From an uncultured Candidatus Saccharibacteria bacterium (GTDB lineage: Bacteria > Patescibacteriota > Andersenbacteria > UBA10190): DNA of 64,000 nucleotides. The stretch is from NCBI GenBank assembly GCA_964372635.1, contig CAYJQW010000001.1, positions 4,083-68,082 of the forward strand, given 5' to 3'. Made by a program: the position numbers and the translations under genes. Below the pieces are notes generated by a model. That model was not told the origin of the DNA. It saw nothing but the letters and a program-made list of their open reading frames with translations, and ran no database searches. This document shows, one piece after another, positions 1-64,000 of this stretch; within the stretch, counting starts at the first letter, position 1; every line of letters begins with the position of its first letter.

Positions 1-262
1 CCAGGACCTAACGAGGCTTTGAATCCGTAAGGAGTGTAGCCGCCAACCTCGTTCGCAGGCGTTCATACTCGTCACCTGGCGTGACCTTCTGGGCAACTTA
101 TGGGTAAGGTGGGCTGTTGAGTGGCTACGGTCATATTTTCATGATACGGGATTTGCTCCGAATTGTCCCTAAAAGTAGTCTATTATTGGCTTATCTTAGC
201 TTTTGTATTGTATCTACTTTGCTCTAATAAGCCATATTTTAGCGTTTTGTGCCATCTGGCTA

Positions 263-291
263 TTGACATTTACATACAATAGGAGTATACT
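263..291 (+). promoter_or_regulatory. sigma70-like promoter: TTGACA, 17-nt spacer, TATACT
   Basis: TTGACA at 263-268, a 17-nt spacer, then TATACT at 286-291. No convincing ORF follows for about 1.2 kb. Confidence 0.5.
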
Positions 292-456
292 GCACCGTTA
301 CGCTAGAGATGGAGGTAACGGACGAAGCGAAGCACCTTTAAACGAGTCGCCCAAGGGCGAACCTCGCCAAAGGCGGGCCACCTTAGCAAGCCCCAAACCT
401 ACGCAAGGAAAACAGCCAAAGCTAGGCAAGGGTAAAAGAAGCCCAGATATAGTCTA

Positions 457-483
457 GCCTTCGCCAAGGCTACGGCGGGCAAG
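457..483 (+). repeat. Island motif A copy 1 (gccttcgccaaggctacggcgggcaag)
   Basis: Direct repeat of the 579-606 copy. It shares the core GCTACGGCGG with copies at 2136, 7981 and 11579. Confidence 0.6.
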
Positions 484-578
484 ACCAAGGGACACCCTCA
501 GAAATGCTCCAAAATGACCCTTGACAAGATTGACTAAGTATGCTAGGATGGCCGCAACATTAAAACACCAACAGCCCA

Positions 579-606
579 GCCTTCGCATAAAGCTACGGCG
601 GGCAAG
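579..606 (+). repeat. Island motif A copy 2 (gccttcgcataaagctacggcgggcaag)
   Basis: Identical to copy 1 at 26 of 28 aligned positions, 122 bp downstream in the same orientation. Confidence 0.6.
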
Positions 607-647
607 CCGAAAGGCACCTGAACTTTTCAATCCAAAGACGGATCATA

Positions 648-666
648 AATCAAGAGAGAGACCGGC
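648..666 (+). repeat. Motif B copy 1 (aatcaagagagagaccggc)
   Basis: Matches 1104-1124 (aatcaagagagagatcctggc). The similarity extends upstream as ggatc..taatcaag. Confidence 0.45.
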
Positions 667-781
667 AACTGCAACCAGCGCCGGGGTAGAAATACCGAAG
701 ACTGGCAAGAAGCGGTTAGGTGAAGTGTCTTCTCTCTTAAAGATTAATGACACGTCAACTAGCCGCTTCTTCTATATATGA

Positions 782-822
782 GCCAGAGATTGGGTGAGAT
801 AAAATCGCACCCAGCCTCTGGC
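782..822 (+). other. Long imperfect hairpin (GCCAGAG.TTGGGTG / CACCCAG.CTCTGGC)
   Basis: A 7+6 bp stem with an 11-nt loop, read directly from the sequence. It lies in the non-coding leader. Confidence 0.4.
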
Positions 823-1103
823 CCAAGAGAGATTGATAGTAGTTTAACAATAATAAATAGTACAGCGCTGACCAGACGGTGACCTGGGATTAGAAACCAG
901 TAGCCTGGCTATGCGGGATCGTACCAAAAGCGGCAATGTGAACAGTAGGTTCACCTTCCGCCCATGTGTCCTAACAGACCAAACACTATTTAAGCATTGG
1001 GTTGCTAGCTAGGATGCAGTGGCGGAAGAATAGTTCTTTATTGAAGCGTGTTACGGTTTTAGGCAATGAAGGGATTCGATAAACTCACCCTAAAGGGATC
1101 GCT

Positions 1104-1124
1104 AATCAAGAGAGAGATCCTGGC
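1104..1124 (+). repeat. Motif B copy 2
   Basis: See 648-666. Confidence 0.45.
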
Positions 1125-1228
1125 CTAAGATAACGTAACCCACATCAAGGTTCCCCACCTATAAACGTATAGCTGGGTCTTTCCAAGCGACTGGCATGAA
1201 CCAACGTCCTGTTGAACGATGGGCACGT

Positions 1229-1250
1229 CCTGTCGTTCACGAACGACAGG
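1229..1250 (+). other. Perfect 10-bp hairpin CCTGTCGTTC-ac-GAACGACAGG
   Basis: Inverted repeat read directly from the sequence, flanked by direct gcacg. The upstream acgtcctgt is also duplicated. Confidence 0.45.
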
Positions 1251-1503
1251 GCACGGATAACAATGTCGCTCGGCTCATCGGCATCTACCTTGAAGCTGAT
1301 GCAGTATTCAGAAACCAAGGCCTGCGTAAGCGGGCCGCAGTCCAGCACTGAGCTTTGCTCTAGTGCTGTGGCATTCCCGTAAGGGACGTGGTGCGGATGA
1401 GCGGGCTTAACCACCCGATCAAACTCAGCCGCACTCGCCCCGGCTCGTTATCTGAAGTTAACGAGCTCGTAGGGATTAACCATCCGCCTAAAAAGGAGGT
1501 GTT

Positions 1504-1971
1504 ATGGTTACTTTTACACCCCGCCTCCTTGAGGCGGATGTGTTCCCGAGCGTGCTGTTCCCGGCGCGCTCCGTGTACGTCTCGTACACGCAAGCTCAAA
1601 AGGCTTGGGGACTGGTTCGGCGAAACCAGCCGTGGGATCCGAAAAATCCCTCGGAAGGAATCGCCAGGCTGCTCCGCGCCGACGTGGCGTGGGAGCTCCT
1701 GGGTCCAGACCAGAGCTGGGATGACGTGCGGTTGTATACCGCCGTCGGATCCGCCCTGGACTGGCACCGGATCGACGGCTGGATCGAATACCGTGGAAGT
1801 CAAGTCCAGCTTGACTACACGGCCAATCCGGCCAAGCTCCTCGAGGAGTGGTATGGAGATTCACTTCTCCTACCGCCGACTCTCGAGGAGCCGTTGGTTC
1901 GGGCGAAGTTGGCCGCAGTCATTGCGGACGAACTTCGCCAGGGCATGGCAGCCCGCGCTCGACCACGCTAG
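1504..1971 (+). CDS. Hypothetical protein (155 aa)
   Basis: A strong RBS (AAGGAGGT) sits 6 nt before the ATG. The amino-acid composition is protein-like, chosen over overlapping alternative-frame ORFs that are typical of GC-rich DNA. Confidence 0.5.
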   Translation: MVTFTPRLLEADVFPSVLFPARSVYVSYTQAQKAWGLVRRNQPWDPKNPSEGIARLLRADVAWELLGPDQSWDDVRLYTAVGSALDWHRIDGWIEYRGSQVQLDYTANPAKLLEEWYGDSLLLPPTLEEPLVRAKLAAVIADELRQGMAARARPR

Positions 1972-2135
1972 CGTAGTCGAGCATCGTCCCCTCTGCATAG
2001 GCACTGCCACATTACGTGGAAATGTAGAGGTAAAAAAGTGCCATCGAGCTAACTCACAGCCGTTTCTGACTGTGCCTTAGCTCTTTCCCTAGCTTCTACT
2101 TTTTAGTGAAAGTAGGCGCTTGGCGAAGGACTCTT

Positions 2136-2157
2136 CTTCGCGTAAAGCTACGAAGGG
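2136..2157 (+). repeat. Island motif A copy 3 (cttcgcgtaaagctacgaaggg)
   Basis: Matches copy 2 at 19 of 22 positions. It lies between the 1504 gene and the terminator of the 2263 gene. Confidence 0.5.
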
Positions 2158-2183
2158 TTGTATCTTTGTAGTCTTGAAGATGA

Positions 2184-2216
2184 AACAAAAAAAGCCCACT
2201 TCAAAAGAAATGGGCT
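2184..2216 (-). terminator. Rho-independent terminator for the minus-strand gene 2263..2886
   Basis: On the minus strand, an AGCCCA / TGGGCT stem with a 12-nt loop is followed by TTTTTTT. Confidence 0.5.
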
Positions 2217-2239
2217 TATATCAGTAGTTAAACCTTGGC

Positions 2240-2265
2240 TTACCCTGAGCAACGTCAAAGGGTTA
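2240..2265 (+). repeat. Motif C copy 1 (ttaccctgagcaacgtcaaagggtta)
   Basis: Contains the ACCCT..AGGGT inverted repeat. Matches 4166-4189. Confidence 0.45.
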
Positions 2266-2886
2266 CCAGAGCTCATCATTCATGATTGAGCGGAAACGAT
2301 CTTCTTGCGAGGAAGGCTCTGCTGTACGTTGTGCTTCTCGCCAAATCTTCTTATCCAGCTCGGCGCCGGTTTCTATCGGCAGCCAGCTGATGGGCAGATC
2401 AGCCAGCGATGAAGCAAAGGTGCATAAATAGCGCCGCGTAGCTTCAGTAATTTCTACTTCATCGATTTTTTCTCCTTGCATGGGAATTTTACAGAAGTAA
2501 CGGTCGCGAATAATTGTTGTGTGATCACGCTGAATCAAGAGCTCGGCTTGATCTGGAGCAATTATATTGAGCCTATCAATTTCTGCCGCTCTATCGTCTG
2601 CTGCTGCCTGCTTGGTAAATAGCGTACCGAGCATAGCAATCTCTTTTTGGTCATTGACCAGATACAGGTTAAGACAGCGACCGGTTGAATTTTGTGGAAA
2701 CTGATATGGCTCACTAGCAAAGCAAGCGAGTTCATTTGGCGTGGTTATAGCTAACGTGTCCAGGAAATCCTGAGTGGGTTCCCAGACTAAGGCCGCACGC
2801 TCTTCATTAGTGTGAACCTCCAACAGCAAAGTGCGGCTGGCAATAACGGCCAAAGTGACATCGTAATCGTTGATAATAATGCTCAT
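2263..2886 (-). CDS. Hypothetical protein (207 aa)
   Basis: An AGGAG RBS precedes the ATG at 2886 and the terminator lies downstream. No motif was recognised. Confidence 0.5.
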   Translation of the reverse strand: MSIIINDYDVTLAVIASRTLLLEVHTNEERAALVWEPTQDFLDTLAITTPNELACFASEPYQFPQNSTGRCLNLYLVNDQKEIAMLGTLFTKQAAADDRAAEIDRLNIIAPDQAELLIQRDHTTIIRDRYFCKIPMQGEKIDEVEITEATRRYLCTFASSLADLPISWLPIETGAELDKKIWREAQRTAEPSSQEDRFRSIMNDELW

Positions 2887-3159
2887 CGCATCACGTTTCT
2901 CCTATAAAAGGGGTGAAAAGAGCAAAATGGAGTGCCCAGACTATGCCATATAAACATAAATAGCGCAAGTTCAGGTGAGACACGCCTGTGTGTAAGGCTC
3001 TTACACTCAACCGTGTCTCTCGTGTGTTTACGAGAGCGACGCGGGTTCTGCAAGCGCATCAGCATCTGCGTCGTCGTTAGTTTCTCTCCAATGAAACTGT
3101 TGTCCATAGGTAGCCATGCCTATGTGATGCGCACAACGGTTTCTCGAAAGGAGAATAAC

Positions 3160-4011
3160 ATGGCTTTTTTGACTTCGAACTTGGTTGCCCCGAAGTTGAT
3201 CTCCGAGGCCTCGGCTGAAGAGATTGAAAACGTCTCTGCCCGGCTGACGCCGGAGCAGATGGACGCTTTGAACCGCGCGGAGACGCGCCGGATCGAAGCT
3301 GCCAAGGCGCAGCCAAAAAAGGAAGAGCAGCCACGGAAGGCTGCACCCGCCAACCCGAAACCTGCTGCGTTAAACCAGCAGGCCAAGGCAGCCCGCATCC
3401 TGCGGGCCAAAGGTCACCGCGAGGCGGCTCAGGCGGTGGGGGGTCAGGTGTCCCCCCGAGAAGTTATCGTGGCCCTTGAGGCTGCGATGAGGGACAAGGA
3501 AGTCCCGGGTGGCATCCGCTTTGGGCGGATCAAGCCACTTCTCAACGAGTTCGACGACAATGAGGCGCGCGACTTGTTCACGCGATTCATGAAGGAGGTG
3601 GCGCAAGCTGCCTTCGTGTTGAACTCGGCACACCTAGCTGCCGGGCAGGCTTTCTCTGCCCAGGCAGCGCTACGCCGCGCCGCTGGCGTGCGCTTTGAGG
3701 GTCGCCACATGGCGTCCATCGAGCGCATGCTCGTAGGGAATTCACTTCCCGACGAGGCGACCCGGCCATTAGCGGATTATCCGCAACTGGCCGAGGCCGT
3801 GCCATCGGCGCTCGCGGCGGCGCCGCGACGGCAGGCTAGAACCCTGCTCACTGGCCTGACGAACCCCCTGTGGGCCATCGTCAAGCCGGCTATCGAGCAG
3901 GCTCGGCAGAGCCAGACTAGGGTTAATAACCCAAAATCTGGCTTTTCCGGTGCAAAAACCGGAAAAACCGCCCGCAAAAAGGCGGCTGCCGTGGCGCAAA
4001 AAAATTCCTAG
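3160..4011 (+). CDS. Hypothetical Ala/Lys/Arg-rich protein (283 aa)
   Basis: An internal ATG at 3160 follows a GAAAGGAG RBS. The ORF-track start at 2932 lacks an RBS. The C-terminus is basic. Confidence 0.5.
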   Translation: MAFLTSNLVAPKLISEASAEEIENVSARLTPEQMDALNRAETRRIEAAKAQPKKEEQPRKAAPANPKPAALNQQAKAARILRAKGHREAAQAVGGQVSPREVIVALEAAMRDKEVPGGIRFGRIKPLLNEFDDNEARDLFTRFMKEVAQAAFVLNSAHLAAGQAFSAQAALRRAAGVRFEGRHMASIERMLVGNSLPDEATRPLADYPQLAEAVPSALAAAPRRQARTLLTGLTNPLWAIVKPAIEQARQSQTRVNNPKSGFSGAKTGKTARKKAAAVAQKNS

Positions 4012-4079
4012 TGCAAGGACGCACTAGGTCAGGCTTTACATGTTGTGCCTGACAACAAACAATGTGGGTTTCTGAAGAT

Positions 4080-4108
4080 TGTGAAGAAAAATTGGTTTTT
4101 TTTCTTCA
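4080..4108 (+). terminator. A/T-rich hairpin terminator (GTGAAGAAAAA-ttgg-TTTTTTTCTTCAC)
   Basis: An 11-bp stem that includes a T-run, immediately after the stop at 4011. A second hairpin at 4027-4052 is GTCAGGC / GCCTGAC. Confidence 0.5.
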
Positions 4109-4165
4109 CAACTTCACGGAGATCGTCATTTGACAATCAGGTTTACTTTCAAACAAAGCCGAAGT

Positions 4166-4189
4166 TTACCCTGAGCGAAGTCGAAGGGT
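4166..4189 (+). repeat. Motif C copy 2 (ttaccctgagcgaagtcgaagggt)
   Basis: Matches 2240-2265 at 21 of 24 positions. Confidence 0.45.
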
Positions 4190-4383
4190 GGTTTGCGTGA
4201 AGGAGACGTAGTGCTCGTGAGTTTTTTTACTCATGTGCATCCGCCCCCTTCGTGGTTCGAAGGATAAGGCCAGCTATTGTCCGTACCTCAATTGCTGGAA
4301 GTGTTCATTTTTTCTCCTTGGGTTTGCCATTCCCAAGGCGGTACGAGATACGTTCACCTTGAAGAAAAAGAAAGGAGAACACT

Positions 4384-5202
4384 ATGGCAAAAAATCTGTG
4401 TTTACGTGTGTCTCGACACACAAACCAGGTCGAGCCGCGCCTAGCGGCGCTGCGTCCCGTCTTCGGATTGGACGTAGAAATACATCATGAGGATGTACAA
4501 TACCGCGGTAATCCGCGACAGGCCATACAGGCTGTCCTTGACCGACTGAAGAGTGAAGGCCACCAGGTCGTCGGGGTCGAGGTGGTCGGCGGCGCCGACA
4601 TCCTTGAACAGCTCGTCGGCCCAAACGGCTTAGAGCTCCCTGTATTGCAAGCGGAATTTGCCCGCGACGTCGAAGGACAAATCAAGACGGCGGGCAAAGA
4701 AGCTGGCAGTGGCCGAGACGTATTTGCCTTTGGGCGATATGTCCAGGTCAAACGAGCTGGTGTTAACAAGCGCCCGTTCGAGGCAGCTGATCTACCCGTC
4801 TCGGGGTCAATCCGCGTGGGTTGGATCAGTCGCGACACGGATGAGCAGCTCGTTGACATGCGCCGCCAGGCGCTCGAGCATCTTCTACCGGGTCGGTCGG
4901 TCGAGCTGGTCGTCTTCGACTGCAAATTCGGAGATGACCCATTAACGGCCATCAAGGCGGCGTTGCCTGATGGTCTACACGCCCTGGACCCCGGCGCTGG
5001 CTTCGTTTACACGAAGTTGGTCGGCGACCGCGGGTCAAGGTTGGGAGTACCGGTTTTGAACGCTCGCTTTGAGTGTGAGCCGGGAAGCCGCCGGGCCAAA
5101 GTTGTTGGCCAGGATTCTCGTGGACGTGATATCCTCGCGTTTACGGGATACGACTTGGTCGAGAGCCTCGTGCTCGAGACCGAGCCTCTTGTTGGGTCAT
5201 AG
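4384..5202 (+). CDS. Hypothetical protein (272 aa)
   Basis: An AAAGGAG RBS precedes the ATG. This is the first gene of the + strand run. No motif was recognised. Confidence 0.55.
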   Translation: MAKNLCLRVSRHTNQVEPRLAALRPVFGLDVEIHHEDVQYRGNPRQAIQAVLDRLKSEGHQVVGVEVVGGADILEQLVGPNGLELPVLQAEFARDVEGQIKTAGKEAGSGRDVFAFGRYVQVKRAGVNKRPFEAADLPVSGSIRVGWISRDTDEQLVDMRRQALEHLLPGRSVELVVFDCKFGDDPLTAIKAALPDGLHALDPGAGFVYTKLVGDRGSRLGVPVLNARFECEPGSRRAKVVGQDSRGRDILAFTGYDLVESLVLETEPLVGS

Positions 5203-5222
5203 GGCTCAGCAAGCTGTTAAAT

Positions 5223-5254
5223 TAGGGGAGTGTTGGTTTCTAACCTCCCCTCTA
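5223..5254 (+). terminator. Terminator-like hairpin (TAGGGGAG ... CTCCCCTCTA) followed by a T-rich tract
   Basis: A 7-8 bp GC stem, then ctttgttcctctc. It lies between the genes ending at 5202 and starting at 5325. Confidence 0.3.
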
Positions 5255-5324
5255 CTTTGTTCCTCTCAAATCATTTTGAGATGTGCAATGTTGATAAGTT
5301 TTCAAAATTCCAAAAAAGGAGGAA

Positions 5325-6269
5325 ATGATGAAAATTCAGATCCAAAAAAACGCCGAGTTTAAACTGCTTTATTTTGAACTCAGCGTCTGGGGAGTCAACC
5401 CCAGTGTGGTCGCCCATAAAATCAATGAGGTGGCCGAGCAGCTGGCTGGACCGGAAACGGTGCTGCTGCGCGGACAGGGTCCGGTGTGGGTGTACGCGAT
5501 GCTGACGCACGCGGCCCATGCTTGCCCCAATGTGGCCACCTTCGAGCCTCGCAAGGAAGGGTTCGTGGTGGCAACGTGTCACAACGGCCGTTGGCTGCCG
5601 GGCGAGGTCATTCCTGCTGCCACCATCGGTATGATGGTGGATGGCGGGAAAATCGTGGGTGGTGACGAGTTCATGGAGCGACCACGGTTGGTCATCTCCG
5701 TGGGCGGTCCTGCTCACTCCGGCAAGTCAATCTTTCTGGCCGAACTGTACCGACAGCTGCTGACCAGAATGCCCGGTGAGGTATTCCTCCAGCGGGCATG
5801 CCCAGATGGCGAGGGGATGTGGTCGGCGGAGTCTGACCCCACCTTGGCGCAAGCCATTCGCCAGAAGGGCAAGTTCACGGAGAATTTCTGCTCATGGTTG
5901 GCCGATGCCATCCAGGGACTCAAGCGGGGTTTCAAGATCACCCTGCTCGACTTGGGCGGCAAACGGTTGCCACCCAATGACGAAGTTCTTCAGCATTCCA
6001 CCCATCTTCTGGTTCTTTCCTCCAACGAGGATGAGACCAAAGCCTGGATGGAGTATGGGCGCGAGCACGGCTGCGAAATCATCGCTGCTTTTTCTTCTCG
6101 CCTCCTCAAGCTCGAGAGCGGTGAGCTTGATGCAACCGTCCGCTCCTCGGTGAGCCTGACTGCCGAGCCGGTACAAGGGGAAATGGTGAATCTGGACCGT
6201 GGTGGTCCGGTCACTCCCTATCAGGAAGCTATCAGCCAATTTGCCGACTGGTTGATCGCCAAGGTATAG
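5325..6269 (+). CDS. Two-domain P-loop NTPase: an unknown ~130-aa N-terminal domain plus a kinase-like P-loop domain
   Basis: AAAGGAGG RBS. A Walker A motif is present in VISVGGPAHSGKSIFLAELY, and a Walker B-like ITLLDLGG follows. The N-terminal domain (KLLYFELS...GQGPVWVYAMLTHAAH) was not recognised. Confidence 0.6.
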   Translation: MMKIQIQKNAEFKLLYFELSVWGVNPSVVAHKINEVAEQLAGPETVLLRGQGPVWVYAMLTHAAHACPNVATFEPRKEGFVVATCHNGRWLPGEVIPAATIGMMVDGGKIVGGDEFMERPRLVISVGGPAHSGKSIFLAELYRQLLTRMPGEVFLQRACPDGEGMWSAESDPTLAQAIRQKGKFTENFCSWLADAIQGLKRGFKITLLDLGGKRLPPNDEVLQHSTHLLVLSSNEDETKAWMEYGREHGCEIIAAFSSRLLKLESGELDATVRSSVSLTAEPVQGEMVNLDRGGPVTPYQEAISQFADWLIAKV

Positions 6270-6408
6270 TCGGTAGGTTTCTTTTCCGGTTTGCATGTTT
6301 CTCTAGCCTTAAAACATGCCTGATCCGAGAGTGCGTACTCTCGCTGACGAGTCTTAAAAAGACGAAATCAGAAACTAGCACGTTTCCAATTGAAACGGAG
6401 ATGCTGAG

Positions 6409-6753
6409 ATGAAAATACTGTGGATGTCGCGTCATACGCCAACTCCCCGGCAGCTTCAAGCGCTGCGGGAGAGACACGGCGAAGACACGGTTGTGGAGCA
6501 AGAATCCAAACCGTTCGATGACGCGCGGCAGATCGCCCGTCGGTACCGCAGCGGTAGCTATGACGATATTGTAGTCGTGGCACCACTTTCGGTAATTGAC
6601 GTTCTGTGCAAAGAAGGCATTCAGCCTCTTTGGTCAGAGGCAGCCGAGGAAAACGATCCGAAAAAGATTGAATTCCGCGGTGCCCGCGGACAGGGCTATC
6701 GTTTCGTTCGGTTCCGCCGCATCAAGTGCGTGCGGATTGAGTTCGAAGACTGA
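6409..6753 (+). CDS. Small hypothetical protein (114 aa)
   Basis: A GGAG RBS is present. The stop lies 22 nt upstream of the AAA+ gene start. The N-terminus, MKILWMSRHTPTPRQLQAL, looks alpha/beta-like. Confidence 0.5.
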   Translation: MKILWMSRHTPTPRQLQALRERHGEDTVVEQESKPFDDARQIARRYRSGSYDDIVVVAPLSVIDVLCKEGIQPLWSEAAEENDPKKIEFRGARGQGYRFVRFRRIKCVRIEFED

Positions 6754-6774
6754 TTCCAAACAAAGGAGAAAACC

Positions 6775-7989
6775 GTGAACGATTTGTTGCAGAAGGCGAT
6801 CGCTCTGGCGCCGAAAGTTCAGAGCACTGCACATGACGTGCAGACCCGGCACATTGGACGCAGCGACGTGGTGCAAGCCGCGTGGCTGTCACTCGTGTCG
6901 GGCCGTCCCGCGTTTTTCTTGGGGAGCCCCGGTATTGATAAAACCGGGACGATCCAGGACATGGCGCGGCGGATTGGCGGAGCTGTCTTCTATGACGTGC
7001 TCATGCCGACGATTGTTTCAGTGGAGCAGCTGCTCGTCGAGTCTACCTCGATCGAGGAGGTGCCCGCTGCCAACGGCGGCAAAGCCATCCGCACCCGTGA
7101 CACGCTCGGACGGGCAGCGCTGGCGCACCTGCTCTTCGCTGATGAGATCTGGAAAGCGGAACCTCGCGTTCTGCAGACCCTGATCGACTTGAGCAAGGGC
7201 GACGGTGTGCGACATGAAGGTCAGATGGTAAAAACACCACTCCTGGCTTTCCTCGCTGCCAGCAACGAACTGCCGGAACCCGAGGGCAACCTCGGTGCCG
7301 TGTGGTCCCGCATGACCATCCGTGTGGTGGTCAACCCGCTGGATCGCGCGGGCAAGCAGTCGTTGGTCAAAGCTCGTCTGAACCGGAGTGCCAACAGTGT
7401 TTCGTCTGCAGCTCAGCTCACGCTGGCTGACGTCGAAATGCTGCGGGCCGCCCGGCGTCACGTTGATGTTCCGCAAGGTGTCGTTGATACCGTGCTGGAC
7501 ATTTACCAGGAACTGCTCGACGACAAGTCGGCAGATTTTTCCTGGGCGTGGTCAGACGATCGCCGCTTCGGACGCGTGTTCGATGTACTGCAGGCCAAGG
7601 CACTGCTTGACGGCCGCACAACGGTCGGCAAGCACGATGTGGCGGTGCTGGAGTGGCTGCTCTGGGATATTCCCGAGCACATTCCGCTCGTCAAAGCCAA
7701 GCTCGCGCCGTACTGCCGGACGTCGCTGTCTGAGGCAGTTGAAGTGGTCGATGCTCTGCTGTCCCCCAGCGGAGTGGTCGAAACGGTTCGCAAGGGGGAT
7801 CGGCTGAAGGGTGTTCAGGCCATCACGCAGTGTGAGGCCGCCCTTTCCGAACTCAAGCGTCTCCAGAGCGAGGCGGACAGTGTGATGTCTTCCAAGATTG
7901 CTGACCTGGTTAGCCAGGTGGAAGCGGTCAAGCAGGACGTCTTCGCTGTTGTGACCGGGGCGCGAAAACCCCAGCCGGCCTCCGCGTAA
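6775..7989 (+). CDS. MoxR-like AAA+ ATPase (AAA_5 type)
   Basis: GTG start after an AAAGGAGA RBS. Walker A is GSPGIDKTG. Walker B is LLFADEIWKAEP, followed by the VLQTLIDL helix. Sensor-1 is LAASNELPE. The C-terminus has a coiled-coil extension. Confidence 0.7.
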   Translation: MNDLLQKAIALAPKVQSTAHDVQTRHIGRSDVVQAAWLSLVSGRPAFFLGSPGIDKTGTIQDMARRIGGAVFYDVLMPTIVSVEQLLVESTSIEEVPAANGGKAIRTRDTLGRAALAHLLFADEIWKAEPRVLQTLIDLSKGDGVRHEGQMVKTPLLAFLAASNELPEPEGNLGAVWSRMTIRVVVNPLDRAGKQSLVKARLNRSANSVSSAAQLTLADVEMLRAARRHVDVPQGVVDTVLDIYQELLDDKSADFSWAWSDDRRFGRVFDVLQAKALLDGRTTVGKHDVAVLEWLLWDIPEHIPLVKAKLAPYCRTSLSEAVEVVDALLSPSGVVETVRKGDRLKGVQAITQCEAALSELKRLQSEADSVMSSKIADLVSQVEAVKQDVFAVVTGARKPQPASA

Positions 7990-8007
7990 AGCTACGGCGG
8001 CCAAGGG
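7981..8007 (+). repeat. Island motif A copy 4 (tccgcgtaaagctacggcggccaaggg)
   Basis: The motif's TAA is the stop codon of the AAA+ gene. Its 3' end runs into the GGGAGG RBS of the VWA gene. Confidence 0.55.
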
Positions 8008-8015
8008 AGGTAACC

Positions 8016-9686
8016 ATGAACGAGAAAAAACTTAAGTCTCTCTCGAGGCAAGAGTTACAAAAGCTCTTGGTGTCGGACGCGGATGCTTTCACAGCATTGC
8101 GTTATCTGCGACACCGAGAGGCAGTCCCGGTGCTTCCCGAGCTCGAGGAGCAAGGACAGGATGTTCTTCCCGGAAGCGAAGGAGTGCTCGCGGATCTCTA
8201 CTACGGATTGTGGAATCCGGAGCCTACCCTCAAGGATGAGGTAGCGCCGGATCGTCAGTACTGGCAGCAAATGTTAGGCCAAACGATTGAAACATCGGCC
8301 TATCAAGAGCTGCACGCGGCCACGCAACTCAAGGAGCTGCAGTCAATTCTCGGGACAATCACCATGGGCGAATCTGTCCTGGCGATGGTGCCGAAGAAAG
8401 ACCAGCAAAAACTCCAAGAGGTGCAGGAAGCGTCCGAAGACGCCAAGGATTTGGCGGAAACAGCAGCAGAGGCCGAAGCAGCAGCGCAAGCTGCCCAGCA
8501 GTTGGCTTCAGCCGCCGCCAAGGCTATGGCCGACAAGGATGCTGTCCAGCAAGGTTCGGGCTCGCCCGCCGGAGCGCAAGCGAAGGCGGGTCAGATGGAC
8601 CCAAAGCAAGCACGAGAGTTGGCCAATGAGTTGGCTTCGGCCGCCGCCAAGGCTATGGCCGACAAGCAAGCAGCTCAGGAGTTGGCTCAAGAAGCTAAAG
8701 ACCGTGCCCAAGAACTTTCTAAGAAGTTACTGGGCAAGCCGGGTAGTGAGCAAGCGGAGCAAAAACTTCGTGAGCTCACCCGCATCGGTTTACAAGCCGC
8801 GCGTAACGCCCAAGCTAAGGTGGAGGAGGTTTCCGAAACCATCGAAGCCTGGGGTTTGGAGCAAAGTGAGCTGACACGCCAAGGGATTCCCGAGGCGCTG
8901 GCGCTACTTCAGCGCATGAAGCGCAATGCAGCGCTCAAGCAGTTCGCCGGACTTCTCGGCCGCCTTCGCAAGATTGCGGCTCGGAAGGCTCGCTCTAAAA
9001 CAGCCGGAGAAGGAGTGCGGGTCACGGTTCCGGAAACGGGCCGGGATATTCGCCGCGCTCATAGCTCTGAGCTGGTTGCGCTTGTTCACCCAGCACTCCG
9101 CGTTAAAGGATTGACGCGTTGGGCACGTGGTGAACTGCGGTTGGTTGGTCAGCGCACGAAGCAGAAGCTTGGTCATGGACCGGTCATCGTCTGTGAAGAC
9201 GGATCCGGTTCGATGGAAGGAGCCAAGCAGCAGTGGGCAAAGGGAGTGACACTGTCACTCGCTCACTATGCGAAACTCCAAAAGCGGTCGTTCGGGTGGG
9301 TACTCTTTGATAGTGCTGTAAAGCAATCAAGGAATTATCCGCAAGGACGATTGACTGCCGAGCACATGCTTGAACTGGCCGAGTCGCGGGCCGGTGGCGG
9401 AACTGACTTTGAGTCACCGCTTAGAGCCGCCATCGAAATGATTCAGAAGGAAGGCCTTAAAAAAGCCGACATCTGCTTTATCACTGATGGTGAGTGCGCA
9501 GTCAGCGACGAGTTCCTTCGGGAATTTCTGGCGGTCAAGAAGACGTACGAGGTCAACGTGTTTACAGTTCTCTGCGATGTTGGCTCGACGTCTGACGCGA
9601 CTGTTCAGCAGTTCTCGGATCAAGTGGTTCGCGCTTCAAGCTTCACGGCAGAAGAAGCTGAGGTTGCGGTGTTTGGTTCTTTATAA
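8016..9686 (+). CDS. VWA-domain protein with a MIDAS motif and an Ala/Gln-rich coiled coil
   Basis: GGGAGG RBS. The C-terminal domain has the VIVCEDGSGSM MIDAS motif (DxSxS) with the later conserved T and D residues (GGTDFE, FITDGE). The central segment contains an internally duplicated LASAAAKAMADK. Confidence 0.75.
   Translation: MNEKKLKSLSRQELQKLLVSDADAFTALRYLRHREAVPVLPELEEQGQDVLPGSEGVLADLYYGLWNPEPTLKDEVAPDRQYWQQMLGQTIETSAYQELHAATQLKELQSILGTITMGESVLAMVPKKDQQKLQEVQEASEDAKDLAETAAEAEAAAQAAQQLASAAAKAMADKDAVQQGSGSPAGAQAKAGQMDPKQARELANELASAAAKAMADKQAAQELAQEAKDRAQELSKKLLGKPGSEQAEQKLRELTRIGLQAARNAQAKVEEVSETIEAWGLEQSELTRQGIPEALALLQRMKRNAALKQFAGLLGRLRKIAARKARSKTAGEGVRVTVPETGRDIRRAHSSELVALVHPALRVKGLTRWARGELRLVGQRTKQKLGHGPVIVCEDGSGSMEGAKQQWAKGVTLSLAHYAKLQKRSFGWVLFDSAVKQSRNYPQGRLTAEHMLELAESRAGGGTDFESPLRAAIEMIQKEGLKKADICFITDGECAVSDEFLREFLAVKKTYEVNVFTVLCDVGSTSDATVQQFSDQVVRASSFTAEEAEVAVFGSL
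8502..8666 (+). repeat. In-frame 36-bp direct repeat inside the VWA gene (8502-8537 and 8631-8666)
   Basis: The two copies match at 35 of 36 nt and are spaced 129 nt apart. Each encodes LASAAAKAMADK. Confidence 0.7.
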
Positions 9687-9695
9687 GGTTTCTGT

Positions 9696-9724
9696 GAGAC
9701 TAGATGTCTGCCGCATCTAGTCTC
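9696..9724 (+). other. Perfect 11-bp hairpin GAGACTAGATG-tctgccg-CATCTAGTCTC
   Basis: It starts 10 nt after the VWA gene stop. It has no U-tract, so it is either a rho-independent-like structure lacking the tract or a protein-binding palindrome. Confidence 0.45.
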
Positions 9725-9815
9725 CTCTGTCTCCCGGTGTGTTACTGGGACTGATGAGACTTACAAAGTCGAAACAGAGGACATTTACAACATTCCACGA
9801 CGAAAGGAGCCTACC

Positions 9816-11408
9816 TTGGCGTCCCAACTTATCGTTTCGCTGGAAGCCAGGGAAGGCAAAAACCCTGGTGAGGCGATTGGTACTTACCAAAGGTGCCACA
9901 TCGTCTTCTTGCCCCACGGGACGCCGGTCGACGTCACTGTCAGGGTTGTGCTGGAAGAAATCACAACTAAAAAAGACAGTGCCGGTCGGACGATGTACCG
10001 TGGCGTGCCAGCCCCGGTTGAGTACAGCGATCGCTGGAAAAACAATGGCGACGGAACGATCTCCAAGATCACCGTCTCCAAGGACTGGCTTGGTACTGAT
10101 TGCGAGGAAGGCATCATTGAAACACGCCAACTCGCAACACGTGAGGGTGCTCCGTATACTCGAACTGAGCGTCAGGTACGCTGGGGTTCTACCTTGGCAG
10201 CCTGCACTGTTGATGTCGCTGACATCACGACCATTCCCACGGAAGTGGAGATGGTGCAGAACGGGCAGCTCGGCTGGCGAAAAACCAGCGAGCGGGAGGA
10301 GAAATCTTCATGCTCTGTGTCAGTCACGGACGTGCGAGTGACGAGCCTGGACAGCACTGTGTGGCAGTCCTCGTATCCGTCTGAGTGGCAGCTTTCGGCA
10401 GCAGTAGACCATGATGGTACAAGCATCTCGGTGCGTGTGCCGTGGTCGAATGCACCGAAGGAAGTGCGCGAGCGGATCGAGAATCGCTACCCGGTCTGCG
10501 TCTGTGGTCGCCAGCGTTACGACGTGCAAAATTCCGACGGCTACCTCAAGTGCGAGAAGTGTCGGGAAGAAGAGCACTGCGTGCGTTGTGGCAAGCAGGC
10601 AAAGGTTGCGGTCATCAGTAGTCGCTTAATTTGTGCGAACTGCAAACCGTATGAAGAGCAGGAACAACTCGTTAATCGAGTTTGCTCTGTTCAACAGCGG
10701 CAAGCACTAGCGCAACAAGCGACGCGGCTCTTGGCAGGTAATGCCGTGCCGCGCGAAGCTGGTGAAGCGATCATGCGCTCTACGCTTGGTCACGTTGAGC
10801 CGGAATGGAAACGAAACGACCTCGCACAGAAACATGCCGGGTACGCCTGGTACTACTTCTGCGATGAGGGCGTCTACGGTTCCAAGTTTCCTTCGGCGGC
10901 TCTGCAGATTCTGCAGGGATTGTCGGAGGCATCCGGAAACGGCGTGGTCGAGTTGGTCGCATGGCTGACAGGCTACCAGAAGGTTGATGACTGTGAGCGG
11001 TATGGAGATTTCTTCTGCCGCACGCAGGTGAGGGGAGAGACTGTCACTCCCACCTTGACTGAAAGCAGCCTGCAACGGCTGATCTTGACAGTGAAGCTGC
11101 GAGGTTCAGAAGCTGATCGCATCGAGGTATTGCAAAAGTATCGGGCTATGACCGAAAGGCCGTACCCTGATGCCGAGCAAACAAGAGCAGTCGCAGATAT
11201 CCTGAGCAGCGATGCGCAGGACTATGCGGCGGCACTGGCCAAGATGCGCGAGGCGGAAGAGCTTCGTATGGCACAAGAGCAGAGGAAGCAGCAAAAGCTT
11301 TTTTCTTCTCAGTCAACACCTGTTACTCCCACCGATAAGGACGAGAGTAAGCAGCGGGGACTGGAAAATCTGCTCAACAAGTGGGGCGACCCCCACAAAA
11401 AACAATGA
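9816..11408 (+). CDS. Hypothetical 530-aa protein with an N-terminal TRAM-like beta-barrel and a Cys4 zinc ribbon
   Basis: TTG start after an AAAGGAG RBS. The N-terminus GEAIGTYQRCHIVFLPHGTPVDVTVRVV follows a TRAM-like pattern. A CxxC-(13)-CxxC cluster sits at residues ~230-250. Additional CxxC pairs (CVRC ... CANC) follow within ~30 residues. The C-terminus is a Gln/Glu-rich coiled coil. Confidence 0.55.
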   Translation: MASQLIVSLEAREGKNPGEAIGTYQRCHIVFLPHGTPVDVTVRVVLEEITTKKDSAGRTMYRGVPAPVEYSDRWKNNGDGTISKITVSKDWLGTDCEEGIIETRQLATREGAPYTRTERQVRWGSTLAACTVDVADITTIPTEVEMVQNGQLGWRKTSEREEKSSCSVSVTDVRVTSLDSTVWQSSYPSEWQLSAAVDHDGTSISVRVPWSNAPKEVRERIENRYPVCVCGRQRYDVQNSDGYLKCEKCREEEHCVRCGKQAKVAVISSRLICANCKPYEEQEQLVNRVCSVQQRQALAQQATRLLAGNAVPREAGEAIMRSTLGHVEPEWKRNDLAQKHAGYAWYYFCDEGVYGSKFPSAALQILQGLSEASGNGVVELVAWLTGYQKVDDCERYGDFFCRTQVRGETVTPTLTESSLQRLILTVKLRGSEADRIEVLQKYRAMTERPYPDAEQTRAVADILSSDAQDYAAALAKMREAEELRMAQEQRKQQKLFSSQSTPVTPTDKDESKQRGLENLLNKWGDPHKKQ

Positions 11409-11578
11409 AAAATATTCTTGTTGGAATTGTTTGTTCCATCAAGCAGGAAATTCTGGGAAGCGCCTGGCATTATGCAAAAGCTTCCCTTCTTCTTACAGTC
11501 AGCAAGTATTGCTTGTCGGCTGTAATCAAGAAATACTACATGTAGCCGCTATGAGGCTGCATAGTCAGCGTCTTCCAC

Positions 11579-11599
11579 CGTCGCGTAAAGCTATGGTGG
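11579..11599 (+). repeat. Island motif A copy 5 (ccgtcgcgtaaagctatggtgg)
   Basis: Core cgcgtaaagcta. It lies in the GC transition zone at the right edge of the island. Confidence 0.45.
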
Positions 11600-12141
11600 A
11601 CGCCGTGGGAATCGAATGATTAAATCGATGCGATCCGTCCGCCAAAAAAGCGGATTCTATCTCTCTCTTGATCCCGTAAAATCGCCGTTGGCGGTCACGG
11701 GAGGTAACAAAGATTTGATGATTCGTATAATTTCTCAGGCACTGCTGGCTTGCAGCCTTGTGGCGGTTATTTTTTATTTTGCCCTTTGTGTCCGGGTTTT
11801 TTATCTGGCTTTTCCGAAATTCGGTATTGCCAGTTCGCCGGTTACTTGCTCTAATCCCCCAGCGCCAAAGGCTTCGGAGGGACACAGTAAGGTTCTAACT
11901 TGCTTCTTAAAGGCGGACTTTCTATTAAGAGAAGAGAGGTATCTCCTCTCTCATGACGTTTGCTACTCTCACTGCTCTCACCTCATTCAGTTTCCTCAGG
12001 TTTCGAGATGAACTAGAAAATTCGAGTCATATTAATTTTACATTACTAAATGGTGGCTGACCCATTCCCTACCCTGACTCCATTACCTACCCCGACTGTT
12101 TTTGGTTTATTGATCTTTTCGATACACTATAGAGTAAATTC

Positions 12142-12492
12142 ATGCCTGACATCATTCTCATTAAAAAACAAATCAGCCGAGAAAAGCTTAAAGAGATTGC
12201 GCAGCTGCGCTTCGGTGACTTGGTTAAAGCGGTTGTTGATATTGAGAAAAATATTATGGCCATTGGCGGTGAACTTCATGCGGACGAAGAAGCATTTCTA
12301 CTTGATAACGGATCTGAACAGAAAAACCTATGGGGTATTAATCTTTATCCTGAACTTGCACTGCCCGATATGCTTGAGTTTGATTCTATGATTAATATTC
12401 GGCCACAATCAGGTAATTCATCTCGCAATATCGAAGACTCGGAAATAAAGCAAAAGATAACTGCCCTAGTTGGCACGCTAATCGAGGAATGA
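12142..12492 (+). CDS. Conserved small hypothetical protein (116 aa)
   Basis: A low-GC ORF. It is the first gene to the right of the island. Confidence 0.45.
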   Translation: MPDIILIKKQISREKLKEIAQLRFGDLVKAVVDIEKNIMAIGGELHADEEAFLLDNGSEQKNLWGINLYPELALPDMLEFDSMINIRPQSGNSSRNIEDSEIKQKITALVGTLIEE

Positions 12493-12495
12493 TAT

Positions 12496-12807
12496 ATGGA
12501 TTGGGCAACATTAACTATCGCCGAGCAACTGGGAAATATTGGGAGTGAATTCGAACGAGCAGTTCGCTGGAAGCAGCGTGGCAGGCAGGCTTTCGCCTGG
12601 AACGCAGCCGTGCGGACATTAGCCCAGCTTGATAAAACTCTGACCGATTCGCGCCACGCTGGTCATCGGCGGCGAGAGATCGCACGGTTGCGCGATGAAG
12701 TGTGCGACGTGCTATTTTCTGACCAACTGAAAACTCAATCTGCACAGCAGCTCCAAAGATATTTCATGGCTTTTGCAACTGCTGCCCGTAAAACTTCTCG
12801 TCCATAA
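12496..12807 (+). CDS. Hypothetical helical protein (103 aa)
   Basis: GAGGA RBS. It starts 4 nt after the previous stop. Its GC (~52%) is higher than its neighbours. Confidence 0.45.
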   Translation: MDWATLTIAEQLGNIGSEFERAVRWKQRGRQAFAWNAAVRTLAQLDKTLTDSRHAGHRRREIARLRDEVCDVLFSDQLKTQSAQQLQRYFMAFATAARKTSRP

Positions 12808-13092
12808 AACTATCTTAGACCGCTGATTATGGCTAGATTTATGTAATTGCGAGCAATTTTATTAAAGGCACTCTCGAGTACCAAGGATAAGAATTTAAAT
12901 ACACTGACACTTACTTTTTGATAACTTCAATGCGTAAATTGCTGAGGACGTAAAAAAATTTAACCTAGATTGGTCAGCGGTTGACAAGCAGTCTAAATTG
13001 ATACACTTTTTTTAAGTCTTGCTATTTAAGTGGTAAGTGTTCTGTTCCAGTCAAATCCCAAATAATTAATGTGAAGAAGAAAGGAGTGCCCT

Positions 13093-13296
13093 ATGGCAAT
13101 TTGCACAAAATGTATGCAAAAGGGAGCCATGTTTTGTGGCTCAATGATCTGTCCGTGCGAGGAAGGTAAAAAATGTGCCGGTGATGGTACTCGACCAAAC
13201 ACCGGGGTTCGTATCTGCAAGGCATGTTCTTTAAAACTCAAGCAATGTGAAGAGTGTCGGGCAAAGCTAACCGAAGCAGAACTTCAAGCCCATTAA
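13093..13296 (+). CDS. Small Cys-rich protein (67 aa, 10 Cys)
   Basis: AAAGGAG RBS. Paired CxxC motifs (CTKC, CKAC, CEEC) are visible in the translation. Confidence 0.45.
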   Translation: MAICTKCMQKGAMFCGSMICPCEEGKKCAGDGTRPNTGVRICKACSLKLKQCEECRAKLTEAELQAH

Positions 13297-13450
13297 GACA
13301 TTCATGACTTCAGTTCCCATCATGACAAAATTGAATGATGGGATTTTTATTTCCCGTAAAATAAGTGCACATTTTTTAATGACAAATTTATCACGGTTAG
13401 ATTAGTGAATAAAAAACCGCACGTTGATCCGTGCGGGTATAAATTTGTCC

Positions 13451-13726
13451 CTATTTTTTAGCTCGGCGAGAGCAGCTAGAAAGCTCACATTGTTGACGAT
13501 GAATATAACGACGGCAATTTCGAAGCAATTTTTCAAAAGAGCCAATCATCTTACCGGCCGGTTTTTGCTCCGGCAACACGGCATAAAGTACAAGATCGTT
13601 ATGCCAGCAACGAGCATTCTCTTCGGCGTCTCTGTGCCGACGGATAGAGTGTCTCAGTCTCATCACTTCGCGTCGTAGTTGCCCGATAGTCATTTTTTTA
13701 ACATCAATGTCTTGCCGGATGAACAT
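13451..13726 (-). CDS. Hypothetical protein (91 aa), possibly the 3' part of a frameshifted gene
   Basis: It overlaps the upstream minus-strand ORF by 23 nt in another frame. Confidence 0.35.
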   Translation of the reverse strand: MFIRQDIDVKKMTIGQLRREVMRLRHSIRRHRDAEENARCWHNDLVLYAVLPEQKPAGKMIGSFEKLLRNCRRYIHRQQCELSSCSRRAKK

Positions 13727-14264
13727 TCCTATCTCCTTCGGACAAGAGGGACGGCATAAAAATATATACTATCTCTATACCAAGACTTTGCGCCTGTTCG
13801 TGCTCCCAAGTAGCGCCCTCCGATGTCTCCCAACCAGGCATGAAATAAAGCTGGTCGACTAAGCCGGATTGAAAAATTGGCAGGTAAAACTCATTGAGAA
13901 GCTGATTATTTTGCCGAGAACCCCACCTGTTCTGAACGATGCGGAAAATGTGTTCTTGAAATGGCATCTGGTCAAAGACAGTAAGGCCTCTTTTCATGAG
14001 AAGGCCAATAACGGCATCAAAGAATTCAATGTTTTTCTCAATACTGCCCAGACCTCCCGTTGAAATGGGACCGCATACCTCGCTTATCGGTTTCGGCATC
14101 TTAGCTAAGACATTTAAGGCAATAATTGCCAGGTCTGAAAATGTGCTAGCGGAAAACAAAGATAATTTGTCCTGCTGGGTCCAATATTGTTCGTTGCGCT
14201 GCATGTGCTTTGTCTCCAGGCAAGTGATTTCTAGGGTAAAGAACACGAGTATCAATGATAGCAA
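13704..14264 (-). CDS. Hypothetical protein (186 aa)
   Basis: Protein-like composition. The start may be an internal Met at MQRNEQYW. Confidence 0.4.
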   Translation of the reverse strand: MLSLILVFFTLEITCLETKHMQRNEQYWTQQDKLSLFSASTFSDLAIIALNVLAKMPKPISEVCGPISTGGLGSIEKNIEFFDAVIGLLMKRGLTVFDQMPFQEHIFRIVQNRWGSRQNNQLLNEFYLPIFQSGLVDQLYFMPGWETSEGATWEHEQAQSLGIEIVYIFMPSLLSEGDRNVHPARH

Positions 14265-14511
14265 TGATGCTGCCCAAGGAAAAGTCTGTTTTCAGAAAAC
14301 GTGTCTTGTTACAAGTCTCCATAACTACTGTTTGAAATTATGCTAAATAAGTAATTTCCAAATAATGCTCCCTTTATCCTTGTGTCAATTACTTAATTTA
14401 TGACTGTCGGAATATTTTTATATATAATTCTTAAGGCATAGATGTTTTTTTCGAGACATATATTATTGATCTACATTGACTGGTTAATCTAAAAATGGGC
14501 ACACTGCTAGC

Positions 14512-15639
14512 ATGACAAAATTAGCATTGAAAATATTAACATCAGTTTTGATTTTAATAATCGGATTGCCAGTTAATGCTGCGGCTGATTCTGTCCTGCT
14601 TAAAGAGGTTGCGGTTGAGCCATCAAATATTAAGTTTCGTCAGTTTGTCTTAACGCAGAGCGGTAAGAAATTCACGGCTTCGTCGGCCGTGGTAAGCAAG
14701 TGGTTTAAGACAAGAAAAGATGGTGATCAAACTTTATTGCAATTACGACCAGGAGCAATTTATGATTTTCTGAATGTGTCGGTTTCTCCTCAAGTAAATG
14801 ATGTTGGGCAAGTTAGTCGCTTCGTCCGTAAAAACGGCAAACTAGAAATGGTTGGCGCTGGTCGAAAAGGTAGTATTGTGGATGGTATTAAAACTTCACT
14901 GGCGATACGTGAAGCCCTAATTAATGGTAAAAACACGGTGGCAGTATCGCTTAAAACTTACCGTCCGGCTATATTTTCCGAGAAAGATTTTACATCACTT
15001 AAATTTCCGCAACTTCTGGCTAGTGGTGAAAGCAGCTTCGCCGGCAGCCCACGCAATAGAATACACAATATTCAAATCGGAACATCTCGTTTTGACGGAC
15101 TGGTCATAATGCCTGATGAGCAGTTTTCATTTAATAGTTATTTAGGTGAGGTTGACGCAGAGAATGGATATAAACCAGAGCTAGTTATTAAAGAGAATGT
15201 GACTACGCCAGAATATGGCGGCGGTATTTGCCAGGTTTCAACGACAGCATTTCGGGCCGCGCTTCAAGCGGGGTTTAAAATTAATCAAAGACGTAATCAT
15301 TCCTATCCTGTTAGTTATTACGGTACCCCAGGATATGACGCTACGGTCTATGCACCTTACACCGACTTACGCTTTACAAACGATACAGGGAAACCAGCGT
15401 ATTTAAGAACACGCATCGAAGGCACACGTGTGATCTTTGAGGTTTGGGGTACGAATGACGGCCGAGAAGTATTGGTCAATGGTCCGTTTGTAACTGCAAA
15501 AAAATCGGGCGGGGCCTTAACTGCGGCTGTAGCCCAGATTGTAAAAATGTCTGGCAAGTCAATTCGCGAAGAAAACTTTGTCTCGAATTACCAATCCCCT
15601 GATAAATTTCCAACTATCAGAGCGGCTAATGGCGAGTAA
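14512..15639 (+). CDS. VanW-family protein with an N-terminal signal peptide / membrane anchor
   Basis: Hydrophobic N-terminus. The VanW-like core is PEYGGGICQVSTTAFRAALQAGF. Confidence 0.7.
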   Translation: MTKLALKILTSVLILIIGLPVNAAADSVLLKEVAVEPSNIKFRQFVLTQSGKKFTASSAVVSKWFKTRKDGDQTLLQLRPGAIYDFLNVSVSPQVNDVGQVSRFVRKNGKLEMVGAGRKGSIVDGIKTSLAIREALINGKNTVAVSLKTYRPAIFSEKDFTSLKFPQLLASGESSFAGSPRNRIHNIQIGTSRFDGLVIMPDEQFSFNSYLGEVDAENGYKPELVIKENVTTPEYGGGICQVSTTAFRAALQAGFKINQRRNHSYPVSYYGTPGYDATVYAPYTDLRFTNDTGKPAYLRTRIEGTRVIFEVWGTNDGREVLVNGPFVTAKKSGGALTAAVAQIVKMSGKSIREENFVSNYQSPDKFPTIRAANGE

Positions 15640-15697
15640 AGCCACATCAGGCAACCAAACACAGGAATCTGTGACGATGGATAAAAATTGGACATCA

Positions 15698-18046
15698 TCA
15701 AGACTTAAAAAAATAGTTAGAATTGTCCACTCGGCTAATAGTTTGAAAGCTGCTAACAGTCTCTCTTAATTTGTCAGGATGAACAGAATAAACGAAAACA
15801 CGTGAATCTCCATAGGCTGAAGAAAATGTCCTAAAAGGTGAAAAAACTTCAGGATATTGCCTGACACTCACCCACTGCGGTTTACGATCACGCTCCATAA
15901 TTTGCTCAATATTGTTTTCGTTTAGCCAATTGATTTCCTGCCGAGCTAAGTTTTGTTCGGTAGGTGTATTAAAGGTAAATAACCGTTCGGAAGGTATATA
16001 TAAAACCGTTGGCACATCGCCAGTGGCATGCACTCCGACTCGCACCTCAGCATTACGAAAATAAGTGATAGCGTTTAGTAAAACAGCTGTATCCTGGGCT
16101 TTTTCATTGTAGTCCTGGAGACGATCTTGCAGGGTGGCATGGCCATCAATGTAAAAAAATACAGCGGCTGTACTGACTAGAAACAGGAGAGGCAATTTTC
16201 TTCTAATATTTCTACCGGCAAAAAAAGAATTGAGCCCAAAGACAATTGCCAGATTCAAAAATGGTATCACTGGCAAGAAATACCTGCCCTTAGGCAGAAT
16301 CCAAATAACCGTGCTTATTTGCACAAGGATCGTAAAAATAGTTGCAGCGGCAACCCATGGCCTTTTTTTTAGCCAAAAAACTAAGCCTATACCGGTTAAA
16401 ACATACAAAGCGCTGCTAAGAACTTCTCGATTTATTTCATTGTTCATTATGAGCAGTAATAAAAATGACAGAATAATTAAACCGCCGAGCGTTGTCATGC
16501 CAACACGGCTTATTTTTGGTACCAGGTATCTTAATATTATGAGCAGTACGCCAATGAGGAGACCTTGGCCGATTAACAAACCGATCGGAATATTATCTCC
16601 TGTTTGCAGCCAAAGATTGGTAAAGAATTCGTAAGAGCGTTCAATATTTAAAATGAGCTGCTCATCTTTTATAGACCTGACCAAAAACAACCCACTATCG
16701 CCCGATATATCAGCCGGCGTTCTAATACCAGAAACTCCGGACCAAAAAAACGAGATTAGCGGTAAAGCCATGATGGCTGCTGCTAGTAAAGTAGACAGCA
16801 GTATTGGTTTGAGACGAAGACGATATTGCCACCAAGCTGACGGCAATAAGATAGCCCCAACTAAGGCTCCTTCAAAACGGGTGAGCATAGTGAGTCCAGA
16901 GCAGACTGCTAATACCCACAGCCATGTTTTGGATGTTTTGATTTGAAGGTAAGAATATATGCAAAGCAGAATTAAAAAGGCGAATAATGTATTAGCCAGT
17001 CCACTTAAAGACTCCCAAATAAACTCCTGATTCACTGCTACTAATAAGCCTGTCAGTACAGCCAAGGGCCAAGCTAGACCAAAGCGTCGAGCCACCAGTG
17101 GTAGTAGGCTAGCAGTTAAAGAGGCAGCGATAATACCCACCCACCTCGACCATAGTAATGGGTTCGACATTAAGAAGCTGGGCAAAAGCAAGACTGAATA
17201 TAAGGGACCTTTACGCGGATCGGCCGCAAATGGATCGTCACCAGTTAAGAAAGCATTGGTCTTGGATAAGTAATTAAAGGCGTCGCCACCATAGACTCCT
17301 TCAATACTTTTTGTGTATGGAATTCTGACTATAACGGAAATAAAAAACAGCAATATCAGAGGAACTAATATATTGGCCATCGGCCAGCGTTTCAGCTTCA
17401 AAGTCGTTGCTGCCAGTACGATAACCGCTACTATAATGCCCCGGGCGACAAGAACACTGCCTTTCCAGACACTGGTATTATTAACCTGCCCCCACGCTAA
17501 TAATGCCCTCCAGGCTGGTAAACGCTCAAAAGTTTTAAATGCTATGTCGCCATAAGATTGTTTCCCATCGACAATCATGTCGCCTTCTGAATAACGATCT
17601 GATTGCGGCTGAAAACGAATTAAGAGCGCTTGCTCGAGCGAAGCTGGAGGTTCTGTTTTGAAAATTATGGTGTGGTTACCGGGTGGCAAAGGCTGCTCAA
17701 AATCCACGCGAAACCATTTATCCTGCAACCCAGGATTAATGACCGTACGTCCCAGTTCATTGTCATCGCTATCAGTTGCGATCAAACTATGAACCGATGG
17801 TATTTCAGTACGGGCTAAAATATCTATGGCGTAAATACGATAATACTCATGCCTAAATGATTGGCCAACCGTATGTCCTTCAAAGACTCTTCTAATATAC
17901 TGAGGTTCTTCTTTGGCCGTGTTTTGAACTCGTATTACAGTAATTGGCCAAAAAATGGCAATAATGACCAGAAAAAGAAATATCGCACCTAGATAATGGT
18001 ATTCTTTTAAATGTGCCTGAGACAAGAAAAACTTTTTCAAGATCAT
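15698..18046 (-). CDS. GT-C fold membrane glycosyltransferase (ArnT/PMT-like) with a ~190-aa N-terminal extracytoplasmic domain
   Basis: 782 aa with more than 10 predicted TM helices. A DDPF loop motif follows the first helices (FLTGDDPFAADPRKGPLYS). Confidence 0.6.
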   Translation of the reverse strand: MILKKFFLSQAHLKEYHYLGAIFLFLVIIAIFWPITVIRVQNTAKEEPQYIRRVFEGHTVGQSFRHEYYRIYAIDILARTEIPSVHSLIATDSDDNELGRTVINPGLQDKWFRVDFEQPLPPGNHTIIFKTEPPASLEQALLIRFQPQSDRYSEGDMIVDGKQSYGDIAFKTFERLPAWRALLAWGQVNNTSVWKGSVLVARGIIVAVIVLAATTLKLKRWPMANILVPLILLFFISVIVRIPYTKSIEGVYGGDAFNYLSKTNAFLTGDDPFAADPRKGPLYSVLLLPSFLMSNPLLWSRWVGIIAASLTASLLPLVARRFGLAWPLAVLTGLLVAVNQEFIWESLSGLANTLFAFLILLCIYSYLQIKTSKTWLWVLAVCSGLTMLTRFEGALVGAILLPSAWWQYRLRLKPILLSTLLAAAIMALPLISFFWSGVSGIRTPADISGDSGLFLVRSIKDEQLILNIERSYEFFTNLWLQTGDNIPIGLLIGQGLLIGVLLIILRYLVPKISRVGMTTLGGLIILSFLLLLIMNNEINREVLSSALYVLTGIGLVFWLKKRPWVAAATIFTILVQISTVIWILPKGRYFLPVIPFLNLAIVFGLNSFFAGRNIRRKLPLLFLVSTAAVFFYIDGHATLQDRLQDYNEKAQDTAVLLNAITYFRNAEVRVGVHATGDVPTVLYIPSERLFTFNTPTEQNLARQEINWLNENNIEQIMERDRKPQWVSVRQYPEVFSPFRTFSSAYGDSRVFVYSVHPDKLRETVSSFQTISRVDNSNYFFKS

Positions 18047-18106
18047 TTCTAGATAATATCAGATTGTTCGCCATATTAAGGAACTTATTCATTAGGCTGG
18101 AAAAAC

Positions 18107-18622
18107 ATGCTAGAAAAGTATCTTAATGGATTCTGGAGATGGTACGAGCGCAACTTACTGCTAACTGTTGGCATTTCCGCAGGATTGTTTCTATTGCAAA
18201 TCCTGCACCTCTTTTGGCTTTCGGCTGACGTTGTGGCCGAGCGTCTAGTTGGATACTCCTTTTTCGAACCTGGTAGCTTTTGGACTCTGGCGATTGTTCT
18301 AGTTGATTACCTGGAGATACCAACAATAATCAGTGTTTCATTTATCTACGTTAATGAGATACGCAAAAAACAAAACGTTAAAATCTGGTTTTATTTGATA
18401 CTTTTAAACTCTCAGTGGATTCATATTTTTTGGATTACCGATGAGGTCGTCGAAAAAATATTAATTGGGACTGGACATACGGTGCTGCCATACTGGGCTG
18501 CTTGGACAGCAATTCTTATAGACTATTTAGAACTGCCCATTATTGCAGATACATCAAAACGATTCCTCACAGCCTGGCGCCGGCGACGCTTGCTGAAATT
18601 ACCTTTAAAAACGGATACTTAG
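18107..18622 (+). CDS. Hypothetical integral membrane protein (171 aa)
   Basis: Four hydrophobic segments. Confidence 0.45.
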   Translation: MLEKYLNGFWRWYERNLLLTVGISAGLFLLQILHLFWLSADVVAERLVGYSFFEPGSFWTLAIVLVDYLEIPTIISVSFIYVNEIRKKQNVKIWFYLILLNSQWIHIFWITDEVVEKILIGTGHTVLPYWAAWTAILIDYLELPIIADTSKRFLTAWRRRRLLKLPLKTDT

Positions 18623-18799
18623 GGTGGTTTTAAATTAAGTTAGACGTACCTATTGGTGATCTCGCTTGTGAGATTAAAGTGTGAACGGCGCTTTATGTTT
18701 TTGTATAAGTCCTTGCCATAAGATGGCGCTTAGGGCATTGTAATCTGGCAGTACTATCTAGTTCTTTTGCCTAATGGACAAATTTTTAGGGAGGAAGTT

Positions 18800-19249
18800 A
18801 TGTCGCGGTCTAAGCACATTGTCAGGTTTTATCCTTGTGACTTAACGGTTACGAATGCATCGAAAAATTCTGGCAATGCTTTACCAAGTTTGAAATCACT
18901 TAGGGTTGAGCTGGACATGAAGGCAATCCATTTAGAGTTGCAGCAGTTGCTGGTACGAGCCATGACGCGAGTGGTCAACTCGAAGCGATGTAAAGAGTCT
19001 ATTGAAGTACATCTACCGATTTTCACAGAGTCTGGTAACTGGCGCAGGTATAATGGCCTTGAACCCAATTACACGGAATGCAACGCTGCTCAGCTTCGGA
19101 AATGGTTTAAGGAAAATTTTCCTGGTAAAAAGATCCACGGAATGTGGATTCAAAGAAGATCAACATTTTTACAAGACTGCTTTGTAATTTTGATTTTACC
19201 CAGGATTGCAGTTACTAAACGAGAGATTGCCAGCGATGTAATAATATGA
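18800..19249 (+). CDS. Hypothetical protein (~149 aa)
   Basis: A GGGAGG RBS precedes the internal ATG at 18800 (MSRSKHIV). The ORF-track start at 18767 lacks an RBS. Confidence 0.4.
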   Translation: MSRSKHIVRFYPCDLTVTNASKNSGNALPSLKSLRVELDMKAIHLELQQLLVRAMTRVVNSKRCKESIEVHLPIFTESGNWRRYNGLEPNYTECNAAQLRKWFKENFPGKKIHGMWIQRRSTFLQDCFVILILPRIAVTKREIASDVII

Positions 19250-19503
19250 TTTTCTGGCTAAGACAAAAAACAAGACCGCACTTTCCCAATAATATTCTAT
19301 AGCTATTCTCATGAAGACGACTCGTGTCGTCTTTTTTTGCGAATCCTTTGACGTGAATGTGATTCAATCTTGATTAGATTATTGTCCACACGTCTGATGG
19401 ACATTTTTAATGTGGTGGTAGTACGATTTGAACATGCTGTAGAGTGCTATTCTGCACTCTTTGGAACGTTCTTTTTAACAGTCTCAAAATGGAGGACCAT
19501 GCT

Positions 19504-20112
19504 ATGAGACAATGTGCAACTGTCCTGATTTGTTGGTTAGTGCTGTTTTGCCTTCTGCCAGACTTAAAAGCGGAAGAAGCAAAAAAAGACGCGAGAATCA
19601 ATATTCAAACAGTCACTTTGCTGGACCGGTCGGTCTTTCCGAACGAAGTTCAACAAGCGACGGAGCTCGAAGCAGTCGTGCCAGGCATTACGGAATTGGC
19701 CAAGTTGCTGGAAGAGTGCATCGGAATGGAGATCGCCGGATTCAACTTGTATATTCCAGCAGAAGAGGCGTTGACATCGGATCTTAAGGTGACGGCACGA
19801 CATGCGACGCTATGTGTCTTGGTTAAAAGCAACGGGAATGAAATCCTGGAAAGTACCATTCTTGAAGCCATAAAATATTGTGGTGACAACAACGGTACCG
19901 AGATCGTACGTGACCTAGCCTGTGCCGATGATGAGTCTCTGAAAGTCTTACTAGTCCATAAAATGCGTATGACGTACGCATTTAAAGGCGGTCTTGAGTC
20001 GGGAGTAGTGGCGACTACTTATCATGAAACCAGTCCAGGCACATTCTCGATCGCTTTGCAGTTGCCAGTCCCTCCAGTGACCCCAGGCAATAATCAGCTT
20101 GGCTTACGTTAA
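19504..20112 (+). CDS. Secreted or lipoprotein-like hypothetical protein
   Basis: A GGAGG RBS sits 8 nt before the ATG at 19504. A signal-peptide-like sequence, MRQCATVLICWLVLFCLLPDLKA, follows. Confidence 0.45.
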   Translation: MRQCATVLICWLVLFCLLPDLKAEEAKKDARINIQTVTLLDRSVFPNEVQQATELEAVVPGITELAKLLEECIGMEIAGFNLYIPAEEALTSDLKVTARHATLCVLVKSNGNEILESTILEAIKYCGDNNGTEIVRDLACADDESLKVLLVHKMRMTYAFKGGLESGVVATTYHETSPGTFSIALQLPVPPVTPGNNQLGLR

Positions 20113-20140
20113 TAATCCCCAGGTTCGCCCCTGTGTTCGG

Positions 20141-20186
20141 GCCCCTTGATTCATACTTAACAGCATGATCAAGGGGCTTTTTTATT
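20141..20186 (+). terminator. Strong rho-independent terminator
   Basis: A 13-14 bp stem, GCCCCTTGATTCAT / ATGATCAAGGGGC, then TTTTTTATT. A TTGACA promoter-like element follows at ~20200. Confidence 0.7.
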
Positions 20187-20236
20187 GAATTTTAACCCTT
20201 GACAAATAGCCGAGTGTTATTATACAGTCACACGTT

Positions 20237-20632
20237 ATGGTAAATGATACTTTGGCAAATGATGAAGAGTCCCAGGCTCAAAGACGAATTATATTGAGTG
20301 CTATTATTTTGGCTATCATTGTTGCTGCTGTCCTGTGGTATGTCTTTGTTTTACGTCAGCCCAAAGATGAAGTAGCAGAGAACCTAGCACCTTCACCTCT
20401 AGTTAGTGTCCAGGGGTCCCCTGAAGGCTTTGCTCCTTTTCGCGATCGAACTAATGGAGAATCCTCTGACTCGGCTGGCAAAGTTGCGGCCCGTACAGCT
20501 ACCCCAACACCACAACCAGTTGAACCGAGTGCTGCCACTGGTGTGGGTGAATTTATTCTGGCAGCGGCGTCAGCTTCTGTTATCGGAGGCTCATTCGGTC
20601 TTCTACAAATTCGACGAACCAAACGCCAATAA
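20237..20632 (+). CDS. Hypothetical membrane-anchored Pro/Ala-rich protein
   Basis: One TM helix, then a low-complexity tail. Confidence 0.4.
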   Translation: MVNDTLANDEESQAQRRIILSAIILAIIVAAVLWYVFVLRQPKDEVAENLAPSPLVSVQGSPEGFAPFRDRTNGESSDSAGKVAARTATPTPQPVEPSAATGVGEFILAAASASVIGGSFGLLQIRRTKRQ

Positions 20633-20634
20633 TC

Positions 20635-21885
20635 TTATACGGCCTTGGTTACGGCTGTCTTCTGGCTCGATTTGAGCTCAGCTAACTTTTGTTTAATAGA
20701 TTGCTGTAACGCCTGATTATCCATATTGTGAGCAATTTTTAAAAGGCTTTCAAGAATAGTCGGATTCGTTGGGTCTTCGCTGTGGGCACGCTGTAGTGCA
20801 TGCAGCGCTTTTGTATATTTACCAGACCTAAATGCAGCCATGCCTATATTAACCTGGATGCCTGCCTGGTCCTCACTCCAGATATTAACCTGCTCAAAGA
20901 TTTCTAAGGCCTCGGCCCAATTCTCTCGACGTAAGGCAATTTGCCCCAAAAGCACATAGGCGCCGATGTCTTTGGTGTGCTTTACGATATGCGATACTAG
21001 AAGGTTTTCAGCATGTTCAAAGTTTTTAGCAGTAATGGCAGCTTTAGCTTCATCTAACACGGACTTCTTATTTTCGCTTTTGCGAAACAACCTGCTGCGG
21101 GTTGGTTTTAATAAAGTACTTGCCTCGGCATCACCGTTCAACGACTCTAGTTTGTTATCTGATTTAGTAGAGTCCTCGGTCACAATTTTTGTCCGTATCT
21201 TTGATGTTATTGGTTTGTCTATTTGAGTTGAGTTAGTCTTTTTTGGAGTCGAAGCAACATTATTTGACGATATTGGCCGTTTCTCAAAATTAGACACGGG
21301 TAGAGCAGCAGCGTCATGGCGTGCCTGCTCCAATTTTTTCTTCCGACTTAATTCCCTTCGCTCTTGTAATTTGGTCCGTACCCGAATAATGCGCCCGGCA
21401 CCAGATCGAAGTGTCTGGTCTGTCCTGCGCCATAATCGATGAACCATTTTCTCGGCGGGAGCAACAACGACGTTTGACTGAATTGATTCCTTCATTACTT
21501 TTTCTACCAAATTTGCCTGGTCTGTAGATCTTAATAACGTCCTGTTAGACAGCCGTTGCTTTAAGTTGGCAACTAAGCCACGCATAAATTTACTTAAATA
21601 TTGCACTACATTTCGTAAACTTCTGGCTAAGAGAACAAGACGGCTTCCCATGTATTGAACACTTTTTTGACTCGGCCGCAGTAATCGGGTGGTGTCGGCC
21701 CCAAACTGAATTTTGCCAGGTGATGTGGCAGACCCCGACGCCATTGATTTGATCTCTGAGGTTAATTGTCTCTCCCGTAAACGAATAACGGCTCTAGAAA
21801 TAATTACCATCGTGCCAGCAAGAGACAGAAAAAAAATCGTCGGTGGTAATATGTCGTACAGCATAAAAAAGTAAGTTAAATTCAC
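20635..21885 (-). CDS. TPR-repeat protein with an N-terminal TM anchor
   Basis: The C-terminal ~150 aa show a TPR-like periodicity (AYVLLGQIALRRENWAEALEIFEQ...). Confidence 0.5.
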   Translation of the reverse strand: MNLTYFFMLYDILPPTIFFLSLAGTMVIISRAVIRLRERQLTSEIKSMASGSATSPGKIQFGADTTRLLRPSQKSVQYMGSRLVLLARSLRNVVQYLSKFMRGLVANLKQRLSNRTLLRSTDQANLVEKVMKESIQSNVVVAPAEKMVHRLWRRTDQTLRSGAGRIIRVRTKLQERRELSRKKKLEQARHDAAALPVSNFEKRPISSNNVASTPKKTNSTQIDKPITSKIRTKIVTEDSTKSDNKLESLNGDAEASTLLKPTRSRLFRKSENKKSVLDEAKAAITAKNFEHAENLLVSHIVKHTKDIGAYVLLGQIALRRENWAEALEIFEQVNIWSEDQAGIQVNIGMAAFRSGKYTKALHALQRAHSEDPTNPTILESLLKIAHNMDNQALQQSIKQKLAELKSSQKTAVTKAV

Positions 21886-22142
21886 CCACTATCATATCAG
21901 TCCTGAAAGAGGCCGCCAAGGTCTCTTATCGACTGTTTTTCCCCTTTTTTGTGAATTGCCAATATTATTTTATAATTTCTACGAAAAGTCACCCAAAATC
22001 AACCTAGCGATTAAACATAAAACATGATCTAGAGATCAACTAATAGTGACTCTTCTAGAGAATGCTGCGGCACACATTGACTATTTCATTTGTGTCCACC
22101 TGGTTCTAAATACCAGTTTTTATGTCTCTATACCGAGAATAT

Positions 22143-22727
22143 TCACAAACTAAGCCGAGCAAACTCACTGACCGATATATTCTCTCCTAACTCTCCAACC
22201 GCTCTGTTTATTAGCTCGGTAATAGTTATACTTGGATCCTTAACAAATGGCTGTGATAGTAAGGCTTTTTCTTCCCGGAAACTTTGCAGTTTGCCTTGGA
22301 TAATTTTTTCCTGAATAGCGGCTGGTTTATTCCCTTTTTTGGCCTGTTCTACGGCAATATTACGCTCAATGGCTATCAGATCTTCTGAGACATCTTCTGG
22401 TTTAACCACGACAGGTTCTGCCGCTGCAATGTGTAGAGCAATGTCATGTGCCAGTGCCTTAAATTTGTCATTTCTAGCCACAAAATCTGTCTCACATAAG
22501 ACGCAAACTAAGACGGCTATTTTGCCGTTGGTATGAACATAGCTCGCGATAACACCTTCTCTGGTATCACGACCGGCTTTTTTCGCGACTTTGACAATAC
22601 CCTTTTTTCGCAATACTTCAATTGCCTTTTCGATGTTGTCACCGGCTTCAAGCAAAGCCTCTCTACACTCAACTATTCCCCCGCCGGTGCGACGTCGCAA
22701 CTCCTTAATTTGTTCCATTATGGCCAT
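22143..22727 (-). CDS. tsf: Elongation factor Ts (short form)
   Basis: The N-terminus IKELRRRTGGGIVECREALLEAGDNIEKAIEVLRKKG is the EF-Ts UBA-like signature. It lies downstream of rpsB. Confidence 0.85.
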   Translation of the reverse strand: MAIMEQIKELRRRTGGGIVECREALLEAGDNIEKAIEVLRKKGIVKVAKKAGRDTREGVIASYVHTNGKIAVLVCVLCETDFVARNDKFKALAHDIALHIAAAEPVVVKPEDVSEDLIAIERNIAVEQAKKGNKPAAIQEKIIQGKLQSFREEKALLSQPFVKDPSITITELINRAVGELGENISVSEFARLSL

Positions 22728-22774
22728 AAAGCGATAAAAAAAATTTATAAATAATATTCTAACTGAGACAGTAA

Positions 22775-23503
22775 TTATACCCGAGCTGAAGAGATTGCCG
22801 CTGTTAAGGTGGCTACAATAAGATCAATGGCTCTAACCGCATCATCATTAGCCGGAATCGGATAATCCACGACATCGGGATCAGCGTTAGTGTCCGTAAT
22901 ACCCACGACCGGAATGCCAACACGGTTAGCTTCACGAACGGCCAGTCGTTCATCATGAGAGCCGACAACGATAAGAGCCGCCGGCAACACGCGCATAGTT
23001 TTCATACCCTCCAAGACTTCTTCAAGACGCTTAATTTCTTTTTGCATGACAGCCTTTTCCTTTTTCGTCATTTTTTCAATAGCTTGCGTGTCCTGCACGG
23101 ATTTTAATTCATCGAGTTTCTCGATACTTTTCTGCACAGTTGCAAAGTTAGTCAAGGTCCCCCCGAGCCACCTTTTGGTGACAAAAGGCATACCTACAGA
23201 CTCAGCGTGACGCTGCACTATTTCTCTTGCCTGACGTTTAGTACCAACGAATAATATCGCCCGCTTCGGTTCAGAGGCCAGCCGTGCTAAAAATTCAGTC
23301 GCCCGCTTGAGCGCAGTCTGTGTTTGTTCCAGGTCAATGATGGCAATACGATTGCGCTGTAAAAAAATGTATTTTTCCATCCTCGGATTGCGCTTGCTTC
23401 TTTCGTGTCCGAAATGAACTCCGGCCTCAAGCATTTGAACTAGCTCTGGAACCACGATTGATACTTTTTTGACAGCGGTGGCTGATGTTGATTCTTTAGT
23501 CAT
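22775..23503 (-). CDS. rpsB: 30S ribosomal protein S2
   Basis: VHFGHERSKRNPRMEKYIF is characteristic of S2. Classic rpsB-tsf order. Confidence 0.9.
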   Translation of the reverse strand: MTKESTSATAVKKVSIVVPELVQMLEAGVHFGHERSKRNPRMEKYIFLQRNRIAIIDLEQTQTALKRATEFLARLASEPKRAILFVGTKRQAREIVQRHAESVGMPFVTKRWLGGTLTNFATVQKSIEKLDELKSVQDTQAIEKMTKKEKAVMQKEIKRLEEVLEGMKTMRVLPAALIVVGSHDERLAVREANRVGIPVVGITDTNADPDVVDYPIPANDDAVRAIDLIVATLTAAISSARV

Positions 23504-23830
23504 AATATGTCTCCTTGAACCTCCCTTATAACAGTTCAGTACGCCTACTATTTCGTAACCCTCGTCAATTAATGACTTAAGGAGGAGAAAAATAGTATCT
23601 GGTTAAAAATGCGCGTAACGACCGTTAGGTGAGTATTTTAAGTTTAAAAACCACTCCAACTGGAGCAGCATGTTTTTTAAAGATACGACGAGAATCACGA
23701 AATAGCAAGTTCAAACCGAATAGAGAATGTATCAGACGGGCTTCATAATGGATTAGTTGAATTCGTTATTTAAAGGTTGCTCTCACACGCTTGCGCTTTT
23801 AAAATACATCCGTTACAGTGTCAAATTGTT

Positions 23831-24112
23831 ATGAAGGAAGGTATTCACCCCAATTATCATGAAAAAGTTGTTGTTACCTGCTCGTGTGGTAATAAATTTA
23901 CTACTGGCTCAACTGAAAAAAAGATTGTGGTTGAAGTATGTTCGTCCTGCCATCCATTTTACACCGGCAAACAGAAATTGGTGGACGTGGCCGGACGTAT
24001 TGACATGTTTAATAAAAAACTAAAAGCAGCCGAGAAGAAAAAGACTTCAACTGTAGTGAAAAAGAGCCCTAGTAGAAAGAAAAAGAAAAATACAGCAATT
24101 AAAATCGGATAA
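23831..24112 (+). CDS. rpmE: 50S ribosomal protein L31 with a Lys-rich C-terminal tail
   Basis: [31 protein letters not shown]. The internal ATG at 23831 is preferred over the track start. Confidence 0.85.
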
Positions 24113-24202
24113 CTGCTAAACTGGAAGCTGGGGGGCTTTTAGCATATTTGGTGCATTGTCGTGTTATGTCTAAGTCTTATTTAGGGATATTTCACTAATT
24201 AC

Positions 24203-25270
24203 ATGGGTTTACCTTCCATCGAACAACTACAGGCGAAGATATTGGTTCTAGAGCAGCAAATGTCTGATCCGTCAAAAAGTCGCGATGTGCAAAGAATGAA
24301 ATCTTTGACACGTGAGCATCTTGAGGCAAAAAATCTCTTTGAACTGCTGGCAAAATTAAATCGTGTTCAGACTGAACTATCCGATGCTAAGCAGTTAGAA
24401 ACTAGTGCTGATCAAGAACTGGTTGAGATGGCCCGTGAAGACGTGCTGCGCTTAACCGCCGAAGAATTAACATTGATCGCCTCAATTGAAGGCAGTATGA
24501 TCCCATCTGACCCGCGTGATGAGCGTAACGTAATTTTAGAAATTAGAGCTGGGGCAGGTGGCGACGAAGCCACTTTGTTTGCCGCTGAGATTTTTAGGGC
24601 TTATGCTCGCTACGGCGAAGTTAACGGCTGGAGGGTTCATACAGTCAATAGCTCTAAAAGTGAGCAGGGTGGCTTTAAAGAAATCATTGCAGAAATACAG
24701 GGCAAAAAAGTCTTTGGCACGCTCAAATTTGAGCGAGGGGTTCATCGAGTACAACGTATCCCATCCACAGAAAAGCAGGGACGCATCCACACCTCGACTA
24801 TCACCATCGCAGTTCTTCCCCAAGCCGAAGAATTTGATATAGAAGTCAGGCCTGAAGACTTACGCATCGACACCTATCGCGCAAGTGGCGCCGGAGGCCA
24901 ACATGTTAATAAAACCAGCTCGGCAATTCGTATTACCCACATTCCGACTAATACCGTTGTCGCCGTCCAAGATGAGCGCAGTCAGCATAAAAACAAGGAT
25001 AAAGCGATGAGTATTCTGCGCGCCAGGCTTTTAGAAGCACAGGAAGAAAAGCGTCAGACGAAGGAAGCAAGCGAGCGCAAATCTCAAATTGGCACCGGCG
25101 ATCGTTCGGAGAAAATTAGGACTTACAACTACCCTCAGGATCGCATTACCGATCATCGCATTAAAAAGTCATGGAGTAATATTCCAGTTATCATGAATGG
25201 CGAATTGGGCATCATTTTCAATGATTTAGCCGCGGCCCAAAGAGCACTTGTGCTCAAAAAACAATTTTAA
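24203..25270 (+). CDS. prfA: Peptide chain release factor 1
   Basis: GGQ motif (RASGAGGQHVNKT). The tripeptide PST occupies the RF1 position rather than the RF2 SPF. Confidence 0.85.
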   Translation: MGLPSIEQLQAKILVLEQQMSDPSKSRDVQRMKSLTREHLEAKNLFELLAKLNRVQTELSDAKQLETSADQELVEMAREDVLRLTAEELTLIASIEGSMIPSDPRDERNVILEIRAGAGGDEATLFAAEIFRAYARYGEVNGWRVHTVNSSKSEQGGFKEIIAEIQGKKVFGTLKFERGVHRVQRIPSTEKQGRIHTSTITIAVLPQAEEFDIEVRPEDLRIDTYRASGAGGQHVNKTSSAIRITHIPTNTVVAVQDERSQHKNKDKAMSILRARLLEAQEEKRQTKEASERKSQIGTGDRSEKIRTYNYPQDRITDHRIKKSWSNIPVIMNGELGIIFNDLAAAQRALVLKKQF

Positions 25271-25785
25271 TGAAATATTCTTTTTGCCCGAAGTGCGGCA
25301 GCACCCTAAAGATTACTCGCCACGGCAAACAACTGGTTCCAATTTGTACTAAGGTGTCCTGTGGTTTAATATTTTGGCAAAATTCCAAGCCCGCCGTGGC
25401 AGTTTTGATTAAAAACCAGGACGGATATTTACTACTAACGATCCGTGGAATCAAGCCTGAATTTGGTAAGTTAGACTTCCCCGGAGGTTTTCTCCATGAA
25501 TTTGAAAAACCAGCCGAAGGTGCCAAAAGAGAGATTAAAGAAGAGCTCGGCATCAGCGTGAATATTGGTGAAACGCTTGGCTTTAGCCTTGATACATACG
25601 GACAAGAAGAATACCCCGTTTTAGTAATTGGCTTACTGGCGTCGGTGACAGCCGGTACACTAAAAGCTCAAGATGAAATTACTGATATTTTGTGGGTTGA
25701 CCCCAAGACTGTTGATCCTGCCCAGTGTGCCTTTCCAAGTACAAGAGAGTTTTTAAAAATGTGGCTTAATCGCAATTCACTATGA
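25270..25785 (+). CDS. NUDIX hydrolase with an N-terminal zinc ribbon
   Basis: C..C...C..C (CPKCGS ... CTKVSC), then the Nudix box GGFLHEFEKPAEGAKREIKEELGI. Its start overlaps the prfA stop and its stop overlaps the prmC start. Confidence 0.7.
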   Translation: MKYSFCPKCGSTLKITRHGKQLVPICTKVSCGLIFWQNSKPAVAVLIKNQDGYLLLTIRGIKPEFGKLDFPGGFLHEFEKPAEGAKREIKEELGISVNIGETLGFSLDTYGQEEYPVLVIGLLASVTAGTLKAQDEITDILWVDPKTVDPAQCAFPSTREFLKMWLNRNSL

Positions 25786-26549
25786 TCATTCAGAAGGCCT
25801 TAAGACTGGGCCACGGTCGTCTTCGATCCTCTTCAGATGCCCCTGACCTAGATGCGGAACGATTACTCCTCTGGGTCTTAGGTAAGCCAGAGACAAGCTG
25901 GCTCTATGCACACAGCCAAGATCGTCTTAACGAAAATAAGATGCAAGAATATCTTGATGTTATTGCCCTACGCCAGACTGGTCGACCCCTGGCCTACATA
26001 ACAGGAGAATCGGAGTTCTATGGCAGATCTTTTCATGTTAATGACAATGTATTGGTTCCCCGCTCAAATACTGAAGAACTGGTTGCCCAAGCACTGCCAA
26101 TCATTAAGCATCTACAAAATAAATTGGCTAGGCCGATAGCGGTAGCTGATATTGGTACGGGCAGCGGTTGTATTATTATCACGCTTGCCCTCGAACTTGC
26201 TGAAGGCAACTTTTTAGGGACAGATATTTCCGCCCCAGCATTGGCAGTAGCAAAACACAATGCCCAACGACACTTCGCAGATAAAAAAATAAATTGGTTA
26301 CTAGGCGATTTACTCGCCCCCCTGGCAAACCTACCCATTGACCTAATTGTTAGTAACCCTCCTTATGTACCAACAGATTATCTAGGACAACCCTCAAATA
26401 ATGACACTCTAGGACTCACCTTTGAACCAAGAATGGCTCTTGACGGTGGTTTAGACGGTAAAAATTATACTGATCGCCTTAAAAAATCCGGCATACCAAC
26501 TATTATAGAGAGTACTGGCGGTCTGATTGAAAGGTTTGGGATCGACTAA
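25782..26549 (+). CDS. prmC: Release factor glutamine N5-methyltransferase PrmC/HemK
   Basis: A GxGxG SAM-binding motif (IGTGSG) and the DLIVSNPPY motif. Confidence 0.85.
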   Translation: MIIQKALRLGHGRLRSSSDAPDLDAERLLLWVLGKPETSWLYAHSQDRLNENKMQEYLDVIALRQTGRPLAYITGESEFYGRSFHVNDNVLVPRSNTEELVAQALPIIKHLQNKLARPIAVADIGTGSGCIIITLALELAEGNFLGTDISAPALAVAKHNAQRHFADKKINWLLGDLLAPLANLPIDLIVSNPPYVPTDYLGQPSNNDTLGLTFEPRMALDGGLDGKNYTDRLKKSGIPTIIESTGGLIERFGID

Positions 26550-27253
26550 TTTTTATCGGCAGGTGCGGAGGGCACTTCAGCTTCAGCATTTGTAGCTACA
26601 TCACCTTCTTCTACTAGCTCATCAGCCGGTTTATCTTTAACACCTTCAACACTCTCAACATCCTCACTAACTTCTCCTGAAAGCTGCTCCAACTCCGCCT
26701 CAGTTCTCGGCGCTTGGACAAGACAGATGACGGTTTCCTTATCGTCTAAAACCGTTACTGTTTTCTCAACTTTCAGATCACGAATGCGGATTCTTGTATC
26801 AAACTGTTGCAAGATACTAATGTCTACCTTGAATTCACGCGGTAAGTCCTTGGGCAAAGCTTCGACTTCAATAGTGTCTATATTTCGGACGAATACACCT
26901 CCAAGTTCCTTAACCGCAGATGCTTCACCAACAAAAAGGATCGGTACATTTGCCGAAACAACTTCATCCATCCGAACCTGGTAGAAATCGACATGTATAA
27001 CCTCACCCCGTAAAGGATGGTGCTGAATGTCCTTTATTAAGACGTTGTGCTCGCGACCCTCAACTGATAAATCCACTAACATGGTGTACCCAGCCTCGTG
27101 AAAAACTTTATCGAACATTTTAGAATCAACCTGAATCATTGCATTCTCAATGCCATGGCCATAGACTACCGCTGGCACTTGATCTTGGGCCCTAACCTGA
27201 CTCGCTCGTCCATGACGCATTTTTGCATTAAGTTGTAGTTCTGATGAAGCCAT
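26546..27253 (-). CDS. rplY: Ribosomal protein L25 / general stress protein Ctc
   Basis: KMRHGRASQVRAQDQVPAVVYGHG. The C-terminus is an acidic extension. Start taken at MASSELQ. Confidence 0.8.
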   Translation of the reverse strand: MASSELQLNAKMRHGRASQVRAQDQVPAVVYGHGIENAMIQVDSKMFDKVFHEAGYTMLVDLSVEGREHNVLIKDIQHHPLRGEVIHVDFYQVRMDEVVSANVPILFVGEASAVKELGGVFVRNIDTIEVEALPKDLPREFKVDISILQQFDTRIRIRDLKVEKTVTVLDDKETVICLVQAPRTEAELEQLSGEVSEDVESVEGVKDKPADELVEEGDVATNAEAEVPSAPADKN

Positions 27254-27445
27254 ACGAACATATTTTATACCATGTGAGCATGTACCATGCAACTATTATT
27301 ATAAAACATAATAATAACAGCTTCATTCACCAGAATTCTCTGCTCCTTTGTGAATCTTTCACGATTCTACTAATATCTGCCCGGACACCGCGCACCTACT
27401 TATTAAAGAATCATATAACTAACGAGAGCAATGCCCCATTAAAAT

Positions 27446-27778
27446 TTAACGCTTTGAATTCGTCAACCGTTTCAAGGCACCGGTATTATCCTTTTGGAGC
27501 AACTCGTACATATTTAACATGTCATTACCTGATACTTCCTTGTCTTCCATCATTCGCTTTGTATCTTCTTCCGTCATATCTGTCACCAGGCCAAGGCTCA
27601 CTATACCAAGACCAGACATAGCAACAATGGCAATAATCGAACTTTCACACTCGGTGCATGTAACATAGACCATAGTGGAGTCATCCTCTTCACCAATGAC
27701 TTTAGCACCATCAAGGTCATACTCGGCGCTGCAGAAGGGACAACGGGAGACGAAGTGTTGGTTATTATCGAACTCCAT
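27446..27778 (-). CDS. Hypothetical zinc-ribbon protein with one TM segment
   Basis: CPFC ... CTEC, then the hydrophobic IIAIVAMSGLGIVSLGLV. Confidence 0.4.
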   Translation of the reverse strand: MEFDNNQHFVSRCPFCSAEYDLDGAKVIGEEDDSTMVYVTCTECESSIIAIVAMSGLGIVSLGLVTDMTEEDTKRMMEDKEVSGNDMLNMYELLQKDNTGALKRLTNSKR

Positions 27779-27849
27779 GATTAGTTAATGGTAGCGTGTA
27801 AATAGTCATTTGTCAACTTAATATTTAACATATTGAACATAAATAGTAC

Positions 27850-28971
27850 TCACGTTAATTGCTCAAGCTCTCGAGGCGGTGCTTGAACCCATTTGCTGTA
27901 TACATGCACTGACTCAACTAATCCTAATAACAAAAAAGTTGCTACTAGATTTGAGCCACCATAACTTAAGAACGGTAAAGCAATTCCGGTCACCGGAAGT
28001 AATCCCATATTCATGCCAGCGCTTACGATTAAGCTAACCAGGATCAGGATAAATGTTCCAACCGCAATTACCTGGCCAAACGGATCACGTGTTTTTCTAG
28101 CAATGTGTAATAACCGCCATAGAATGATGGCATAGAGAGTAACTATTACCGCCACACCAATGAAACCAAGTTCCTCACCAATGCTGGCTAAAATGAAGTC
28201 AGTGTGCCGCTCAGGAAGAAACTGTAACTGTGATTGTGGTCCATGGCCTAAGCCCCGACCGATGATTCGACCCGAACCAAGTGCAACCATCGATTGTAAA
28301 ATGTTATAACCACTACCTCTTGGGTCATGGGTCGGGTCAAGAAAGACCAGCAGCCGTGCTCTTTGATAATCAAGAAAAAACCAATTCCAGGCTGCCGTGA
28401 AAGCAACCAGGCTTGCTAAGGCCATGCCAATAACAATACGCCAGCGTAAACCAAGAAAGACAAGTAAAAGTCCCCAAAGTGCCAGAATAATTCCAGCAAC
28501 ACCAAGATCAGGCTCGATGATTATTAAGCCGCTTGGAATTCCGATAATAAAAGCACTTTGAACAACCAACTTACCCGTCAATTCTGTTCTTTTGGCAAAT
28601 AACCAGGCTAAAGTGATTATGATAGCCACTTTCATATACTCTGAAGGCTGGAGCTGAAAGCCAAAAAATTCCAGGCGGCTAACCGTTCCACGAACAATTT
28701 GGCCCAGGAAAAATACGGTTAATAGTCCGGCCAGACCTATACCATAAAAAACCAGTGCGTATGACTTATAGAAGTGATATGGCAAACGGGCGAGCACAAA
28801 CGCGGCCACAAAGCCAATAACGGCGGCAACAGCTTGTTTTGTAAAGCGAGAGGAAAGCACTTCAGGACTTGTCACCGAGCTAAATAACATTGCCAGGCTC
28901 ACTAGGACAAGAAGTAAGGCCGCCACGATAAGAATCCAATCTAGGGAACGAAGAGTCTCGAAAAAACGCAT
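27850..28971 (-). CDS. SEDS-family glycosyltransferase (FtsW/RodA)
   Basis: 373 aa, ~10 TM helices, and a conserved SEDS C-terminal region. Confidence 0.75.
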   Translation of the reverse strand: MRFFETLRSLDWILIVAALLLVLVSLAMLFSSVTSPEVLSSRFTKQAVAAVIGFVAAFVLARLPYHFYKSYALVFYGIGLAGLLTVFFLGQIVRGTVSRLEFFGFQLQPSEYMKVAIIITLAWLFAKRTELTGKLVVQSAFIIGIPSGLIIIEPDLGVAGIILALWGLLLVFLGLRWRIVIGMALASLVAFTAAWNWFFLDYQRARLLVFLDPTHDPRGSGYNILQSMVALGSGRIIGRGLGHGPQSQLQFLPERHTDFILASIGEELGFIGVAVIVTLYAIILWRLLHIARKTRDPFGQVIAVGTFILILVSLIVSAGMNMGLLPVTGIALPFLSYGGSNLVATFLLLGLVESVHVYSKWVQAPPRELEQLT

Positions 28972-29066
28972 AGTACTATTTCAAGTATCAGAAAAATGAG
29001 CGTATCACAACTTTAAATCCCGCTAATTATTTTCTCTAGCAAAAGGCGTACTGACTACTCCATCCA

Positions 29067-29837
29067 TTAACGCAGTTTATTGGGATCGCCAATGACACGG
29101 ATAATTGCCTCTTCATTAAAAATATTGGTATTAGCAAATGTTAAAACGCGGGTCGTCGGAATCGTTGGTTGCGGCCATTGAACGGTGAATTCACGTTGCT
29201 CGGAAGCCTTTAGCTCGCCAACAAACGTCGTACCAACGCCCGTAACTCCCCCGGCCGCATTGAGGGCAATAGCCGTGATAGAAACATGTTGAAAATCAAA
29301 GTTACTATCGTTCTCAGCTACTCCTTTTTGTTCCTCGATTGACTGATCACCTATAAGTCTTGTAGCACGTGATCGCAAGAATGTACCTAAAGATGGCAAT
29401 GTCAGACTAGGGGGAAAACCCGTGTAGTCTGGCTGTAAAGGTATTTTAGCAGTCGCGTCACCGACCGCAGTGTCAACAGAAATTTCCAGGGCAACAACAT
29501 ATTGAAGACTACCCGGTAAAATGTAGGAATTAACCACCTCCTCGGTAATGGTCTGCCCAGAAGCATCGGTGATATTAAAAGTCACCGGCAAGAAAGCCAC
29601 CCCGGATTGTTGATTGGGATTACGCAAACGAGCCACCACATCAACTGAGCGACCATGATCTACAACTGAGACTTCCTCAACAATTATTGCCAGAAGTGAA
29701 GTGGGGGTAGCCTGCATAATAGGCCCAGGAGATCTTTTAGGTTGAAATAGTAGAACAATAATAATGCCGGCAACTACAACAAATAAAACACAGCCTCCGG
29801 CATAGGTCGCCTGCTTAAGTATTCGCTGGGTAGACAT
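29067..29837 (-). CDS. Hypothetical membrane-anchored protein
   Basis: One N-terminal TM helix. No motif recognised. Confidence 0.4.
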   Translation of the reverse strand: MSTQRILKQATYAGGCVLFVVVAGIIIVLLFQPKRSPGPIMQATPTSLLAIIVEEVSVVDHGRSVDVVARLRNPNQQSGVAFLPVTFNITDASGQTITEEVVNSYILPGSLQYVVALEISVDTAVGDATAKIPLQPDYTGFPPSLTLPSLGTFLRSRATRLIGDQSIEEQKGVAENDSNFDFQHVSITAIALNAAGGVTGVGTTFVGELKASEQREFTVQWPQPTIPTTRVLTFANTNIFNEEAIIRVIGDPNKLR

Positions 29838-30010
29838 TGGGATTAATTATAGCATTTCTTTCGACAACACCTGTAAATTTAGCCTTTGTGCCTGACTTAA
29901 ATTAGAGCTAACGTTAGATCAATATTCATGGCTTGATCTGACAATTCAAATTAATAATCAGTGTCCTCGCCTGTAACAATCGTTAAAGGTATACTGTCGA
30001 GACTAAAACT

Positions 30011-33000
30011 ATGGCTGATTTTACCCACTTACACGTTCATAGCCATTACTCACTGCTGGATGGGCTGGGAAAAATAAGACCGATGCTCGCTCAGACACGG
30101 GCGCTAGACATGGACTCAATTGCTTTAACTGATCACGGCGTTATGTACGGCATTATTGAGTTTGTTCAAGCTGCTCGGGAAGCCGGTGTCAAACCAATCA
30201 TCGGAGTAGAAGCATACGTAGCCCCAAAGGGACGTAAAAACAAGCGGGGTAAAATTGATACCTCCCCCAGACACATCACGTTATTAGCCCAAAACAATCA
30301 AGGCTACAAGAATCTATTGCAATTAACGACCAAGGCACATCTGGAGGGCTATTACTACAAACCACGCCTTGATTACGAATTACTAGAACAACATGCCGAT
30401 GGCTTAATTGTGCTTTCAGGTTGTCTTAATAGCGATATTGCACGAGCCCTTACTGAGAAAAGGCTCGACGATGCCAGAAGTCTTGTTAAGTGGCATCTCG
30501 AAAGATTTGGCCGAGATCGGTATTATCTTGAAGTTCAACGTCATGATAATATTCCCGCCCAAAAAATAGCTAATGAAGGTCTAATCTCATTGGCAGCAGA
30601 ATTTGAGATCGGACTCATAGCGACAGCTGATACTCATTATATTCATCCCGAGGACGCCGAGGCACACGATGTCTTAATTTGCGTACAAACAGGAAAAACT
30701 GTTCAGGATAAAGATCGTATGCGCATGCTCGACGATGATTTTTCCCTAAAATCTCCAGCTGAAATGAAGAAGTTGTGGCGTGATCACCCCCAAGCTATTG
30801 AAAATAGTCAGCGTATCTCAGACATGTGCACAGTCGACATTGAGTTTGGGGTTAACAGGTTGCCTCGGTTTCCTCTGCCAAAAAATAAAACTGCTGATGA
30901 ATATTTAAGAGAACTGTGCCTAAGTGGTTTAGAAAAACGCTATGGCTCAAATAAAGAAAGCTCAATTGAAGCCAAGGAAGAACAAAATGAACGATTAGAT
31001 TACGAGTTATCAGTCATTAAAAAAACGGGCTATGCCTCATATTTTCTAATCGTGGCAGACTTTGTAAACGAGGCTAAAGATCGCGGAATTCTGGTGGGAC
31101 CAGGTCGAGGTAGCGTTGCCGGTAGTCTTGTTTCCTATGCGATGAACATTACAAACATTGACCCCCTAGCTTACAACTTACTTTTTGAGCGCTTTCTGAA
31201 CCCCGAACGCGTCTCCATGCCTGATATTGATATCGATTTTGCCGATGACCGCCGAGATGAGGTAATTCAGTATGTTCGCGAAAAATATGGTCATGAGCAT
31301 GTCGCTCAAATTATTACATTTGGTACCATGGCCGCCCGAGCTGCCGTTCGCGATGCCGGACGAGCCCTGGGCCTGCCTTACGCTTTTTGTGACAAGGTCG
31401 CTAAAGCAATACCAGCCTTCATGAACTTTAATGAAGCCCTCAAGACTTCTGATTTGAAGATGTTGTACGATCAAGATCCTGCGGTCAAAAAATTAATCGA
31501 TACGGCGATGAGACTTGAAGGTGTTGCCCGTCATGCTTCGACCCATGCTGCCGGTGTTGTCATTACCGATGAGCCCTTAGTGGAGTATGTACCTCTGCAA
31601 CTCTCTTTAACCGGCGATGAATCAGCCGCTATTACGCAGTATGCGATGTATGACGTGGAGGCGCTCGGACTGCTCAAAATGGACTTTCTTGGCCTAAAAA
31701 ATCTTACGATTATCCAGAATACTTTGGCACGAATAAAGAAAAGATATGATCTGGTAATCGATCTTGATGGTTTACCGCTAAACGACACCAAGACTTACGC
31801 TTTACTTCAGGAAGGAAAATCAACTGGCGTGTTTCAACTTGAGTCATCCGGCATGAAACGCTACCTGCGTGACTTAAAACCAACTGAACTTGAAGATTTA
31901 ATTTCCATGGTGTCACTTTATCGTCCCGGACCAATGGAATCGATCCCTGATTTCATCGCAGCTAAACACGGCAGGAAGAAAATAAAGTACTTGCATCCGC
32001 TCCTACAACCTATTTTAGAGAAAACATATGGCGTTATTGTGACTCAAGACCAAGTCTTGCAAATTGCCCGCGTGTTTGCCGGATTTAGTTATGCTGAGGC
32101 CGACATTCTGCGCAAAGCAGTCGGTAAGAAAATAAAATCATTACTGGATGAACAAAGAGACAAGTTTATTAAAGGAGCCATAGCCACCAATCAAGTTAGT
32201 ATGGAATTGGCCAGAAAAGTCTGGGACTTTATTGAGCCTTTTGCCCGTTATGGATTTAATCGCGCTCACGCCGCTTGCTACGCCTTAATTTCCTACCAAA
32301 CTGCCTATTTAAAGGCTAACTATCCGGCTGAATTCATGGCTGCTTTATTAACAAGCGATGAAGGCAACATTGATCGGGCAGCCGTTGAAATCGCCGAAGT
32401 CGTTGCTTTAGGCCTAACAATTCTGCCACCTGACATCAATGAAAGTGATCCTACGTTTACGGTCGTTGATTTGGACCAAGCAGAGGGAAAAGTATCTAAG
32501 AACATGCCTTCTGCCCGTCAAGCAATTCGCTTTGGGCTGGCTGGCGTTAAAAATGTTGGGCAAAATGTTGTGAGTGCCATTATCACCGAGCGATCTATTC
32601 ACGGACCATTTAAAGATTTATCAGATTTATTTGCTCGCGTTGAATCACGTAATTTCAATCGAAAGTCGGTGGAAAGTCTGGCTCGGGCCGGTGCCTTCGA
32701 TCTTCTTGGTGAACGTCAGCAAATTCTAACCAATATTGAGGCCTTACTTGAATTTAACCGATCGCTTCACAGGAAGCAGGATAAGGGACAAAAGGGCTTG
32801 TTTGGTAGTAGCGTGTCAGCTCCCCTGCCACGCCTGACGCTAGCAGCAGCAGAGCCGGCCTCGAAGGAAGACAGGCTTAAATGGGAAAAAGAATTGCTTG
32901 GTATTTACGTTTCCGAACATCCCTTGTCTGAATATCAAAATGATCTGGCCAAGATAGTGACTCCGGTGCAGGAGTTGTCCGGACTGGGCGCCGGCCGAAG

Positions 33001-33547
33001 AGTTCGCATCGCCGGTGTAACCACTCGTATTAAAAATATTATGACGAAAGCAAATCAACCGATGTTATTCGTTGAAATTGAAGATATGACAGGGACCACT
33101 GAAATTTTAGTTTTCTCGAGTACACTGGCGGCGACTAAAAGTATCTGGCTTACCGGGGCATCGCTTATTATTGAAGGAAAGCTCTCAGACAAGGATGGCG
33201 AGAGTAAAATTCTTACTGATAAAGTTTGGCCTCTGACACGTGAAATAATGAAAAAGTTTGTCAGTTTACCGTCTCATGCGACATCCGCCAATGTAAGATC
33301 ATCTTCTCGAAACATTCGCCTACTTCGCATCCAACTGCCGGCACACTTTTCAAAAGAGTCACTTCAAGACCTTCAGAAATTTCTAGTTAAACATAAGACC
33401 AAGCAAGGTGTGCCGGTTGAGCTGACCCTGCCGAATAATGGCAGCGTCACCCATGTTCAGACAAAATACATAATTTCAGCAGATGAAGAGACATTACGAC
33501 TTCTGCGTAAATTAGTCGGGCTGCGATCGGTATCAGTTTCAGTGTAG
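30011..33547 (+). CDS. dnaE: DNA polymerase III alpha subunit
   Basis: 1178 aa. PHP domain N-terminus (HLHVHSHYSLLDG), then the polymerase core and an OB-fold region. Confidence 0.9.
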   Translation: MADFTHLHVHSHYSLLDGLGKIRPMLAQTRALDMDSIALTDHGVMYGIIEFVQAAREAGVKPIIGVEAYVAPKGRKNKRGKIDTSPRHITLLAQNNQGYKNLLQLTTKAHLEGYYYKPRLDYELLEQHADGLIVLSGCLNSDIARALTEKRLDDARSLVKWHLERFGRDRYYLEVQRHDNIPAQKIANEGLISLAAEFEIGLIATADTHYIHPEDAEAHDVLICVQTGKTVQDKDRMRMLDDDFSLKSPAEMKKLWRDHPQAIENSQRISDMCTVDIEFGVNRLPRFPLPKNKTADEYLRELCLSGLEKRYGSNKESSIEAKEEQNERLDYELSVIKKTGYASYFLIVADFVNEAKDRGILVGPGRGSVAGSLVSYAMNITNIDPLAYNLLFERFLNPERVSMPDIDIDFADDRRDEVIQYVREKYGHEHVAQIITFGTMAARAAVRDAGRALGLPYAFCDKVAKAIPAFMNFNEALKTSDLKMLYDQDPAVKKLIDTAMRLEGVARHASTHAAGVVITDEPLVEYVPLQLSLTGDESAAITQYAMYDVEALGLLKMDFLGLKNLTIIQNTLARIKKRYDLVIDLDGLPLNDTKTYALLQEGKSTGVFQLESSGMKRYLRDLKPTELEDLISMVSLYRPGPMESIPDFIAAKHGRKKIKYLHPLLQPILEKTYGVIVTQDQVLQIARVFAGFSYAEADILRKAVGKKIKSLLDEQRDKFIKGAIATNQVSMELARKVWDFIEPFARYGFNRAHAACYALISYQTAYLKANYPAEFMAALLTSDEGNIDRAAVEIAEVVALGLTILPPDINESDPTFTVVDLDQAEGKVSKNMPSARQAIRFGLAGVKNVGQNVVSAIITERSIHGPFKDLSDLFARVESRNFNRKSVESLARAGAFDLLGERQQILTNIEALLEFNRSLHRKQDKGQKGLFGSSVSAPLPRLTLAAAEPASKEDRLKWEKELLGIYVSEHPLSEYQNDLAKIVTPVQELSGLGAGRRVRIAGVTTRIKNIMTKANQPMLFVEIEDMTGTTEILVFSSTLAATKSIWLTGASLIIEGKLSDKDGESKILTDKVWPLTREIMKKFVSLPSHATSANVRSSSRNIRLLRIQLPAHFSKESLQDLQKFLVKHKTKQGVPVELTLPNNGSVTHVQTKYIISADEETLRLLRKLVGLRSVSVSV

Positions 33548-33630
33548 AAAAAATAATCAAGTATATTCCGACTCAATTTTAAATAAGTTTTCCGGAGATC
33601 GACTGTATATGGCTGCCGTATGCACAACGC

Positions 33631-33969
33631 CTAGTACTTACATTTCCTTAAATAAAAATGAGCCTTAGACGCAAAGCGCAAGGTGAACGCATCCTGCTTC
33701 ATCATGTCGGCCGACCAATCGCTGACGTTCATGCCGCGCTCTTTGAGCGAGGGAATGAACTTGTCGCGGCTGAGGTTGCCAATCGTGATGGTCTTCCAAA
33801 CCATAAAATGGGTGGGGTCAGCGGTGATGGCCGCTAGTGAGTCGTCGGTGTCGAGGGTTACTTTAACCTGACGACAATCGAGCAATTTTCGAGCGTTGTC
33901 TTCGCCGATCTTGTTCAAGAGCGCCTCGATCTGGCCAAAAGTCCACATGCCGTATTTCATGACAAACAT
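33631..33969 (-). CDS. Orphan hypothetical protein on a short high-GC patch
   Basis: Local GC is ~55%, against ~40% in the flanks. 112 aa. Confidence 0.45.
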   Translation of the reverse strand: MFVMKYGMWTFGQIEALLNKIGEDNARKLLDCRQVKVTLDTDDSLAAITADPTHFMVWKTITIGNLSRDKFIPSLKERGMNVSDWSADMMKQDAFTLRFASKAHFYLRKCKY

Positions 33970-34204
33970 CCTTTCCAGGCTGTGCGCCTGAAAGATCTAC
34001 TCCTTCCCGGAGTAACGGGGGCTACGTTATTAAGCAGCCAGAGTGAAAAGAACTGAAACGATGCATTCCAACATAATTTTGTTTACTTCTTTTGTATCTG
34101 CTTGTCAAGTATTAATCGCTTACTTAGTCCGTTATACTAAAAAACCATTATGCAGAAATTGTTCCTCGCCCCAGCTAAATTAACACCGAACTCAAAAATT
34201 ATTA

Positions 34205-35404
34205 GTGTCTGGCCAGTGCCGCCTACGATTTTATTTTATAATTTATCTTAAATCCGTGGCTTCAATAATAATTCCCCGCTCCACAATCTGGTTATTAATT
34301 GTGCTGTTGATTTTCGGCATATTGGCCGGTTTTGGCTACGTGTATCTGCCCCAGGCGAAAATTACGGTAACACCGGCTATATTTGTCAAACCAACACAGC
34401 AGGAAATGACGTTATCAAGTATTGTCACCGAGCCTGACTTTGTTCGATTTATTCTGCCAGCACGAGTTGTTGAAGCAAACGTCACGGAAAACCAATTGAT
34501 ACAGCGCGAGGGTGGCGTAACAGCTGATGATTTCGCTCGTGGACTAGTCACTTTTTATAATAAGCAAGATGAAGAACAGCCCCTGCTGCCAAAAACAAAT
34601 TTGCGTCATGAGACCTCGGGTGTTTTTTTTCTAACAGATCAGCCGGTTCGTATCCCACCCCAAGGCACGATAACAGTAGCGGTAACCGCTAAGGAATCAG
34701 GAGCGGTTGGAAATGTGCCCGCCGGCCGTTTTATTGTTGATAAATTGCCCGCTAGTTTACAGACAGTTGTTTATGCCGAAAGCACCACGCCATTCACGGG
34801 AGGACAGATATTTGATACACCCCTTACCGAGGAAGAATTAAATACAGCCCGAGAACGTGTTGACCAGCAAGCAAGAACAAGGCTGACCGGGGAATTAACG
34901 TTGGCAGCTGGTGGCGCAAATGTGCGATCCGATCTCACTGTGATTGAAACTAAAGAGAATGTGGTTACAGCAGAAGTCGGCAGCAAAACAACGTCTTTCA
35001 CCGCAAGCGTCAGTCTTCGGGGAAGAGCATTCGTCGGCGACGATAATGACCTATTAGGATTATCTGTTCTGGCTTTAAGATCTTTCTCAAATGAAAATGA
35101 AGATTTTGTCTCATATAATCCTGATTCATTTGCCATCGAGATTGTGAAAGTTGATTTTGAGCGCGGTGAAGCCCGTGTTAAAACTTCTGTTACGGGAAAT
35201 TACGCCCGCAAAACTGAAGCTGGGGTCTTTGATGTTAGTAATCTCGCCGGTCGATCCGCTGCTGAAATACAGGAGTATTATCGCCAATTCGCTAGTGTTC
35301 AGGATGTGGTGATAAAATTTTGGCCCTTTTGGGTTCAATCTATTCCCTCGCGCCCCTCAGCCACAGAAATTATCGTAAAAAATAACAGCCGAGGTAGCCA
35401 ATAA
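34205..35404 (+). CDS. Hypothetical membrane-anchored protein (~390 aa)
   Basis: N-terminal TM helix. Start uncertain. Confidence 0.45.
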   Translation: MSGQCRLRFYFIIYLKSVASIIIPRSTIWLLIVLLIFGILAGFGYVYLPQAKITVTPAIFVKPTQQEMTLSSIVTEPDFVRFILPARVVEANVTENQLIQREGGVTADDFARGLVTFYNKQDEEQPLLPKTNLRHETSGVFFLTDQPVRIPPQGTITVAVTAKESGAVGNVPAGRFIVDKLPASLQTVVYAESTTPFTGGQIFDTPLTEEELNTARERVDQQARTRLTGELTLAAGGANVRSDLTVIETKENVVTAEVGSKTTSFTASVSLRGRAFVGDDNDLLGLSVLALRSFSNENEDFVSYNPDSFAIEIVKVDFERGEARVKTSVTGNYARKTEAGVFDVSNLAGRSAAEIQEYYRQFASVQDVVIKFWPFWVQSIPSRPSATEIIVKNNSRGSQ

Positions 35405-35540
35405 TTAAAAGGTGGCAATTTTTTAGTTGATACACCAGTCTGTCAGCCTTTGACGTATAAGATTTGACAAGTATTATCCTCAACCTAAGATACATAGGCG
35501 TAGTAATGCACTTTTTAAATTCAGTCAGAAGGAGCAAAAC

Positions 35541-35849
35541 ATGCAATATTTAGTCCGGCGAGGTTCGAATAAGAAAGAGATTATTATTGACTTTAGCGGC
35601 CGTCTGGATATACGCGATTCGTCCGGGCAAATCGGTTTATTGCCTGGCATCGACAGCGTCACAAATTCAGGGCACCATGGCATCAGCCTGATGATAGCTG
35701 AAATTTTTGCGCGAGATGAGAACGTAACTCTAGAATTACTGAGAAAGTGTTTGCTTATAATTCTTAAAACCCCTGGATTCATGCGTCCTCTAGAATCTTT
35801 TTCGGAAGTCGGCAGTACGACGAATATTCATCTCTTTAGTAATCTTTAA
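35541..35849 (+). CDS. Hypothetical protein (102 aa)
   Basis: An AGGAG RBS precedes the ATG. Confidence 0.4.
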   Translation: MQYLVRRGSNKKEIIIDFSGRLDIRDSSGQIGLLPGIDSVTNSGHHGISLMIAEIFARDENVTLELLRKCLLIILKTPGFMRPLESFSEVGSTTNIHLFSNL

Positions 35850-35998
35850 TAATTTGAAAAAAGTTTTATCTTCTAGATTTAGCTCTTTTCATTTTTCCAC
35901 CTGTCTCTTCATGACAGGTTTTTTTGTGTAATTTTGAATTTAACTACTACTTATTTACCACTTGCTCATGATACGCTTACCTGATAGAAAAATAGGTT

Positions 35999-37738
35999 AT
36001 GGCTACAAACAATGACACTTTGCAAAAAATGCGACACACCGCCGCCCACGTGCTGGCGGCAGCTTCAGCACAGTTGAAACCCGAAACACGTTTGGGGGTC
36101 GGGCCAGCAATTGATGATGGGTTTTACCATGATATTGAAGTTGACGAAAATTGGACGGAAGCTGATTTGCCCAAACTCCAGAAAAAGATGGAAGAGATAA
36201 AGAATATGGCCTTACCGATCACACATCGTCAGATGGATAAATCTGAAGCAAAAAAACTGTTTGCTAAAGATCCCTACAAGATCGAGTTAATTGATGAAAT
36301 TCCTGACGAGACCGTGGGAATATCTGACATGGGTGGTGGTTTCTTTATTACATTATGTAAGGGCGGCCATGTCGCCTCAACAGCGGATATCGGGGAGTTT
36401 AGGCTAACTCGACTGGCTGGAGTGTATTGGCAAGGAGATGCCCTGAAACCTCAATTGCAACGAATTTATGGAGTCCTTTTCCCAACAAAGAAGGAGCTTA
36501 AAGAACACTTAAGATTACGCGAGGAAGCCGTAAAACGCGATCACAGAAGGCTAGGTAAAGAGCTTGATCTTTTCACCTTTTCTCCATTGGTTGGCCCGGG
36601 TTTACCTCTTTTTACTCCACGCGGCACAATCATAAGGCGAGAGTTAGAAAACTTCCTGCAATCTTTGCAAGAGCCACGCGGCTATTCTCAAGTAACGATT
36701 CCTCATATAGCTAAGAGCGAACTATATAAGGTTTCGGGTCATTGGGATAAATTCAAGGAAAATCTTTTTTACGTGAAAGGTAAGACAAATGATGAGTTAG
36801 TTATAAAACCAATGAATTGCCCGCATCATACCCAGATCTATGCTGCCCGACCGCGTAGTTATCGTGATCTACCCCTGAGATTGGCTGAGACAACTATGAT
36901 CTATCGTGATGAAAAACCAGGCGAGCTGCTAGGCCTAGCTCGAGTCAGAAGCATCACGCAAGACGATGCCCATATTTTTTGCACGCCGGATCAGTTATCA
37001 GAAGAAATATCGACGATTATTGATTTGGTGAGTGAGTTTTATGCAGCCTTCAATTTCAAACTTGAAGCTCACTTGTCAGTGCGTGATCTGAAGTCATCCA
37101 AGAAGTACCTTGGTGATGATGCGATCTGGGAAAAAGCTGAGGCTCAACTGGCTGAGTCCTTAACTACCCGAGGTATGAAATATAAGCGTGATGAAGGCGA
37201 AGCAGCTTTTTACGGCCCAAAGATTGACTTTATTGCCCAAGATTCTCTGAATCGTTCCTGGCAGCTTGCTACGATTCAACTCGATTTTAATATGCCTGTT
37301 CGCTTCGGACTGACCTACGACAGCCCTGATGGGTCAAGCCAGATACCAATTATGATCCACCGAGCTATTTCAGGTTCGATCGAACGATTTTTGGCAATAC
37401 TACTGGAGCACTATGCTGGTGCCTTGCCACTGTGGCTCTCCCCCCTTCAAGTTATGGTGGTGCCAATTTCAGATGAACAACATGACTATGCCCAGAAATT
37501 AGAGTCAGCTTTGGTTGCAGCCAAAATACGGGCTCAAGTAGATGATCGCCCTCAAACTATGGGTAAAAAAATACGTGAAGCTGAAGTTATGAAGGTTCCA
37601 GTCATTGTGATTGCCGGTCAAAAAGAAGTGACAGCTCAAACTGTTTCAGTTCGATCCCGAGTATTAGAAGTTGAAAGTATAACAACCATTGCTAGTCTTG
37701 TTCAAAAAATTTCAGATGTTATAAGTCAGCGCGGCTAG
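35999..37738 (+). CDS. thrS: Threonyl-tRNA synthetase lacking the N-terminal TGS domain
   Basis: Begins in the editing domain (RHTAAHVLA, HxxxH). The class II catalytic core and anticodon-binding domain follow. 579 aa, against the usual ~640. Confidence 0.85.
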   Translation: MATNNDTLQKMRHTAAHVLAAASAQLKPETRLGVGPAIDDGFYHDIEVDENWTEADLPKLQKKMEEIKNMALPITHRQMDKSEAKKLFAKDPYKIELIDEIPDETVGISDMGGGFFITLCKGGHVASTADIGEFRLTRLAGVYWQGDALKPQLQRIYGVLFPTKKELKEHLRLREEAVKRDHRRLGKELDLFTFSPLVGPGLPLFTPRGTIIRRELENFLQSLQEPRGYSQVTIPHIAKSELYKVSGHWDKFKENLFYVKGKTNDELVIKPMNCPHHTQIYAARPRSYRDLPLRLAETTMIYRDEKPGELLGLARVRSITQDDAHIFCTPDQLSEEISTIIDLVSEFYAAFNFKLEAHLSVRDLKSSKKYLGDDAIWEKAEAQLAESLTTRGMKYKRDEGEAAFYGPKIDFIAQDSLNRSWQLATIQLDFNMPVRFGLTYDSPDGSSQIPIMIHRAISGSIERFLAILLEHYAGALPLWLSPLQVMVVPISDEQHDYAQKLESALVAAKIRAQVDDRPQTMGKKIREAEVMKVPVIVIAGQKEVTAQTVSVRSRVLEVESITTIASLVQKISDVISQRG

Positions 37739-37766
37739 CCCAGATTATCTTTGCAAAAGCCGAAAA

Positions 37767-38414
37767 CTAAAATGACAGTGGGACTTTTTCGTCGACCGCT
37801 GGTTGAGGATTAGATTGAATGGTTTCTGGATCTTTGCTCCCGGCTACTTCTGTCTTATTTGAACTATTATTACTTTTTGGGATGATATTACCAATATATT
37901 CTTCCAATAACTGTGTAACTTGGACCAACCGTTTATTCAGCATTTTAGACTCATCCTTGACAACATTTAACTCGGCCAAAGTTTCATAGGCTAGTGTCAC
38001 CGTAGTTTTAGCGGCTTGACTAACATGAGGGAGTTTATCAACTGAAGCGCTGGACGCAAGTTTGGCCGTGCGCTCAATACTAGAGAGCAGTAATTCAGCT
38101 TGCGGGACAACTATCTTGGCGTTATCTTCGTTTTCAGCAATTAAACGGTTCAGATTCTCAGTATCAATCTTAATATAAGCTATGGCTAATTCGATTCTCT
38201 TATCTTCGTCTTTAATAAGCCACTGTTCACTATCACGCTTTAGAGCAATCAACTTTGCCTTAATGGATTGCTGAAGAATTTTATCTGTCGCAATTTTCAC
38301 CACCTGGCCTGGCACGTTAGAAAGTTGATCAGGATGCACTTTGACCTCAACCACGCCACCAATAATCAGTATAATAAGCCCCAAGAAAGCAAGGATTTGA
38401 AGCATACGTATCAT
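37767..38414 (-). CDS. Hypothetical membrane-anchored coiled-coil protein
   Basis: N-terminal TM helix. Confidence 0.4.
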   Translation of the reverse strand: MIRMLQILAFLGLIILIIGGVVEVKVHPDQLSNVPGQVVKIATDKILQQSIKAKLIALKRDSEQWLIKDEDKRIELAIAYIKIDTENLNRLIAENEDNAKIVVPQAELLLSSIERTAKLASSASVDKLPHVSQAAKTTVTLAYETLAELNVVKDESKMLNKRLVQVTQLLEEYIGNIIPKSNNSSNKTEVAGSKDPETIQSNPQPAVDEKVPLSF

Positions 38415-38497
38415 TATTTAATATTAGCCTGCTTGCCTAGATAAGCCTATAGAAGTAGGCTGGCTTATCCCTCGTATTAGCCACAATAAATAAAGCA

Positions 38498-39478
38498 ATG
38501 TCACCCCAGCAAAAAATTATCGTGATCGTTGGACCAACCGGATCAGGTAAGACCAGACTTGGTATTGTACTGGCCAAGGCTTTGGGAGGTGTGGTTGTTT
38601 CGGCGGATTCAAGACAAGTCTATGCTCAAATGAATATTGGTACGGCTAAACCTGAAGCCGCTTGGTCAAAAGTTACACATACTCCATTAGTTCCTGACCA
38701 GGTTGATGTCATTGATCATTACCTTTTTAATATTGCCGAACCTAAAGATAAAGTCTCGGTTGCGTCTTGGCAGAAGGAGACAATGTCTATCGTAAATAAT
38801 TGCTTTAAGAGACAAGAACAACCACTGCTTGTGGGAGGATCAATGCAATATTCTGATAGCATAATAAAAAACTGGCAGATTCCGCGCGTTCAACCCGATG
38901 ATTCTTTCCGTTCCAGAATGAAGAATATTAAAACAGATAAATTGTATGCTGATCTTATTTCCAAGGACGCCGGAGTTATTAATTTTATTGAACGGCATAA
39001 TCGGCGACGCATAATCAGGGCCTTGGAAGTCATAGGCGCAACTGGTCAGCCATTCTCACAGCAACGGCAAGCACTGCCGCCGCCATATAGCGCAATTATT
39101 CTTGGGCTGGCCCCTGATTGGAATAAACTGAAAAATATCTTGGAGCACCGCGCGCGCAATATGTTTGCCCAAGGACTACTTGATGAAACCGAAAATATAC
39201 GTAAGCAATATGGAAATAAGCTGCTCTCGGTGACAACAAACTATCGGCAGGCACTGGCGGTTTTGGCTGGAGACTTGTCAATAAACGAAGCGATTGAAGA
39301 CATAATTAGAACTGACATGCGCTATGCCCGTAGACAAATGCGCTGGTGGCACGGCCGTAGAGAAATTCACTGGTTTGAAACGAATGATTTTGCTTCAATA
39401 AAAAAAGAGGTTCAGAAGGGATTATTCATTACAGCTAAGAACGGTATTAAGAAACCACTTGCAAGCTATTTAGGCTAA
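38498..39478 (+). CDS. miaA: tRNA dimethylallyltransferase
   Basis: P-loop IVIVGPTGSGKT, then ADSRQVYAQMNIGTAKP. Confidence 0.85.
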   Translation: MSPQQKIIVIVGPTGSGKTRLGIVLAKALGGVVVSADSRQVYAQMNIGTAKPEAAWSKVTHTPLVPDQVDVIDHYLFNIAEPKDKVSVASWQKETMSIVNNCFKRQEQPLLVGGSMQYSDSIIKNWQIPRVQPDDSFRSRMKNIKTDKLYADLISKDAGVINFIERHNRRRIIRALEVIGATGQPFSQQRQALPPPYSAIILGLAPDWNKLKNILEHRARNMFAQGLLDETENIRKQYGNKLLSVTTNYRQALAVLAGDLSINEAIEDIIRTDMRYARRQMRWWHGRREIHWFETNDFASIKKEVQKGLFITAKNGIKKPLASYLG

Positions 39479-40966
39479 TTTAGTCTTGAGTATTCTTAAT
39501 ACTTCTTCCGGATTAGCCGTGCCACCTGATTTCGCCATGACCTGCCCCATTAAGTATTGAATGCCCCTTGATTTCCCTGCCTTTATTTTTACGACCACGT
39601 CAGGGTTCTGCTCTATAGTTTGATTTACAAGATTTTCAAGATCTGACATATCGCTGACCTGGCTCAGACCAAGATTTTGAATGATATGATCAGGGTCGCC
39701 ACCAGTTTTTTGCATAGCTTCAATAACCTGTGATATTACACTTTTATTAATTCGCCCTTGGTAAACGAGAACAACGAGCTCGGCAAAATTAGCTGGTGAT
39801 ATATTATTTTTTTGTCCAGGGAGAATTTGCTCTCTCAGTTGACGCAAAATTATTTTGGCGGCAAGTAAGTTTAACCCAGGCAGTTCTGACGGATTAATTT
39901 CTACTAAGTCATTATCAAGCTGCTGTATCTCAGAGACGACTGCTTCATAAAAATTAGCTAGAAGAGGTTTGTCGACAAATAATTGGGCATGCTGATCGCT
40001 GACTCCAAGTTGTCGCATGAATCTTGCTTTTTTAGCGCTGGGTAATTCGGGAATACCAGCGTTAATACCGGCTAAATAATCGGTTGAAAAAGTAAATGTC
40101 GGTATATCTGGTTCAGGAAAGTACCGATAGTCCGCAGCTTCCTCTTTAGTTCGTTGCTCATAGGTAATACCTTTTTTTGCATCAAACCCTCGGGTTGATA
40201 ACTTATTTAGGGGGCCACTTGTCTGCCATATTTTTGTTTGCCGGTCGATTTCATAGGCTAGCGCTTTTTCTACAAACCTAAAAGAATTCAGGTTTTTTAT
40301 TTCCGTTTTAGGGTGCAGCTTCCTGCTGCCCTGCTCTCTTAAAGAAACATTGGCGTCGCATCTCATTTGCCCTTTTTCCATATCAGCATCAGAAACTCCG
40401 ATCGCACGCAGTATTCGCTGGAGTTCCTGTAATAGAATCTTGGCTTCATTCGGCGTACACAAATCGGGTTTAGTGACAATTTCCATTAAAGGTGTCCCCG
40501 CTCTATTAAAATCGATCAAGGTATACGAGGCTTGCCCTGAATTGGTCGAAGGGTGAGTGTTTTTCGCTGCATCTTCTTCAAGGTGGATACGTTCGATGCC
40601 GATTGCGCGCGTCTGACCATCTACCACCAGATCGATCAGGCCAGAGCCCACAAACGGCTGATCATATTGACTGATTTGATAGCCCTTGGGCAGATCCGGA
40701 TAGAAGTAGCTTTTCCGATCAAACTTACTCTCAAGAGCTAAAACGCAATCGAGAGCCGCCCCAGTTTTTTGAGTCCATTCGATGGCAGTTTTGTTTGGTA
40801 CTGGCAGTGTCCCTGGATAACCCATGCAAATCGGACAAATTGCCGTATTAGGTGGTGCCTCGCCAAGGATGTTCGCACACGAACAAAACATTTTTGACTT
40901 AGTCTTTAACTGCACATGTATTTCGAGTCCTATGACTGCTTCCAGTTTCATAAATTTATGGGGCAA
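39470..40966 (-). CDS. gatB: Asp/Glu-tRNA amidotransferase subunit B
   Basis: GLEIHVQLKTKSKMFCSC N-terminus. 498 aa. Confidence 0.85.
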   Translation of the reverse strand: MPHKFMKLEAVIGLEIHVQLKTKSKMFCSCANILGEAPPNTAICPICMGYPGTLPVPNKTAIEWTQKTGAALDCVLALESKFDRKSYFYPDLPKGYQISQYDQPFVGSGLIDLVVDGQTRAIGIERIHLEEDAAKNTHPSTNSGQASYTLIDFNRAGTPLMEIVTKPDLCTPNEAKILLQELQRILRAIGVSDADMEKGQMRCDANVSLREQGSRKLHPKTEIKNLNSFRFVEKALAYEIDRQTKIWQTSGPLNKLSTRGFDAKKGITYEQRTKEEAADYRYFPEPDIPTFTFSTDYLAGINAGIPELPSAKKARFMRQLGVSDQHAQLFVDKPLLANFYEAVVSEIQQLDNDLVEINPSELPGLNLLAAKIILRQLREQILPGQKNNISPANFAELVVLVYQGRINKSVISQVIEAMQKTGGDPDHIIQNLGLSQVSDMSDLENLVNQTIEQNPDVVVKIKAGKSRGIQYLMGQVMAKSGGTANPEEVLRILKTKLA

Positions 40967-41145
40967 ACCTTAAGACATTAGTGTTAATTGCTAACATAGA
41001 AAATTGTTTTTTAGAAACTAGTGAAACCATATGAGACTCTTAGACATAACATGTAATCGATACCAGTATCTAGCATTAGCTCTACTGAGGCAAGAATCAA
41101 CCCCCCCCCTTGATGCTGATGGCTGAATACGGGATACTTATTTAG

Positions 41146-41733
41146 ATGATTCTATCTGACCGCGACATTAGAAAAGCCCTTAAAGCCAAGCGTATCGTTG
41201 TAAAACCATCTCCAAACTTAGACTTACAGCTGGGTAGTTCTAGTCTTGACTTACGCCTAGGCTATCATTTCCGAGTTTTTAAACATCGCCGTCAACCCTT
41301 TATTGATCCACTTAATCCAGAAACAATATCAGGCATGACCGAAGAAGTTAAGATTAGTCGCTCTGAGCCCTATGTTTTGCAGCCAGGGGAATTCACGCTT
41401 GGCTCTATTCTTGAATGGGTAGAACTACCTGACGATATATCTGCCAGAATTGATGGACGAAGCAGTCTGGGACGGCTTGGTTTGGTGATACACTCTACAG
41501 CCGGTCATATTGATGCCGGCTTTCGAGGCTCGATCACAATGGAGCTGACAAATATAGGCATGATGCCAATTCTTCTTTATCCAAAAATGCGTATCTGCCA
41601 ATTAGTTTTCGAGCCGCTCTCTTCTCCGGCTGAACGACCCTACTCTGCTAAACCGGGAGCAAAGTATGCCGGTCAGAGGAAACCGATTGAGACGGCTCTA
41701 GGCACTGAGGCAGACAGTATTAATATCAAATGA
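41146..41733 (+). CDS. dcd: dCTP deaminase
   Basis: MILSDRDIRKAL N-terminus and dUTPase-like fold motifs. Confidence 0.8.
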   Translation: MILSDRDIRKALKAKRIVVKPSPNLDLQLGSSSLDLRLGYHFRVFKHRRQPFIDPLNPETISGMTEEVKISRSEPYVLQPGEFTLGSILEWVELPDDISARIDGRSSLGRLGLVIHSTAGHIDAGFRGSITMELTNIGMMPILLYPKMRICQLVFEPLSSPAERPYSAKPGAKYAGQRKPIETALGTEADSINIK

Positions 41734-41867
41734 CCGTGCTTAAATGTTTTAAGGGCCGCCTGTTAGACGCTTAAATGATTAACATGCCTAGAATTTATTC
41801 GACGTTGGAAAAATCATATTTTTTATAAGTCATTTATTAATGGAGAATAATTTGCAAAATTAAATTA

Positions 41868-42290
41868 ATGATTTCATTTAAAGTGAAAAAATTATCTCCG
41901 GACGCTAAGATGCCTGAGAAGAAGAATGCCACTGACGCTGGCATCGACATATTTACTAACGAGACGTATACACTTAAAGCCGGGGAGTATCACCTGTTTT
42001 CCACCGGCATTGCGGTTGAATTTCCTGACGGCCATGTGGCCTTGCTTTGGGACCGTTCAGGACTGGGCAGTAAGGGTATTCACCGCCTCGCAGGCGTCAT
42101 AGATGCGGCCTATCGCGGCGAATGGAAAGTCGCCCTTATAAACCTTTCCAAGGTTCCGTATGAGGTCAATGCCGGTGATAAAATTATCCAGTGTATCTTC
42201 CAGAGTTTTGTACCTGTTAAGATCACAGAAGCAAACGAATTATCCGATACTCAGCGAGGTACACAAGGCTTTGGAAGTTCCGGCCGATAA
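41868..42290 (+). CDS. dut: dUTP diphosphatase
   Basis: GIDIF, RSGLG.KGI and GDKIIQCIF motifs. Confidence 0.8.
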   Translation: MISFKVKKLSPDAKMPEKKNATDAGIDIFTNETYTLKAGEYHLFSTGIAVEFPDGHVALLWDRSGLGSKGIHRLAGVIDAAYRGEWKVALINLSKVPYEVNAGDKIIQCIFQSFVPVKITEANELSDTQRGTQGFGSSGR

Positions 42291-42367
42291 CATTCGAATA
42301 AATCAACGGCAGTCTCGACCAGAACATCTCCGACAAAAATTGTTGATAAGACCGTATTTAAAATCTT

Positions 42368-42742
42368 CTAAGCCAGGATATTAAGCACTTTTAGAATATC
42401 TTCAAGTGTAATGTAAGTGTGCAGAGCTGTGACAATTTTTGGAATGACCGGTGAGATAACCGACGTTCCCTGATGAAAGGCAATAATATCTTTGCCGCCA
42501 GCAAAGGCCAAACCTAAATCAATGCCACTGCCGGTTGAGGCAACAGATACTTCAGCAATGACTAGATCGGCAGTGGAGATTTGATTAAATCTCTCCGTAA
42601 TATTAACCGAGGAAGCAAGAGGATACTTTATTGCTAAAGTTTCGGTGTGAGAAGCACCAAACATATCAAGAGCCTTAATAAATGTTGAGGATTCCTGGGC
42701 GGCAAGGGAAGAATTGGATACCTGCCAAATTTTCATGGCCAT
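42368..42742 (-). CDS. Nucleoside 2-deoxyribosyltransferase-like protein
   Basis: A ~120-aa Rossmann-like protein, ADLVIAEVSVASTGSGIDLGLAFAGGKDIIAF. The assignment is tentative. Confidence 0.35.
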   Translation of the reverse strand: MAMKIWQVSNSSLAAQESSTFIKALDMFGASHTETLAIKYPLASSVNITERFNQISTADLVIAEVSVASTGSGIDLGLAFAGGKDIIAFHQGTSVISPVIPKIVTALHTYITLEDILKVLNILA

Positions 42743-42786
42743 ATCTGTGCAGCTTATAGGTTTTTATTACTGGGCACCAGTATTTT

Positions 42787-43452
42787 CTAGATAACCCCAG
42801 CCAGGACCTGCCATATTTCAGCCTGCAGCGTTTGACGCGTCTTTTCAATGTTTCGGCTGTTCACACCATTAATTATCACCCAATGCTGCTCACGTCCCAG
42901 ACGAAGATAACTATTACGAATTGCGGTCAATTTACTTTTTGTTTCGAAGTAATCAAGCTTCTTGCCGTGCAGACGTCGCAATGAAACAGCTACAGGCGTA
43001 TCAATAAAAATGGTTAGGTCCGGTCGCGGCAGGGCTGGTTTACCCTCATAGCAAAGCCATGTTATCCAGGCCACCATTTTTTTCCTGGCCATTGGTGAAA
43101 GACCAATAGTTTGGTAGGCCATCGTGCTCGTGCAAAAACGATCGGAAACAATAATTTTGTCTTTGGCAGGTCCAGAAATGACTTCATTCATTTCATCAGC
43201 ACGAGTGAAGAAATCACTAATATACAATAAGGCCTGCTCACGACGAGAAAAAGGATTTTTGTTTTTCTGGAGCAAAAATTTGTCGTAAATAAGACGACCG
43301 GTAGCTCGATTCTCCTGCGGGAAATGCAATGACATCGTCTTATAACCTTCGCCTTTCAGCCGCCTCAACAGTAAATTGGTCTGTGTTTGGCTCCCGCCCG
43401 CATCGAGCGCTTCGATAACAATAAAAAGGCTGCCGGATTTACCTTTGGACAT
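42787..43452 (-). CDS. Thymidylate-kinase-like paralog with a degenerate P-loop
   Basis: Tmk-like fold. Walker A is degenerate at EALDAGGSQTQT and lacks the lysine. DRF replaces DRY. Confidence 0.5.
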   Translation of the reverse strand: MSKGKSGSLFIVIEALDAGGSQTQTNLLLRRLKGEGYKTMSLHFPQENRATGRLIYDKFLLQKNKNPFSRREQALLYISDFFTRADEMNEVISGPAKDKIIVSDRFCTSTMAYQTIGLSPMARKKMVAWITWLCYEGKPALPRPDLTIFIDTPVAVSLRRLHGKKLDYFETKSKLTAIRNSYLRLGREQHWVIINGVNSRNIEKTRQTLQAEIWQVLAGVI

Positions 43453-43461
43453 AAATTATAG

Positions 43462-44205
43462 TTATTGCTGTGCTATTCTCTTACTTAGACTCGTTTTAAG
43501 TGCCGGCAAGCGCTCAAGCAGCCCCTCCCAAACAAGCTCAGCAGTTGCTTCGATGGATATTAGCTCACTGCCAGCAAGACATGGTATCTGCAAAAACCTT
43601 TTAGGATATTCCTTAATGAGAAAATCGTATTCACTATAAAGTCGCTCTTGTAATGCTATGTGATCAGTGTGTTCATCGCCGTGCTTAAGTTTTTCCTTAC
43701 GATGTTCAAGAAGTTCAGCCGAGATACTAGGTGGAACGTCAAGAAAGATTGAAACATCTTCTTGTGGCATACCTCGCTTTTTATATTCTTCTTGACTAAC
43801 GGCTTGATAAATATCGCTGCGAAAATTGTTTATTTCCTTTGGGTTCAAGGCTTCGATGGTAATAAAAGCGAGACTGCTTGGCACGTAGCGATCATAAACA
43901 ACAATCTCACCATGCTCAAGGGCGGCCACGACTTCTTTCTTATGTTCAGCTCGGTTAGCTGCAAAGTATTTCATTTTATTCGTCCACGATTTTTTCTGCC
44001 AATCGCCAAGCCTATTTTGTAAAAGATTTTTTAGTCTTTGACCAGATGGTGTCGTGTAATCAGGTGTTTGAAATTGGTGTACAATATGACCACTATAACG
44101 GAGACGCTCGGCCAATAATTTGCTTTGTGTTTCCTTACCACTTGAGTCTACCCCGTCAAATGAAATCAATAATCCTTGTGGCTTTACTAGAGGAATATTT
44201 GGCAT
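43462..44205 (-). CDS. tmk: Thymidylate kinase
   Basis: ISFDGVDSSGKETQ P-loop and the DRY motif (VVYDRYVPSS). Confidence 0.7.
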   Translation of the reverse strand: MPNIPLVKPQGLLISFDGVDSSGKETQSKLLAERLRYSGHIVHQFQTPDYTTPSGQRLKNLLQNRLGDWQKKSWTNKMKYFAANRAEHKKEVVAALEHGEIVVYDRYVPSSLAFITIEALNPKEINNFRSDIYQAVSQEEYKKRGMPQEDVSIFLDVPPSISAELLEHRKEKLKHGDEHTDHIALQERLYSEYDFLIKEYPKRFLQIPCLAGSELISIEATAELVWEGLLERLPALKTSLSKRIAQQ

Positions 44206-44250
44206 CGCTTAAAAAATGGCGAAAAGGAATATGTATTAGTTATTTGGTAA

Positions 44251-44934
44251 CTACCAAGAGACCTTTATACCAGGGCCCATAGTTGAACTTAAGGTAACTG
44301 TTTTAATTAACTGTCCCTTCATAGTCACAGGTCGTGCTACCTGGATGGCCTCGATGAGCGCAACCACGTTTGCCTCGATTTTCGCAAGATCCCAACTGGC
44401 CCGACCAACAGCTTCGTGGATATTGCCGCCCTGATCCATTTTAAAGGATAATTTTCCGCCCATAAGCTCTTTGACAACTTTTGTAGGGTCCGGATCAACA
44501 GTGCCAGTTTTTGGATTTGGCATCAGTCCCTTAGGTCCGAGGATTCGAGCAATTTTGGCAATCTTGGGCATCATGTCCGGGGTCGCCACTACTATGTCAA
44601 CATCAAGATTCTTGTCCCGCTCTATATCCTTTATTAATTTGTCTGCGCCGGCTAAGACTGCCCCTGCTTGTTTTACAGCCTCTTGCTGCTTTTCATCTTC
44701 AACAAAGACTGCGATCCGCTTACTTTTTGGTGCTCCGGAAGGCATAACCACCGTACCGCGTACGGTCTGCTCCGATTTTTCAGGATTAATGCCAAGATGA
44801 ACATGAATTTCAATTGTTTCATTGAAAGTCTTTCTCGCGTGGTCCTTGATAAACGAAATAGCAGTTTTTAGATCAACCGCTTCTACCGGTGCCGATTTTT
44901 TAATTTCCTGATAGATCTTACCCATATTATTCAA
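44251..44934 (-). CDS. rplA: 50S ribosomal protein L1
   Basis: Conserved L1 core. Standard rplK-rplA order. Confidence 0.85.
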   Translation of the reverse strand: MNNMGKIYQEIKKSAPVEAVDLKTAISFIKDHARKTFNETIEIHVHLGINPEKSEQTVRGTVVMPSGAPKSKRIAVFVEDEKQQEAVKQAGAVLAGADKLIKDIERDKNLDVDIVVATPDMMPKIAKIARILGPKGLMPNPKTGTVDPDPTKVVKELMGGKLSFKMDQGGNIHEAVGRASWDLAKIEANVVALIEAIQVARPVTMKGQLIKTVTLSSTMGPGIKVSW

Positions 44935-45002
44935 ATATTCATCTGCCTTAAGTGGCTAATAATTTTGTGAATTTAAACAACTAACTAAGGTAAACTGTCT
45001 AT

Positions 45003-45422
45003 TTATTCTACAGTTATTCCCATTGACCGAGCCGTGCCGGCAATTATTTTAATAGCCGCTTCGATATCATGAGCTGATAGATCATCCATCTTCCTTTCGG
45101 CAATTTCTCGCACCTGATCCTTGGTGACGCTACCAACTTTTTCAGTATTTGGCGTGGCCGAGCCTTTCTTAACCCCAGCTGCTTTCAGCAGTAGGGTTGA
45201 GGCCGGCGGTGTCTTTAACGTTAAGTCCATGGTGCGGTCCGCGAAAATGGTCACCTCGACCGGAATAATGTCATCGCCCATATCTTTGGTTATATCATTG
45301 AACCTGGCCACAAATTCACCAATATTGACGCCATGCTGACCCAAAGCTGGGCCAACGGGCGGGGCTGGAGTAGCTTTTCCGGCCGGAGCTTGTAATTTAA
45401 CTTTTGTTAATATTTCAGGCAT
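45003..45422 (-). CDS. rplK: 50S ribosomal protein L11
   Basis: [22 protein letters not shown]. Confidence 0.9.
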
Positions 45423-45509
45423 ATCGTAAGTAAACTAAGTGAGTTTAATGAATACAGCAAGGGGTAATCGAAATTTGCACAAAAATAAAGCCGGTGCATT
45501 AGCTGACTT

Positions 45510-46154
45510 CTAAAGACCTTTTCGTATCTGCAGATAATCGAGTTCAACAGGCGTTTCTCGACCAAAAACGTTTACCAAGACTTTAACGGTGCCTTTAGAG
45601 TCATTGACTTCGGAAATCTTGCCTTCAAAATCTTTGAATGGACCATCCATAATCTTGACTTGATCACCTTCAGTAACATCAATCTTATATTTTGGTTCAT
45701 CTTCACCCATGCGTTTGAATAATCGCTCGATTTCATCATCGGATACCGGGGTTGGTGTTGTGCCCGAACCAACAAAACCGGTAACGTTCGGCGTGTTTCT
45801 GACAACGTACCAGGAATCTTCAGTCACTAGCATATCAACTAAGACATAGCCGGGAAAAAGACGCTCTTCAATGGTACGCCGCTGACCATTTTTAACCCGT
45901 ATTTTCTTCTCTCTTGGCACGACGACTTGAAATATTTTGTCTTCCATTCCCATTGACTCAATACGCTGTCTAAGATTGCGCGCCACATTGTCTTCATATC
46001 CGGAATAAGTATGTAAGACATACCAACGACTTGAATCCGGTCTCTTTTTCACGCCTGATGACTTGGCAGCTGCTGCGTCTTGAGATTCTTCGCCATCATC
46101 TTTAACTGATCGAGGATTCTTGGTCTTAACTTCTTTTTTTATCTTCTTCATCAT
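45510..46154 (-). CDS. nusG: Transcription antiterminator NusG with a ~45-aa basic N-terminal extension
   Basis: RWYVLHTYSGYE NGN domain and a KOW C-terminus. Standard secE-nusG order. Confidence 0.85.
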   Translation of the reverse strand: MMKKIKKEVKTKNPRSVKDDGEESQDAAAAKSSGVKKRPDSSRWYVLHTYSGYEDNVARNLRQRIESMGMEDKIFQVVVPREKKIRVKNGQRRTIEERLFPGYVLVDMLVTEDSWYVVRNTPNVTGFVGSGTTPTPVSDDEIERLFKRMGEDEPKYKIDVTEGDQVKIMDGPFKDFEGKISEVNDSKGTVKVLVNVFGRETPVELDYLQIRKGL

Positions 46155-46172
46155 GATTTTTATTTATGCTAC

Positions 46173-46394
46173 TTAAATAATGAGTAACTCAATAAGGCGA
46201 GATAACGCTAAATCAATGCCTCCAGTCACAACTCCGATGACGATTGAGCTGACGACGACGACGATAGTGTAATTCAAAGTTGTTTGTCGATCCGGCCACG
46301 AAACCTTTTTTAGTTCATCACGAACTTCCTTAATAAACCGGAACACAGTACCCGGTAGATTAGTAATCGTTGTGATAATTTTTTTAGCAGCCAT
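46173..46394 (-). CDS. secE: Preprotein translocase subunit SecE
   Basis: A 73-aa single-TM protein starting at MAAKK. The ORF-track start at 46463 is probably 5'-extended. Confidence 0.7.
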   Translation of the reverse strand: MAAKKIITTITNLPGTVFRFIKEVRDELKKVSWPDRQTTLNYTIVVVVSSIVIGVVTGGIDLALSRLIELLII

Positions 46395-46540
46395 GAAATT
46401 AGAATTAGCCTGTTTAGTAACTACGTTATAATCTGATAAACATCTTAAATTAAGAAAATACATTTAATGCAGGTATCTGATAATTCAGATGCTTTTAACC
46501 CTATGCTGTGGCCGGATTGCTCAATCACCATCTGAGCCGT

Positions 46541-46563
46541 CTTAAAAAAGCCCCCCTTGGGCT
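46541..46563 (-). terminator. Terminator-like GC hairpin plus T5 downstream of gyrB
   Basis: Minus strand: AGCCC-AAGGG-GGGCT, then TTTTT. Confidence 0.4.
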
Positions 46564-46648
46564 CATAGAAAATGTACAACACTTAGTTCTCTAGTGCAAA
46601 TCAAGACCTTCTTAAAGTTAAGCTATATTTTTACTCTAAAGACGCCGT

Positions 46649-48697
<2,049 letters not shown>

Positions 48698-48798
48698 TTA
48701 AATCCACGCCTCTTGTTTATTTAAATTATAGCACGGTCAGATCATTTTGAGTAGTGGACAAACACCTTATTTGTAGGCTCTATTGAGCCACTATATTT

Positions 48799-51078
48799 CT
48801 ACCTAACTTCCGCATCCAGCTCATTTTTTAGAGTATCAATTATGTCATTATGAAGCTCCTTCACGAAGTCTCCAGTCAGAGTTTTGGTTGCCGATCGATA
48901 TTCAATATGAAATGCCAATCCACGATTTTCCTCTTCTTTAGGTACATACTCATCAAATAGTTCCGAGTCGACAACATACATACCACCAACACGCTCAATC
49001 ACTTCTTGTATAGCCTCGACACTAACGTCATTATCTACTAAAACCGAAATATCTCGAAAAACACTGGGATACTTCGGTAGCTGCTTAAAGACAGAAGGAG
49101 TTATGGTCTCGGCTTGAATCTTTTGTAAAGATCGTGTGGTCGGAACAGGTTTTTCAATACCTCTCAATAATTCATCGAGGTCGATCTCAAAACCTTCCAC
49201 AGGTAAGCGATATTTAAGGGTTCTAATGTTATCAGCAATGACAATATTTTTTAGTACTACATGATCAAGACCTAATGCTGTAGCTAGTTTTTGAGAAATA
49301 TCTTGAAGGGAAGGAACTCTACCGACTATTACTGCTGCCAGATTAATTCTTTCAATTGGACCGGAGTAAAAAACATGTCCCAGCTCAAATAAGCCGGTCG
49401 GGTTGCGATGAAAAGCATCTTTATTCTTATCGAGATTGGCCAGTAAGCCAGGAATTAGACTGTCGCGTAAGTACTTACGCTCGGGCGCAGGTGGATTAGA
49501 TAACGCTAATTCTCCCTTAGCCGAAAATGAATAGTTGTACGATTCGGTCAAACCTAATTCTGCTAATATTTCACGCGTGACTTCACGCCAGTATACTTTA
49601 GCCGGTAACTTGGTACTCTTTTCTGTCGTGGGTGATTTGGCGACAATTTTATCAAGGCCAGTGACCCGGATAATTTCCTCGACTAGATCATGCTCCCCCA
49701 CAAGATCTAGACGGTCAGTAGGGACAACAACACGCCAAGGAATCGTTTTATCATTAATATCGCATCGTAATCTGCGCAAGATGCTTTTCGTTTCATGCTC
49801 AGTAAAAACATCTGATCCCGCCACTTCGGCAACACGGGCAAAGCGAAATGGTATTATATGTCCCTTAAACGGTTTGGGATAATTATCAATGACACCAATA
49901 ACTTCGGCCCCGGCTATTTCGCGAAGTAAACCAAGGGCGCGCCGTGCTGCCAGCTCAATAATATTGGGATCTAGATTCTTACTGAAGCGAACGGATGATT
50001 CTGTGCGTAGTCCCAAGCGACGACTGGTTTCCTGAACCCGATAGGCGTTAAAATTGGCAACTTCTAAGAAACCTTGACTGGTTTTCTCTTGAATACCCGA
50101 CTTTTTACCTCCCATGATTCCTGCTAAGGCAACTGTGTTATCGCCTGAAGCTATGACTAAATCATTAGGTTCAAGCACGCGAGTCTCTTCATCAAGCAGG
50201 GTCAATGTTTCGGCACTATGAGCTGGTCTTACACGAATAGTTTTATCAGGCAGAAAATCTTGATCAAAAAGATGAGCTGGGTTTCCGTATTCAAACGTTA
50301 CATAGTTTGTCACATCAATGAGGCTATTAATCGGCTTACCTCCGGCAGAAAGTAAACGCCCTTGTAACCAAAGTGGCGAGGGCGCAGGAGTTAGATTACT
50401 TAATACAGCGCCTAGATACCGTGGACAAAGATGATGATCTTCAACTTTCACCTTAAATCCTTGCACTTCGCTGGAGGTCTCTGGCAAATTAACTAAGTTC
50501 GGTTCGGCCATCTGTAAACTTAAAAGAGCTGCTACTTCACGAGCCACGCCAACGTGACTTAAGCAATCGTGAGCACGATTAGGAGTAATGTCGGCTTCGA
50601 GAATTGTATCGCGGGAAATTAACTGTGATATTTCTTGACCAAGAGGCGCATCTGGTGGAAGAATCCAAATGCCAGCATGGTCATGATGAAGACCAAGTTC
50701 TCGCAGAGAGTTCAACATACCTTTACTCATCACCCCGCGGATTTTTCTTTCCTCGACGATGAAACTTTTACCCTCTTCATCAATTAAAGCTGTTCCGGGA
50801 GCAGAATATGGCACTATCTGACCAACCTCGATATTAGGAGCACCACAAACGACGGTTATTTCCTGATCACCAATAATAATGGTGGCCAGTTGCAAACGAT
50901 CGGCATTAGGATGCTTGGCTATCTTGGAAATTTTGACCGTTATCACCCCGGTCGGAACTCCATATTCTTGCCTGACTACAGTTTCAAAGCTGTGTCTGGT
51001 CAAAAGCTCGGCTAACTCTACCGGTGTCAATGTTAAATCCGAAACTAGAGACTTAAGCCAATTATATGAAATTCTCAT
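48799..51078 (-). CDS. pheT: Phenylalanyl-tRNA synthetase beta subunit
   Basis: 759 aa. Overlaps pheS by 4 nt. Confidence 0.85.
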   Translation of the reverse strand: MRISYNWLKSLVSDLTLTPVELAELLTRHSFETVVRQEYGVPTGVITVKISKIAKHPNADRLQLATIIIGDQEITVVCGAPNIEVGQIVPYSAPGTALIDEEGKSFIVEERKIRGVMSKGMLNSLRELGLHHDHAGIWILPPDAPLGQEISQLISRDTILEADITPNRAHDCLSHVGVAREVAALLSLQMAEPNLVNLPETSSEVQGFKVKVEDHHLCPRYLGAVLSNLTPAPSPLWLQGRLLSAGGKPINSLIDVTNYVTFEYGNPAHLFDQDFLPDKTIRVRPAHSAETLTLLDEETRVLEPNDLVIASGDNTVALAGIMGGKKSGIQEKTSQGFLEVANFNAYRVQETSRRLGLRTESSVRFSKNLDPNIIELAARRALGLLREIAGAEVIGVIDNYPKPFKGHIIPFRFARVAEVAGSDVFTEHETKSILRRLRCDINDKTIPWRVVVPTDRLDLVGEHDLVEEIIRVTGLDKIVAKSPTTEKSTKLPAKVYWREVTREILAELGLTESYNYSFSAKGELALSNPPAPERKYLRDSLIPGLLANLDKNKDAFHRNPTGLFELGHVFYSGPIERINLAAVIVGRVPSLQDISQKLATALGLDHVVLKNIVIADNIRTLKYRLPVEGFEIDLDELLRGIEKPVPTTRSLQKIQAETITPSVFKQLPKYPSVFRDISVLVDNDVSVEAIQEVIERVGGMYVVDSELFDEYVPKEEENRGLAFHIEYRSATKTLTGDFVKELHNDIIDTLKNELDAEVR

Positions 51079-52097
51079 GAAAATTGCTCTAAAAATCTAA
51101 TATCACCTGACCAAAATAATCTGATATCATCGATCCTATACCAAAGCATAGCCAAGCGATCAATTGCTGCCCCCATGGCGATACCCTGCCATTTTTTCGG
51201 ATCTACATTCATGTTTCTCAGCACATTAGGATGGACCATACCGGCACCGGCCATTTCAATCCAAGTGGTAAATTTACACACACGGCAGCCTTTATTACAA
51301 AAAACACAGCTCATATCAACCTCTAAACCTGGCTCCACAAAGGGAAAATACGAGGGACGAAAACGAATTTTAACTTGGCGGCCGAAAAAAGTGGAGTAGA
51401 CACTATCTGTAATGCCTTTTAAGTCGGCAATAGTAATATTTTGACTAACAACGATATATTCAAATTGATGAAAAGTATTTTCATGAGAAGCGTCTACTTT
51501 TTCATGCCTAAAACAGCGATCGTAATACATAAAACGAAATGGTGGCTTTAAATCGTTTTCAATAACGGCTCGAACCTGCAGCGGGGATACATGAGTACGC
51601 AAAACTAAATCAGGATGATGCTCTATGTAAAATGTGTCCATTAGAGATCGGGCTGGATGTTCAAGAGTTATATTGAGTTGGTCAAAGTTATATTTAGCCT
51701 GTTCAAGCTCTGGACCTTCAACAATCAAAAATCCCATGCTGGAAAAAATTTCTATAAGCCTTCGGATAGTAAGACTTATAGGGTGAATATGCCCATGAGC
51801 TGGTTCATGTCTTTTAGTATCTACCCCATGCTCACTGCTTAAAAATTCCCCCGTAATCTTCTTTTGTTCATATTTTTCTTCCAGTTCACGACGTAACTCA
51901 TTGGCTTTTTTTCCAATTTTTATACGCTCTGTTTCCGGTAAATCTTTTATCCCGCGCAGAAGTATCGGCATGATCCCCTTTCGTCCCAGATATGTAATAC
52001 GCCAGGATTCAAATTCCTGTGCAGTCTTAGACTGAGCCAAAGCCCCGAGAGCTTCCAGCTCAAGATGCTCGAGGTATTGAATAGAAATATCGGACAT
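51075..52097 (-). CDS. pheS: Phenylalanyl-tRNA synthetase alpha subunit
   Basis: Class II motifs (FRPSYFPFVEPG, GAGMVHP). Confidence 0.9.
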   Translation of the reverse strand: MSDISIQYLEHLELEALGALAQSKTAQEFESWRITYLGRKGIMPILLRGIKDLPETERIKIGKKANELRRELEEKYEQKKITGEFLSSEHGVDTKRHEPAHGHIHPISLTIRRLIEIFSSMGFLIVEGPELEQAKYNFDQLNITLEHPARSLMDTFYIEHHPDLVLRTHVSPLQVRAVIENDLKPPFRFMYYDRCFRHEKVDASHENTFHQFEYIVVSQNITIADLKGITDSVYSTFFGRQVKIRFRPSYFPFVEPGLEVDMSCVFCNKGCRVCKFTTWIEMAGAGMVHPNVLRNMNVDPKKWQGIAMGAAIDRLAMLWYRIDDIRLFWSGDIRFLEQFS

Positions 52098-52128
52098 AAA
52101 TTATGACAAAATGTTTGTTTAATTGAAG

Positions 52129-52551
52129 TTATTGGCGAGGAAAGTCATTGGTTTTTGGCCTTAATCTATCTCGTGACGCTCTATCATAGCTAAAGAAGAT
52201 TAGTTCAAAAGATATAAATATGGCAATAACAATGATGGAAATCCACCAACGATACAAGCGAAGTAATTGTAAAAATAATAGTATATCAACAAAAAGTCCC
52301 GTCATTAAACCATGGCGTACAGAAGTACGGACCAAATAGGTTGGAAAATGTCTGGGGAAAATGAGCCGCCTGATCACGTAACCTATCACCGCGACAACGC
52401 TTGATAACAGCACAAAAAGACTCATAAAAAACAAGATGAATCCTATTGCTCCTGCCATATAGGGATTTAACTGTGTAATGGTGACAATCAATATTCCAGC
52501 ACTAACAAATGATGTCAGCACAGAGCCAATGATAAAAGTTCTTAAGGTCAT
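52129..52551 (-). CDS. Hypothetical integral membrane protein
   Basis: Four TM segments. Confidence 0.4.
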   Translation of the reverse strand: MTLRTFIIGSVLTSFVSAGILIVTITQLNPYMAGAIGFILFFMSLFVLLSSVVAVIGYVIRRLIFPRHFPTYLVRTSVRHGLMTGLFVDILLFLQLLRLYRWWISIIVIAIFISFELIFFSYDRASRDRLRPKTNDFPRQ

Positions 52552-53046
52552 AAGTGAATATTAGGATAATTTCCGTCTCAACTTAGTTTAGCAGAAGGCT
52601 ATGGCTGAGCATAAAAAGGCTTTGGACTAAAATCATCGTCTTCATCTTTGGTAGTGATGAAGCAGATTCTTCTGTGCTTGAGCGAACTCAAAACCCACTT
52701 ACTGATTAAAAGAAAACTACCAACCCCATCTTATTTGCCGAGTGGAGGATAAAAAGAAGCGCCTGGACGCAATTGCATTCAGACGCTCCCTACTGCTTTT
52801 ATTCTGTGGCGATGAGGTTATCTCCCCCTGAGACTCTTTAAAGTAGCTAGATTAATTCTTGAGCCACCATACACCACCCCACAAGATGATTGCTATGATG
52901 ACAAGCCAGCGTAGCGACAATGGCTCTGGATCTTTCTCCGGCAGCTCATACGGCTGCATATCTGGATCATCAGGCATAGCTGCTAAACTTAGCGCACCTT
53001 TTAGCGTTACGCAATAGCAGCATTCTAAACCACAATTTAGTTTATA

Positions 53047-53532
53047 TTAAGGAATGTCAGATGTATCCTTATAAGACACGGTTTGAGACCTTTTGGCTAT
53101 GGAAATTAGTGCACGAAGGATGACTAGTGAAGCAATAATGACCGTTAAATGAAAAGTGTAATCAATGGCTATTAACATCCAAAGATTATCTCCCGCAGAA
53201 ATATGAAACCCAATATGCGGCCACCACGATGCAAAAAGCCAAACAGTCGAGACAAAAACCGCCGTTTTTTCTTTACGAGTTCTAAGCGGCAACCATTTAA
53301 ATAGTGGCCAGCCCCAGACCAAAAGTACCATACCCAGCCCGAAAAGTAACGACTGGACAAGATCAAGAAAAATCAAAAATGGCCATTGAGCACCATGGGG
53401 AAAAGGTCCTTCAGGAGGCAGCGGCCAGAGAAAGGAACCAATAATAAATGCGGCTATGCCTACGGTTACTGTGCCTATAAGAAACTTTCTCTTCACACGA
53501 TTAATATTGCATATAAACGTCGGGAAGAACAA
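53047..53532 (-). CDS. Hypothetical integral membrane protein
   Basis: Four or five TM segments. Confidence 0.4.
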   Translation of the reverse strand: MFFPTFICNINRVKRKFLIGTVTVGIAAFIIGSFLWPLPPEGPFPHGAQWPFLIFLDLVQSLLFGLGMVLLVWGWPLFKWLPLRTRKEKTAVFVSTVWLFASWWPHIGFHISAGDNLWMLIAIDYTFHLTVIIASLVILRALISIAKRSQTVSYKDTSDIP

Positions 53533-53550
53533 TCAGACATAAGAAATCTT

Positions 53551-53627
53551 TGGCGGACCCGGCCGGGCTCGAACCGGTGACCTCTTCCGTGACAGGGAAG
53601 CGCTCTAACCAACTGAGCTACGGGTCC
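53551..53627 (-). tRNA. tRNA-Asp (GTC), CCA encoded
   Basis: The reverse complement folds into a cloverleaf with anticodon loop CTGTCAC, T-loop TTCGAGC and an encoded CCA. 49-65 is an A.C mismatch. Confidence 0.8.
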
Positions 53628-53934
53628 TTACTATGCTCTGTCCTCTCGACAGAGCTACACTGGACAAGATACAGCTAATAACTAATATTTGTCCCGCGAA
53701 GCTCTCTAAAGAAATTCTGAGCAAAAAGGTAAAGATAAGAGTCCTGTTTTGCTAGAATATTGAAGATCTGTCTGTTTGTCTATATTGTGTCTGTACCTAG
53801 ACACGGCTGCAATATTTTTACCAAGCCAGATAGGTTAGAGCAGATCATATCGTAAAAAATCCTGATATGGTACTGATGTGGCGGGCCCTGCCCGCCGTAG
53901 TTCTAAAGCTCGTCGCAGAGCAAAGGCGGGGTAG

Positions 53935-54008
53935 CTCAGTTGGTTAGAGCGCGGGACTCATAAGCCCGAGGTCGCGAGTTCGATTCTCGCCCCCGCTACA
54001 AATTAAAA
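53935..54008 (+). tRNA. tRNA-Met (CAT), elongator-like; tRNA-Ile2 not excluded
   Basis: GGCGGGG..CCCCGCTA acceptor with G1.U72. Canonical GG D-loop and TTCGATT T-loop. Anticodon loop CTCATAA. 31-39 is A.G. CCA is not encoded. Confidence 0.75.
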
Positions 54009-54491
54009 GTTAAGGTCTTAAAGTCACTTGACGAACTTACGTCAACTTTCACGCGACAACGAAAATTAATCGTTTTTAACCACCTCAGTGATATACCCTA
54101 CAGACATATTTGTAGGGATTTTACACATCCGGCGTATCGAGTGATCGAGTCTATAACGGGCAACCCCGCCTAAGGCGGGGTTGTTGAGATATGCTGGTTC
54201 CTTCACAGATACTGATACCAAAACACGAGCGTATTCCGTATCATGATCTTGAGAAGGAACAACAAGCGATATACTCCTTTGTAAGGCCAGTAGTTCGATT
54301 TGTGTGCATTACCCTCATTTAAGAAAGGGTTATTAAATCGTTTACTGGTATGTCATCAGCATCGCGAATATTAGCTTGCGACGCAATGGTTTTAAGGCAC
54401 CAGTTTGTCAATCTTGCTTGACGTCTTATTTTATTGTAAACTACAAGACCATAGCCGCCTAATCGTGCCATCGGTGCCTTGGTGGTATTAT

Positions 54492-54566
54492 CGCGGGGTG
54501 GAGAAGTAGTATCTCGCCTGGCTCATAACCAGGAAATCGCTGGTGCAATTCCAGCCCCCGCTACCA
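54492..54566 (+). tRNA. Initiator-type tRNA-Met (CAT) with non-canonical D- and T-loops; CCA encoded
   Basis: Tracks E. coli tRNA-fMet arm by arm (CGCGGGG-TG-..-CTCATAA-..-CCCCGCT-A-CCA) with a 1:72 mismatch (C.U). The D-loop AGTAGTA lacks G18G19. The T-loop is TGCAATT. Confidence 0.6.
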
Positions 54567-54610
54567 TAATCTCACACTGCTTTTAGGTAGACTGCAGTAT
54601 ACTATCTGAC

Positions 54611-56203
54611 ATGAATACTCTACCCACTCCCCGTCCATTGGTGGTAATAATTCTTGATGGTTGGGGTATAAGTTTCGTGCAGAAAGGTAACGCCATTACG
54701 GCGGCAAAAACTCCAATGATGACCCATTTTGCCCTGTCATATCCAACTGCCGCTATTCTGGCAGCGGGTATTGAAGTTGGGCTGCCCTGGGGTGAAGTAG
54801 GAAATTCTGAAACTGGACATAGCAACATTGGAGCTGGTGATGTTCAGTACCAACCACTACCAAAAATAGATAAGGCGATTGAAGATGGATCTTTTTTCAA
54901 AAATCGAGTTCTGCTTGATGCTATTGCTCATGTCTCGAAAAATAAATCTCAGCTCCACCTGATGGGATTAATTGGTCCGGGCGGGGTGCATGCACATAGT
55001 AATCACTTATATGCTCTATTAGAGTTAATTCGTTCAACGAAGGTGCGTGATCAAACTTTTATCCATGCTTTTACTGACGGTCGAGATTCGCCACCACAAA
55101 GCGCTATAGCGCATTTACAAGCCTTGGAAAACACTATCGGTAAATATGGAGTTGGCAGAATTGCCTCAGTCACGGGTCGTTTGTATGCCATGGATCGTAA
55201 TTTGAATTGGGAGCGTACCCAACAAACTTATAATATGCTGACTGGCGGTCCAAGAGGGGCTGGGGCTTCATCGCCAAGCCAAGCTGTACAACAATGGTAC
55301 GACCAAGGTATTTATGATGAGATGTTACCACCAACAGCGATGACACGTGGTGGTGGCCCGATAGCGGTAATAAAGGAAAACGATGCAGTAATTTTCTTTA
55401 ACTTCCGACCTGACCGTGCCCGTCAATTGACACGTGCATTTGTGGATAAGGAGTTCACCGGTTTTGATCGAATAATTCCCGAGAATATTTATTTTGCTAC
55501 TCTGTATCAATATGATAAGACACTGCCTGCTCCGGCAGCTTTTATTGATTTACCCAGCGAACAGCCGTTGGCACGAATTATCTCTGAGGCAAACTTACGT
55601 CAGCTTCATATTGCTGAAACTGAAAAATATGCGCACGTGACCTATTATTTAAATGGCGGACACGAAGACCCTTTCCCGCAGGAGAAACATGTCCTAGTAG
55701 AATCATCTAGGGTTAAAAACTTTGCCCAAGAGCCACACATGGCCGCTAGCGCCATAACTGATCACATTCTGCAAGAAATAAAAAATCAGTCTTATGAAAT
55801 CTACTTCGTTAATTATGCTAACGCGGACATGGTAGGACACACTGGTAATTATGAGGCGACTGTCGAAGCCTGTTCTTTCGTGGATACACAACTTAGACGC
55901 TTATACGACAGAGTTGTTCTAAACGGAGGTGCATTATTAATAACCGCTGATCATGGCAATGCCGAAGAAATGCTTAATCCGCAGACAGGCTCAATCCAAA
56001 CTGATCACTCAAGTAACCCCGTACCGCTCCATTATGTCAACGAACAGCTAAGGCATACACCCAGAAGCGAGGCAGAAATGACAAGTCTTTACTCCTCACC
56101 AATCGGCGTCTTGGCCGATATTGCACCGACAATATTAGATATATTAAATATCGATAAACCAACTGCAATGACAGGCATCTCTCTATTATCTTCCCTGCAG
56201 TAA
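54611..56203 (+). CDS. gpmI: 2,3-bisphosphoglycerate-independent phosphoglycerate mutase
   Basis: N-terminus PLVVIILDGWG and a C-terminal metal-binding (Mn/alkaline-phosphatase-like) domain. Confidence 0.85.
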   Translation: MNTLPTPRPLVVIILDGWGISFVQKGNAITAAKTPMMTHFALSYPTAAILAAGIEVGLPWGEVGNSETGHSNIGAGDVQYQPLPKIDKAIEDGSFFKNRVLLDAIAHVSKNKSQLHLMGLIGPGGVHAHSNHLYALLELIRSTKVRDQTFIHAFTDGRDSPPQSAIAHLQALENTIGKYGVGRIASVTGRLYAMDRNLNWERTQQTYNMLTGGPRGAGASSPSQAVQQWYDQGIYDEMLPPTAMTRGGGPIAVIKENDAVIFFNFRPDRARQLTRAFVDKEFTGFDRIIPENIYFATLYQYDKTLPAPAAFIDLPSEQPLARIISEANLRQLHIAETEKYAHVTYYLNGGHEDPFPQEKHVLVESSRVKNFAQEPHMAASAITDHILQEIKNQSYEIYFVNYANADMVGHTGNYEATVEACSFVDTQLRRLYDRVVLNGGALLITADHGNAEEMLNPQTGSIQTDHSSNPVPLHYVNEQLRHTPRSEAEMTSLYSSPIGVLADIAPTILDILNIDKPTAMTGISLLSSLQ

Positions 56204-56299
56204 AAATCCGGAACAAAGAAAATATTTCAGAATAGGAGTCTACACTTATGAGTGTTGGTCCTTGCCAATGACTGTTCGTCAGAAAAATTATAAAAACTA

Positions 56300-57775
56300 C
56301 TATTTCTTTTTTGGTATCTTTGGCTGTTTTAGGTGCCAGTCAGTTGATTGTTGATAAGAATGCCCAACTGTAAATAATAGTTCTTCCTTAAAATGGGGTG
56401 CCATTATTTGCATTCCTACCGGCAGGCCGTCGACAAAGCCGGCGGGTATGGATATTACGGGGATGCCAGCAAGGGGTTGGGCTACAACTAGAGCATCCGT
56501 CATATACATGGCAAGCGGATCGTCAGCCTTGGTACCTATGGGAAATGCTACTTCAGGAACAGTTGGACCAACAATAACATCAACTTGGGTGAAGACCTGA
56601 TCAAATTCCTGGCGAATCTGTTGGCGCACTTTACTGGCCTGTTTATACCAAGCATCATAGTATCCGCTAGAAAGTGCGTATGTTCCCATTAAAATCGTGC
56701 GTTTCACTTCTGGGCCAAAACCGGAACCTCTTGATTCAATATAGTGATCCAGAAGCTTCTCGGCGTTAATATCTTGATGACCATAGCGAATTGCATCATA
56801 CCGACTAAGATTGGTTGATCCTTCTGATTTAGCAATCAGGTAATAAACGGGGACAGCGACTGCTGTGAGCGGTAAATTTACTTCAATAATTTCTGCGCCA
56901 AGTTTTTTTAATTCCGCGATCGCCTGATGGACTGTGTAAGCAACTGCCGGTGTGATGCCATCACCAAAATATTCCTGCGGGATACCAATTTTAAGATTTT
57001 TAACCGGTTCATGACAAGCAGCCAGATAATTTCCTACTGGTTCAGGCGAGCTGGTGGCATCACGCGCATCCGCCCCAGCTAATATTTGTAACATAAGCGC
57101 TGTATCCTCTACTGAGCGAGTAATCGGTCCTATCTGGTCTAAGCTCGAACCATAAGCGATTACTCCGAAACGACTGATTCGTCCATAAGTCGGTCTCAAA
57201 CCAACAGTGTTACAGAAGCTGCTTGGGTGACGCACGGATCCGCCGGTGTCCGTGCCTAGTGCAATTGTTACCTCATCTGTTATTACTGCAGCGGCTGAGC
57301 CACCCGAACTACCCCCTGGCACAAGACTGGTGTCCCAAGGATTCTTGGTGACAGCAAAGTCAGAGTATTCTGTGCTAGAACCCATGGCGTACGCATCACA
57401 ATTAACTTTACCGATAGTAATACCGCCGGCTGCTTTCAGTTTGGCAACAGCCGTAGCCTCGTAAGGTGATCTGAAATCACGTAGCATATTTGAGGCGGCT
57501 TGAGTATGGCCCTCTAATGTACAGATAACGTCTTTAATGCCAATCGGAATACCTCCTAAGTTTATCGCTGTTGATAAATCCTGTTTGGCAGAGCGAGTTG
57601 ATCTTTTTTTATCCCATTTACTTGCTTCCTCACGTGCTTCATCAATGAGAACCTCAACAAAGGCGCTGATATGAGGCTCCCATTGCTCAATCGTTTTCAA
57701 TGATGCATCAATAAGCTCGACCGATGATATTTCTTTTCTATCAAGAGCCTGTTTTGTTTCAAATAAAGATCTCAC
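56300..57775 (-). CDS. gatA: Glu/Asp-tRNA amidotransferase subunit A
   Basis: Amidase signature GGSSGGSAAAV. Confidence 0.9.
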   Translation of the reverse strand: MRSLFETKQALDRKEISSVELIDASLKTIEQWEPHISAFVEVLIDEAREEASKWDKKRSTRSAKQDLSTAINLGGIPIGIKDVICTLEGHTQAASNMLRDFRSPYEATAVAKLKAAGGITIGKVNCDAYAMGSSTEYSDFAVTKNPWDTSLVPGGSSGGSAAAVITDEVTIALGTDTGGSVRHPSSFCNTVGLRPTYGRISRFGVIAYGSSLDQIGPITRSVEDTALMLQILAGADARDATSSPEPVGNYLAACHEPVKNLKIGIPQEYFGDGITPAVAYTVHQAIAELKKLGAEIIEVNLPLTAVAVPVYYLIAKSEGSTNLSRYDAIRYGHQDINAEKLLDHYIESRGSGFGPEVKRTILMGTYALSSGYYDAWYKQASKVRQQIRQEFDQVFTQVDVIVGPTVPEVAFPIGTKADDPLAMYMTDALVVAQPLAGIPVISIPAGFVDGLPVGMQIMAPHFKEELLFTVGHSYQQSTDWHLKQPKIPKKK

Positions 57776-57777
57776 AA

Positions 57778-58077
57778 CTAGTCAAAAACGGCTTTAACTT
57801 TGATCTGATTATTTTGAATTTTTGGCGCTCCTGATAATAAATCTGTAGTCGCGCAGAGAACCTCTACTTCGGCTACATCATCACGCATTATATTAGACAA
57901 ACCAGTCGTATTAGTTGTGACCGGCGCATTGTTTGTATCAACACCTTGAATCCTAGAAAAATGGTCTAAGATACTTTTCAAATTGTGGGCAGCTTTTTCA
58001 GCCTCATCTTCCGTTAAGCCTAAGCGAGCCAAAGCGGCTATGCGTTTCACTTCTTCTGGTGATATTTTTAGCGACAT
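57778..58077 (-). CDS. gatC: Glu/Asp-tRNA amidotransferase subunit C
   Basis: 99 aa, immediately upstream of gatA in the same orientation. Confidence 0.8.
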   Translation of the reverse strand: MSLKISPEEVKRIAALARLGLTEDEAEKAAHNLKSILDHFSRIQGVDTNNAPVTTNTTGLSNIMRDDVAEVEVLCATTDLLSGAPKIQNNQIKVKAVFD

Positions 58078-58079
58078 GA

Positions 58080-60074
<1,995 letters not shown>

Positions 60075-60281
60075 TCAGTATTCATCAATAAACACAAAAC
60101 TCTGAAAAATAGACCACCAACATTAGCGACTGCCGTGGCGGCGATCCTTTTTTGGCCGGCTATTCATGCCCTAATCATGATCTACACAGTAGGCAGACTT
60201 AAATTTAAGCTTTAGAATTTGATGCTTTAGTGGAGCTAATATACGCATTTTAGTTAGCTCACACTTTTTTAAAATATAGGC

Positions 60282-60737
60282 CTAATTAAGATCACACCCC
60301 AGCGGAATGATTTTTAATCGCCGCGTTTCACCGTGATATGTCCCAGATACGCTGACACATTCTTGCCCCGGTTTTCCTGGCACTGAGATTATTTTGGCAG
60401 AACCGCTAAATTCTGCCCTACCTTCAATACCAGTATAGTCAAGATTACCAGCCACCGATACGCCATTTGTTTGAAACTGCTTGACCAGACTATAACGAGC
60501 TTCCTCAAGAGCACTGTTAGCTGCATATATAGCCCTCTCGGCAATTACCACATCACCGGCCAGACGAAGCTGGCGGCTTAGTATTGTCCCAAAGAATACA
60601 GCTGAAGATAAGATAATAGCCAGAAGAATAAGGGACATAGTAATAGAGATATCGCCCTTTTGAGAAGCTCCTGGAAATTTATGACTTGGTGATTCCGCGG
60701 CTTTATCTAGATCTTGATTTCGTTTCATGGTGTACAA
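60282..60737 (-). CDS. Hypothetical membrane protein in the pilin cluster
   Basis: A single TM. No GFTLxE motif. Confidence 0.35.
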   Translation of the reverse strand: MYTMKRNQDLDKAAESPSHKFPGASQKGDISITMSLILLAIILSSAVFFGTILSRQLRLAGDVVIAERAIYAANSALEEARYSLVKQFQTNGVSVAGNLDYTGIEGRAEFSGSAKIISVPGKPGQECVSVSGTYHGETRRLKIIPLGCDLN

Positions 60738-60746
60738 ATTATGAGT

Positions 60747-61346
60747 TTAATACGGTCGTATCTGCCGCGATGAAATACTACTCTGAATTTTTATTTCAGT
60801 TGAATTAGTTTTCCTACCCGCAGTTAATAACATGGTTACTAGTCCCTGTGATGTCAGCGTATCCCCAGCCGTGTTAGTGCCCGCCCGATCAGCAACAAAG
60901 TTGATTTGCGTTATTCCAGTATTCGGATCATTTATCGGAATTTTCTCCTTATCATTAACGTATAAGGCTGGGTTCTGACAATCGGCTACAGCTGAAGTTG
61001 TAACCTGTGCCCTAGTGATACGGGTTCCGATAAGACTATAAAGTACGCAGTTGCGATCTTCATTACGGAAGGCCAGAGTTGATTGATCACTGCCAATATT
61101 ACCAAAAGTTGTGCCAAAACCCGTTCTTATTTCACGATTCATAAGCTCAAGAACTAGCCGGATATCTTCATGTAATTCTTCTTCCTCAATGACAGCTCTC
61201 TGATTCACCACAAAGTTTGTAAAGATACCCAGACTAATGATAATGATCGTGGCAAATATACCGAGCGCCACGACAATTTCGATCAAGGTAAAACCGGCTT
61301 GGCCCTTGTAGCTCGTCAAATCTTTAATTGATCGCAATGAGTTCAT
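60747..61346 (-). CDS. Type IV pilin-like protein (prepilin N-terminal methylation motif)
   Basis: KGQAG|FTLIEIVVALGI class III signal. Confidence 0.7.
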   Translation of the reverse strand: MNSLRSIKDLTSYKGQAGFTLIEIVVALGIFATIIIISLGIFTNFVVNQRAVIEEEELHEDIRLVLELMNREIRTGFGTTFGNIGSDQSTLAFRNEDRNCVLYSLIGTRITRAQVTTSAVADCQNPALYVNDKEKIPINDPNTGITQINFVADRAGTNTAGDTLTSQGLVTMLLTAGRKTNSTEIKIQSSISSRQIRPY

Positions 61347-61352
61347 GGTAAT

Positions 61353-62435
61353 TTAGGATAAAGGTTCGACAAAAATTAACGAATCTAATTCAATCGCCCC
61401 CGCCGCTTCATAGGTCACAAATAGATCAGTGAGCCCGTGATAGCCAGCCGAACTATCAAAATCGTAAAATAAAAGACGGGTGGCGTGTTGAGGGTCCCAC
61501 AACGGTGTCGAGACAACTATCGTGCTTACAAGTTGACCGGCCCCAACTGTATTGTCCGGAATATTATCTGTTGGCAACGAGGTATCAAGTGGCGCTCCAT
61601 AACCAAACTTGACGGTGTCCGGGGAACCGGAAGAAACAGTATTACCGGGACTAACCACCACCAGATCAATACCTGTGGGAACATCAACACCAAAATCAAA
61701 TGGTTGTGGGGCGGTAAACGTCACTGTTGCCGCGCCTGTGTTCATCGGAAAACTGACACCATTCGGCAAACTCAACATATCGTCACGATTAGCAGTTGTG
61801 CCTGATGGGTCTTTTAACATCACGACATTAGATGCAACATAGGCCTTAACTGGCTGCGGTAGACGCAACCAATCGTAAAGTCTTGTCTTAAGAGAAACCT
61901 CACGATCGGAGCCTCGACTTTGCCAGGAAACCCGAGAGGTAATCTCGATAAATGCCGGAATTGTGACGGGATCAGCTGGATTCTGCTGCCGACAGTCTAC
62001 GGTTAAAAGACGTTTGTAAGGGGTTAGGGCATTACCGGCTTTTTTATGCGTGTAGTTGCCAAGATTATCTTGATACAACTGTGGATCAGGACTTTTGTCA
62101 TCAACAAAGATACGAACATGTAAATCACGATCAATTGTAATGGTGCGATTTTCAGCAAATGATGTTTCGCAAAGACCCGCAACCCAAGATACCTTAATTG
62201 GCGTAAACCAATTAGTATCACGGAGATTAGCAGCTAATTCTAAACCTTCGCGGGCTAGATTCAAGGCTATAAATTTTTCCCGAGCCAAGCCGCCAATTTG
62301 GCGACTTTGCGCCACTAGTTGAGATGTAGCCAGAGTTCCAACAGAAAGGATGAAGAGTGCAACCACGACTCCAATGAGTGATAATCCGCTGTGTAGCTTG
62401 CGAATTATTTTAGGGTTTTCGAGTGATGTAGCCAT
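61353..62435 (-). CDS. Large type IV pilin-like / minor pilin protein
   Basis: Start at MATSLENP. HSGLSLIGVVVALFIL prepilin-like hydrophobic segment. The ORF-track 5' extension overlaps the upstream gene. Confidence 0.5.
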   Translation of the reverse strand: MATSLENPKIIRKLHSGLSLIGVVVALFILSVGTLATSQLVAQSRQIGGLAREKFIALNLAREGLELAANLRDTNWFTPIKVSWVAGLCETSFAENRTITIDRDLHVRIFVDDKSPDPQLYQDNLGNYTHKKAGNALTPYKRLLTVDCRQQNPADPVTIPAFIEITSRVSWQSRGSDREVSLKTRLYDWLRLPQPVKAYVASNVVMLKDPSGTTANRDDMLSLPNGVSFPMNTGAATVTFTAPQPFDFGVDVPTGIDLVVVSPGNTVSSGSPDTVKFGYGAPLDTSLPTDNIPDNTVGAGQLVSTIVVSTPLWDPQHATRLLFYDFDSSAGYHGLTDLFVTYEAAGAIELDSLIFVEPLS

Positions 62436-63015
62436 AGGGGTGGATGAGTAATGTGATCTCTGATCGACCAGCCCGCAATTTGATTTCGGCGGGGTTATCA
62501 GGACTCTGTAGAAGTTGACCGTTATGATATATCTCAATGACCGGTGGAGAACCACGCCATAAAATATTGTGTTGTCCGGATATTGCAGCTGCTCCCGGTA
62601 GTTTCTGGGCTGGCGCAGCAAACTCACCACTATCATATTCTAGATTGCCGTTCGTATCGGAGAATATCTTGAGAAACTTATCGGTCGCGTAAACTCCTAC
62701 ATCTGAGCAGCGACGGCGATCCTCAATGTTAACCGCGGGAAACCGATTGAGACACTCTTCTGGTCGCTCTTCATTGATTGCCCTCTTCTCGGCATCACGA
62801 ATTGTGGCCTGCAACTGCTGTTCAGCTAAGGTTAGAGTTTGAGCATCTCGACTTGATGGATAACCAACAAGCAAAACAGAAGTTATAATGCCAATAATCA
62901 CGACGACGAAAACAATTTCTAAAAGTGTGAAGCCTTGGACATGATTCCTGGTTGTCTTGTTCTTTAAGCGAACTCTCGTGATTTTATGTGAAGAAGAATA
63001 TAACCAAAAACTCAT
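62410..63015 (-). CDS. Type IV pilin / pseudopilin
   Basis: VQG|FTLLEIVFVVVIIGI. The leader peptide is unusually long at 26 aa. Confidence 0.65.
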   Translation of the reverse strand: MSFWLYSSSHKITRVRLKNKTTRNHVQGFTLLEIVFVVVIIGIITSVLLVGYPSSRDAQTLTLAEQQLQATIRDAEKRAINEERPEECLNRFPAVNIEDRRRCSDVGVYATDKFLKIFSDTNGNLEYDSGEFAAPAQKLPGAAAISGQHNILWRGSPPVIEIYHNGQLLQSPDNPAEIKLRAGRSEITLLIHPYGYITRKP

Positions 63016-63060
63016 AATTATATTGTACTTATAAGATTAGCTTCAGGCGATATTAAGCAA

Positions 63061-63867
63061 TCAATAAAAACGAAAATAGGTTGAAAATAAATAAAAAGGC
63101 AGATCAGGCATGACTAAGACTAGGATCGCCGCACCGCTTAAGAATGGGCCAAAGGGTAGTGGTGTTTTAAGTGACGCCTGCTGGCGCGCCAGGAGGTATA
63201 AACCAAATATACCCCCAACAGTGAAAGCTATAAATAAAACGGTGATTGTTCCTTGCACGGCAAAGAGTGCCCCCAGTGGTATAAGTAATTTAACGTCACC
63301 AAGACCAATGCCGCGACCACGTGTCACGATCCAAAGAAACAGCAAAAAACCCGCACCAATAGAAATTCCTTGAAGTGATGACATTAGTCTTTCTAGATAG
63401 GAACCGTGGATTTGAGATAGCTCAACAGCCAGCTCAATCATGACCAGCCATAAAAGAATGACCACAAACCGATCAGGTAAAATAAATGTTCGTAAATCAA
63501 TAATAAAAAGAATGATTAAAATTGCGGCTATGCCCATTTTTGCCGCAATGCTTATCAAATCTAGCGTCGTTGTTGGCAGCGGCCAAAATAATAACATCGT
63601 TAACAAACCCATACTCAACTCAACTAACGGATATTGCACGGAAATTGGTGCTTGGCAATGCCAACAACGACCATGTAAGAATACAAAGGACAGCAACGGT
63701 ATTAGTTGCCACCAGCGCAAGGCTAGGCCGCATTTGGGACATTTAGAGCGGCCTGTAGGACGCTGACTGACGATGTGTCTTAGGGCGACGACGTTGCTAA
63801 AACTACCAACAATTGTACCAAGTATAAACGAAAAGATCGGAAAATAATTCACGTCGAAGATTATCAA
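63061..63867 (-). CDS. pilD: Prepilin peptidase (A24 family)
   Basis: N-terminal CPKC ... CWHC zinc motif, then multi-TM aspartic peptidase core. Confidence 0.75.
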   Translation of the reverse strand: MIIFDVNYFPIFSFILGTIVGSFSNVVALRHIVSQRPTGRSKCPKCGLALRWWQLIPLLSFVFLHGRCWHCQAPISVQYPLVELSMGLLTMLLFWPLPTTTLDLISIAAKMGIAAILIILFIIDLRTFILPDRFVVILLWLVMIELAVELSQIHGSYLERLMSSLQGISIGAGFLLFLWIVTRGRGIGLGDVKLLIPLGALFAVQGTITVLFIAFTVGGIFGLYLLARQQASLKTPLPFGPFLSGAAILVLVMPDLPFYLFSTYFRFY

Positions 63868-64000
63868 AATATCTCAAGAAAAACAGAGCGGTTTTAAATT
63901 AATCCTAGGGCCCGCAACGCAGGGCCGGACCGTTATCTGCCTGCACAACGCATGGATTCTCCAAGTTAGAAAAAACGCCCGTTGCATCAACGCAATAATA

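Follow-up and report, generated by a model that had tools for sequence, protein, structure and literature searches.

Results

A block of GC-rich DNA occupies the left part of the 64,000-nucleotide window, by which we mean the whole stretch that was analyzed, and extends from approximately 260 to 11,790. Judged by one marker, the host appears to be a Saccharibacteria-like CPR/Patescibacteria bacterium, in that the VanW protein flanking the block is 68% identical to VanW of a Saccharibacteria MAG. Host core genes are housekeeping genes (prfA, dnaE, thrS, and pheT), and family scans of the island ORFs bore out the expectation that none of this kind would lie inside the block. Within the island GC was 55-62% with GC3 of 0.63, and the core was uniform at 39-47% with GC3 of 0.39 (GC 0.57 vs 0.44). 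By kilobase, GC was 0.46-0.61 over window 1-11,000, with maxima of 0.62-0.67 on a finer-scale profile, and 0.387-0.466 in each kilobase of 12,001-64,000; the core had been thought mixed, but the 27% and 53% values behind that idea were sampling noise of 60-nt windows. GC3 per ORF was 0.63 +/- 0.08 for 9 island ORFs and 0.39 +/- 0.04 for 36 core ORFs, and tetranucleotide distance to the core profile in 2-kb windows gave z = 7.7-19.8 for starts from 1 to 10,001, dropping to 2.2 at 11,001 and to approximately 0 from 12,001 on. Amino-acid usage shifted abruptly as well, island vs core, with more Ala (11.5 vs 7.9%) and Arg (7.4 vs 5.8%) and less Ile (3.9 vs 7.6%). The compositional contrasts of the original prediction thus held, and on present evidence the unit would be laid out as two near-consensus promoters with a candidate small RNA, four lineage-specific cargo genes, a conserved cassette, and a terminator.

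The left edge had been placed outside the window but is probably inside it at approximately 260, given that GC of positions 1-450 is 44% and that the -35 box of a promoter there is where homology to a related locus, L008, sets in. This promoter, P1 (TTGACA-17-TATACT, 263-291, + strand), has 11/12 consensus matches and forms the conserved left end of the island; P2 (TTGACA-17-TAGGAT with an extended -10 TG, 521-549, + strand, 10/12 matches) partly duplicates the P1 unit (alignment A6). Just downstream, positions 554-780 (+ strand) encode a candidate island small RNA with a minimum free energy of -82.6 kcal/mol (z = -5.3; 0/200 shuffles equally stable), with a copy of a recurring hairpin motif at its 5' end, a long terminal stem (707-719/759-771) followed by a U-rich tail, and DNA homology to L008 1486-1800. 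Rfam had no family for the left non-coding region or for the hairpin motif. A tRNA had been reported absent, but tRNA-Tyr(GTA) was found left of the window at -286 to -215 relative to its start, with the 3' end toward the island and about 475 nt from the conserved island end. Decayed ORF remnants and toxin-antitoxin debris occur in the same stretch.

The left half of the island holds the cargo. The first gene, a 155-aa ORF (1504-1971, + strand, GC 0.62), had no family match and was not found in the other loci compared, and so is cargo specific to this island. The second, of 207 aa (2263-2886), is the sole gene on the minus strand, has host-like composition (GC 0.47, GC3 0.46) and an exact copy on Logan contig L001, and ends at a terminator-like hairpin (2192-2217, - strand) with an 11-bp stem and then a T run; packing of the genes on one strand, as originally described, therefore applies to 8/9 ORFs, all on the + strand, but not to this one. 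Two further + strand ORFs without family matches follow, one of 284 aa that is Ala-rich with a basic tail (3157-4011) and one of 272 aa (4384-5202). Derivation of the 272-aa protein by tandem duplication of the 114-aa cassette protein described below was unsupported (BLASTP E = 0.36).

The right half is the cassette, with five + strand genes ordered as a Csx3 and P-loop protein, a 114-aa protein, a bpMoxR AAA+ ATPase, its VWA/MIDAS partner, and a 530-aa Zn-ribbon protein. The first (5325-6269) fuses a Csx3 domain of the Crn3 ring-nuclease type (Pfam Cas_csx3, 1.4e-12) to a P-loop NTPase with Walker A motif GGPAHSGKS, matches the PADLOC model Csx3-AAA at 2.9e-41 over residues 37-308, and is the only island gene that PADLOC flags as defence-related; against PDB AF1864 (8.6e-8) the domain retains H57, H60, R71, and H80, with E in place of D69. 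The 114-aa protein (6409-6753) shares 50-79% identity with its positional counterparts in L009, L011, and L008. The ATPase (6775-7989) is of the bpMoxR type, matching PF20030 at 5.2e-19, above the gathering score of 27, together with AAA_lid_8, and matches RavA at 2.4e-28. Its partner (8016-9686) has a helical coiled-coil N-terminus and a C-terminal VWA domain with a DGSGS MIDAS motif. Nearby structured RNAs prompted consideration of a Ro60/TROVE-like protein, which was rejected by predicted structure and a lenient Pfam scan, as no TROVE (HEAT-ring) domain was found N-terminal to the VWA domain. The large 530-aa protein (9816-11,408) begins with a TRAM/S1-like beta-barrel; it also contains beta-rich domains and conserved Cys pairs (Zn-ribbons), its C-terminal half is helical, and it has no close match among solved structures.

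Downstream of the large gene is an intrinsic-terminator-like hairpin (11,455-11,494, + strand; GGGAAGC...GCTTCCC then TTCTTCTT) that is conserved in L008 (alignment A5). The right edge had been set at 11,450, but homology to L008 continues through a right terminal segment (11,606-11,790, + strand) and stops at approximately 11,790 (alignment A5), with core-level GC beyond. An ORF at 11,616-12,011 that the Logan annotation lists as a gene extends across this end and is probably spurious.

A recurring motif in the island had been noted beforehand and proved to be real, with 4 matches vs 0.04 expected and 7 copies by covariance model. It is a covarying hairpin with the conserved loop CGC-R-TAAAGCT, with double changes at 5 pairs and 0/500 shuffles attaining the observed covariation score. 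All copies are on the + strand, at 452-484 (40.4 bits under model R1, with the loop variant CCAAGGCT), 574-607 (45 bits, an exact motif match), 2129-2162 (36.3 bits), 7973-8006 (41 bits), and 11,572-11,605 (39.1 bits, the rightmost), with two hairpin-like copies within the VWA ORF at 8506-8538 and 8635-8667 (37.2 and 36.7 bits), both of which fall in a 57-nt internal repeat (D2). The copy at 7973-8006 covers the MoxR stop codon and is immediately 5' of the VWA ribosome-binding site. Weaker matches occur in the N-terminal coding portion of VWA in L094 and L099, at offsets of approximately 410-660 nt. The hairpin is specific to cassette islands: R1 matched only cassette loci, with no match at E <= 0.01 in about 300 kb of other CPR loci.

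Synteny of the cassette was kept in nine other CPR loci (L008, L009, L011, L094, L095, L097, L099, L102, and L103). Identities to the window in L008, L009, and L011 were 72-80% for MoxR, 63-78% for VWA, and 45-71% for the large protein, and MoxR identities across all 10 loci were 60-80% and star-like. MoxR had at least 245 homologs, and the named ones were all from Patescibacteria (WWE3, Jacksonbacteria, Liptonbacteria, and Parcubacteria). In the 10 independent loci cassette GC was 55-62% and MoxR GC3 0.66-0.83, with both flanks at 34-50% GC in 8/10 and one GC-rich flank in L008 and L011. Insertion sites included murG|murC (L009) and a position after a tRNA-Ala/Phe/Gly cluster (L011), and in L095, L099, and L103 the cassette adjoins toxin-antitoxin modules. 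Between the window and L008 the ends are conserved and the cargo is different. All cassettes keep MoxR, VWA, and the large protein, while Csx3 was absent or unrecognisable by Pfam in L094, L097, and L103, and the Csx3 and P-loop domains are encoded separately in several relatives. A TrmB-family gene lies upstream of the cassette in four loci, these TrmB genes being only 25-34% identical. Saccharibacteria loci with the VanW neighbourhood lacked the cassette (L014-L020 searched with island proteins; L015, L016, and L019 with the hairpin model).

No integrase or recombinase was found among the island ORFs in Pfam, PHROGs, NCBIfam, and PADLOC scans, and no copy of the tRNA-Tyr 3' end occurs in the window with up to 3 mismatches allowed. 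The 286-nt left flank and the window share only chance 10-11-mers, and the repeat list of window 1-13,000 contained only the hairpin motif, with no array-like repeats; both absences, of an integrase and of an att repeat, had been noted beforehand. The Xer-type recombinases encoded close to the L102 and L103 cassettes were considered as island integrases, but have host-like GC, are 61% identical, and are probably housekeeping; 68-nt perfect repeats at both ends of the L009 island were considered as att sites, but form a promoter/operator unit in 3 copies, each 5' of a gene. An empty site was sought with the flanking VanW protein as query in genome contigs and metagenomes, and the 80 metagenome loci with VanW relatives (at most 64-69% identity) showed no synteny to the window flank.

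Discussion

Patterns detected are consistent with a genuine island at window ~260-11,790, self-contained, transcribed rightward, carrying a conserved cassette, and probably acquired horizontally within the CPR gene pool. Acquisition is supported by deviant composition, non-housekeeping cargo, a tRNA and toxin-antitoxin debris nearby, and presence of the cassette at varied CPR sites, in agreement with the acquired element that was first proposed. In particular, the same cassette order in many CPR lineages, at unrelated sites and with 55-62% GC, suggests lateral transfer within that gene pool. As there is no integrase, transposase, or flanking direct repeat, the case for mobility is one of distribution and composition. 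In Patescibacteria MAGs, hundreds of genomic islands have been reported (PMC12455944).

An alternative explanation, which we regard as unlikely, is an old and mostly vertical CPR module whose GC-richness is kept by selection (on RNA structure or codon choice) or by biased gene conversion. This would account for high GC3 at every locus regardless of host GC, for the structured RNA elements within the island, for the TrmB-family gene 5' of the cassette in four loci, and for star-like MoxR identities of 60-80%, which are similar to that of the neighbouring Xer recombinase between L102 and L103 (61%). It would not account for unrelated insertion sites (murG|murC, tRNA clusters, and toxin-antitoxin hotspots), for conserved ends around differing cargo in the window and L008, for the low identity of the neighbouring TrmB genes, or for absence of the cassette from the Saccharibacteria VanW-neighbourhood loci.

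Less probable still is that the island is what remains of a prophage, a phage satellite, or an integrated plasmid, with a role for the MoxR-VWA pair in assembling virions or the element, on the model of Acidianus two-tailed virus and jumbo phages. The pair is regarded as an assembly chaperone in the jumbo-phage literature (PMC7824862), pairs approximately 35% identical occur in Bacillus phage 0305phi8-36 and Moorella phage MTATph1, VWA and MoxR match phrog_24053 (3e-58) and phrog_19600 (1e-29), and a tRNA lies close to the island. However, phage or plasmid derivation, one of the origins initially proposed, is not supported by gene content: the island lacks genes for structural, packaging, replication, or recombinase functions, and neither it nor any of the 9 related loci encodes a capsid, portal, terminase, tail, lysis, replication, or integrase protein. 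The PHROGs matches in the island were to one ATPase family and one family of unknown function only, IMG/VR scans with the VWA protein (for close relatives) and with the large protein found none, and the large protein was missing from phage and plasmid collections by tblastn and from the viral structure library BFVD.

It is very unlikely that this is the counter-defence island of a mobile element, in which Csx3 would be an anti-CRISPR that counters type III cyclic-oligoadenylate signalling, with the remaining genes serving element maintenance. Viral ring nucleases that act as anti-CRISPRs do exist, e.g. AcrIII-1 (PMC7371418), and both the retention of H57, H60, R71, and H80 and the lack of an adjacent CRISPR-Cas gene would fit such a role. 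It is nonetheless Csx3 that is absent or unrecognisable by Pfam in three loci that keep MoxR, VWA, and the large protein, and the island has no mobile-element backbone. Type III systems are, moreover, rare in CPR genomes.

Finally, fusion of a GC-rich contig of another organism to a Saccharibacteria contig by assembly or binning, although suggested at first and invited by the sharp compositional break, the position of the island at the window start, and independent Logan contigs that stop within the island (window ~8,195 and ~8,634) and in the tRNA, is scarcely credible and was refuted, because binning makes no within-contig joins and because Logan contig ERR3478686_76984 (44,974 nt), which its 8 mismatches mark as a different assembly, runs through the right junction at 99.94% identity over window 8,634-22,492, the internal contig break falls on the 57-nt repeat in the VWA gene, and the same layout of GC-rich inside AT-rich DNA, with both flanks on one contig, recurs in 175-258 kb contigs from other projects (L009, L099/L100, and L102).

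The cassette likely has a role in conflict or defence in which a MoxR-VWA remodelling pair acts on an RNA-binding-like protein. By analogy with NorQ-NorD, RavA-ViaA, CbbQ-CbbO, and the Acidianus two-tailed virus pair, a MoxR hexamer with its VWA adaptor would remodel a dedicated client, for which the uncharacterised large protein, adjacent in every case, is the obvious candidate. The TRAM-like domain and Zn-ribbons suggest RNA binding by this protein, with the island-specific hairpin found repeatedly in island transcripts as a plausible ligand, and the Csx3 domain would sense or degrade RNA or a signal of the cyclic-oligoadenylate type, which would place the module among NTP-dependent conflict and defence systems.

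A wider and more tentative possibility is that these loci represent a CPR-wide, undescribed module family that moves among widely differing Patescibacteria without a known recombinase and is either a new kind of mobile element or a new RNA-centred defence system. Each self-contained module would bring its own promoters together with a small RNA, would tend to have its GC-rich block bracketed by a covarying hairpin, and would carry an invariant triad of MoxR, VWA, and the novel Zn-ribbon protein. No description of the cassette family with its uniform GC-richness was found in the searchable literature. What appeared as one odd GC-rich block becomes a family, with at least 245 ATPase homologs and shared gene order and compositional anomaly in 10/10 loci, and a candidate new MoxR-VWA system whose third component is RNA-binding-like and whose Csx3 domain lies outside CRISPR loci. 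GC-richness at all loci is a compositional puzzle that can be addressed with existing metagenomes; if the wider reading is true, GC3 of 0.66-0.83 in genomes of 34-50% GC could reflect an unsampled GC-rich reservoir or replicon of a mobile element, or active maintenance of composition in a defence system. Most CPR/Patescibacteria are uncultured, their genomes are tiny and streamlined, and the genes they keep or exchange inform on epibiotic lifestyle and on phage and host conflicts, in which respect the cassette is a recognisable marker of lateral exchange in the CPR gene pool. There is a practical implication as well, since composition-based binning and contamination filters would tend to drop such genuine segments.

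Comparison with known systems

With classical tRNA-associated islands and those of Patescibacteria (PMC12455944), this island shares an aberrant composition, cargo outside housekeeping functions, a tRNA gene nearby, and a patchy distribution; it differs in that it lacks an integrase, that the tRNA 3' end is not repeated, and that it starts approximately 475 nt away from the tRNA. Among MoxR systems, the known clients of RavA-ViaA, NorQ-NorD, and CbbQ-CbbO (LdcI, Frd, NOR, and Rubisco) are not near the island. The pairs of jumbo phages and Acidianus two-tailed virus (0305phi8-36 gp66/gp63; MTATph1) include the closest VWA relatives in the annotated phage and plasmid collections searched, with 35% identity to jumbo-phage proteins over half the length of VWA and a match to phrog_24053 over its full length, but these reside in viral genomes of 60-220 kb and are thought to aid virion or tail assembly, whereas the island has no viral genes.

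The MoxR-vWA-beta-propeller ternary systems (Kaur, Burroughs, Iyer, Aravind 2020, eLife) likewise combine a bpMoxR ATPase, a vWA/MIDAS protein next to it, and an adjacent third large protein. The island differs in that it has no beta-propeller, the third component being a Zn-ribbon protein with a TRAM/S1-like N-terminus, and in being GC-rich with its own RNA hairpin. Csx3 is among the effector domains of the bpMoxR-vWA conflict systems already described (Kaur et al. 2020, PMC7159879), but here it is encoded by a neighbouring gene and no recognised effector or effector-associated domain is fused to the core proteins. The island and its relatives occur in unicellular CPR hosts with tiny genomes, a group excluded from the statistics of that study (Kaur et al. 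2020, PMC7159879).

For Csx3 itself, no type III CRISPR-Cas, cyclase, or other cas genes and no CRISPR array were found beside the cassette here or in the 9 related loci. The protein nevertheless has the identical two-domain architecture of the Csx3-AAA accessories of type III CRISPR-Cas (Shah et al. 2018, PMC6546367; PADLOC PDLC01045, 2.9e-41), and compared with the Crn3/Csx3 ring nuclease (PMC7371418) its catalytic and ligand-binding residues are largely retained.

Results

A genuine compositional island occupies the left end of the window. GC per kb was 0.46–0.61 in window 1–11,000 versus 0.387–0.466 for each kb of 12,001–64,000, with island peaks of 0.62–0.67 and intergenic spacers of lower GC at 300-nt resolution, and mean GC3 was 0.63 (sd 0.08) for 9 island ORFs versus 0.39 (sd 0.04) for 36 ORFs of the core to the right. 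Tetranucleotide distance to the core profile in 2-kb windows was z = 7.7–19.8 through start 10,001, with a value of 2.2 for start 11,001 and ~0 from 12,001 onward, and the island was richer in Ala, Arg, Glu, and Gln and poorer in Ile, Phe, Asn, and Lys than the core. The abrupt change in GC and amino acids noted in the original prediction was borne out by these measures, and the tetranucleotide and codon-usage comparison it had called for shows a break as well; its picture of a mixed core was not, as the core is uniform per kb and the 60-nt values sampled were noise. The core holds the housekeeping genes prfA, dnaE, thrS, and pheT, and a flanking VanW protein has 68% identity to that of an uncultured Candidatus Saccharibacteria MAG, so that, judged by this one marker, the host is most likely a Saccharibacteria-like bacterium of the candidate phyla radiation (CPR).

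The junctions were evaluated in an independent Logan assembly (run ERR3478686), from which exact-protein look-ups recovered two contigs. One (L001, 8,478 nt) corresponds to window 8,195..1 plus 286 extra bases to the left, and another stretch (L002/L003), within a 44,974-nt contig, corresponds to window 8,634–22,492 (99.94% identity, 8 mismatches), and is therefore a separate assembly that reproduces the right junction. The gap between them, 8,195–8,634, falls at a 57-nt internal repeat of the VWA gene, an ordinary place for a de Bruijn graph to break. The extra 286 bases run into the 3′ portion of a tRNA-Tyr(GTA), within which L001 ends (L001 8409–8478, at 286–215 nt before the first window base, 3′ end toward the island). 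The left end of the island does not lie to the left of this tRNA. Between the tRNA and ~260 there is 44%-GC DNA with one-frame ORF remnants broken by stop codons, a decayed gene that is possibly toxin-antitoxin-like.

At the DNA level, homology to L008, the nearest related island but one with another host context, starts exactly at the −35 box of promoter P1 and stops at ~11,790, beyond a conserved terminator (11,455–11,494) and a hairpin. From these homology limits, the island is placed at ~260–11,790, ~11.5 kb. The left edge, thought to lie beyond the window, is thus probably inside it, and the right-hand transition does fall within 11,409–12,140, but the island continues past the end proposed at ~11,450. 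The island ORFs, the window, and the left flank yielded no integrase, transposase, or att-type repeat, as had been predicted for the integrase and the att repeat, but the accompanying claim that there was no tRNA failed at the tRNA-Tyr. Immediately right of the island (12142–12807) are a DUF5674 gene (2e-36) and, 4 nt on, a 103-aa ORF of raised GC (0.52), together resembling a small two-gene module in the variable region.

The left end of the island carries two near-consensus promoters in tandem units, P1 (263–291) and P2 (521–549). Downstream of P2 is a structured, non-coding stretch of ~225 nt on the plus strand (554–780, z = −5.3) with the island hairpin at its start and a terminator-like stem at its end, kept at DNA level in L008 (1486–1800) and matching no Rfam family. 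Because it is strongly structured, preceded by a promoter, closed by a terminator-like stem, and conserved in L008, it is a candidate small RNA. Four ORFs follow (155, 207, 284, and 272 aa) with no detectable families, all missing from the related islands compared. The island genes are mostly packed on one strand as predicted, but the 207-aa ORF is on the minus strand. This sole minus-strand gene (2263–2886) has host-like GC (0.47) and GC3 (0.46) and could have been inserted into the island later or derive from the host.

The right half of the island is a five-gene cassette. Its first gene encodes a fusion of Csx3 and P-loop NTPase domains (Pfam 1.4e-12; PADLOC Csx3-AAA 2.9e-41; PDB AF1864 8.6e-8), retaining H57, H60, R71, and H80 with D69 changed to E; in the Crn3/Csx3 ring nuclease, these positions are either essential or invariant. 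A 114-aa protein with no assigned function, a bpMoxR-type AAA+ ATPase (PF20030 5.2e-19; RavA 2.4e-28), a VWA protein, and a large Zn-ribbon protein with a TRAM/S1-like N-terminus, the invariant neighbor of MoxR and VWA, complete it. The 57-nt direct repeat at 8493–8678, inside the VWA gene, codes for a duplicated ...LASAAAKAMADK... segment, and each copy is a full match to the hairpin motif (37 bits).

The recurring motif described in the original prediction is real: an 18-nt version has 4 matches versus 0.04 expected, and it forms a covarying hairpin with a GC-rich stem of ~8 bp and a conserved loop, CGC-R-TAAAGCT (variant CGCCAAGGCT). For 11 copies from six loci, none of 500 shuffles equaled the real alignment in covariation score or in percentage of paired cells, and in five pairs both sides had changed. 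A covariance model placed copies at 452, 574, 2,129, 7,973, 8,506, 8,635, and 11,572, all on the plus strand. Two copies lie in the VWA ORF, with weaker matches in the corresponding N-terminal part in L094 and L099. The model also matched in L008, L009, L011, L094, and L099, with no match in L103; across ~300 kb of unrelated CPR loci, nothing reached E ≤ 0.01. The outermost hairpins bracket the GC-rich block in the window, L009, and L099. The element may work at the RNA level, as a leader, a processing site, or a site for protein binding, or it may work as DNA. In the 52-kb core there was one weak match (53886–53932, 21 bits), which overlaps the region of three tRNAs at 53.5–54.6 kb and is probably tRNA-stem noise. 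This cluster (53551–54566) consists of tRNA-Asp (−) and two tRNA-Met(CAT) (+).

Homologs numbered 34 for the large protein and at least 245 each for MoxR and VWA. The search for nearest taxa gave named homologs that were all Patescibacteria (WWE3, Jacksonbacteria, Liptonbacteria, Parcubacteria, and “Patescibacteria group”). Nine further loci were compared (L008, L009, L011, L094, L095, L097, L099, L102, and L103), and the MoxR–VWA–large-protein series had the same order and strand in all nine, usually with Csx3, in some cases together with the P-loop protein, and a ~100-aa protein upstream of MoxR. MoxR identity among the ten was 60–80%; closer MoxR copies (P0035–P0038) have 82–97% identity. 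Sites differ: the murG–murC interval in L009, after tRNA-Ala/Phe/Gly in L011, and adjoining toxin-antitoxin modules in several. Cassette GC was 55–62% in every locus and MoxR GC3 was 0.66–0.83, with both flanks at 34–50% GC in 8/10 loci (e.g. 57% versus 34% in L095 and 60% versus 43% in L097) and one GC-rich flank each in L008 and L011. Those GC-rich left flanks (L008 1–2400 and L011 1–4600, 0.58–0.67) match the cassette and include MurL in one and gyrA/S1 in the other; the right flanks are 0.42–0.48.

Several loci had additional features. L009 contains a unit of 17–20-nt inverted arms and a 30-nt AT-rich spacer three times (2561–2624, 3026–3095, and 13004–13070), each upstream of a gene and two of them 100% identical over ~68 nt; this looks like an operator/promoter set and thus suggests island-wide co-regulation. 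Divergent TrmB-family regulator genes of host-like GC and 25–34% mutual identity lie upstream of the cassette in L094 (2974–3762), L097 (1417–2175), L099 (428–1219), and L102 (5174–6079), each with a long intervening stretch where few genes, if any, are called. The unrelated loci L102 (1939–2859) and L103 (1304–2227) each have a XerC/D-type tyrosine recombinase gene 3–8 kb upstream of the cassette; the two genes share 61% identity and have host-like GC, and such proximity is more frequent than chance would suggest for ~1-Mb genomes.

Discussion

The island is a compositionally foreign, self-contained transcription unit with a CPR-wide cassette. Genomic islands in Patescibacteria have been reported previously (PMC12455944), and MoxR-vWA systems and Csx3-AAA are already known families, but we found no paper tying the cassette, the hairpin, or the uniform GC-richness to CPR bacteria. 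The puzzle is that ten cassettes at this level of divergence all have such high GC3 inside AT-rich genomes. The GC-rich flanks of L008 and L011 hint that GC-rich CPR lineages, of which the Liptonbacteria host of L011 is a candidate, may be a source; these two could be either GC-rich hosts with foreign right flanks or larger islands. Between the window and L008, island ends and cassette are kept and cargo differs, the pattern expected for a transferable unit.

One candidate alternative is long vertical residence with maintained GC, for which identities are star-like and match those of the neighboring Xer pair, but chromosomal sites and cargo differ and neighbors are poorly conserved, which argues against it. 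Composition and the differing sites and cargo support the part of the original prediction that the element was acquired, but not a phage or plasmid derivation: although MoxR-VWA relatives occur in jumbo phages at 35% identity, a remnant of either kind is unlikely, given the absence of backbone genes and the negative viral and plasmid searches. A misjoin of GC-rich island and core, the proposed chimera of metagenome binning, is excluded, as the independent 44,974-nt contig carries the right junction intact and GC-rich cassettes with AT-richer DNA on both sides recur on single contigs of 175–258 kb from other projects. A Ro60-like ribonucleoprotein reading was also tested and rejected.

As for the role of this acquired cassette, a MoxR-VWA pair in other systems acts by remodeling a single dedicated client (NorQ-NorD, RavA-ViaA, CbbQ-CbbO, and the ATV tail protein). 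By analogy, the pair here would do the same, with the large Zn-ribbon/TRAM-S1-like protein its likely client; this protein is a probable RNA binder, with the island hairpin as a possible target. Modules of bpMoxR-vWA have been proposed as threat-sensing conflict systems, with Csx3 counted among their effector domains (PMC7159879; PMC13622651), and for this reason a role in defense or conflict is favored by comparison with those systems.

Follow-up and report, generated by a model that had tools for sequence, protein, structure and literature searches.

A conserved promoter and long ORF-free region as the probable 5' leader of a MoxR/VWA/Csx3-type cassette in Patescibacteria-like bacteria

MoxR-vWA-centred ternary conflict systems are described, in the portion of the source available to us, as a bpMoxR-type AAA+ ATPase behind which come a vWA protein and a third, large protein, and the Csx3 domain is listed there among their RNase effectors (PMC7159879). 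The same portion leaves CPR organisms out of the statistics given at the organism level (multicellularity), and neither a conserved upstream non-coding region nor pervasive RNA structure was met in it. The cassette at the left end of the window (the whole stretch of 64,000 nucleotides that we analysed) resembles the systems in this portion of PMC7159879, as it carries bpMoxR (PF20030) and then VWA_2, a large third protein (ORF530) and, nearby, Csx3. It differs from them in its third protein, since ORF530 has no recognisable domain, including a beta-propeller or known effector domain. When the cassette proteins were compared with PHROGs and PADLOC, Csx3 was the only match.

Csx3-AAA, ORF114, MoxR, VWA and ORF530 constitute the conserved core of the cassette, which is common to the relatives L185, L188 and L192, whereas the left part, comprising ORF155, ORF207 (-), ORF283 and ORF272, is variable. 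The GC content of the cassette (0.52-0.58) exceeds that of the rest of the window (0.41-0.45; chromosome ~43%), and the cassette was found at differing chromosomal sites in eight relatives (Patescibacteria-like). Among the relatives, the ORF-free stretch at the left end is 0.4-1.9 kb long, and the first gene 3' of it varies. The original prediction, which offered a non-coding RNA locus, an iteron-type replication origin or a mobile element's regulatory hub as readings of the ORF-free region in the window, is partly supported. The RNA locus and the mobile hub are supported by the foreign composition of a cassette found at variable sites, the shared promoter and ORF-free stretch, and the partial conservation of the leader.

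Structured 5' leaders, including riboregulators that sequester ribosome-binding sites, offer another likeness: the present locus has a strong promoter, hundreds of predicted untranslated nucleotides, conserved 5' hairpins and a helix that buries a Shine-Dalgarno (SD) sequence and start codon. Nevertheless, it matches none of Rfam's ligand-binding or antitermination families, it is exceptionally long and mosaic with a non-conserved gene behind it, and its structure extends beyond the leader through 12 kb of coding sequence. OLE, GOLLD, ROOL, HEARO and raiA share with it a kb-scale ORF-free region, many hairpins, GNRA loops and a mobile or accessory locus, but only a minority of the present region is conserved and no Rfam model matches it.

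The ORF-free region, its promoter and its conserved core

The absence of any credible ORF at 130-1503 was confirmed by Pfam, GC-periodicity, codon-score and protein-search evidence. Codon-position GC periodicity is absent across 1-1200, six-frame Pfam scans of the ORF-free region gave zero matches, and its codon scores are like those of non-coding DNA; these same results give no trace of a decayed gene (pseudogene). Nothing conserved in the region is coding, and no conserved coding frame appeared among homologues. Plasmid and phage records searched with the region by blastn yielded no match. The 89-aa minus-strand ORF at 1145-1414 matched only itself among 5.8 billion proteins; weak GC periodicity at 1200-1500 fits this ORF, which has no homologue.

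The near-perfect sigma70 promoter reported at 263-291 (TTGACA-17-TATACT, plus strand) holds at 11 of 12 positions and is the sole 11/12 site within the 64 kb. Because ~1.75 such sites are expected per window by chance (~0.014 per kb per strand), the match alone is no proof, and the proof lies in its conservation in relatives: all eight relatives with sufficient upstream sequence carry, in their left ORF-free region and on the same strand as the cassette, a promoter of at least 11/12 (8/8; see Table 1 for positions in L185, L188-L190 and L192-L194). We also noticed a second promoter-like site, TTGACA-17-TAGGAT with a TG, at 521-549. Zero intrinsic terminators were detected on the plus strand between 291 and 1503. 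The region thus has what a 5' leader should have, namely a promoter upstream and an orientation matching that of the gene, with both an intervening ORF and a terminator absent.

Table 1. Coordinates of features in the window and of equivalent promoters in relatives
Feature	Position	Strand	Remarks
Cassette	1-12000	+	High GC, hairpin-saturated; the ORF-free region is its left (5') end
Leader block	282-346	+	-10 box plus the initial ~50 nt of the predicted transcript; 5' hairpin 297-319
Insertion	347-632	+	A-rich, unstructured; both motif A copies, decayed motif fragments, promoter-like 521-549
Motif A copy 1	454-483	+	Arm CTAGCC, loop TTCGCCAAGGCTAC, arm GGCGGG, tail CAAG; family HMM E 1.5e-10
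Motif A copy 2	576-606	+	1-nt loop insertion (TTCGCATAAAGCTAC); family HMM E 4e-8
Motif B1 hairpin and followers	637-696	+	Then hairpin 662-684, then GAAA-tetraloop hairpin 685-696
Conserved hairpin	703-775	+	73 nt; apical loop 728-745
Hairpin and third CAAGAGAGA box	779-832	+	Sequence similar to L188
Hairpin 955-1028 and motif B2 hairpin 1093-1124	955-1124	+	Motif B2 hairpin: GGGATC, loop, GATCC
Seven-hairpin chain	1186-1466	+	Perfect palindrome 1229-1250; GUAA-tetraloop hairpins 1319-1336, 1375-1386; z -7.2
SD/AUG helix	1481-1540	+	Encloses Shine-Dalgarno 1494-1500 and ATG 1504; anti-SD CCUCCUU 1524-1530
ORF155	1504-1971	+	Member of an uncharacterised protein family
Motif A family copy	2131-2157	+	Compensated stem CTCTTC / GAAGGG
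Motif A family copy	7975-8005	+	Between MoxR and VWA; 3' end is the VWA Shine-Dalgarno sequence
Motif A family copy	11574-11600	+	TCCACC GTCGCGTAAAGCTAT GGTGGA; near the cassette right end
Equivalent promoter (at least 11/12), L185	5273		
Equivalent promoter (at least 11/12), L188	4466		
Equivalent promoters (at least 11/12), L189	3504, 3595		
Equivalent promoters (at least 11/12), L190	1241, 1327		
Equivalent promoter (at least 11/12), L192	2713		
Equivalent promoter (at least 11/12), L193	6810		
Equivalent promoters (at least 11/12), L194	2709, 2767, 2828		

Downstream of the promoter, two blocks, 282-346 and 633-835, are homologous to and collinear with sequence in L188 (nhmmer E 1.5e-11). 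The former bears 76% identity to positions 320-382 of the L188 ORF-free region 4166-4736 (nhmmer E 0.003-0.006), and 637-696 bears 79% identity to L188. The stretch between the blocks, 347-632, is a lineage-specific insertion, as its flanking blocks abut in L188; it has an AT skew of +0.44 and a folding z of ~0. The pairing of the 73-nt hairpin at 703-775 has been maintained: against L188, 20 pairs are unchanged, two show one-sided changes and two are compensatory, and in a three-genome alignment (window, L188 and L192) five of 22 pairs are altered on both sides yet still paired. Pairing is less well preserved at 779-832 in the MAFFT alignment with L188. No counterpart of 836-1503 was found in the relatives compared, including that of the hairpins at 955-1124. 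Conservation is therefore demonstrable for ~270 of 1,200 nt in one relative, L188, and for the hairpin only in L192. This core is conserved at least as well as the neighbouring coding DNA. The MoxR proteins of the window and L188 are only 73% identical.

Both hairpins singled out from the sequence exist, among many others, the one placed at 782-822 actually spanning 779-825 (47 nt) and the one at 1229-1250 forming a perfect palindrome of 10 bp. Folding is strong at 630-850 (z -6.6) and 1180-1480 (z -7.2), and 297-660 and 901-1140 are unstructured. The plus and minus strands of the leader fold with equal strength, so that palindromes acting at the DNA level may be present in the leader. GNRA tetraloops occur on the plus strand only.

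Motif B does occur twice where it had been seen (640-661 and 1096-1117), but further copies were overlooked: a third CAAGAGAGA box lies at 824-832 and an inverted one, AAGAGAGA, at 731-738. The plus-strand CAAGAGAGA copies, three within 460 nt, compare with 0.53 expected in 64 kb. The loop of the motif B1 hairpin (648-661) presents a purine box, AATCAAGAGAGAGA, and in L185, L188, L190, L192 and L194 a similar box, (A/G)GGAGAGA, occurs 70-100 nt after the promoter. The motif B boxes are complementary to the apical loop of the 73-nt hairpin. Scans of viral contigs with motif B and with the palindrome 1229-1250 gave zero matches. The repeats are thus conserved in related elements only in part: the motif A pair is a local duplication within the lineage-specific insertion, whereas the motif B core and the hairpin 703-775 are kept.

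Possible roles of the proposed leader

The gene directly behind the leader, ORF155, had appeared to be an orphan, since a word-seeded search recovered only itself, but an exhaustive HMMER search refuted this with 111 representatives of its family at E <= 1e-3. ORF155 has no Pfam match, and its AlphaFold model made without an alignment was unusable (pLDDT 36). The family alignment begins at its own ATG, and ORF155 therefore does not extend into the leader. The gene is missing from the cassettes of L185, L188 and L192, and ORF155 homologues elsewhere have short upstream regions with no similarity to the leader. Because the downstream gene differs among relatives, an ORF155-specific role of the leader is not ancestral. 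The helix over the ORF155 start (z -5.5, -29.8 kcal/mol) combines 8-bp and 9-bp pairings that are unlikely by chance; as it buries the ribosome-binding site and start codon, translation of ORF155 may be gated by it.

We moderately favour the explanation that 263-1503 represents the promoter and long untranslated 5' leader of a ~12-kb MoxR/VWA/Csx3-type transcription unit. Judging from the sequence, the leader is probably transcribed and may regulate the unit in cis. Its ancestral part would be the consensus promoter, ~50 nt of 5' sequence, the purine (GAGAGA) box hairpin and the 73-nt hairpin (282-346 and 633-835), acting in cis on the nascent transcript as a platform for recognition or processing, through which the operon RNA would have its stability or read-through set. 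Alternative pairings could arise from the complementarity of the motif B boxes and loop 728-745. Two parts would have been added later, namely the ~290-nt A-rich insertion with its two locally duplicated, putatively selfish motif A copies, and a 3' module (836-1540) consisting of a chain of hairpins that ends in the helix over the ORF155 ribosome-binding site and start codon. If so, a testable non-coding element (promoter, purine-box hairpin and 73-nt hairpin) heads a widely conserved, unstudied Patescibacteria cassette related to the MoxR-vWA conflict systems.

The conserved core might instead be one or more stand-alone non-coding RNA genes acting in trans, for instance as the RNA partner or substrate of Csx3 or the MoxR-VWA machinery. 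Within 100-170 nt after the promoters of L190 and L194 come a purine box, a hairpin and a terminator-like stem with a U-run, a pattern suggestive of short, separate RNAs and not of a leader. A short conserved part at the 5' end and a varying gene after the ORF-free region would suit such genes as well. We nevertheless consider this unlikely, as the plus strand of the window has no intrinsic terminator at 291-1503, the structured block runs unbroken into the genes and no Rfam family was matched. A scan with Rfam/Infernal (Rfam 15, gathering threshold) had failed to place the region in any family, its hits in the window being three tRNAs; at E <= 1 the models gave only chance hits within 1-2400, outside or across a hairpin, and inside 297-1503 none of the Rfam 15 covariance models matched at E = 1 except for a chance microRNA hit. 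Still less probable is a region that beyond its promoter is non-functional spacer, accreted from mini-elements, duplications and palindromes whose hairpins have no role. The insertion of selfish-element copies with local duplication at 347-632, the restriction of 836-1503 to this genome, the equal folding of the two leader strands and the 0.4-1.9 kb range of ORF-free length would all be expected of spacer; a core with compensatory changes that is conserved at least as well as the neighbouring coding DNA, strand-specific GNRA loops and an improbable helix over the ORF155 start would not.

The locus could also work as DNA, in a regulatory or recombination hub where proteins bind the palindrome 1229-1250 and the three direct and one inverted CAAGAGAGA boxes, for example as operators or as arm-type sites beside a tRNA. 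The strong clustering of the boxes, the perfect palindrome and the position of the cassette, ~290 nt downstream of a tRNA 3' fragment here and at differing sites in relatives, are compatible with this. We nevertheless judge it quite improbable, because the cassette yielded no integrase domain, no recombinase and no DNA-binding regulator, the tRNA end is not repeated directly within the window, and boxes placed in the loops of hairpins, with complementarity to a further loop, fit RNA better. An integrase-mediated island at the tRNA was rejected on the same grounds, neither an integrase domain nor, within the window, a direct repeat of the tRNA end having been found. The iteron-type or DnaA-dependent replication origin did not survive inspection and is very improbable indeed: only the repeats and an AT-rich stretch at 130-300 speak for it. 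DnaA boxes are absent from the region (two in the whole window against seven expected by chance), as are tandem repeats and a GC-skew inflection; no replication initiator gene was found, and the repeats show no periodicity, being spaced irregularly at 123, 174, 282 and 456 nt.

Excess RNA structure across the cassette

The structured block continues unbroken from the leader into the genes. Compared with synonymous-codon shuffles, the cassette, coding regions included, has folding z values of -4 to -10, whereas housekeeping genes lie at ~0; the mean folding z per 1.2 kb is -1 to -4 in the cassette and ~0 in the rest of the window. Folding within the cassette genes is stronger for the sense than for the antisense strand, and G-U pairs are about twice as numerous on the former. 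All five relatives tested (dinucleotide shuffles) have the same excess structure, and in L188, L190, L192 and L193 the structured block begins at the promoter. The hairpins noticed first would then be the tip of a larger phenomenon, in which the synonymous sites of ~12 kb of coding sequence appear to be arranged for maximal sense-strand pairing.

In positive-strand RNA viruses, genome-scale ordered RNA structure (GORS) denotes an excess of predicted folding energy over many kb, coding regions included. The cassette is alike in that its excess folding covers many kb, includes coding sequence and is specific to the sense strand, but it is a DNA-encoded bacterial gene cassette and not an RNA genome. 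It is tempting to combine these observations, though we put this forward tentatively, with confidence a little short of even: a transcription unit of 10-14 kb, with the leader at its 5' end, would have been selected to fold into back-to-back hairpins along its entire sense strand, coding regions included. This counterpart of GORS would be kept wherever the cassette sits and start from the conserved promoter, and motif A would be an undescribed selfish element. If this is the case, the folding might protect cassette messages against Rho, host RNases or the cassette's own RNase, Csx3, which is specific for single strands; another possibility is that it marks an RNA stage in the life of the element. 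If the structure is selected, the question arises why one operon needs such folding.

Motif A, a short hairpin found across phyla

Motif A is present twice, as predicted, and is longer than first stated (451-491 and 573-614). The two copies give a 47-nt self-match with 81% identity; as they are similar beyond the element itself, they arose by local duplication (two units of 45 nt). The element is ~30 nt long and consists of a variable 6-bp stem, a conserved 14-nt loop (UUCGCYAARGCUAC) and a 3' CAAG tail. With only the loop and tail held fixed, pairing at 5-6 of the six stem positions is seen in 34 of 38 copies, with 29 distinct arm pairs, whereas the slid control has its mode at 2-3 paired positions. 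The inner Y:R pair shows matching counts (C 72 / T 50 against G 70 / A 52), and covariation across the family argues that base pairing is upheld.

The element is almost unchanged in Patescibacteria, Acidobacteriota, Planctomycetota, Verrucomicrobiota, Bacteroidota, Chloroflexota and viral contigs. It occurs intergenically as well as in frame within conserved proteins, encoding ..P(A/S)FAKATAGK.. in ValRS-like, MetRS-like and LigA-like genes and a kinase, and the zero-offset frame is enriched among the insertions (35 vs 13-14). No recurrent protein family was found beside the copies, and no transposase is encoded alongside. Against Rfam, the canonical element gave a best E of 2.4 and 18 motif A loci had no family in common; the literature searched by sequence and by peptide gave no published description. 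Motif A would thus be an undescribed selfish hairpin element with a conserved loop that crosses phyla: a 30-nt hairpin of many phyla and viral contigs, found even in frame inside essential genes, for which neither an Rfam family nor a paper was found.

With REP/BIME sequences, Rickettsia palindromic elements (RPE) and MITEs, motif A has in common that it is short and interspersed, forms a hairpin and lacks an accompanying transposase, and like RPE it is inserted both between genes and in frame inside unrelated conserved proteins. It differs from REPs in having a conserved loop and a variable stem, the reverse of their arrangement, and in a spread that is not species-specific but crosses phyla. 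In the part of the source available to us, REPs carry a terminal GTAG or CGTC tag (PMC3733652), and motif A has neither. An identity of the REP/RAYT type does not fit the variable stem, the cross-phylum spread and the lack of a recurrent protein family beside the copies. As to the strand of the motif A hairpin, G-T and A-C mismatches in the stems were few and pointed to neither strand, and the orientation of the element relative to genes shows only a mild bias.

Promoter and proposed leader of the cassette

The most economical reading of the ORF-free region (130-1503) is that the transcription unit of the cassette starts here, with its promoter and 5′ untranslated leader. The sigma70 promoter reported in the original prediction is present as described. 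Taken on its own, the match is within chance expectation, as ~1.75 sites of this quality are expected per window. Nevertheless, promoters of at least 11/12 consensus positions were found on the cassette strand in the left ORF-free stretch of every relative with sufficient upstream sequence, against a chance rate of ~0.014 per kb per strand, and this recurrence makes the promoter credible. No intrinsic terminator was found on the plus strand from the promoter to 1503. Transcription of the leader and a cis-regulatory role are inferred, as would be any reason for the pervasive structure described below.

Other identities of the region were weighed against this reading. The original prediction of no credible ORF held up: codon-position GC periodicity was 0.04-0.12 across 1-1200 vs. 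0.2-0.5 in the adjoining genes, six-frame Pfam scans gave no matches, and the codon-usage scores of the small ORFs were non-coding-like. The weak periodicity at 1200-1500 was fitted by one minus-strand ORF only, for which no relatives were found among 5.8 billion proteins. Nor is the leader a missed N-terminus of ORF155, the first gene downstream, because the alignment of the ORF155 family begins at the gene's own ATG. The replication origin also put forward in the original prediction fell away, as neither DnaA boxes, tandem iterons, a skew change nor an initiator gene was present; on the evidence of sequence, an origin is excluded. No Rfam family matched the region, and no plasmid or phage record was similar to it.

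Three collinear blocks of the leader were aligned with the relative L188 (nhmmer E 1.5e-11): 282-346, containing the -10 box together with the initial 50 nt of the predicted transcript (76% identity), 633-684 (79% identity) and 703-830. Since the first two blocks abut in L188, the intervening A-rich segment (347-632), which carries both leader copies of motif A and a second promoter-like site, is an insertion relative to L188. The 73-nt hairpin is conserved: 20 pairs are unchanged between the window and L188, two show one-sided changes and two are compensatory; in RNAalifold on the window, L188 and L192, 5 of 22 pairs were changed on both sides and still paired. A purine box resembling the core of motif B lies 70-100 nt past the promoter in L185, L188, L190, L192 and L194. 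No counterpart of 836-1503 was detectable in the relatives.

Both copies of motif B were confirmed, as were the two hairpins predicted originally, which are accompanied by many others. A further CAAGAGAGA box and an inverted copy had been overlooked; three plus-strand copies of CAAGAGAGA fall inside 460 nt, vs. 0.53 expected over the whole window. Against dinucleotide shuffles, folding z was -6.6 for 630-850 and -7.2 for 1180-1480, while 297-660 and 901-1140 are unstructured. As read from sequence and fold, a 9-bp pairing is possible between the loop of the 73-nt hairpin and the motif B boxes, leaving room for alternative folds. On the reading given above, the leader consists of a small conserved core (the promoter, the 5′ segment, the purine-box hairpin and the 73-nt hairpin) and two lineage-specific additions, namely the motif A insertion and a hairpin chain (836-1540) that ends in a predicted helix (-29.8 kcal/mol) around the Shine-Dalgarno sequence and the ATG start codon of ORF155. 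In addition, a 22-nt inverted repeat (82% complementary) flanks the promoter region and extends into the second motif A copy; it may be due to chance or mark the termini of a small insertion.

Features of the window and of related loci
Feature	Position	Remark
Inverted repeat	98-119 / 569-590	
Promoter TTGACA-17-TATACT	263-291	plus strand
Second promoter-like site	521-549	inside A-rich insertion
Leader motif A repeats	451-491; 573-614	full spans
Motif A copies	454-483; 576-606; 2131-2157; 7975-8005; 11574-11600	all within cassette
Decayed in-frame motif A copies	8512-8537; 8641-8666	VWA gene (..AAAKAMADK..), within 129-nt internal duplication
Motif B copies	640-661; 1096-1117	
Further CAAGAGAGA box	824-832	
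Inverted CAAGAGAGA copy	731-738	
73-nt hairpin	703-775	
Predicted hairpins	779-825; 1229-1250	first originally given as 782-822
Minus-strand ORF	1145-1414	
ORF155	1504-1971	family proteins P0010-P0119, loci L139-L150
Structured block, window	1-12000	
Relative L185	4.8-17 kb (block)	within mur/ftsW cluster
Relative L188	4.8-14.4 kb (block); 7422-8905 (toxin-antitoxin-type)	adjoins murL
Relative L189	14884-15434 (toxin-antitoxin-type)	near rpsT and uvrB
Relative L190	1.2-15.6 kb (block)	
Relative L192	2.4-11 kb (block); 11478-13043 (toxin-antitoxin-type)	near phosphoglycerate mutase gene
Relative L193	7.2-15 kb (block)	
Relative L194	15381-17066 (toxin-antitoxin-type)	

Gene content and pervasive structure of the cassette

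The first 12 kb (52-58% GC) encode ORF155, ORF207 (minus strand), ORF283, ORF272, Csx3-AAA, ORF114, a bpMoxR ATPase, VWA and ORF530, and differ in codon usage from the housekeeping genes. The chromosome beyond (41-45% GC) encodes dnaE, gyrB, pheT, ligA and thrS, and the sharp fall in GC at ~12 kb coincides with the end of a structured block. Throughout the cassette, secondary structure of the sense-strand RNA is in large excess. Mean sliding 120-nt folding z was ~0 in the 52-kb chromosomal part vs. -1 to -4 in the first 12 kb, coding sequences included. In synonymous-codon shuffles, which preserve protein and codon usage, z ranged from -4.0 to -10.5 for the cassette genes except ORF207 (-3.2), from +0.35 to -1.05 for the window's housekeeping genes and from +0.5 to -3.6 for control genes of other organisms. 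Strong local hairpins amount to 11.6 per kb in the cassette vs. 1.2 per kb elsewhere, and GNRA loops to 10/78 tetraloop hairpins on the plus strand vs. 2/78 on the minus strand and 6/227 elsewhere. The sense strand of the cassette genes folds better than the antisense, with about twice the G-U pairs; in the leader, both strands fold equally well. A block in dinucleotide-shuffle z was also found in L185, L188, L190, L192 and L193, the flanking genes being near 0. This block is independent of GC, and its onset was at or just past the promoter in the four relatives compared.

The window is matched identically by a Logan contig, which reaches 286 nt farther left. By eye, the first 72 nucleotides of this contig (from 286 to 215 nt left of position 1 of the window) look like a tRNA (Tyr-like, GTA anticodon stem) truncated by the contig end to its 3′ part; ARAGORN called no tRNA there, and the putative 3′ end is not repeated within the window.

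The cassette in relatives

Nine relative loci were retrieved. The core (the AAA part of Csx3-AAA, ORF114, MoxR, VWA and ORF530) is shared, and the genes between leader and core are not. The cassette lies in unrelated chromosomal neighbourhoods (Table), and an ORF-free left end of 0.4-1.9 kb was present in every relative with sufficient upstream sequence. MoxR homologues share 97-80% identity in some cases and 62-74% in many more, several of the latter being labelled Patescibacteria or CPR by their sources. The cassette resembles MoxR-vWA conflict systems as described by Kaur et al. 2020 (PMC7159879), who list Csx3 as an RNase effector. Several cassettes contain or directly adjoin toxin-antitoxin-type pairs (HEPN/nucleotidyltransferase, ParE/MazE, PIN, HicAB, HigB). 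At L194 2709-3000 and L190 1241-1560, there are two to three tandem promoters (11-12/12 consensus), and within 100-170 nt of them come a GGAGAGA box, a hairpin and then a terminator-like stem with a U-run; the two loci may hold short RNA genes where the window has its leader.

ORF155 appeared to be an orphan in a word-seeded protein search, which missed the family completely; exhaustive HMMER overturned this with 111 family representatives. The family is uncharacterised (~140-200 aa; motifs GYTG, QPWDP, LYTAVGSPLD and DVT.NP.K) and has no Pfam match. The place of ORF155 is taken by an unrelated 134-174-aa protein in L188, L192 and L194. Homologues elsewhere adjoin gyrB and aminoacyl-tRNA synthetase genes, and their upstream regions are short and without similarity to the leader. 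Upstream of one homologue (L141 3870-3911), TTGACA-17-TATACT with the same hexamers ends ~13 nt before the ATG, which suggests a leaderless or near-leaderless mRNA, unlike the 1.2-kb leader of the window.

Motif A as a hairpin element

The two motif A repeats originally noticed in the leader are genuine, and belong to an element that recurs almost unchanged in many bacterial phyla and in IMG/VR viral contigs. The unit has sharp ends and spans 30-31 nt, CCCGCC TTCGCYAARGCTAC GGCGGG CAAG(C), that is, a variable 6-bp stem, a conserved loop and a CAAG tail. In an 18-mer scan of viral contigs, similarity extended well past the seed, and a 21-mer scan of species-representative genomes gave at least 120 loci, the matches listed including Patescibacteria, Acidobacteriota, Planctomycetota, Verrucomicrobiota, Bacteroidota, Chloroflexota, Proteobacteria and others. 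An unbiased scan fixing loop and tail alone returned 38 copies; 5-6 of the six free stem positions pair in 34 of them, with 29 different arm pairs, vs. a mode of 2-3 in the slid control. The stem is therefore defined by its structure and the loop by its sequence. Motif A is absent from Rfam, no papers were found with its sequence and peptide strings, and no protein family recurs near its copies. The copies are intergenic, just ahead of start codons or in frame within genes; in-frame copies, read as ..PAFAKATAGK.. or ..LRQGYGGQ.., occur in ValRS-, LigA- and MetRS-like genes and a Ser/Thr kinase gene (L021, L024, L131, L130). Short tandem repeats often flank the element, many copies having 6-8-nt arrays on both sides (L092, L129, L065, L086, L134, L048, L124, L011), and the repeated sequence varies by locus (CCCCAAG, CTGGACC, GGTCAGG, CTAATAC and others).

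Follow-up and report, generated by a model that had tools for sequence, protein, structure and literature searches.

What might a protein that combines a Csx3-like domain with a P-loop NTPase do in a genomic island of Patescibacteria that bears no CRISPR-Cas system? The gene raising this question is found at positions 5325–6269 of the window—the whole 64-kb stretch of DNA that was analysed—and, as all features described below, lies on the + strand. The open reading frame list and its translation give a product of 314 residues, which matches the Csx3-AAA model of PADLOC.

A second ATG at position 5328 would give a product of 313 residues. A GGAGG box (positions 5318–5322) ends 2 nt ahead of the first and 5 nt ahead of the second ATG, and the 313-residue form is annotated in an independent assembly (L034) and in a protein collection (P0388). 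Because of this spacing and these annotations, the ATG at 5328 is probably the true start of the gene. An exact-sequence look-up of the 314-residue product found no match, since the databases carry the 313-residue form. The reading frame does not represent a chance ORF, as it is conserved in homologues: about 25 of these are full-length with identities of 50–66%, and more than 150 homologues of about 200 residues each cover the C-terminal domain only, which makes up 61% of the protein. A deep profile search with this C-terminal domain returned 689 representatives after clustering at 50%, 494 of which have E-values of 1e-10 or below. The named homologues belong to the Patescibacteria—Pacebacteria, Sungbacteria, Doudnabacteria, and Minisyncoccales.

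The Csx3 domain and its family

The N-terminal domain (residues 1–100, positions 5325–5624) is a bona fide Csx3/Crn3 ring-nuclease domain. Its residues 40–96 match the Pfam family Cas_csx3 (PF09620) with an E-value of 1.4e-12 and 47.7 bits, compared with a gathering cutoff of 21; the stricter Crn3 equivalog model TIGR02579 scores 41.3 bits, which is under its cutoff of 55.4. A phmmer search against PDB sequences aligned residues 2–99 with Csx3 of Archaeoglobus fulgidus (AfCsx3; 3wzi, 6vjg, and 6yud) at E-values of about 5e-7. The domain matches no metabolic family, and structure comparison of its predicted model with AfCsx3 identifies a Csx3-like fold—both in keeping with the original prediction, which had guessed a Csx3/Crn3-AAA fusion from the sequence. 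That prediction had also taken the N-terminal half to be a unit of about 130 residues. The AF2 model divides this part into a domain of about 100 residues and a linker of about 20 residues (residues 101–119, positions 5625–5681), which bears a short β-hairpin with strands at residues 103–106 and 109–112.

Csx3 is a Mn2+-dependent ring nuclease of cyclic tetra-adenylate (cA4), which binds cA4 only between two head-to-tail stacked dimers (PMC7371418). Mutants of AfCsx3 identified H60 and D69 as essential and H57, H80, and R71 as important, and G45, I49, and R71 as invariant ligand contacts were described for the same protein (PMC7371418). In the alignment to AfCsx3, the catalytic set H57, H60, D69, R71, and H80 corresponds to H62, H65, E74, R76, and H86 of the window protein (positions 5508–5582). 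Hereby, H62, H65, R76, and H86 are kept, and the replacement of D69 by E74 is conservative. The cA4-binding loop G45-R46-G47-P48-I49-W50 aligns with a GQGPVW loop (residues 50–55, positions 5472–5489), in which R46 is replaced by Q, and the WVYAMLTHAAH segment—previously without a nameable relative—comprises residues 55–65. Among the cA4-contact positions, G50, V54, and R76 are conserved, and R49 and Q51 stand in place of S44 and R46. Judged from this alignment, the Csx3 domain is probably catalytically competent, and its ligand may be different from cA4 because of the exchanges at S44, R46, and D69.

The window protein hence shares the GxGPxW loop and the equivalents of H57, H60, R71, and H80 with AfCsx3/Crn3 (PDB 3wzg, 3wzi, 6yud, and 6vjg). 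AfCsx3, however, occurs on its own as a protein of some 110 residues from a type III locus, whereas the Csx3 domain described here is fused to an NTPase and bears E, R, and Q at the positions of D69, S44, and R46. Within the family, the alignment shows that the catalytic histidines are lost in some members—Slr7080 and P0018—and ring cleavage is therefore not universal. The set of H, H, R, and H together with D/E is kept in most fused homologues and in all split Csx3 partners of Patescibacteria and cyanobacteria that were examined.

Considering the entire protein, the PADLOC model Csx3-AAA (PDLC01045) aligns with residues 37–308 over profile positions 40–282 of 286 at an E-value of 2.9e-41, and the PADLOC model AAA-Csx3 (C3a67) matches the C-terminal domain at 1.5e-31. 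A tblastn search against plasmids yielded matches exclusively on cyanobacterial plasmids. On pSYSA of Synechocystis, query residues 39–293 match a gene of 310 residues (75157–76089, E 2e-10), which adjoins cmr genes and a CRISPR array. Its product has two domains and a fitting length, and the gene precedes the type III-B genes; on these grounds, we take it to be slr7080, which encodes the published Csx3-AAA protein (PMC8136920, PMC6546367). By sequence, the window protein is a member of the known Csx3-AAA family with an N-terminal Csx3/Crn3 domain and a C-terminal P-loop NTPase. The guess of such a fusion is thus borne out by the Pfam and PADLOC matches as well as by the tblastn match to slr7080 over both domains.

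The described Csx3-AAA proteins—cluster 35 of Shah et al. 2018, CYB_0599, Slr7080, and PDLC01045—have the same domains in the same order as the window protein. Slr7080 with its 310 residues is also of similar length (313–314 residues for the window protein); however, their identity amounts to just 24%, and the catalytic histidines kept in the window protein are lost in Slr7080. Known Csx3-AAA proteins are accessories of type III CRISPR systems, mainly in cyanobacteria (PMC6546367), whereas the window gene is part of a MoxR–vWA operon without nearby CRISPR-Cas. The AAA-Csx3 proteins (Shah cluster 67, Caur_2269, and PADLOC C3a67) have the P-loop family and the Csx3 partner in common with the window protein, but their domain order is reversed, and they often bear two tandem Csx3 domains, as in P0158 and P0165.

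The P-loop NTPase domain and its pairing with Csx3

According to its predicted structure, the C-terminal domain (residues 120–314, positions 5682–6266) is a SIMIBI-class P-loop NTPase, which corrects the fold class of the "AAA" in Csx3-AAA. The best structural neighbours of the model are the SIMIBI NTPases MinD, ParA, dethiobiotin synthetase (BioD), and the SRP GTPases; further ones comprise the synthetase domain of CTP synthase, Mrp/HypB-type proteins, NifH, and Get3. In a Pfam scan of this domain, no family reached or approached its cutoff, and the sole listed match—DO-GTPase1 with an E-value of 0.22 and 11.2 bits versus a cutoff of 27—is at chance level.

The Walker A motif and the Walker B-like stretch that had been noticed in the C-terminal part are both confirmed here. 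Walker A (GGPAHSGKS, residues 127–135, positions 5703–5729) is of the canonical GxxxxGKS type without the signature lysine of MinD/ParA, and its residues G127, G128, P129, G133, and K134 are invariant in 48 homologues. Walker B (ITLLDLGG, residues 205–212, positions 5937–5960) is of the hhhhDxxG type with D209, G211, and G212 invariant. A family-specific motif, RACPDGEG, is found at residues 157–164 (positions 5793–5816), where R157, P160, D161, and G162 are invariant. The flexible loop after this motif (residues 162–170) has AF2 pLDDT values below 50 and, to judge from the model, may act as a switch.

The AAA_33-type kinase domain that had been proposed for this part did not hold up: there is no Pfam match to a kinase—be it AAA_33, zeta-toxin, or PNK-like—and in structure comparison kinases rank well below MinD, ParA, and BioD. 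An assignment as AAA+ ATPase was rejected as well, as the AAA+ core fold with its helical lid was not found. The same applies to a deviant Walker A of the MinD/ParA type, since the motif reads VGGPAHSGKS and not xKGGxGK[ST], with Pro129—invariant in the family—at the second position of the GxxxxGK[ST] core, which is taken by the signature lysine in MinD/ParA. The domain resembles MinD/ParA/Mrp and other SIMIBI NTPases in its predicted structure and in its hhhhDxxG Walker B; in contrast to these, it bears no signature lysine, has no match to their families on the sequence level, and carries a RACPDGEG motif of its own. The aligned homologues share no guanine motif of the NKxD type, and ATP is therefore the more likely nucleotide.

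How tightly this domain is tied to Csx3 can be appreciated from the architectures of the best 150 of the 689 P-loop representatives. The P-loop domain precedes one or two Csx3 domains in 46 of them, follows one or two Csx3 domains in 35, and stands alone in 66. For the P-loop-only proteins P0029, P0061, and P0097, a Csx3 gene of 100–108 residues lies directly upstream in each case, and the loci of the genome scan with a stand-alone P-loop gene show Csx3 directly upstream wherever this flank is readable. One locus (L004) has an extra split pair in reverse order, with the Csx3 gene directly downstream of the P-loop gene. Csx3 and the P-loop NTPase are obligate partners—fused in either order or adjacent in every flank-readable locus.

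The island and its MoxR–vWA operon

The window is chromosomal, with genes for RF1, DnaE, ThrRS, GyrB, PheT, and LigA. From position 1 to about 11.9 kb its GC content is 52–58%, compared with 42–44% elsewhere, and the Csx3–NTPase gene lies within this high-GC island of about 12 kb. An assembly chimera at the GC shift was rejected, as a further assembly from this sample (L035) runs across the junction. Scans for Rfam families, tRNAs, and tandem repeats in the window returned no more than three tRNAs, all of them distant, and a single trivial repeat; near the Csx3–NTPase gene, the Rfam scan found no RNA element.

The island had been described as lacking CRISPR-Cas, and this description stands. 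No CRISPR array was found in the 64-kb window; PADLOC identified no cas protein, Cas10, or CD-NTase/defence cyclase in the island and the remaining 52 ORFs, and Pfam no cas protein. In seven loci of the Patescibacteria group, cas is absent from the 25 most frequent neighbour Pfam families (of 79 matched), and there is no cas family among the neighbours of loci L001–L013. CRISPR-Cas is also absent from the ±10 kb read around the Patescibacteria loci, and neither these flanks nor the 64-kb window revealed an enzyme that makes cA4 or another cyclic oligonucleotide. The genomic association of Csx3 with type III CRISPR-Cas does hence not extend to the window gene. Cyanobacterial members of this close subfamily (47–52% identity), on the other side, are situated among RAMP genes—with 9 RAMP hits in the cyanobacterial loci of the subfamily—and Cas6, in L022 together with a CRISPR array.

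Elements of mobility are found around the module: four serine recombinases are among the neighbours of the seven Patescibacteria-group loci, and the L003 contig also carries a T4SS coupling protein, a resolvase, and toxin–antitoxin genes. Probably, the module was moved into the CRISPR-less operon by horizontal transfer. Homologues in phages are absent from 50,697 phage records and from IMG/VR, and carriage as a viral anti-CRISPR is therefore unsupported.

Within the island, the genes for a 272-residue protein, the Csx3–NTPase, a 114-residue protein, MoxR, vWA, and a Cys-rich 530-residue protein follow each other in this order. The 272-residue upstream partner (positions 4384–5202) is a tandem duplication of a new α/β domain of about 130 residues, here called W-S-H. 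Each of its halves matches single-domain proteins of 133–135 residues that are encoded directly upstream of the fused Csx3–NTPase in L001, L005, L015, and L016; the protein itself has no match in Pfam, PADLOC, or PHROG, and a word-based homologue search returned only itself. The 114-residue downstream partner (positions 6409–6753) bears one copy of the same domain family: hhalign places it with each 272-residue half in one family with a probability of 96.4% and an E-value of 1e-9 over 117 columns. This homology is only seen by profile–profile comparison, as BLASTP between both proteins is not significant (E 0.36). W-S-H thus represents a new small domain with three copies in the island operon.

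The MoxR-family AAA+ ATPase (404 residues, positions 6775–7989) matches bpMoxR (PF20030) with 68.6 bits, which is above the cutoff, as well as AAA_lid_8 and AAA_5; its match to the RavA model (E 2.4e-28) is under the model cutoff. Its vWA partner (556 residues, positions 8016–9686) matches VWA_2 (PF13519) above the cutoff with 29.8 bits, the ViaA model under the cutoff (E 4e-13), and phrog_24053 (E 3e-58). The 530-residue protein (positions 9816–11408) is the third component of this operon and bears CxxC Zn-ribbon-like motifs. It has no match in Pfam, PADLOC, or PHROG; a homologue follows the vWA gene in L003, L007, L010/L011, L017, L021, and L028. Besides the Csx3 protein, no component of the operon matches any PADLOC model.

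This arrangement recurs. A locus of Sungbacteria (L007) encodes split Csx3 and P-loop proteins, then a 115-residue protein, MoxR, vWA, and a large protein; the identities of the latter four to their island counterparts are 50%, 71.5%, 63%, and 45%, respectively. MoxR, vWA, and the Zn-ribbon protein are found together in L003, L007, L010/L011, L017, and L028, and MoxR and vWA also in L004. An operon similar to that of the island is present in L012 too, and the 114-residue gene lies alongside in L007, L017, L021, and L028. The module is found without MoxR–vWA in L001, L005, L015, L018, and L019.

MoxR–vWA pairs remodel a client protein (Kaur et al.), and Leptolyngbya has a MoxR–vWA ternary conflict system whose vWA component carries a fused Csx3 domain (PMC7159879). 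As in the ternary conflict systems of Kaur, Burroughs, Iyer & Aravind 2020, the MoxR–vWA pair of the island is accompanied by a third conserved protein. However, in the Pfam, PADLOC, and PHROG searches this 530-residue component matched no family and thus none of the described third components, which comprise VMAP, iSTAND, FtsH, and β-propeller proteins. Furthermore, the published systems stem from multicellular actinobacteria and cyanobacteria, whereas here the host belongs to the Patescibacteria, and the Csx3 gene is separate and fused to an NTPase. The MoxR–vWA operon is regarded here as a putative conflict (defence-type) system.

Possible roles of the module

NTPases of the SIMIBI class function as dimers whose formation depends on nucleotide. 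In the fusion, the stacking of Csx3 dimers around a ligand would be coupled to the dimerization of the P-loop domains and to NTP hydrolysis, and this in either direction. Such a coupling is probable, because Csx3 binds its ligand between stacked dimers, SIMIBI domains dimerize, and both domains are always fused or adjacent. Shah et al. (PMC6546367) had already suggested that cOA controls the ATPase by way of Csx3; the dimerizing SIMIBI switch fits the stacking of Csx3 dimers and turns this proposal into a concrete and testable coupling. The protein would hence be a self-limiting sensor and timer—reading an oligoadenylate signal, switching the state of the NTPase, and then destroying the signal. 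In cyanobacteria, the module would serve type III CRISPR-Cas. In Patescibacteria, it would most likely be the sensing or regulatory arm of the MoxR–vWA conflict (defence-type) system, a role that is most plausible because MoxR–vWA remodels a client and because the Csx3–vWA fusion provides a precedent. What is new is the occurrence of Csx3-AAA in a CRISPR-less, MoxR–vWA-linked context in Patescibacteria, where the MoxR, vWA, Zn-ribbon, and W-S-H proteins are candidate physical partners of the module.

To this reading—a Csx3-AAA member that acts as self-limiting sensor and NTPase switch and forms the regulatory arm of a MoxR–vWA conflict system—we assign a probability of roughly 55%. Several observations count against it. 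The weightiest is that neither the 64 kb of the window nor the ±10 kb around the Patescibacteria loci revealed an enzyme for making cA4 or another cyclic oligonucleotide, which leaves the ligand hypothetical here. In addition, two ligand contacts and D69 are exchanged, some family members have lost the catalytic histidines, the TIGR02579 score is below its cutoff, no operon component besides the Csx3 protein matches a PADLOC model, and at several loci the module occurs without MoxR–vWA. To our knowledge, the deletion of slr7080 is the only genetic test of such a gene, and it gave no phenotype. As summarized in PMC9676260, which cites Shah et al., plasmid interference in Synechocystis was unaffected by this deletion.

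A broader version of this idea is put forward tentatively, and we regard it as possible rather than probable: a widespread, CRISPR-independent system of the Patescibacteria, in which Csx3–SIMIBI would sense and destroy an oligoadenylate-type messenger and gate a MoxR–vWA–Zn-ribbon machine, with W-S-H generating the signal or serving as adaptor or effector. On this view, the Csx3-AAA proteins of cyanobacterial CRISPR systems would represent one instance in which a more general module was recruited. Should the module function independently of Cas10, the biology of ring nucleases and oligoadenylates would reach beyond CRISPR and into a lineage that is largely devoid of it.

Among the alternatives, a turnover or salvage of oligonucleotides fares best. 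Csx3 would act here as Mn2+-dependent oligoadenylate phosphodiesterase or 3′-deadenylating phosphodiesterase on linear RNA or nanoRNA with the P-loop domain as kinase-like or energy-coupling partner, and neighbouring phosphoesterases would finish the process—a function useful to nucleotide-auxotrophic Patescibacteria. Yan et al. 2015, as cited in PMC7371418 and PMC7159879, initially characterized AfCsx3 as an exoribonuclease that deadenylates RNA. The main support comes from the phosphoesterase genes that recur beside the module (HD_4, PHP, and weak DHHA1 and NUDIX), but the matches to DHHA1 and NUDIX are under the Pfam cutoffs and the island of the window bears no recognizable phosphoesterase at all. 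A kinase-like partner is at odds with the low structural rank of kinases and the lack of a kinase Pfam match, and the patchy, island-borne distribution with recombinases and a T4SS element fits an accessory or conflict system better. We consider turnover unlikely.

Still less probable is that the module is anti-defence cargo of a mobile element, whose ring nuclease would destroy the cA4 of a type III CRISPR (or CBASS-like) system in the recipient, as the viral AcrIII-1 does. The high GC content of the island against its chromosome, the mobility genes on the homologous L003 contig, the serine recombinases near the Patescibacteria loci, and the intact catalytic residues of the alignment would all be consistent with such cargo. 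CRISPR-Cas is rare in Patescibacteria, though, which would leave it few targets. In addition, a signal sponge requires neither a tie to an NTPase nor a large MoxR–vWA operon, the cyanobacterial relatives are found within type III loci of the host and not in invaders, and phage records and IMG/VR hold no homologue.

A pure sensor without catalysis—where Csx3 would do no more than bind a ligand or another protein in a STAS- or CARF-like manner, with ring cleavage being irrelevant, and thereby control the NTPase—is similarly improbable: Slr7080 and P0018 are still fused in spite of their lost histidines, and a likeness between Csx3 and STAS domains has been pointed out (PMC7159879; PMC12409355), but the catalytic set retained in the window protein, in most fused homologues, and in all split partners examined argues for selection on catalysis.

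Among the phosphoesterases encoded beside the module, HD_4 is found in L004, in L012, and with four hits in the cyanobacterial loci; an HD protein is encoded near slr7080, and L003 bears a PHP protein; DHHA1 in L010 (E 1e-3) and NUDIX in L001 (E 1.5e-3) are sub-threshold Pfam matches. The recurrence of phosphoesterases hints that ring-opening products are processed further.

Start of the Csx3-NTPase gene and its downstream neighbours

Two ATG codons lie side by side at the start of the Csx3-NTPase gene (window 5318-5330). Because of the Shine-Dalgarno spacing and the other gene calls, we favour the second ATG (5328) as the probable start, which would give a protein of 313 amino acids. Further downstream, the MoxR and vWA proteins (window 6775-9686) match phage protein families over their full length (phrog_19600, E 1e-29, and phrog_24053, E 3e-58, respectively), and the vWA protein shares 35% identity with ORF063 of Bacillus phage 0305phi8-36—a protein annotated as 'metalloprotein chaperonin subunit'. 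The 530-aa protein that follows (window 9816-11408) bears several CxxC pairs of Zn-ribbon-like appearance; its N-terminal part is rich in beta structure and its C-terminal part is helical. Six related loci likewise keep this protein 3' of their vWA gene, and searches of Pfam, PADLOC and PHROG returned no match for it.

Phosphoesterases, paralogues and degenerate members in related loci

Phosphoesterase genes repeatedly adjoin Csx3 and the NTPase, in CRISPR-linked and CRISPR-less loci alike. Among the related loci, these are HD_4 phosphoesterases in L004 (9220-9786) and L012 (10847-11389), a PHP phosphoesterase in L003 (10963-11829), weak matches to DHHA1 in L010 (4126-5001) and to NUDIX in L001 (11295-11834), and, on the Synechocystis plasmid pSYSA (L014), an HD protein (6593-7174) adjoining the gene taken as slr7080. 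Within the window's own island, no phosphoesterase was recognised.

Three of these loci additionally carry extra paralogues of the module (L003 6563-8536 and 11953-12324; L004 4627-5626; L012 8697-10673), among them another P-loop gene that stands alone, a number of ORFs of ~120 aa that resemble Csx3, and a P-loop paralogue embedded in a protein of 658 aa; a local expansion of the module is suggested by this. Other family members are degenerate: neither P0018, a member from the protein collection, nor the product of the pSYSA gene taken as slr7080 (L014 8872-9804) retains the GxGPxW loop or the catalytic histidines. Such Csx3-AAA proteins are probably not ring nucleases, which may be the reason why deletion of slr7080 was reported to be without phenotype.

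The high-GC island and the remaining window

The island occupies window 1-11900 with a GC content of 52-58%, compared with 42-44% in the remaining chromosome. The window begins within the island, so that its left boundary lies outside the view. The right GC junction is confirmed by an independent Logan assembly of the same sample (L035) that spans it. Close to this right edge, a tandem repeat with a period of 18 bp (12057-12097) sits just ahead of the gene for a DUF5674 protein (12142-12492), the first gene past the GC drop. At the start of the window, positions 1-2100 contain nothing but unconvincing ORFs that overlap one another on both strands, and an Rfam scan of this stretch gave no hit. 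One of them, a 155-aa ORF (1504-1971) that has no family match, is called as a gene in an independent assembly. Distant from the island and unrelated to it, three tRNA genes are clustered at 53551-54566: one for tRNA-Asp, on the minus strand, and two for tRNA-Met.

Follow-up and report, generated by a model that had tools for sequence, protein, structure and literature searches.

Does the MoxR-like AAA+ ATPase encoded beside a VWA protein in DNA of an uncultured Candidatus Saccharibacteria bacterium serve a conflict system or a chaperone? A first-pass annotation of the 64,000-nucleotide stretch analysed here (the window) left both options standing, and placed the pair in a foreign island with a tightly coupled small upstream gene and uncharacterised neighbours. 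The three open reading frames that it reported are present, all on the plus strand, and the 530-aa gene downstream (p530) is real (Table 1). The gaps between the three are indeed small, at 21 nt and 26 nt, each one nucleotide shorter than the 22 and 27 nt first given. With dN/dS at 0.16-0.26 against the closest relative, the genes are evidently real and subject to purifying selection.

Table 1. Features of the island, in window coordinates.
Feature	Position	Strand	Remarks
GC-rich genomic island	1..11600	.	left end beyond window edge; right border ~11.4-12.1 kb
p155	1504..1971	+	island cargo gene; called on Logan contig L031/L035; particular to present island variant
p207	2263..2886	-	island cargo gene
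p283	3160..4011	+	island cargo gene; 282 aa as called on L031
p272	4384..5202	+	probable divergent tandem duplication of p114 domain
Csx3-P-loop	5325..6269	+	Csx3/Crn3 ring-nuclease-type domain (~1-100) fused to P-loop NTPase (~118-314); Pfam, PADLOC
p114	6409..6753	+	114 aa, ATG; small Rossmann/flavodoxin-like alpha/beta domain protein; optional accessory gene
MoxR-class AAA+ ATPase	6775..7989	+	404 aa, GTG start; bpMoxR, AAA_lid_8, AAA_5, RavA 3nbx, phrog_19600
31-nt hairpin-like repeat	7975..8005	+	island non-coding DNA; one of five copies
VWA/MIDAS protein	8016..9686	+	556 aa, ATG start; VWA_2, phrog_24053, invariant MIDAS residues
p530	9816..11408	+	third partner; predicted TRAM-like beta-barrel, beta-rich region, zinc ribbons, helical domain

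Proteins of the locus and the island that carries them

The Walker A (GSPGIDKTG) and Walker B (LLFADEIW) motifs were found in the 404-aa protein as described and, together with the sensor-1 'ASNE' and DDRR motifs, are at least 95% conserved among 20 MoxR homologues. The suggested AAA_5 match was obtained (E 1.7e-6), and the best Pfam match was bpMoxR (PF20030; E 5e-19, 68.6 bits, cut-off 27), accompanied by AAA_lid_8 (E 9e-10) and, in PHROGs, phrog_19600 (1e-29). The closest solved structure is RavA (3nbx; E 5e-27 over residues 12-308), and the protein comprises a RavA-like AAA+ module followed by ~95 aa of helical tail; LARA is absent. In the 556-aa protein, a conserved, Ala-rich helical N-terminal region of ~380 aa precedes a C-terminal VWA domain, in which DGSGSM occupies residues 395-400 as had been noted and the MIDAS residues D395, S397, S399, T463 and D491 are invariant across 15 homologues. 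Pfam VWA_2 was matched above its cut-off (E 1e-6, 29.8 bits, cut-off 27), whereas VWA_CoxE, the other family proposed, scored below its own (22.4 vs 26.4 bits); phrog_24053 matched over the full length (3e-58).

The structure of p530 was predicted with confidence (pLDDT 89) and had no global structural match, and no Pfam domain or enzymatic motif was found in it, long forms included. Only the N-terminal TRAM-like barrel and the zinc ribbons (C228, C230, C273 and C276) are recognisable in the model, and these suggest that p530 may be a new RNA-binding-type protein. Its C-terminal extensions are hypervariable, with lengths ranging from 530 to 923 aa.

Domain matches and composition thus uphold the description of the pair as a MoxR-class AAA+ ATPase and a MIDAS-bearing VWA protein within a foreign island. 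GC content is 52-59% from position 1 to ~11.5 kb and ~43% in the remaining window, and GC3 is 0.58-0.71 in island genes against 0.35-0.43 in host genes. Comparable, sharply bordered GC-rich islands of 8-12 kb occur at other loci of Patescibacteria (CPR), with a sharply bordered GC/GC3 shift in nearly all lineages, and the sequences suggest that the island is exchanged horizontally within this group. On contig L035, a 5'-truncated tRNA gene (anticodon GTA, Tyr) precedes position 1 by ~217 nt. Among the cargo genes, p155 has no Pfam match and no relative in other islands (hhalign), p207 has no match in Pfam, PADLOC, NCBIfam or PHROGs and no counterpart in other islands, and p283 matches no family in the same four collections. 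A start at 3160 is preferred for p283 over the longer reading frame from 2932, based on an RBS-plus-start motif, GAAAGGAG..ATGGC, repeated at 3146-3164, 4370-4388 and 9802-9820. In a repeat search, the 31-nt repeat formed family D1, whose copies are 65-100% identical to the reference; the further ones lie at 453-483, 576-606, 2131-2161 and 11574-11604. The window holds no CRISPR-array-like tandem repeat, and the island no Rfam RNA.

Gene linkage across related loci

Approximately 45 related loci were compared, nearly all from CPR; a scan of species-representative genomes yielded at least 21 loci with the patterns used, which is a lower bound. When the VWA protein served as bait, all 20 CPR genome loci showed MoxR, VWA and p530 in collinear order; when p530 did, every metagenome locus with room for the gene in question carried it (18/18 for VWA, 12/12 for MoxR). 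In the census that had been proposed for the 530-aa gene, the linkage is obligate, p530 co-occurring in every CPR locus with sequence at that place. More than 240 full-length VWA homologues share 50-80% identity; all those with names are from CPR, and their similarity is incongruent with the taxonomic labels. The closest homologues lie outside chelatase, Cox and Nor operons, and the lack of a cognate metalloenzyme extends from the scanned island genes to the related loci with examined gene calls.

The small gene p114, which had been called tightly coupled, proved to be optional. It is present in ~11/22 loci by ORF clustering, in 2 of the 11 metagenome loci with enough upstream sequence, and in roughly 40% overall; its place is downstream of p530 in some loci, and in two (L004 and L005) it carries a frameshift or truncation. 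Many members of its family are tandem, with two copies per 220-265 aa, and p272 is probably a divergent tandem duplicate of the same domain: profile comparisons gave E-values of 0.0025 and 4e-4 (hhalign), and a broad p114 profile matched p272 with a full E-value of 1e-3 (hmmsearch), the first copy covering HMM positions 6-111 and the second appearing in fragments.

The near-universal upstream partner is instead a Csx3-P-loop gene that the annotation had overlooked among its uncharacterised neighbours, a label that cannot be kept for this gene. This gene precedes the triad in ~17/20 genome loci and in 11/11 metagenome loci, and the flanking genes, p530 and Csx3, are conserved with the pair. Its product matches Pfam Cas_csx3 above threshold (1.4e-12) and PADLOC Csx3-AAA (2.9e-41), and scores under the TIGR02579 equivalog cut-off. 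In an alignment with A. fulgidus Csx3 (3wzi), G45, H57, H60, R71 and H80 are kept and D69 is replaced by Glu; with residue roles taken from PMC7371418, four of the five catalytic residues are retained, and the change at D69 is conservative. The P-loop domain was not assignable to any kinase family, and no finer typing was obtained. Homologues on cyanobacterial plasmids are annotated as Crn3.

Accessory gene content differs between islands. The variable genes encode SAVED (Pfam 9e-7, PADLOC 3e-18), Csx15-like (2e-7 to 4e-6, weak), AAA-Csx3 (5e-49) and HD-like proteins, the last matching HD below its threshold, and a CARF-associated small protein ('Unk_01, sometimes fused to CARF', 6e-11). Three assignments are weak, namely Csx15-like (because of its E-values), HD and the kinship of p272 with p114, although for the last the separate profile matches agree. 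Toxin-antitoxin genes (HEPN/MNT, HicB, PIN) lie within or adjoin the islands. No signal synthase (Cas10 or CD-NTase) was found in the islands, the inspected related loci or the scanned window ORFs, no recognisable toxic effector domain was found, and PADLOC did not recognise MoxR, VWA or p530.

Candidate functions of the module

The best reading of these observations is that the MoxR-VWA pair forms the core of a three-protein module of MoxR ATPase, VWA/MIDAS adaptor and p530. The changing accessories, with p114 in single or tandem form among them, would be sensors or degraders of cyclic oligonucleotides. Since the pair travels with p530 and almost always with Csx3, a conflict system is more likely than a metal-enzyme chaperone; of the two options offered by the annotation, the former is the better, given the bpMoxR match and the company of Csx3, SAVED, Csx15-like and CARF-associated genes. 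Our leading interpretation, with a probability of roughly 0.4, is a CPR-specific ternary MoxR-VWA conflict system, most likely for defence, with a new third component and a link to cyclic-oligoadenylate-type signalling. The GC/GC3 shift, variable accessories, toxin-antitoxin genes, taxonomic incongruence and hypervariable p530 C-terminus are counted in favour of defence; the obligate triad, the intact ATPase and MIDAS motifs and the dN/dS values also speak for this reading. Counting against a conflict system are the missing synthase and toxic effector, the PADLOC blank for the triad, a VWA architecture and host group unlike those of published ternary systems as far as PMC7159879 describes them, the three weak accessory assignments, and the presence of distant relatives on plasmids and jumbo phages, a location equally compatible with a mobile-element function.

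What we infer, in the putative scheme that follows, is how the proteins interact physically, which ligand and which RNA are involved, and that the action is defence, not counter-defence. The VWA protein would grip p530, or a complex containing it, via the MIDAS site, and the MoxR hexamer would use ATP to remodel or free it. In turn, the TRAM-like barrel and zinc ribbons of p530 might let it work on RNA. Csx3/SAVED-type proteins would set the module's state, or reset it, by binding or cleaving a cyclic-oligoadenylate-like signal.

A possible but less probable interpretation is that a mobile element left the island as a remnant or carries it as cargo. MoxR-VWA would then serve the element, for example in its assembly or establishment, and counter-defence would fall to the Csx3, Csx15-like, SAVED-only and p114 proteins, which would degrade the cyclic-oligonucleotide alarm signals of the host or sequester them. 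Such a function is assumed for the plasmid and jumbo-phage pairs. Homologous pairs are known from large plasmids (five phyla), from Bacillus phage 0305phi8-36 and a Moorella phage, and from ATV, and the phrog_24053 and phrog_19600 matches, the foreign GC3 and the tRNA gene adjoining the island both here and in L026 point the same way. Viral stand-alone ring nucleases are anti-CRISPRs, and Csx15 is a suggested sponge (PMC12409355); IMG/VR viral contigs include some with p114 homologues, in one case beside an integrase. However, the island loci examined showed no integrase, transposase, replication or structural gene, and a search for att-like repeats of the tRNA 3' end found none. Csx3-P-loop had no match among 50,697 phage records, p530 was not found in IMG/VR, and CPR and plasmid/phage proteins are only ~30-35% identical. 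The islands are also flanked by housekeeping genes, ~14 loci adjoining the same pair of host-GC genes (a TrmB-like regulator and a large GNAT-containing protein).

A chromosomal neighbourhood conserved across many CPR genomes, together with strong purifying selection, would suit a housekeeping or repair system directed at RNA or RNPs, in which MoxR-VWA remodels an RNP or loads p530 on tRNA or rRNA, and Csx3, P-loop and HD-like proteins, the latter two also carried by islands, process RNA ends. VWA domains are also found in Ro/TROVE RNA-repair scaffolds. The N-terminal barrel and zinc ribbons of p530 fit such a role, as does the initial characterisation of Csx3 as a Mn-dependent RNA-cleaving enzyme, an RNA deadenylase, in work cited in PMC7371418. 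This proposal is nonetheless unlikely: the islands yielded no RNA ligase, nucleotidyltransferase or methylase, the P-loop domain falls in no kinase family, Rfam RNAs are missing from the island, and the apparently sporadic distribution, foreign GC3 and taxonomic incongruence speak against a core function. Far less likely still, and disfavoured, is a classical chaperone of the RavA-ViaA, CoxD-CoxE, NorQ-NorD or chelatase-like kind with its metalloenzyme or respiratory-complex target encoded elsewhere. The structural proximity to RavA, weak NCBIfam matches to RavA (2e-28) and ViaA (4e-13) and the weak VWA_CoxE match favour it, but the scores for RavA, ViaA and VWA_CoxE are far under the family cut-offs (99.5 vs 681, 49.3 vs 500 and 22.4 vs 26.4), the LARA domain is missing, the loci with examined gene content encode no target enzyme and the constant partners are p530 and Csx3. 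CPR genomes, moreover, largely lack respiratory complexes.

Comparison with known systems

The published ternary MoxR-vWA conflict systems, on which the bpMoxR family was defined, comprise VMAP, iSTAND, FtsH and beta-propeller types (Kaur, Burroughs, Iyer, Aravind, eLife 2020, PMC7159879). The likeness proposed in the annotation stands in that adjacent MoxR and vWA genes are joined by a third conserved protein, with variable signalling or effector genes and horizontal transfer. It does not extend to architecture: in the published systems, as described there, vWA is N-terminal and effector domains C-terminal, whereas the VWA domain here lies behind the helical region and has no effector fusions, and the third component, p530 with its TRAM-like barrel, zinc ribbons and helical domain, has no Pfam match. 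The published systems are enriched in multicellular bacteria (actinobacteria and cyanobacteria), the present one is found in unicellular CPR with small genomes, and the available text of PMC7159879 describes no association with Csx3, SAVED or Csx15-like genes.

E. coli RavA-ViaA resembles the pair in its AAA+ module and in the N-terminal region and C-terminal MIDAS-bearing VWA domain of ViaA, and differs in its LARA domain, in its LdcI or respiratory-complex context and in equivalog scores that neither protein here approaches. Distant MoxR-VWA pairs (0305phi8-36 gp66/gp63, ATV p618/p892, and those of cyanobacterial, Brevibacillus, Streptomyces and Nocardia plasmids) share the two-gene order, in many cases with a small ORF that precedes or separates the genes, and the full-length VWA resemblance, and none has a metalloenzyme target. 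Identity to them is only 24-36%, no Csx3 gene adjoins them, and the recurrent third partner of the plasmid pairs is DUF6744, unrelated to p530; the ATV pair is linked to tail development, as cited in PMC7824862. Type III CRISPR-Cas Csx3/Crn3 shares with the upstream gene the Pfam domain and the retained H57, H60, R71 and H80, and the P-loop fusion fits the PADLOC Csx3-AAA and AAA-Csx3 models of accessory proteins. Glu at position 69, the sub-equivalog score, and the lack of a CRISPR-like array in the window and of Cas10 in the scanned ORFs and inspected loci distinguish it from the type III proteins, as does its coupling to MoxR-VWA-p530.

Properties of the MoxR and VWA proteins

The three ORFs described in the first-pass annotation were recovered with the same limits (see table), with gaps of 21 and 26 nt between them. 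The 404-aa protein has the Walker motifs reported there (A, GSPGIDKTG; B, LLFADEIW), which, together with ASNE, are at least 95% conserved among 20 homologues. The suggested search for Pfam AAA_5 gave a score above threshold (28.6 bits; cut-off 22), and bpMoxR (5e-19, 68.6 bits; cut-off 27) and AAA_lid_8 (38.6 bits; cut-off 22.8) were also matched. Judged by its motifs, sensor 1, lid and Pfam model above threshold, the protein is a MoxR-class AAA+ ATPase. The nearest solved structure is that of RavA (E 5e-27), with a match confined to the AAA+ module (residues 12-308). RavA is 498 aa long and has a C-terminal triple-helix and LARA domain, whereas the window MoxR aligns over the AAA+ module only and scored 99.5 bits against a cut-off of 681 with NCBIfam PRK13531; it was therefore rejected as a RavA equivalog.

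A VWA domain with an intact MIDAS forms the C-terminus of the 556-aa protein, as had been stated. The domain occupies residues 390-553 with nothing downstream, and the MIDAS residues (DxSxS...T...D; D395, S397, S399, T463 and D491) are invariant among homologues. The proposed VWA/CoxE assignment held only in part: the generic VWA_2 (29.8 bits; cut-off 27) was the sole VWA family model passed, and VWA_CoxE fell short (22.4 bits; cut-off 26.4), while the ViaA model scored 49.3 bits against a cut-off of 500. More than 240 full-length relatives share 50-80% identity with the protein, and those with names belong to Patescibacteria (CPR). The MoxR, VWA and p530 genes are under purifying selection (dN/dS 0.16-0.26 against the nearest relative). 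The N-terminal helical region of the VWA protein contains a duplicated Ala-rich segment (…LASAAAKAMADK…), which is encoded by a direct repeat in the gene.

Coordinates of the features discussed (window positions, except where a related locus or contig is named by an L number)
Feature	Location	Remarks
p155	1504-1971	
p207	2263-2886	
p283	3160-4011	
p272	4384-5202	
Csx3/P-loop gene	5325-6269	
p114	6409-6753	114 aa
MoxR	6775-7989	404 aa, GTG start
VWA	8016-9686	556 aa
p530	9816-11408	530 aa
Stretch with no convincing ORF	1-1500	GC 48-56%
Long palindromes	~707-771, 779-825, 1229-1250	
31-nt hairpin-like element	453-483, 576-606, 2131-2161, 7975-8005, 11574-11604	copy 7975-8005 covers the MoxR stop and sequence between MoxR and VWA
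57-nt direct repeat in VWA gene	8493-8549, 8622-8678	84% identity
18-nt tandem repeat	12057-12097	just upstream of the first genes right of the island
DUF5674 protein and 103-aa ORF	12142-12807	right of island; DUF5674 match 2e-36; both of host-like GC
Baseplate_J-like ORF	34205-35404	399 aa, between DnaE and ThrRS; E 4e-6
5'-truncated tRNA-Tyr	L035 1-69	~217-286 nt left of window position 1
p114 homologue, frameshift-split	L005 8127-8520	WWE3 genome
p114 homologue, truncated	L004 8251-8475	closest relative of the window
Two HEPN/nucleotidyltransferase (MNT) pairs	L004 6196-7679	toxin-antitoxin type, between Csx3-AAA and MoxR
Repeats bracketing MoxR-VWA-p530	L020 7146-7860, 14084-14816	
Repeats bracketing MoxR-VWA-p530	L022 8124-8177, 14197-14250	
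Repeats bracketing MoxR-VWA-p530	L013 4628-4778, 6283-6490, 13856-14164	
Repeats bracketing MoxR-VWA-p530	L014 6791-6859, 14261-14329	
DUF6744 gene beside MoxR-VWA	L002 4846-5742; L032 9018-10103; L033 5050-6090	plasmids of Brevibacillus, Streptomyces, Pseudanabaena

Conserved and variable neighbours

With the VWA protein as bait, a scan of species-representative genomes and context look-ups yielded 20 CPR loci, which were scored by tblastn and HMM. MoxR, VWA and p530 were collinear in all 20, a Csx3/P-loop gene lay upstream in about 17, and p114 was found in about 11, sometimes downstream of p530. A metagenome scan with p530 as bait gave 27 loci, a few of them identical to genome loci; counted over loci with enough sequence, VWA (18/18), MoxR (12/12) and Csx3/P-loop (11/11) were always present. 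A small ORF that is absent from the window (family F10) directly preceded MoxR in 8 of 11, and p114 was present in two of 11, with one further locus carrying it downstream of p530. The first-pass annotation had asked for such a census of the 114-aa and 530-aa genes, regarding unconserved flanking genes as evidence against its reading. The flanks proved to be conserved, p530 always and Csx3/P-loop mostly; p114 is optional, and the tight coupling claimed for the small upstream gene was not upheld.

The p530 fold combines a TRAM-like barrel with a beta region, zinc ribbons and helices, and contains neither a propeller nor an NTPase. The N-terminal barrel is a candidate TRAM domain, judged against the five-stranded barrels of MiaB, RimO and RumA and the Pfam TRAM model. 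Its profile matched no PDB sequence, its long homologues contained no Pfam domain, and no relatives were found among phage proteins in BFVD and IMG/VR. Two candidate relatives were rejected: DUF6744 (hhalign probability <1%) and a 390-aa zinc-ribbon protein that precedes MoxR in a Bacillota MAG, to which no relationship was found. From its modelled fold, p530 may be a structurally new RNA-binding-type partner of MoxR-VWA.

The gene directly upstream of p114, overlooked in the first-pass annotation, encodes a fusion of a Csx3/Crn3 domain with a P-loop NTPase (Pfam Cas_csx3 1.4e-12, 47.7 bits, cut-off 21; PADLOC Csx3-AAA 2.9e-41). In Csx3, H57, H60, D69, R71 and H80 are catalytic, and these residues and G45 are needed for cA4 cleavage (PMC7371418). 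Alignment to A. fulgidus Csx3 showed that H57, H60, R71, H80 and G45 are retained in the window protein, and that D69 is replaced by E, S44 by R and R46 by Q. The protein is a candidate Crn3/Csx3 ring nuclease; the Pfam domain passes and the TIGR02579 score is under its cut-off (41.3 bits; cut-off 55.4). No kinase or GTPase family could be assigned to the P-loop domain. An accessory gene of type III CRISPR-Cas was rejected, since neither a Cas10 locus nor a CRISPR array adjoins it: the 64-kb window has no tandem repeat resembling an array, the large window ORFs scanned are housekeeping genes, and the related loci inspected hold no Cas10-like family.

The p114 model (AF2, pLDDT 94) shows a Rossmann/flavodoxin-like domain of five strands, the first of which is followed by a Ser that is invariant and a His that is nearly so. 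Structure comparison gave no specific neighbour and the sequence profile nothing specific in the PDB; distant relatives showed no informative domain fusions, and phage and plasmid records gave no match. At 50% identity the family falls into 616 clusters, in many of which the domain is present as two tandem copies, and p272 probably represents a divergent tandem form of it. A member adjoins a MoxR-VWA pair in a Bacillota MAG. Because the homologue is split in WWE3 and truncated in the closest relative of the window, it is suggested that some islands can do without p114 and are losing it.

Among the variable island genes, unbiased ORF clustering recovered a SAVED protein (F25; Pfam 9e-7, PADLOC 3e-18), a family matching 'Unk_01, sometimes fused to CARF' (F17; 6e-11), and weakly Csx15-like (F19) and HD-like (F15) families. 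No Cas10, CD-NTase, integrase or metalloenzyme was recognised in the islands' gene calls and shared ORF families, and p155, p207 and p283 had no relatives in other islands.

Composition, borders and exchange of the island

The foreign island noted in the first-pass annotation was confirmed: from position 1 to ~11.6 kb the sequence deviates in GC (52-59% vs ~43% elsewhere in the window) and GC3 (0.58-0.71 vs 0.35-0.43 in host genes). The remainder is ordinary chromosome (RF-1, FtsW, DnaE, ThrRS, GatB, GyrB, PheT, iPGM). Nearly every CPR locus contains a similar block of 8-12 kb, 10-20 GC points above its flanks and with sharp borders, which in about 14 loci adjoins the same host-GC pair, a TrmB-like regulator and a large GNAT-containing protein. 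The nearest neighbours of the VWA proteins disagree with taxonomic labels; the two Saccharibacteria loci are not mutually closest, and a WWE3 protein pairs with one from Doudnabacteria. A contig reaching left of the window carries a 5'-truncated tRNA-Tyr (47.9 bits vs Rfam tRNA; anticodon loop GTA, long variable arm) with its 3' end towards the island. That end is not repeated at the island's right border, where there is no att-like repeat, nor do tRNAs lie consistently at the borders of other islands. Neither the window nor the related islands examined showed an integrase, and toxin-antitoxin genes occur in or beside several islands. Given the GC blocks, the shared flanking pair, the taxonomic discordance, the tRNA without att and the toxin-antitoxin genes, a horizontally exchanged genomic or defence island fits better than a self-mobile element.

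Several side observations were made. Genes for HicB and PIN/PhdYeFM lie beside other islands (L008, L005). The same island is present in MAGs that bear the labels 'uncultured Gammaproteobacteria' or 'Bdellovibrionales' (L017, L018, L020-L022, L024, L025), most with the TrmB-like/GNAT pair, and these labels are probably wrong. The Baseplate_J-like ORF of the host region could be a phage-derived or contractile-system remnant. The five copies of the 31-nt element in non-coding island DNA have a consensus of approximately CCNGCCTYCGCRTAAAGCTACGGCGGNCAAG. A stretch of 1.5 kb lacking an ORF, as at the left end of the window, is unusual in a compact CPR genome; Rfam gave no match there, and in the island only the tRNA fragment. 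Between islands, conservation of non-coding sequence extends no further than 30-90 nt. In several CPR islands MoxR-VWA-p530 is bracketed by non-coding direct repeats (75-94% identity, up to ~700 nt) that are particular to each locus and not conserved from one island to another; these could represent promoters or leaders in repeated form, regulator sites, or sites of recombination.

Function of the module and its relation to known MoxR-VWA systems

The MoxR-VWA pair itself stands as first described, and of the two functions proposed for it, conflict or chaperone, the conflict system is the better supported. No cognate metalloenzyme was seen among the island genes, the loci examined through gene calls or annotation, and the shared CPR ORF families, as the first-pass annotation had noted for the window. 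Metalloenzyme-maturation pairs (CoxDE, NorQD, CobST, BchID, CbbQO) were rejected for want of a cognate enzyme in the neighbourhood, and RavA-ViaA, CoxDE and chelatase types also for scores far under the cut-offs; a classical metalloenzyme chaperone is therefore disfavoured. The preferred reading, to which a probability of about 0.4 is given, is a ternary MoxR-VWA conflict module with p530 as a new third component, linked to cyclic-oligoadenylate-type sensor and ring-nuclease proteins. We infer every interaction and ligand of this module, and its weak points are that neither a signal synthase nor a recognisable toxic effector was found in the island.

The main rival, that the genes are the cargo of a mobile element whose ring nucleases or sponges serve counter-defence, is unlikely. 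The p114 family occurs on four viral contigs lacking MoxR-VWA, one of them beside an integrase. A role in RNA or RNP housekeeping or repair, on which the RNA-binding-type fold predicted for p530 would bear, ranks after it as quite improbable. The fullest form of the conflict reading is itself doubtful: CPR would possess a CRISPR-independent nucleotide-second-messenger immune module in which Csx3, SAVED, Csx15-like proteins and p114 gate an ATP-driven MoxR-VWA that activates p530 as a new class of RNA-targeting effector, with p114 as a new minimal CARF-like sensor or ring-nuclease fold, single or tandem.

Patescibacteria form a large share of bacterial diversity, and to our knowledge descriptions of their defence systems are few. 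Here, with no CRISPR locus in the vicinity, a conserved, exchanged island joins a MoxR-VWA remodelling pair, p530 and ring-nuclease/CARF-type proteins. The literature searched contained no description of this module; the link between Csx3-type proteins and a MoxR-VWA machine in CPR appears to be unreported, and the island defines two uncharacterised families. If this is a conflict system, it would extend the ternary MoxR-vWA concept to a new host group with a new third component, 'orphan' fusions of Csx3 and P-loop beyond type III CRISPR would gain a functional context, and p530 and p114 would be defined by confident models suited to experiments.

Ternary vWA-MoxR conflict systems comprise MoxR, a vWA protein and a conserved third component (VMAP, iSTAND, FtsH or a beta-propeller), with the vWA domain N-terminal and variable C-terminal effectors (PMC7159879). 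The CPR triad resembles these systems in having an invariable third component in one neighbourhood, but differs in its C-terminal VWA domain without a downstream domain and probably in p530, whose fold contains no propeller or NTPase. Phage MoxR-VWA pairs have been regarded as putative assembly chaperones (PMC2147016, PMC7824862). Distant pairs (24-36% identity) were found in viruses, namely ATV, a Moorella phage and Bacillus phage 0305phi8-36 (gp66/gp63), and on large plasmids whose hosts are cyanobacteria, Brevibacillus, Streptomyces, Nocardia, Alicyclobacillus and Clostridium. The window VWA protein gave a full-length match to phrog_24053 (3e-58). In three phyla the plasmid pair has the gene of an uncharacterised DUF6744 protein next to it as third member, whereas the CPR pair has the unrelated p530. 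Plasmid, jumbo-phage and CPR pairs have each recruited a different third partner, which points to a modular 'remodeller plus client' logic of MoxR-VWA pairs.
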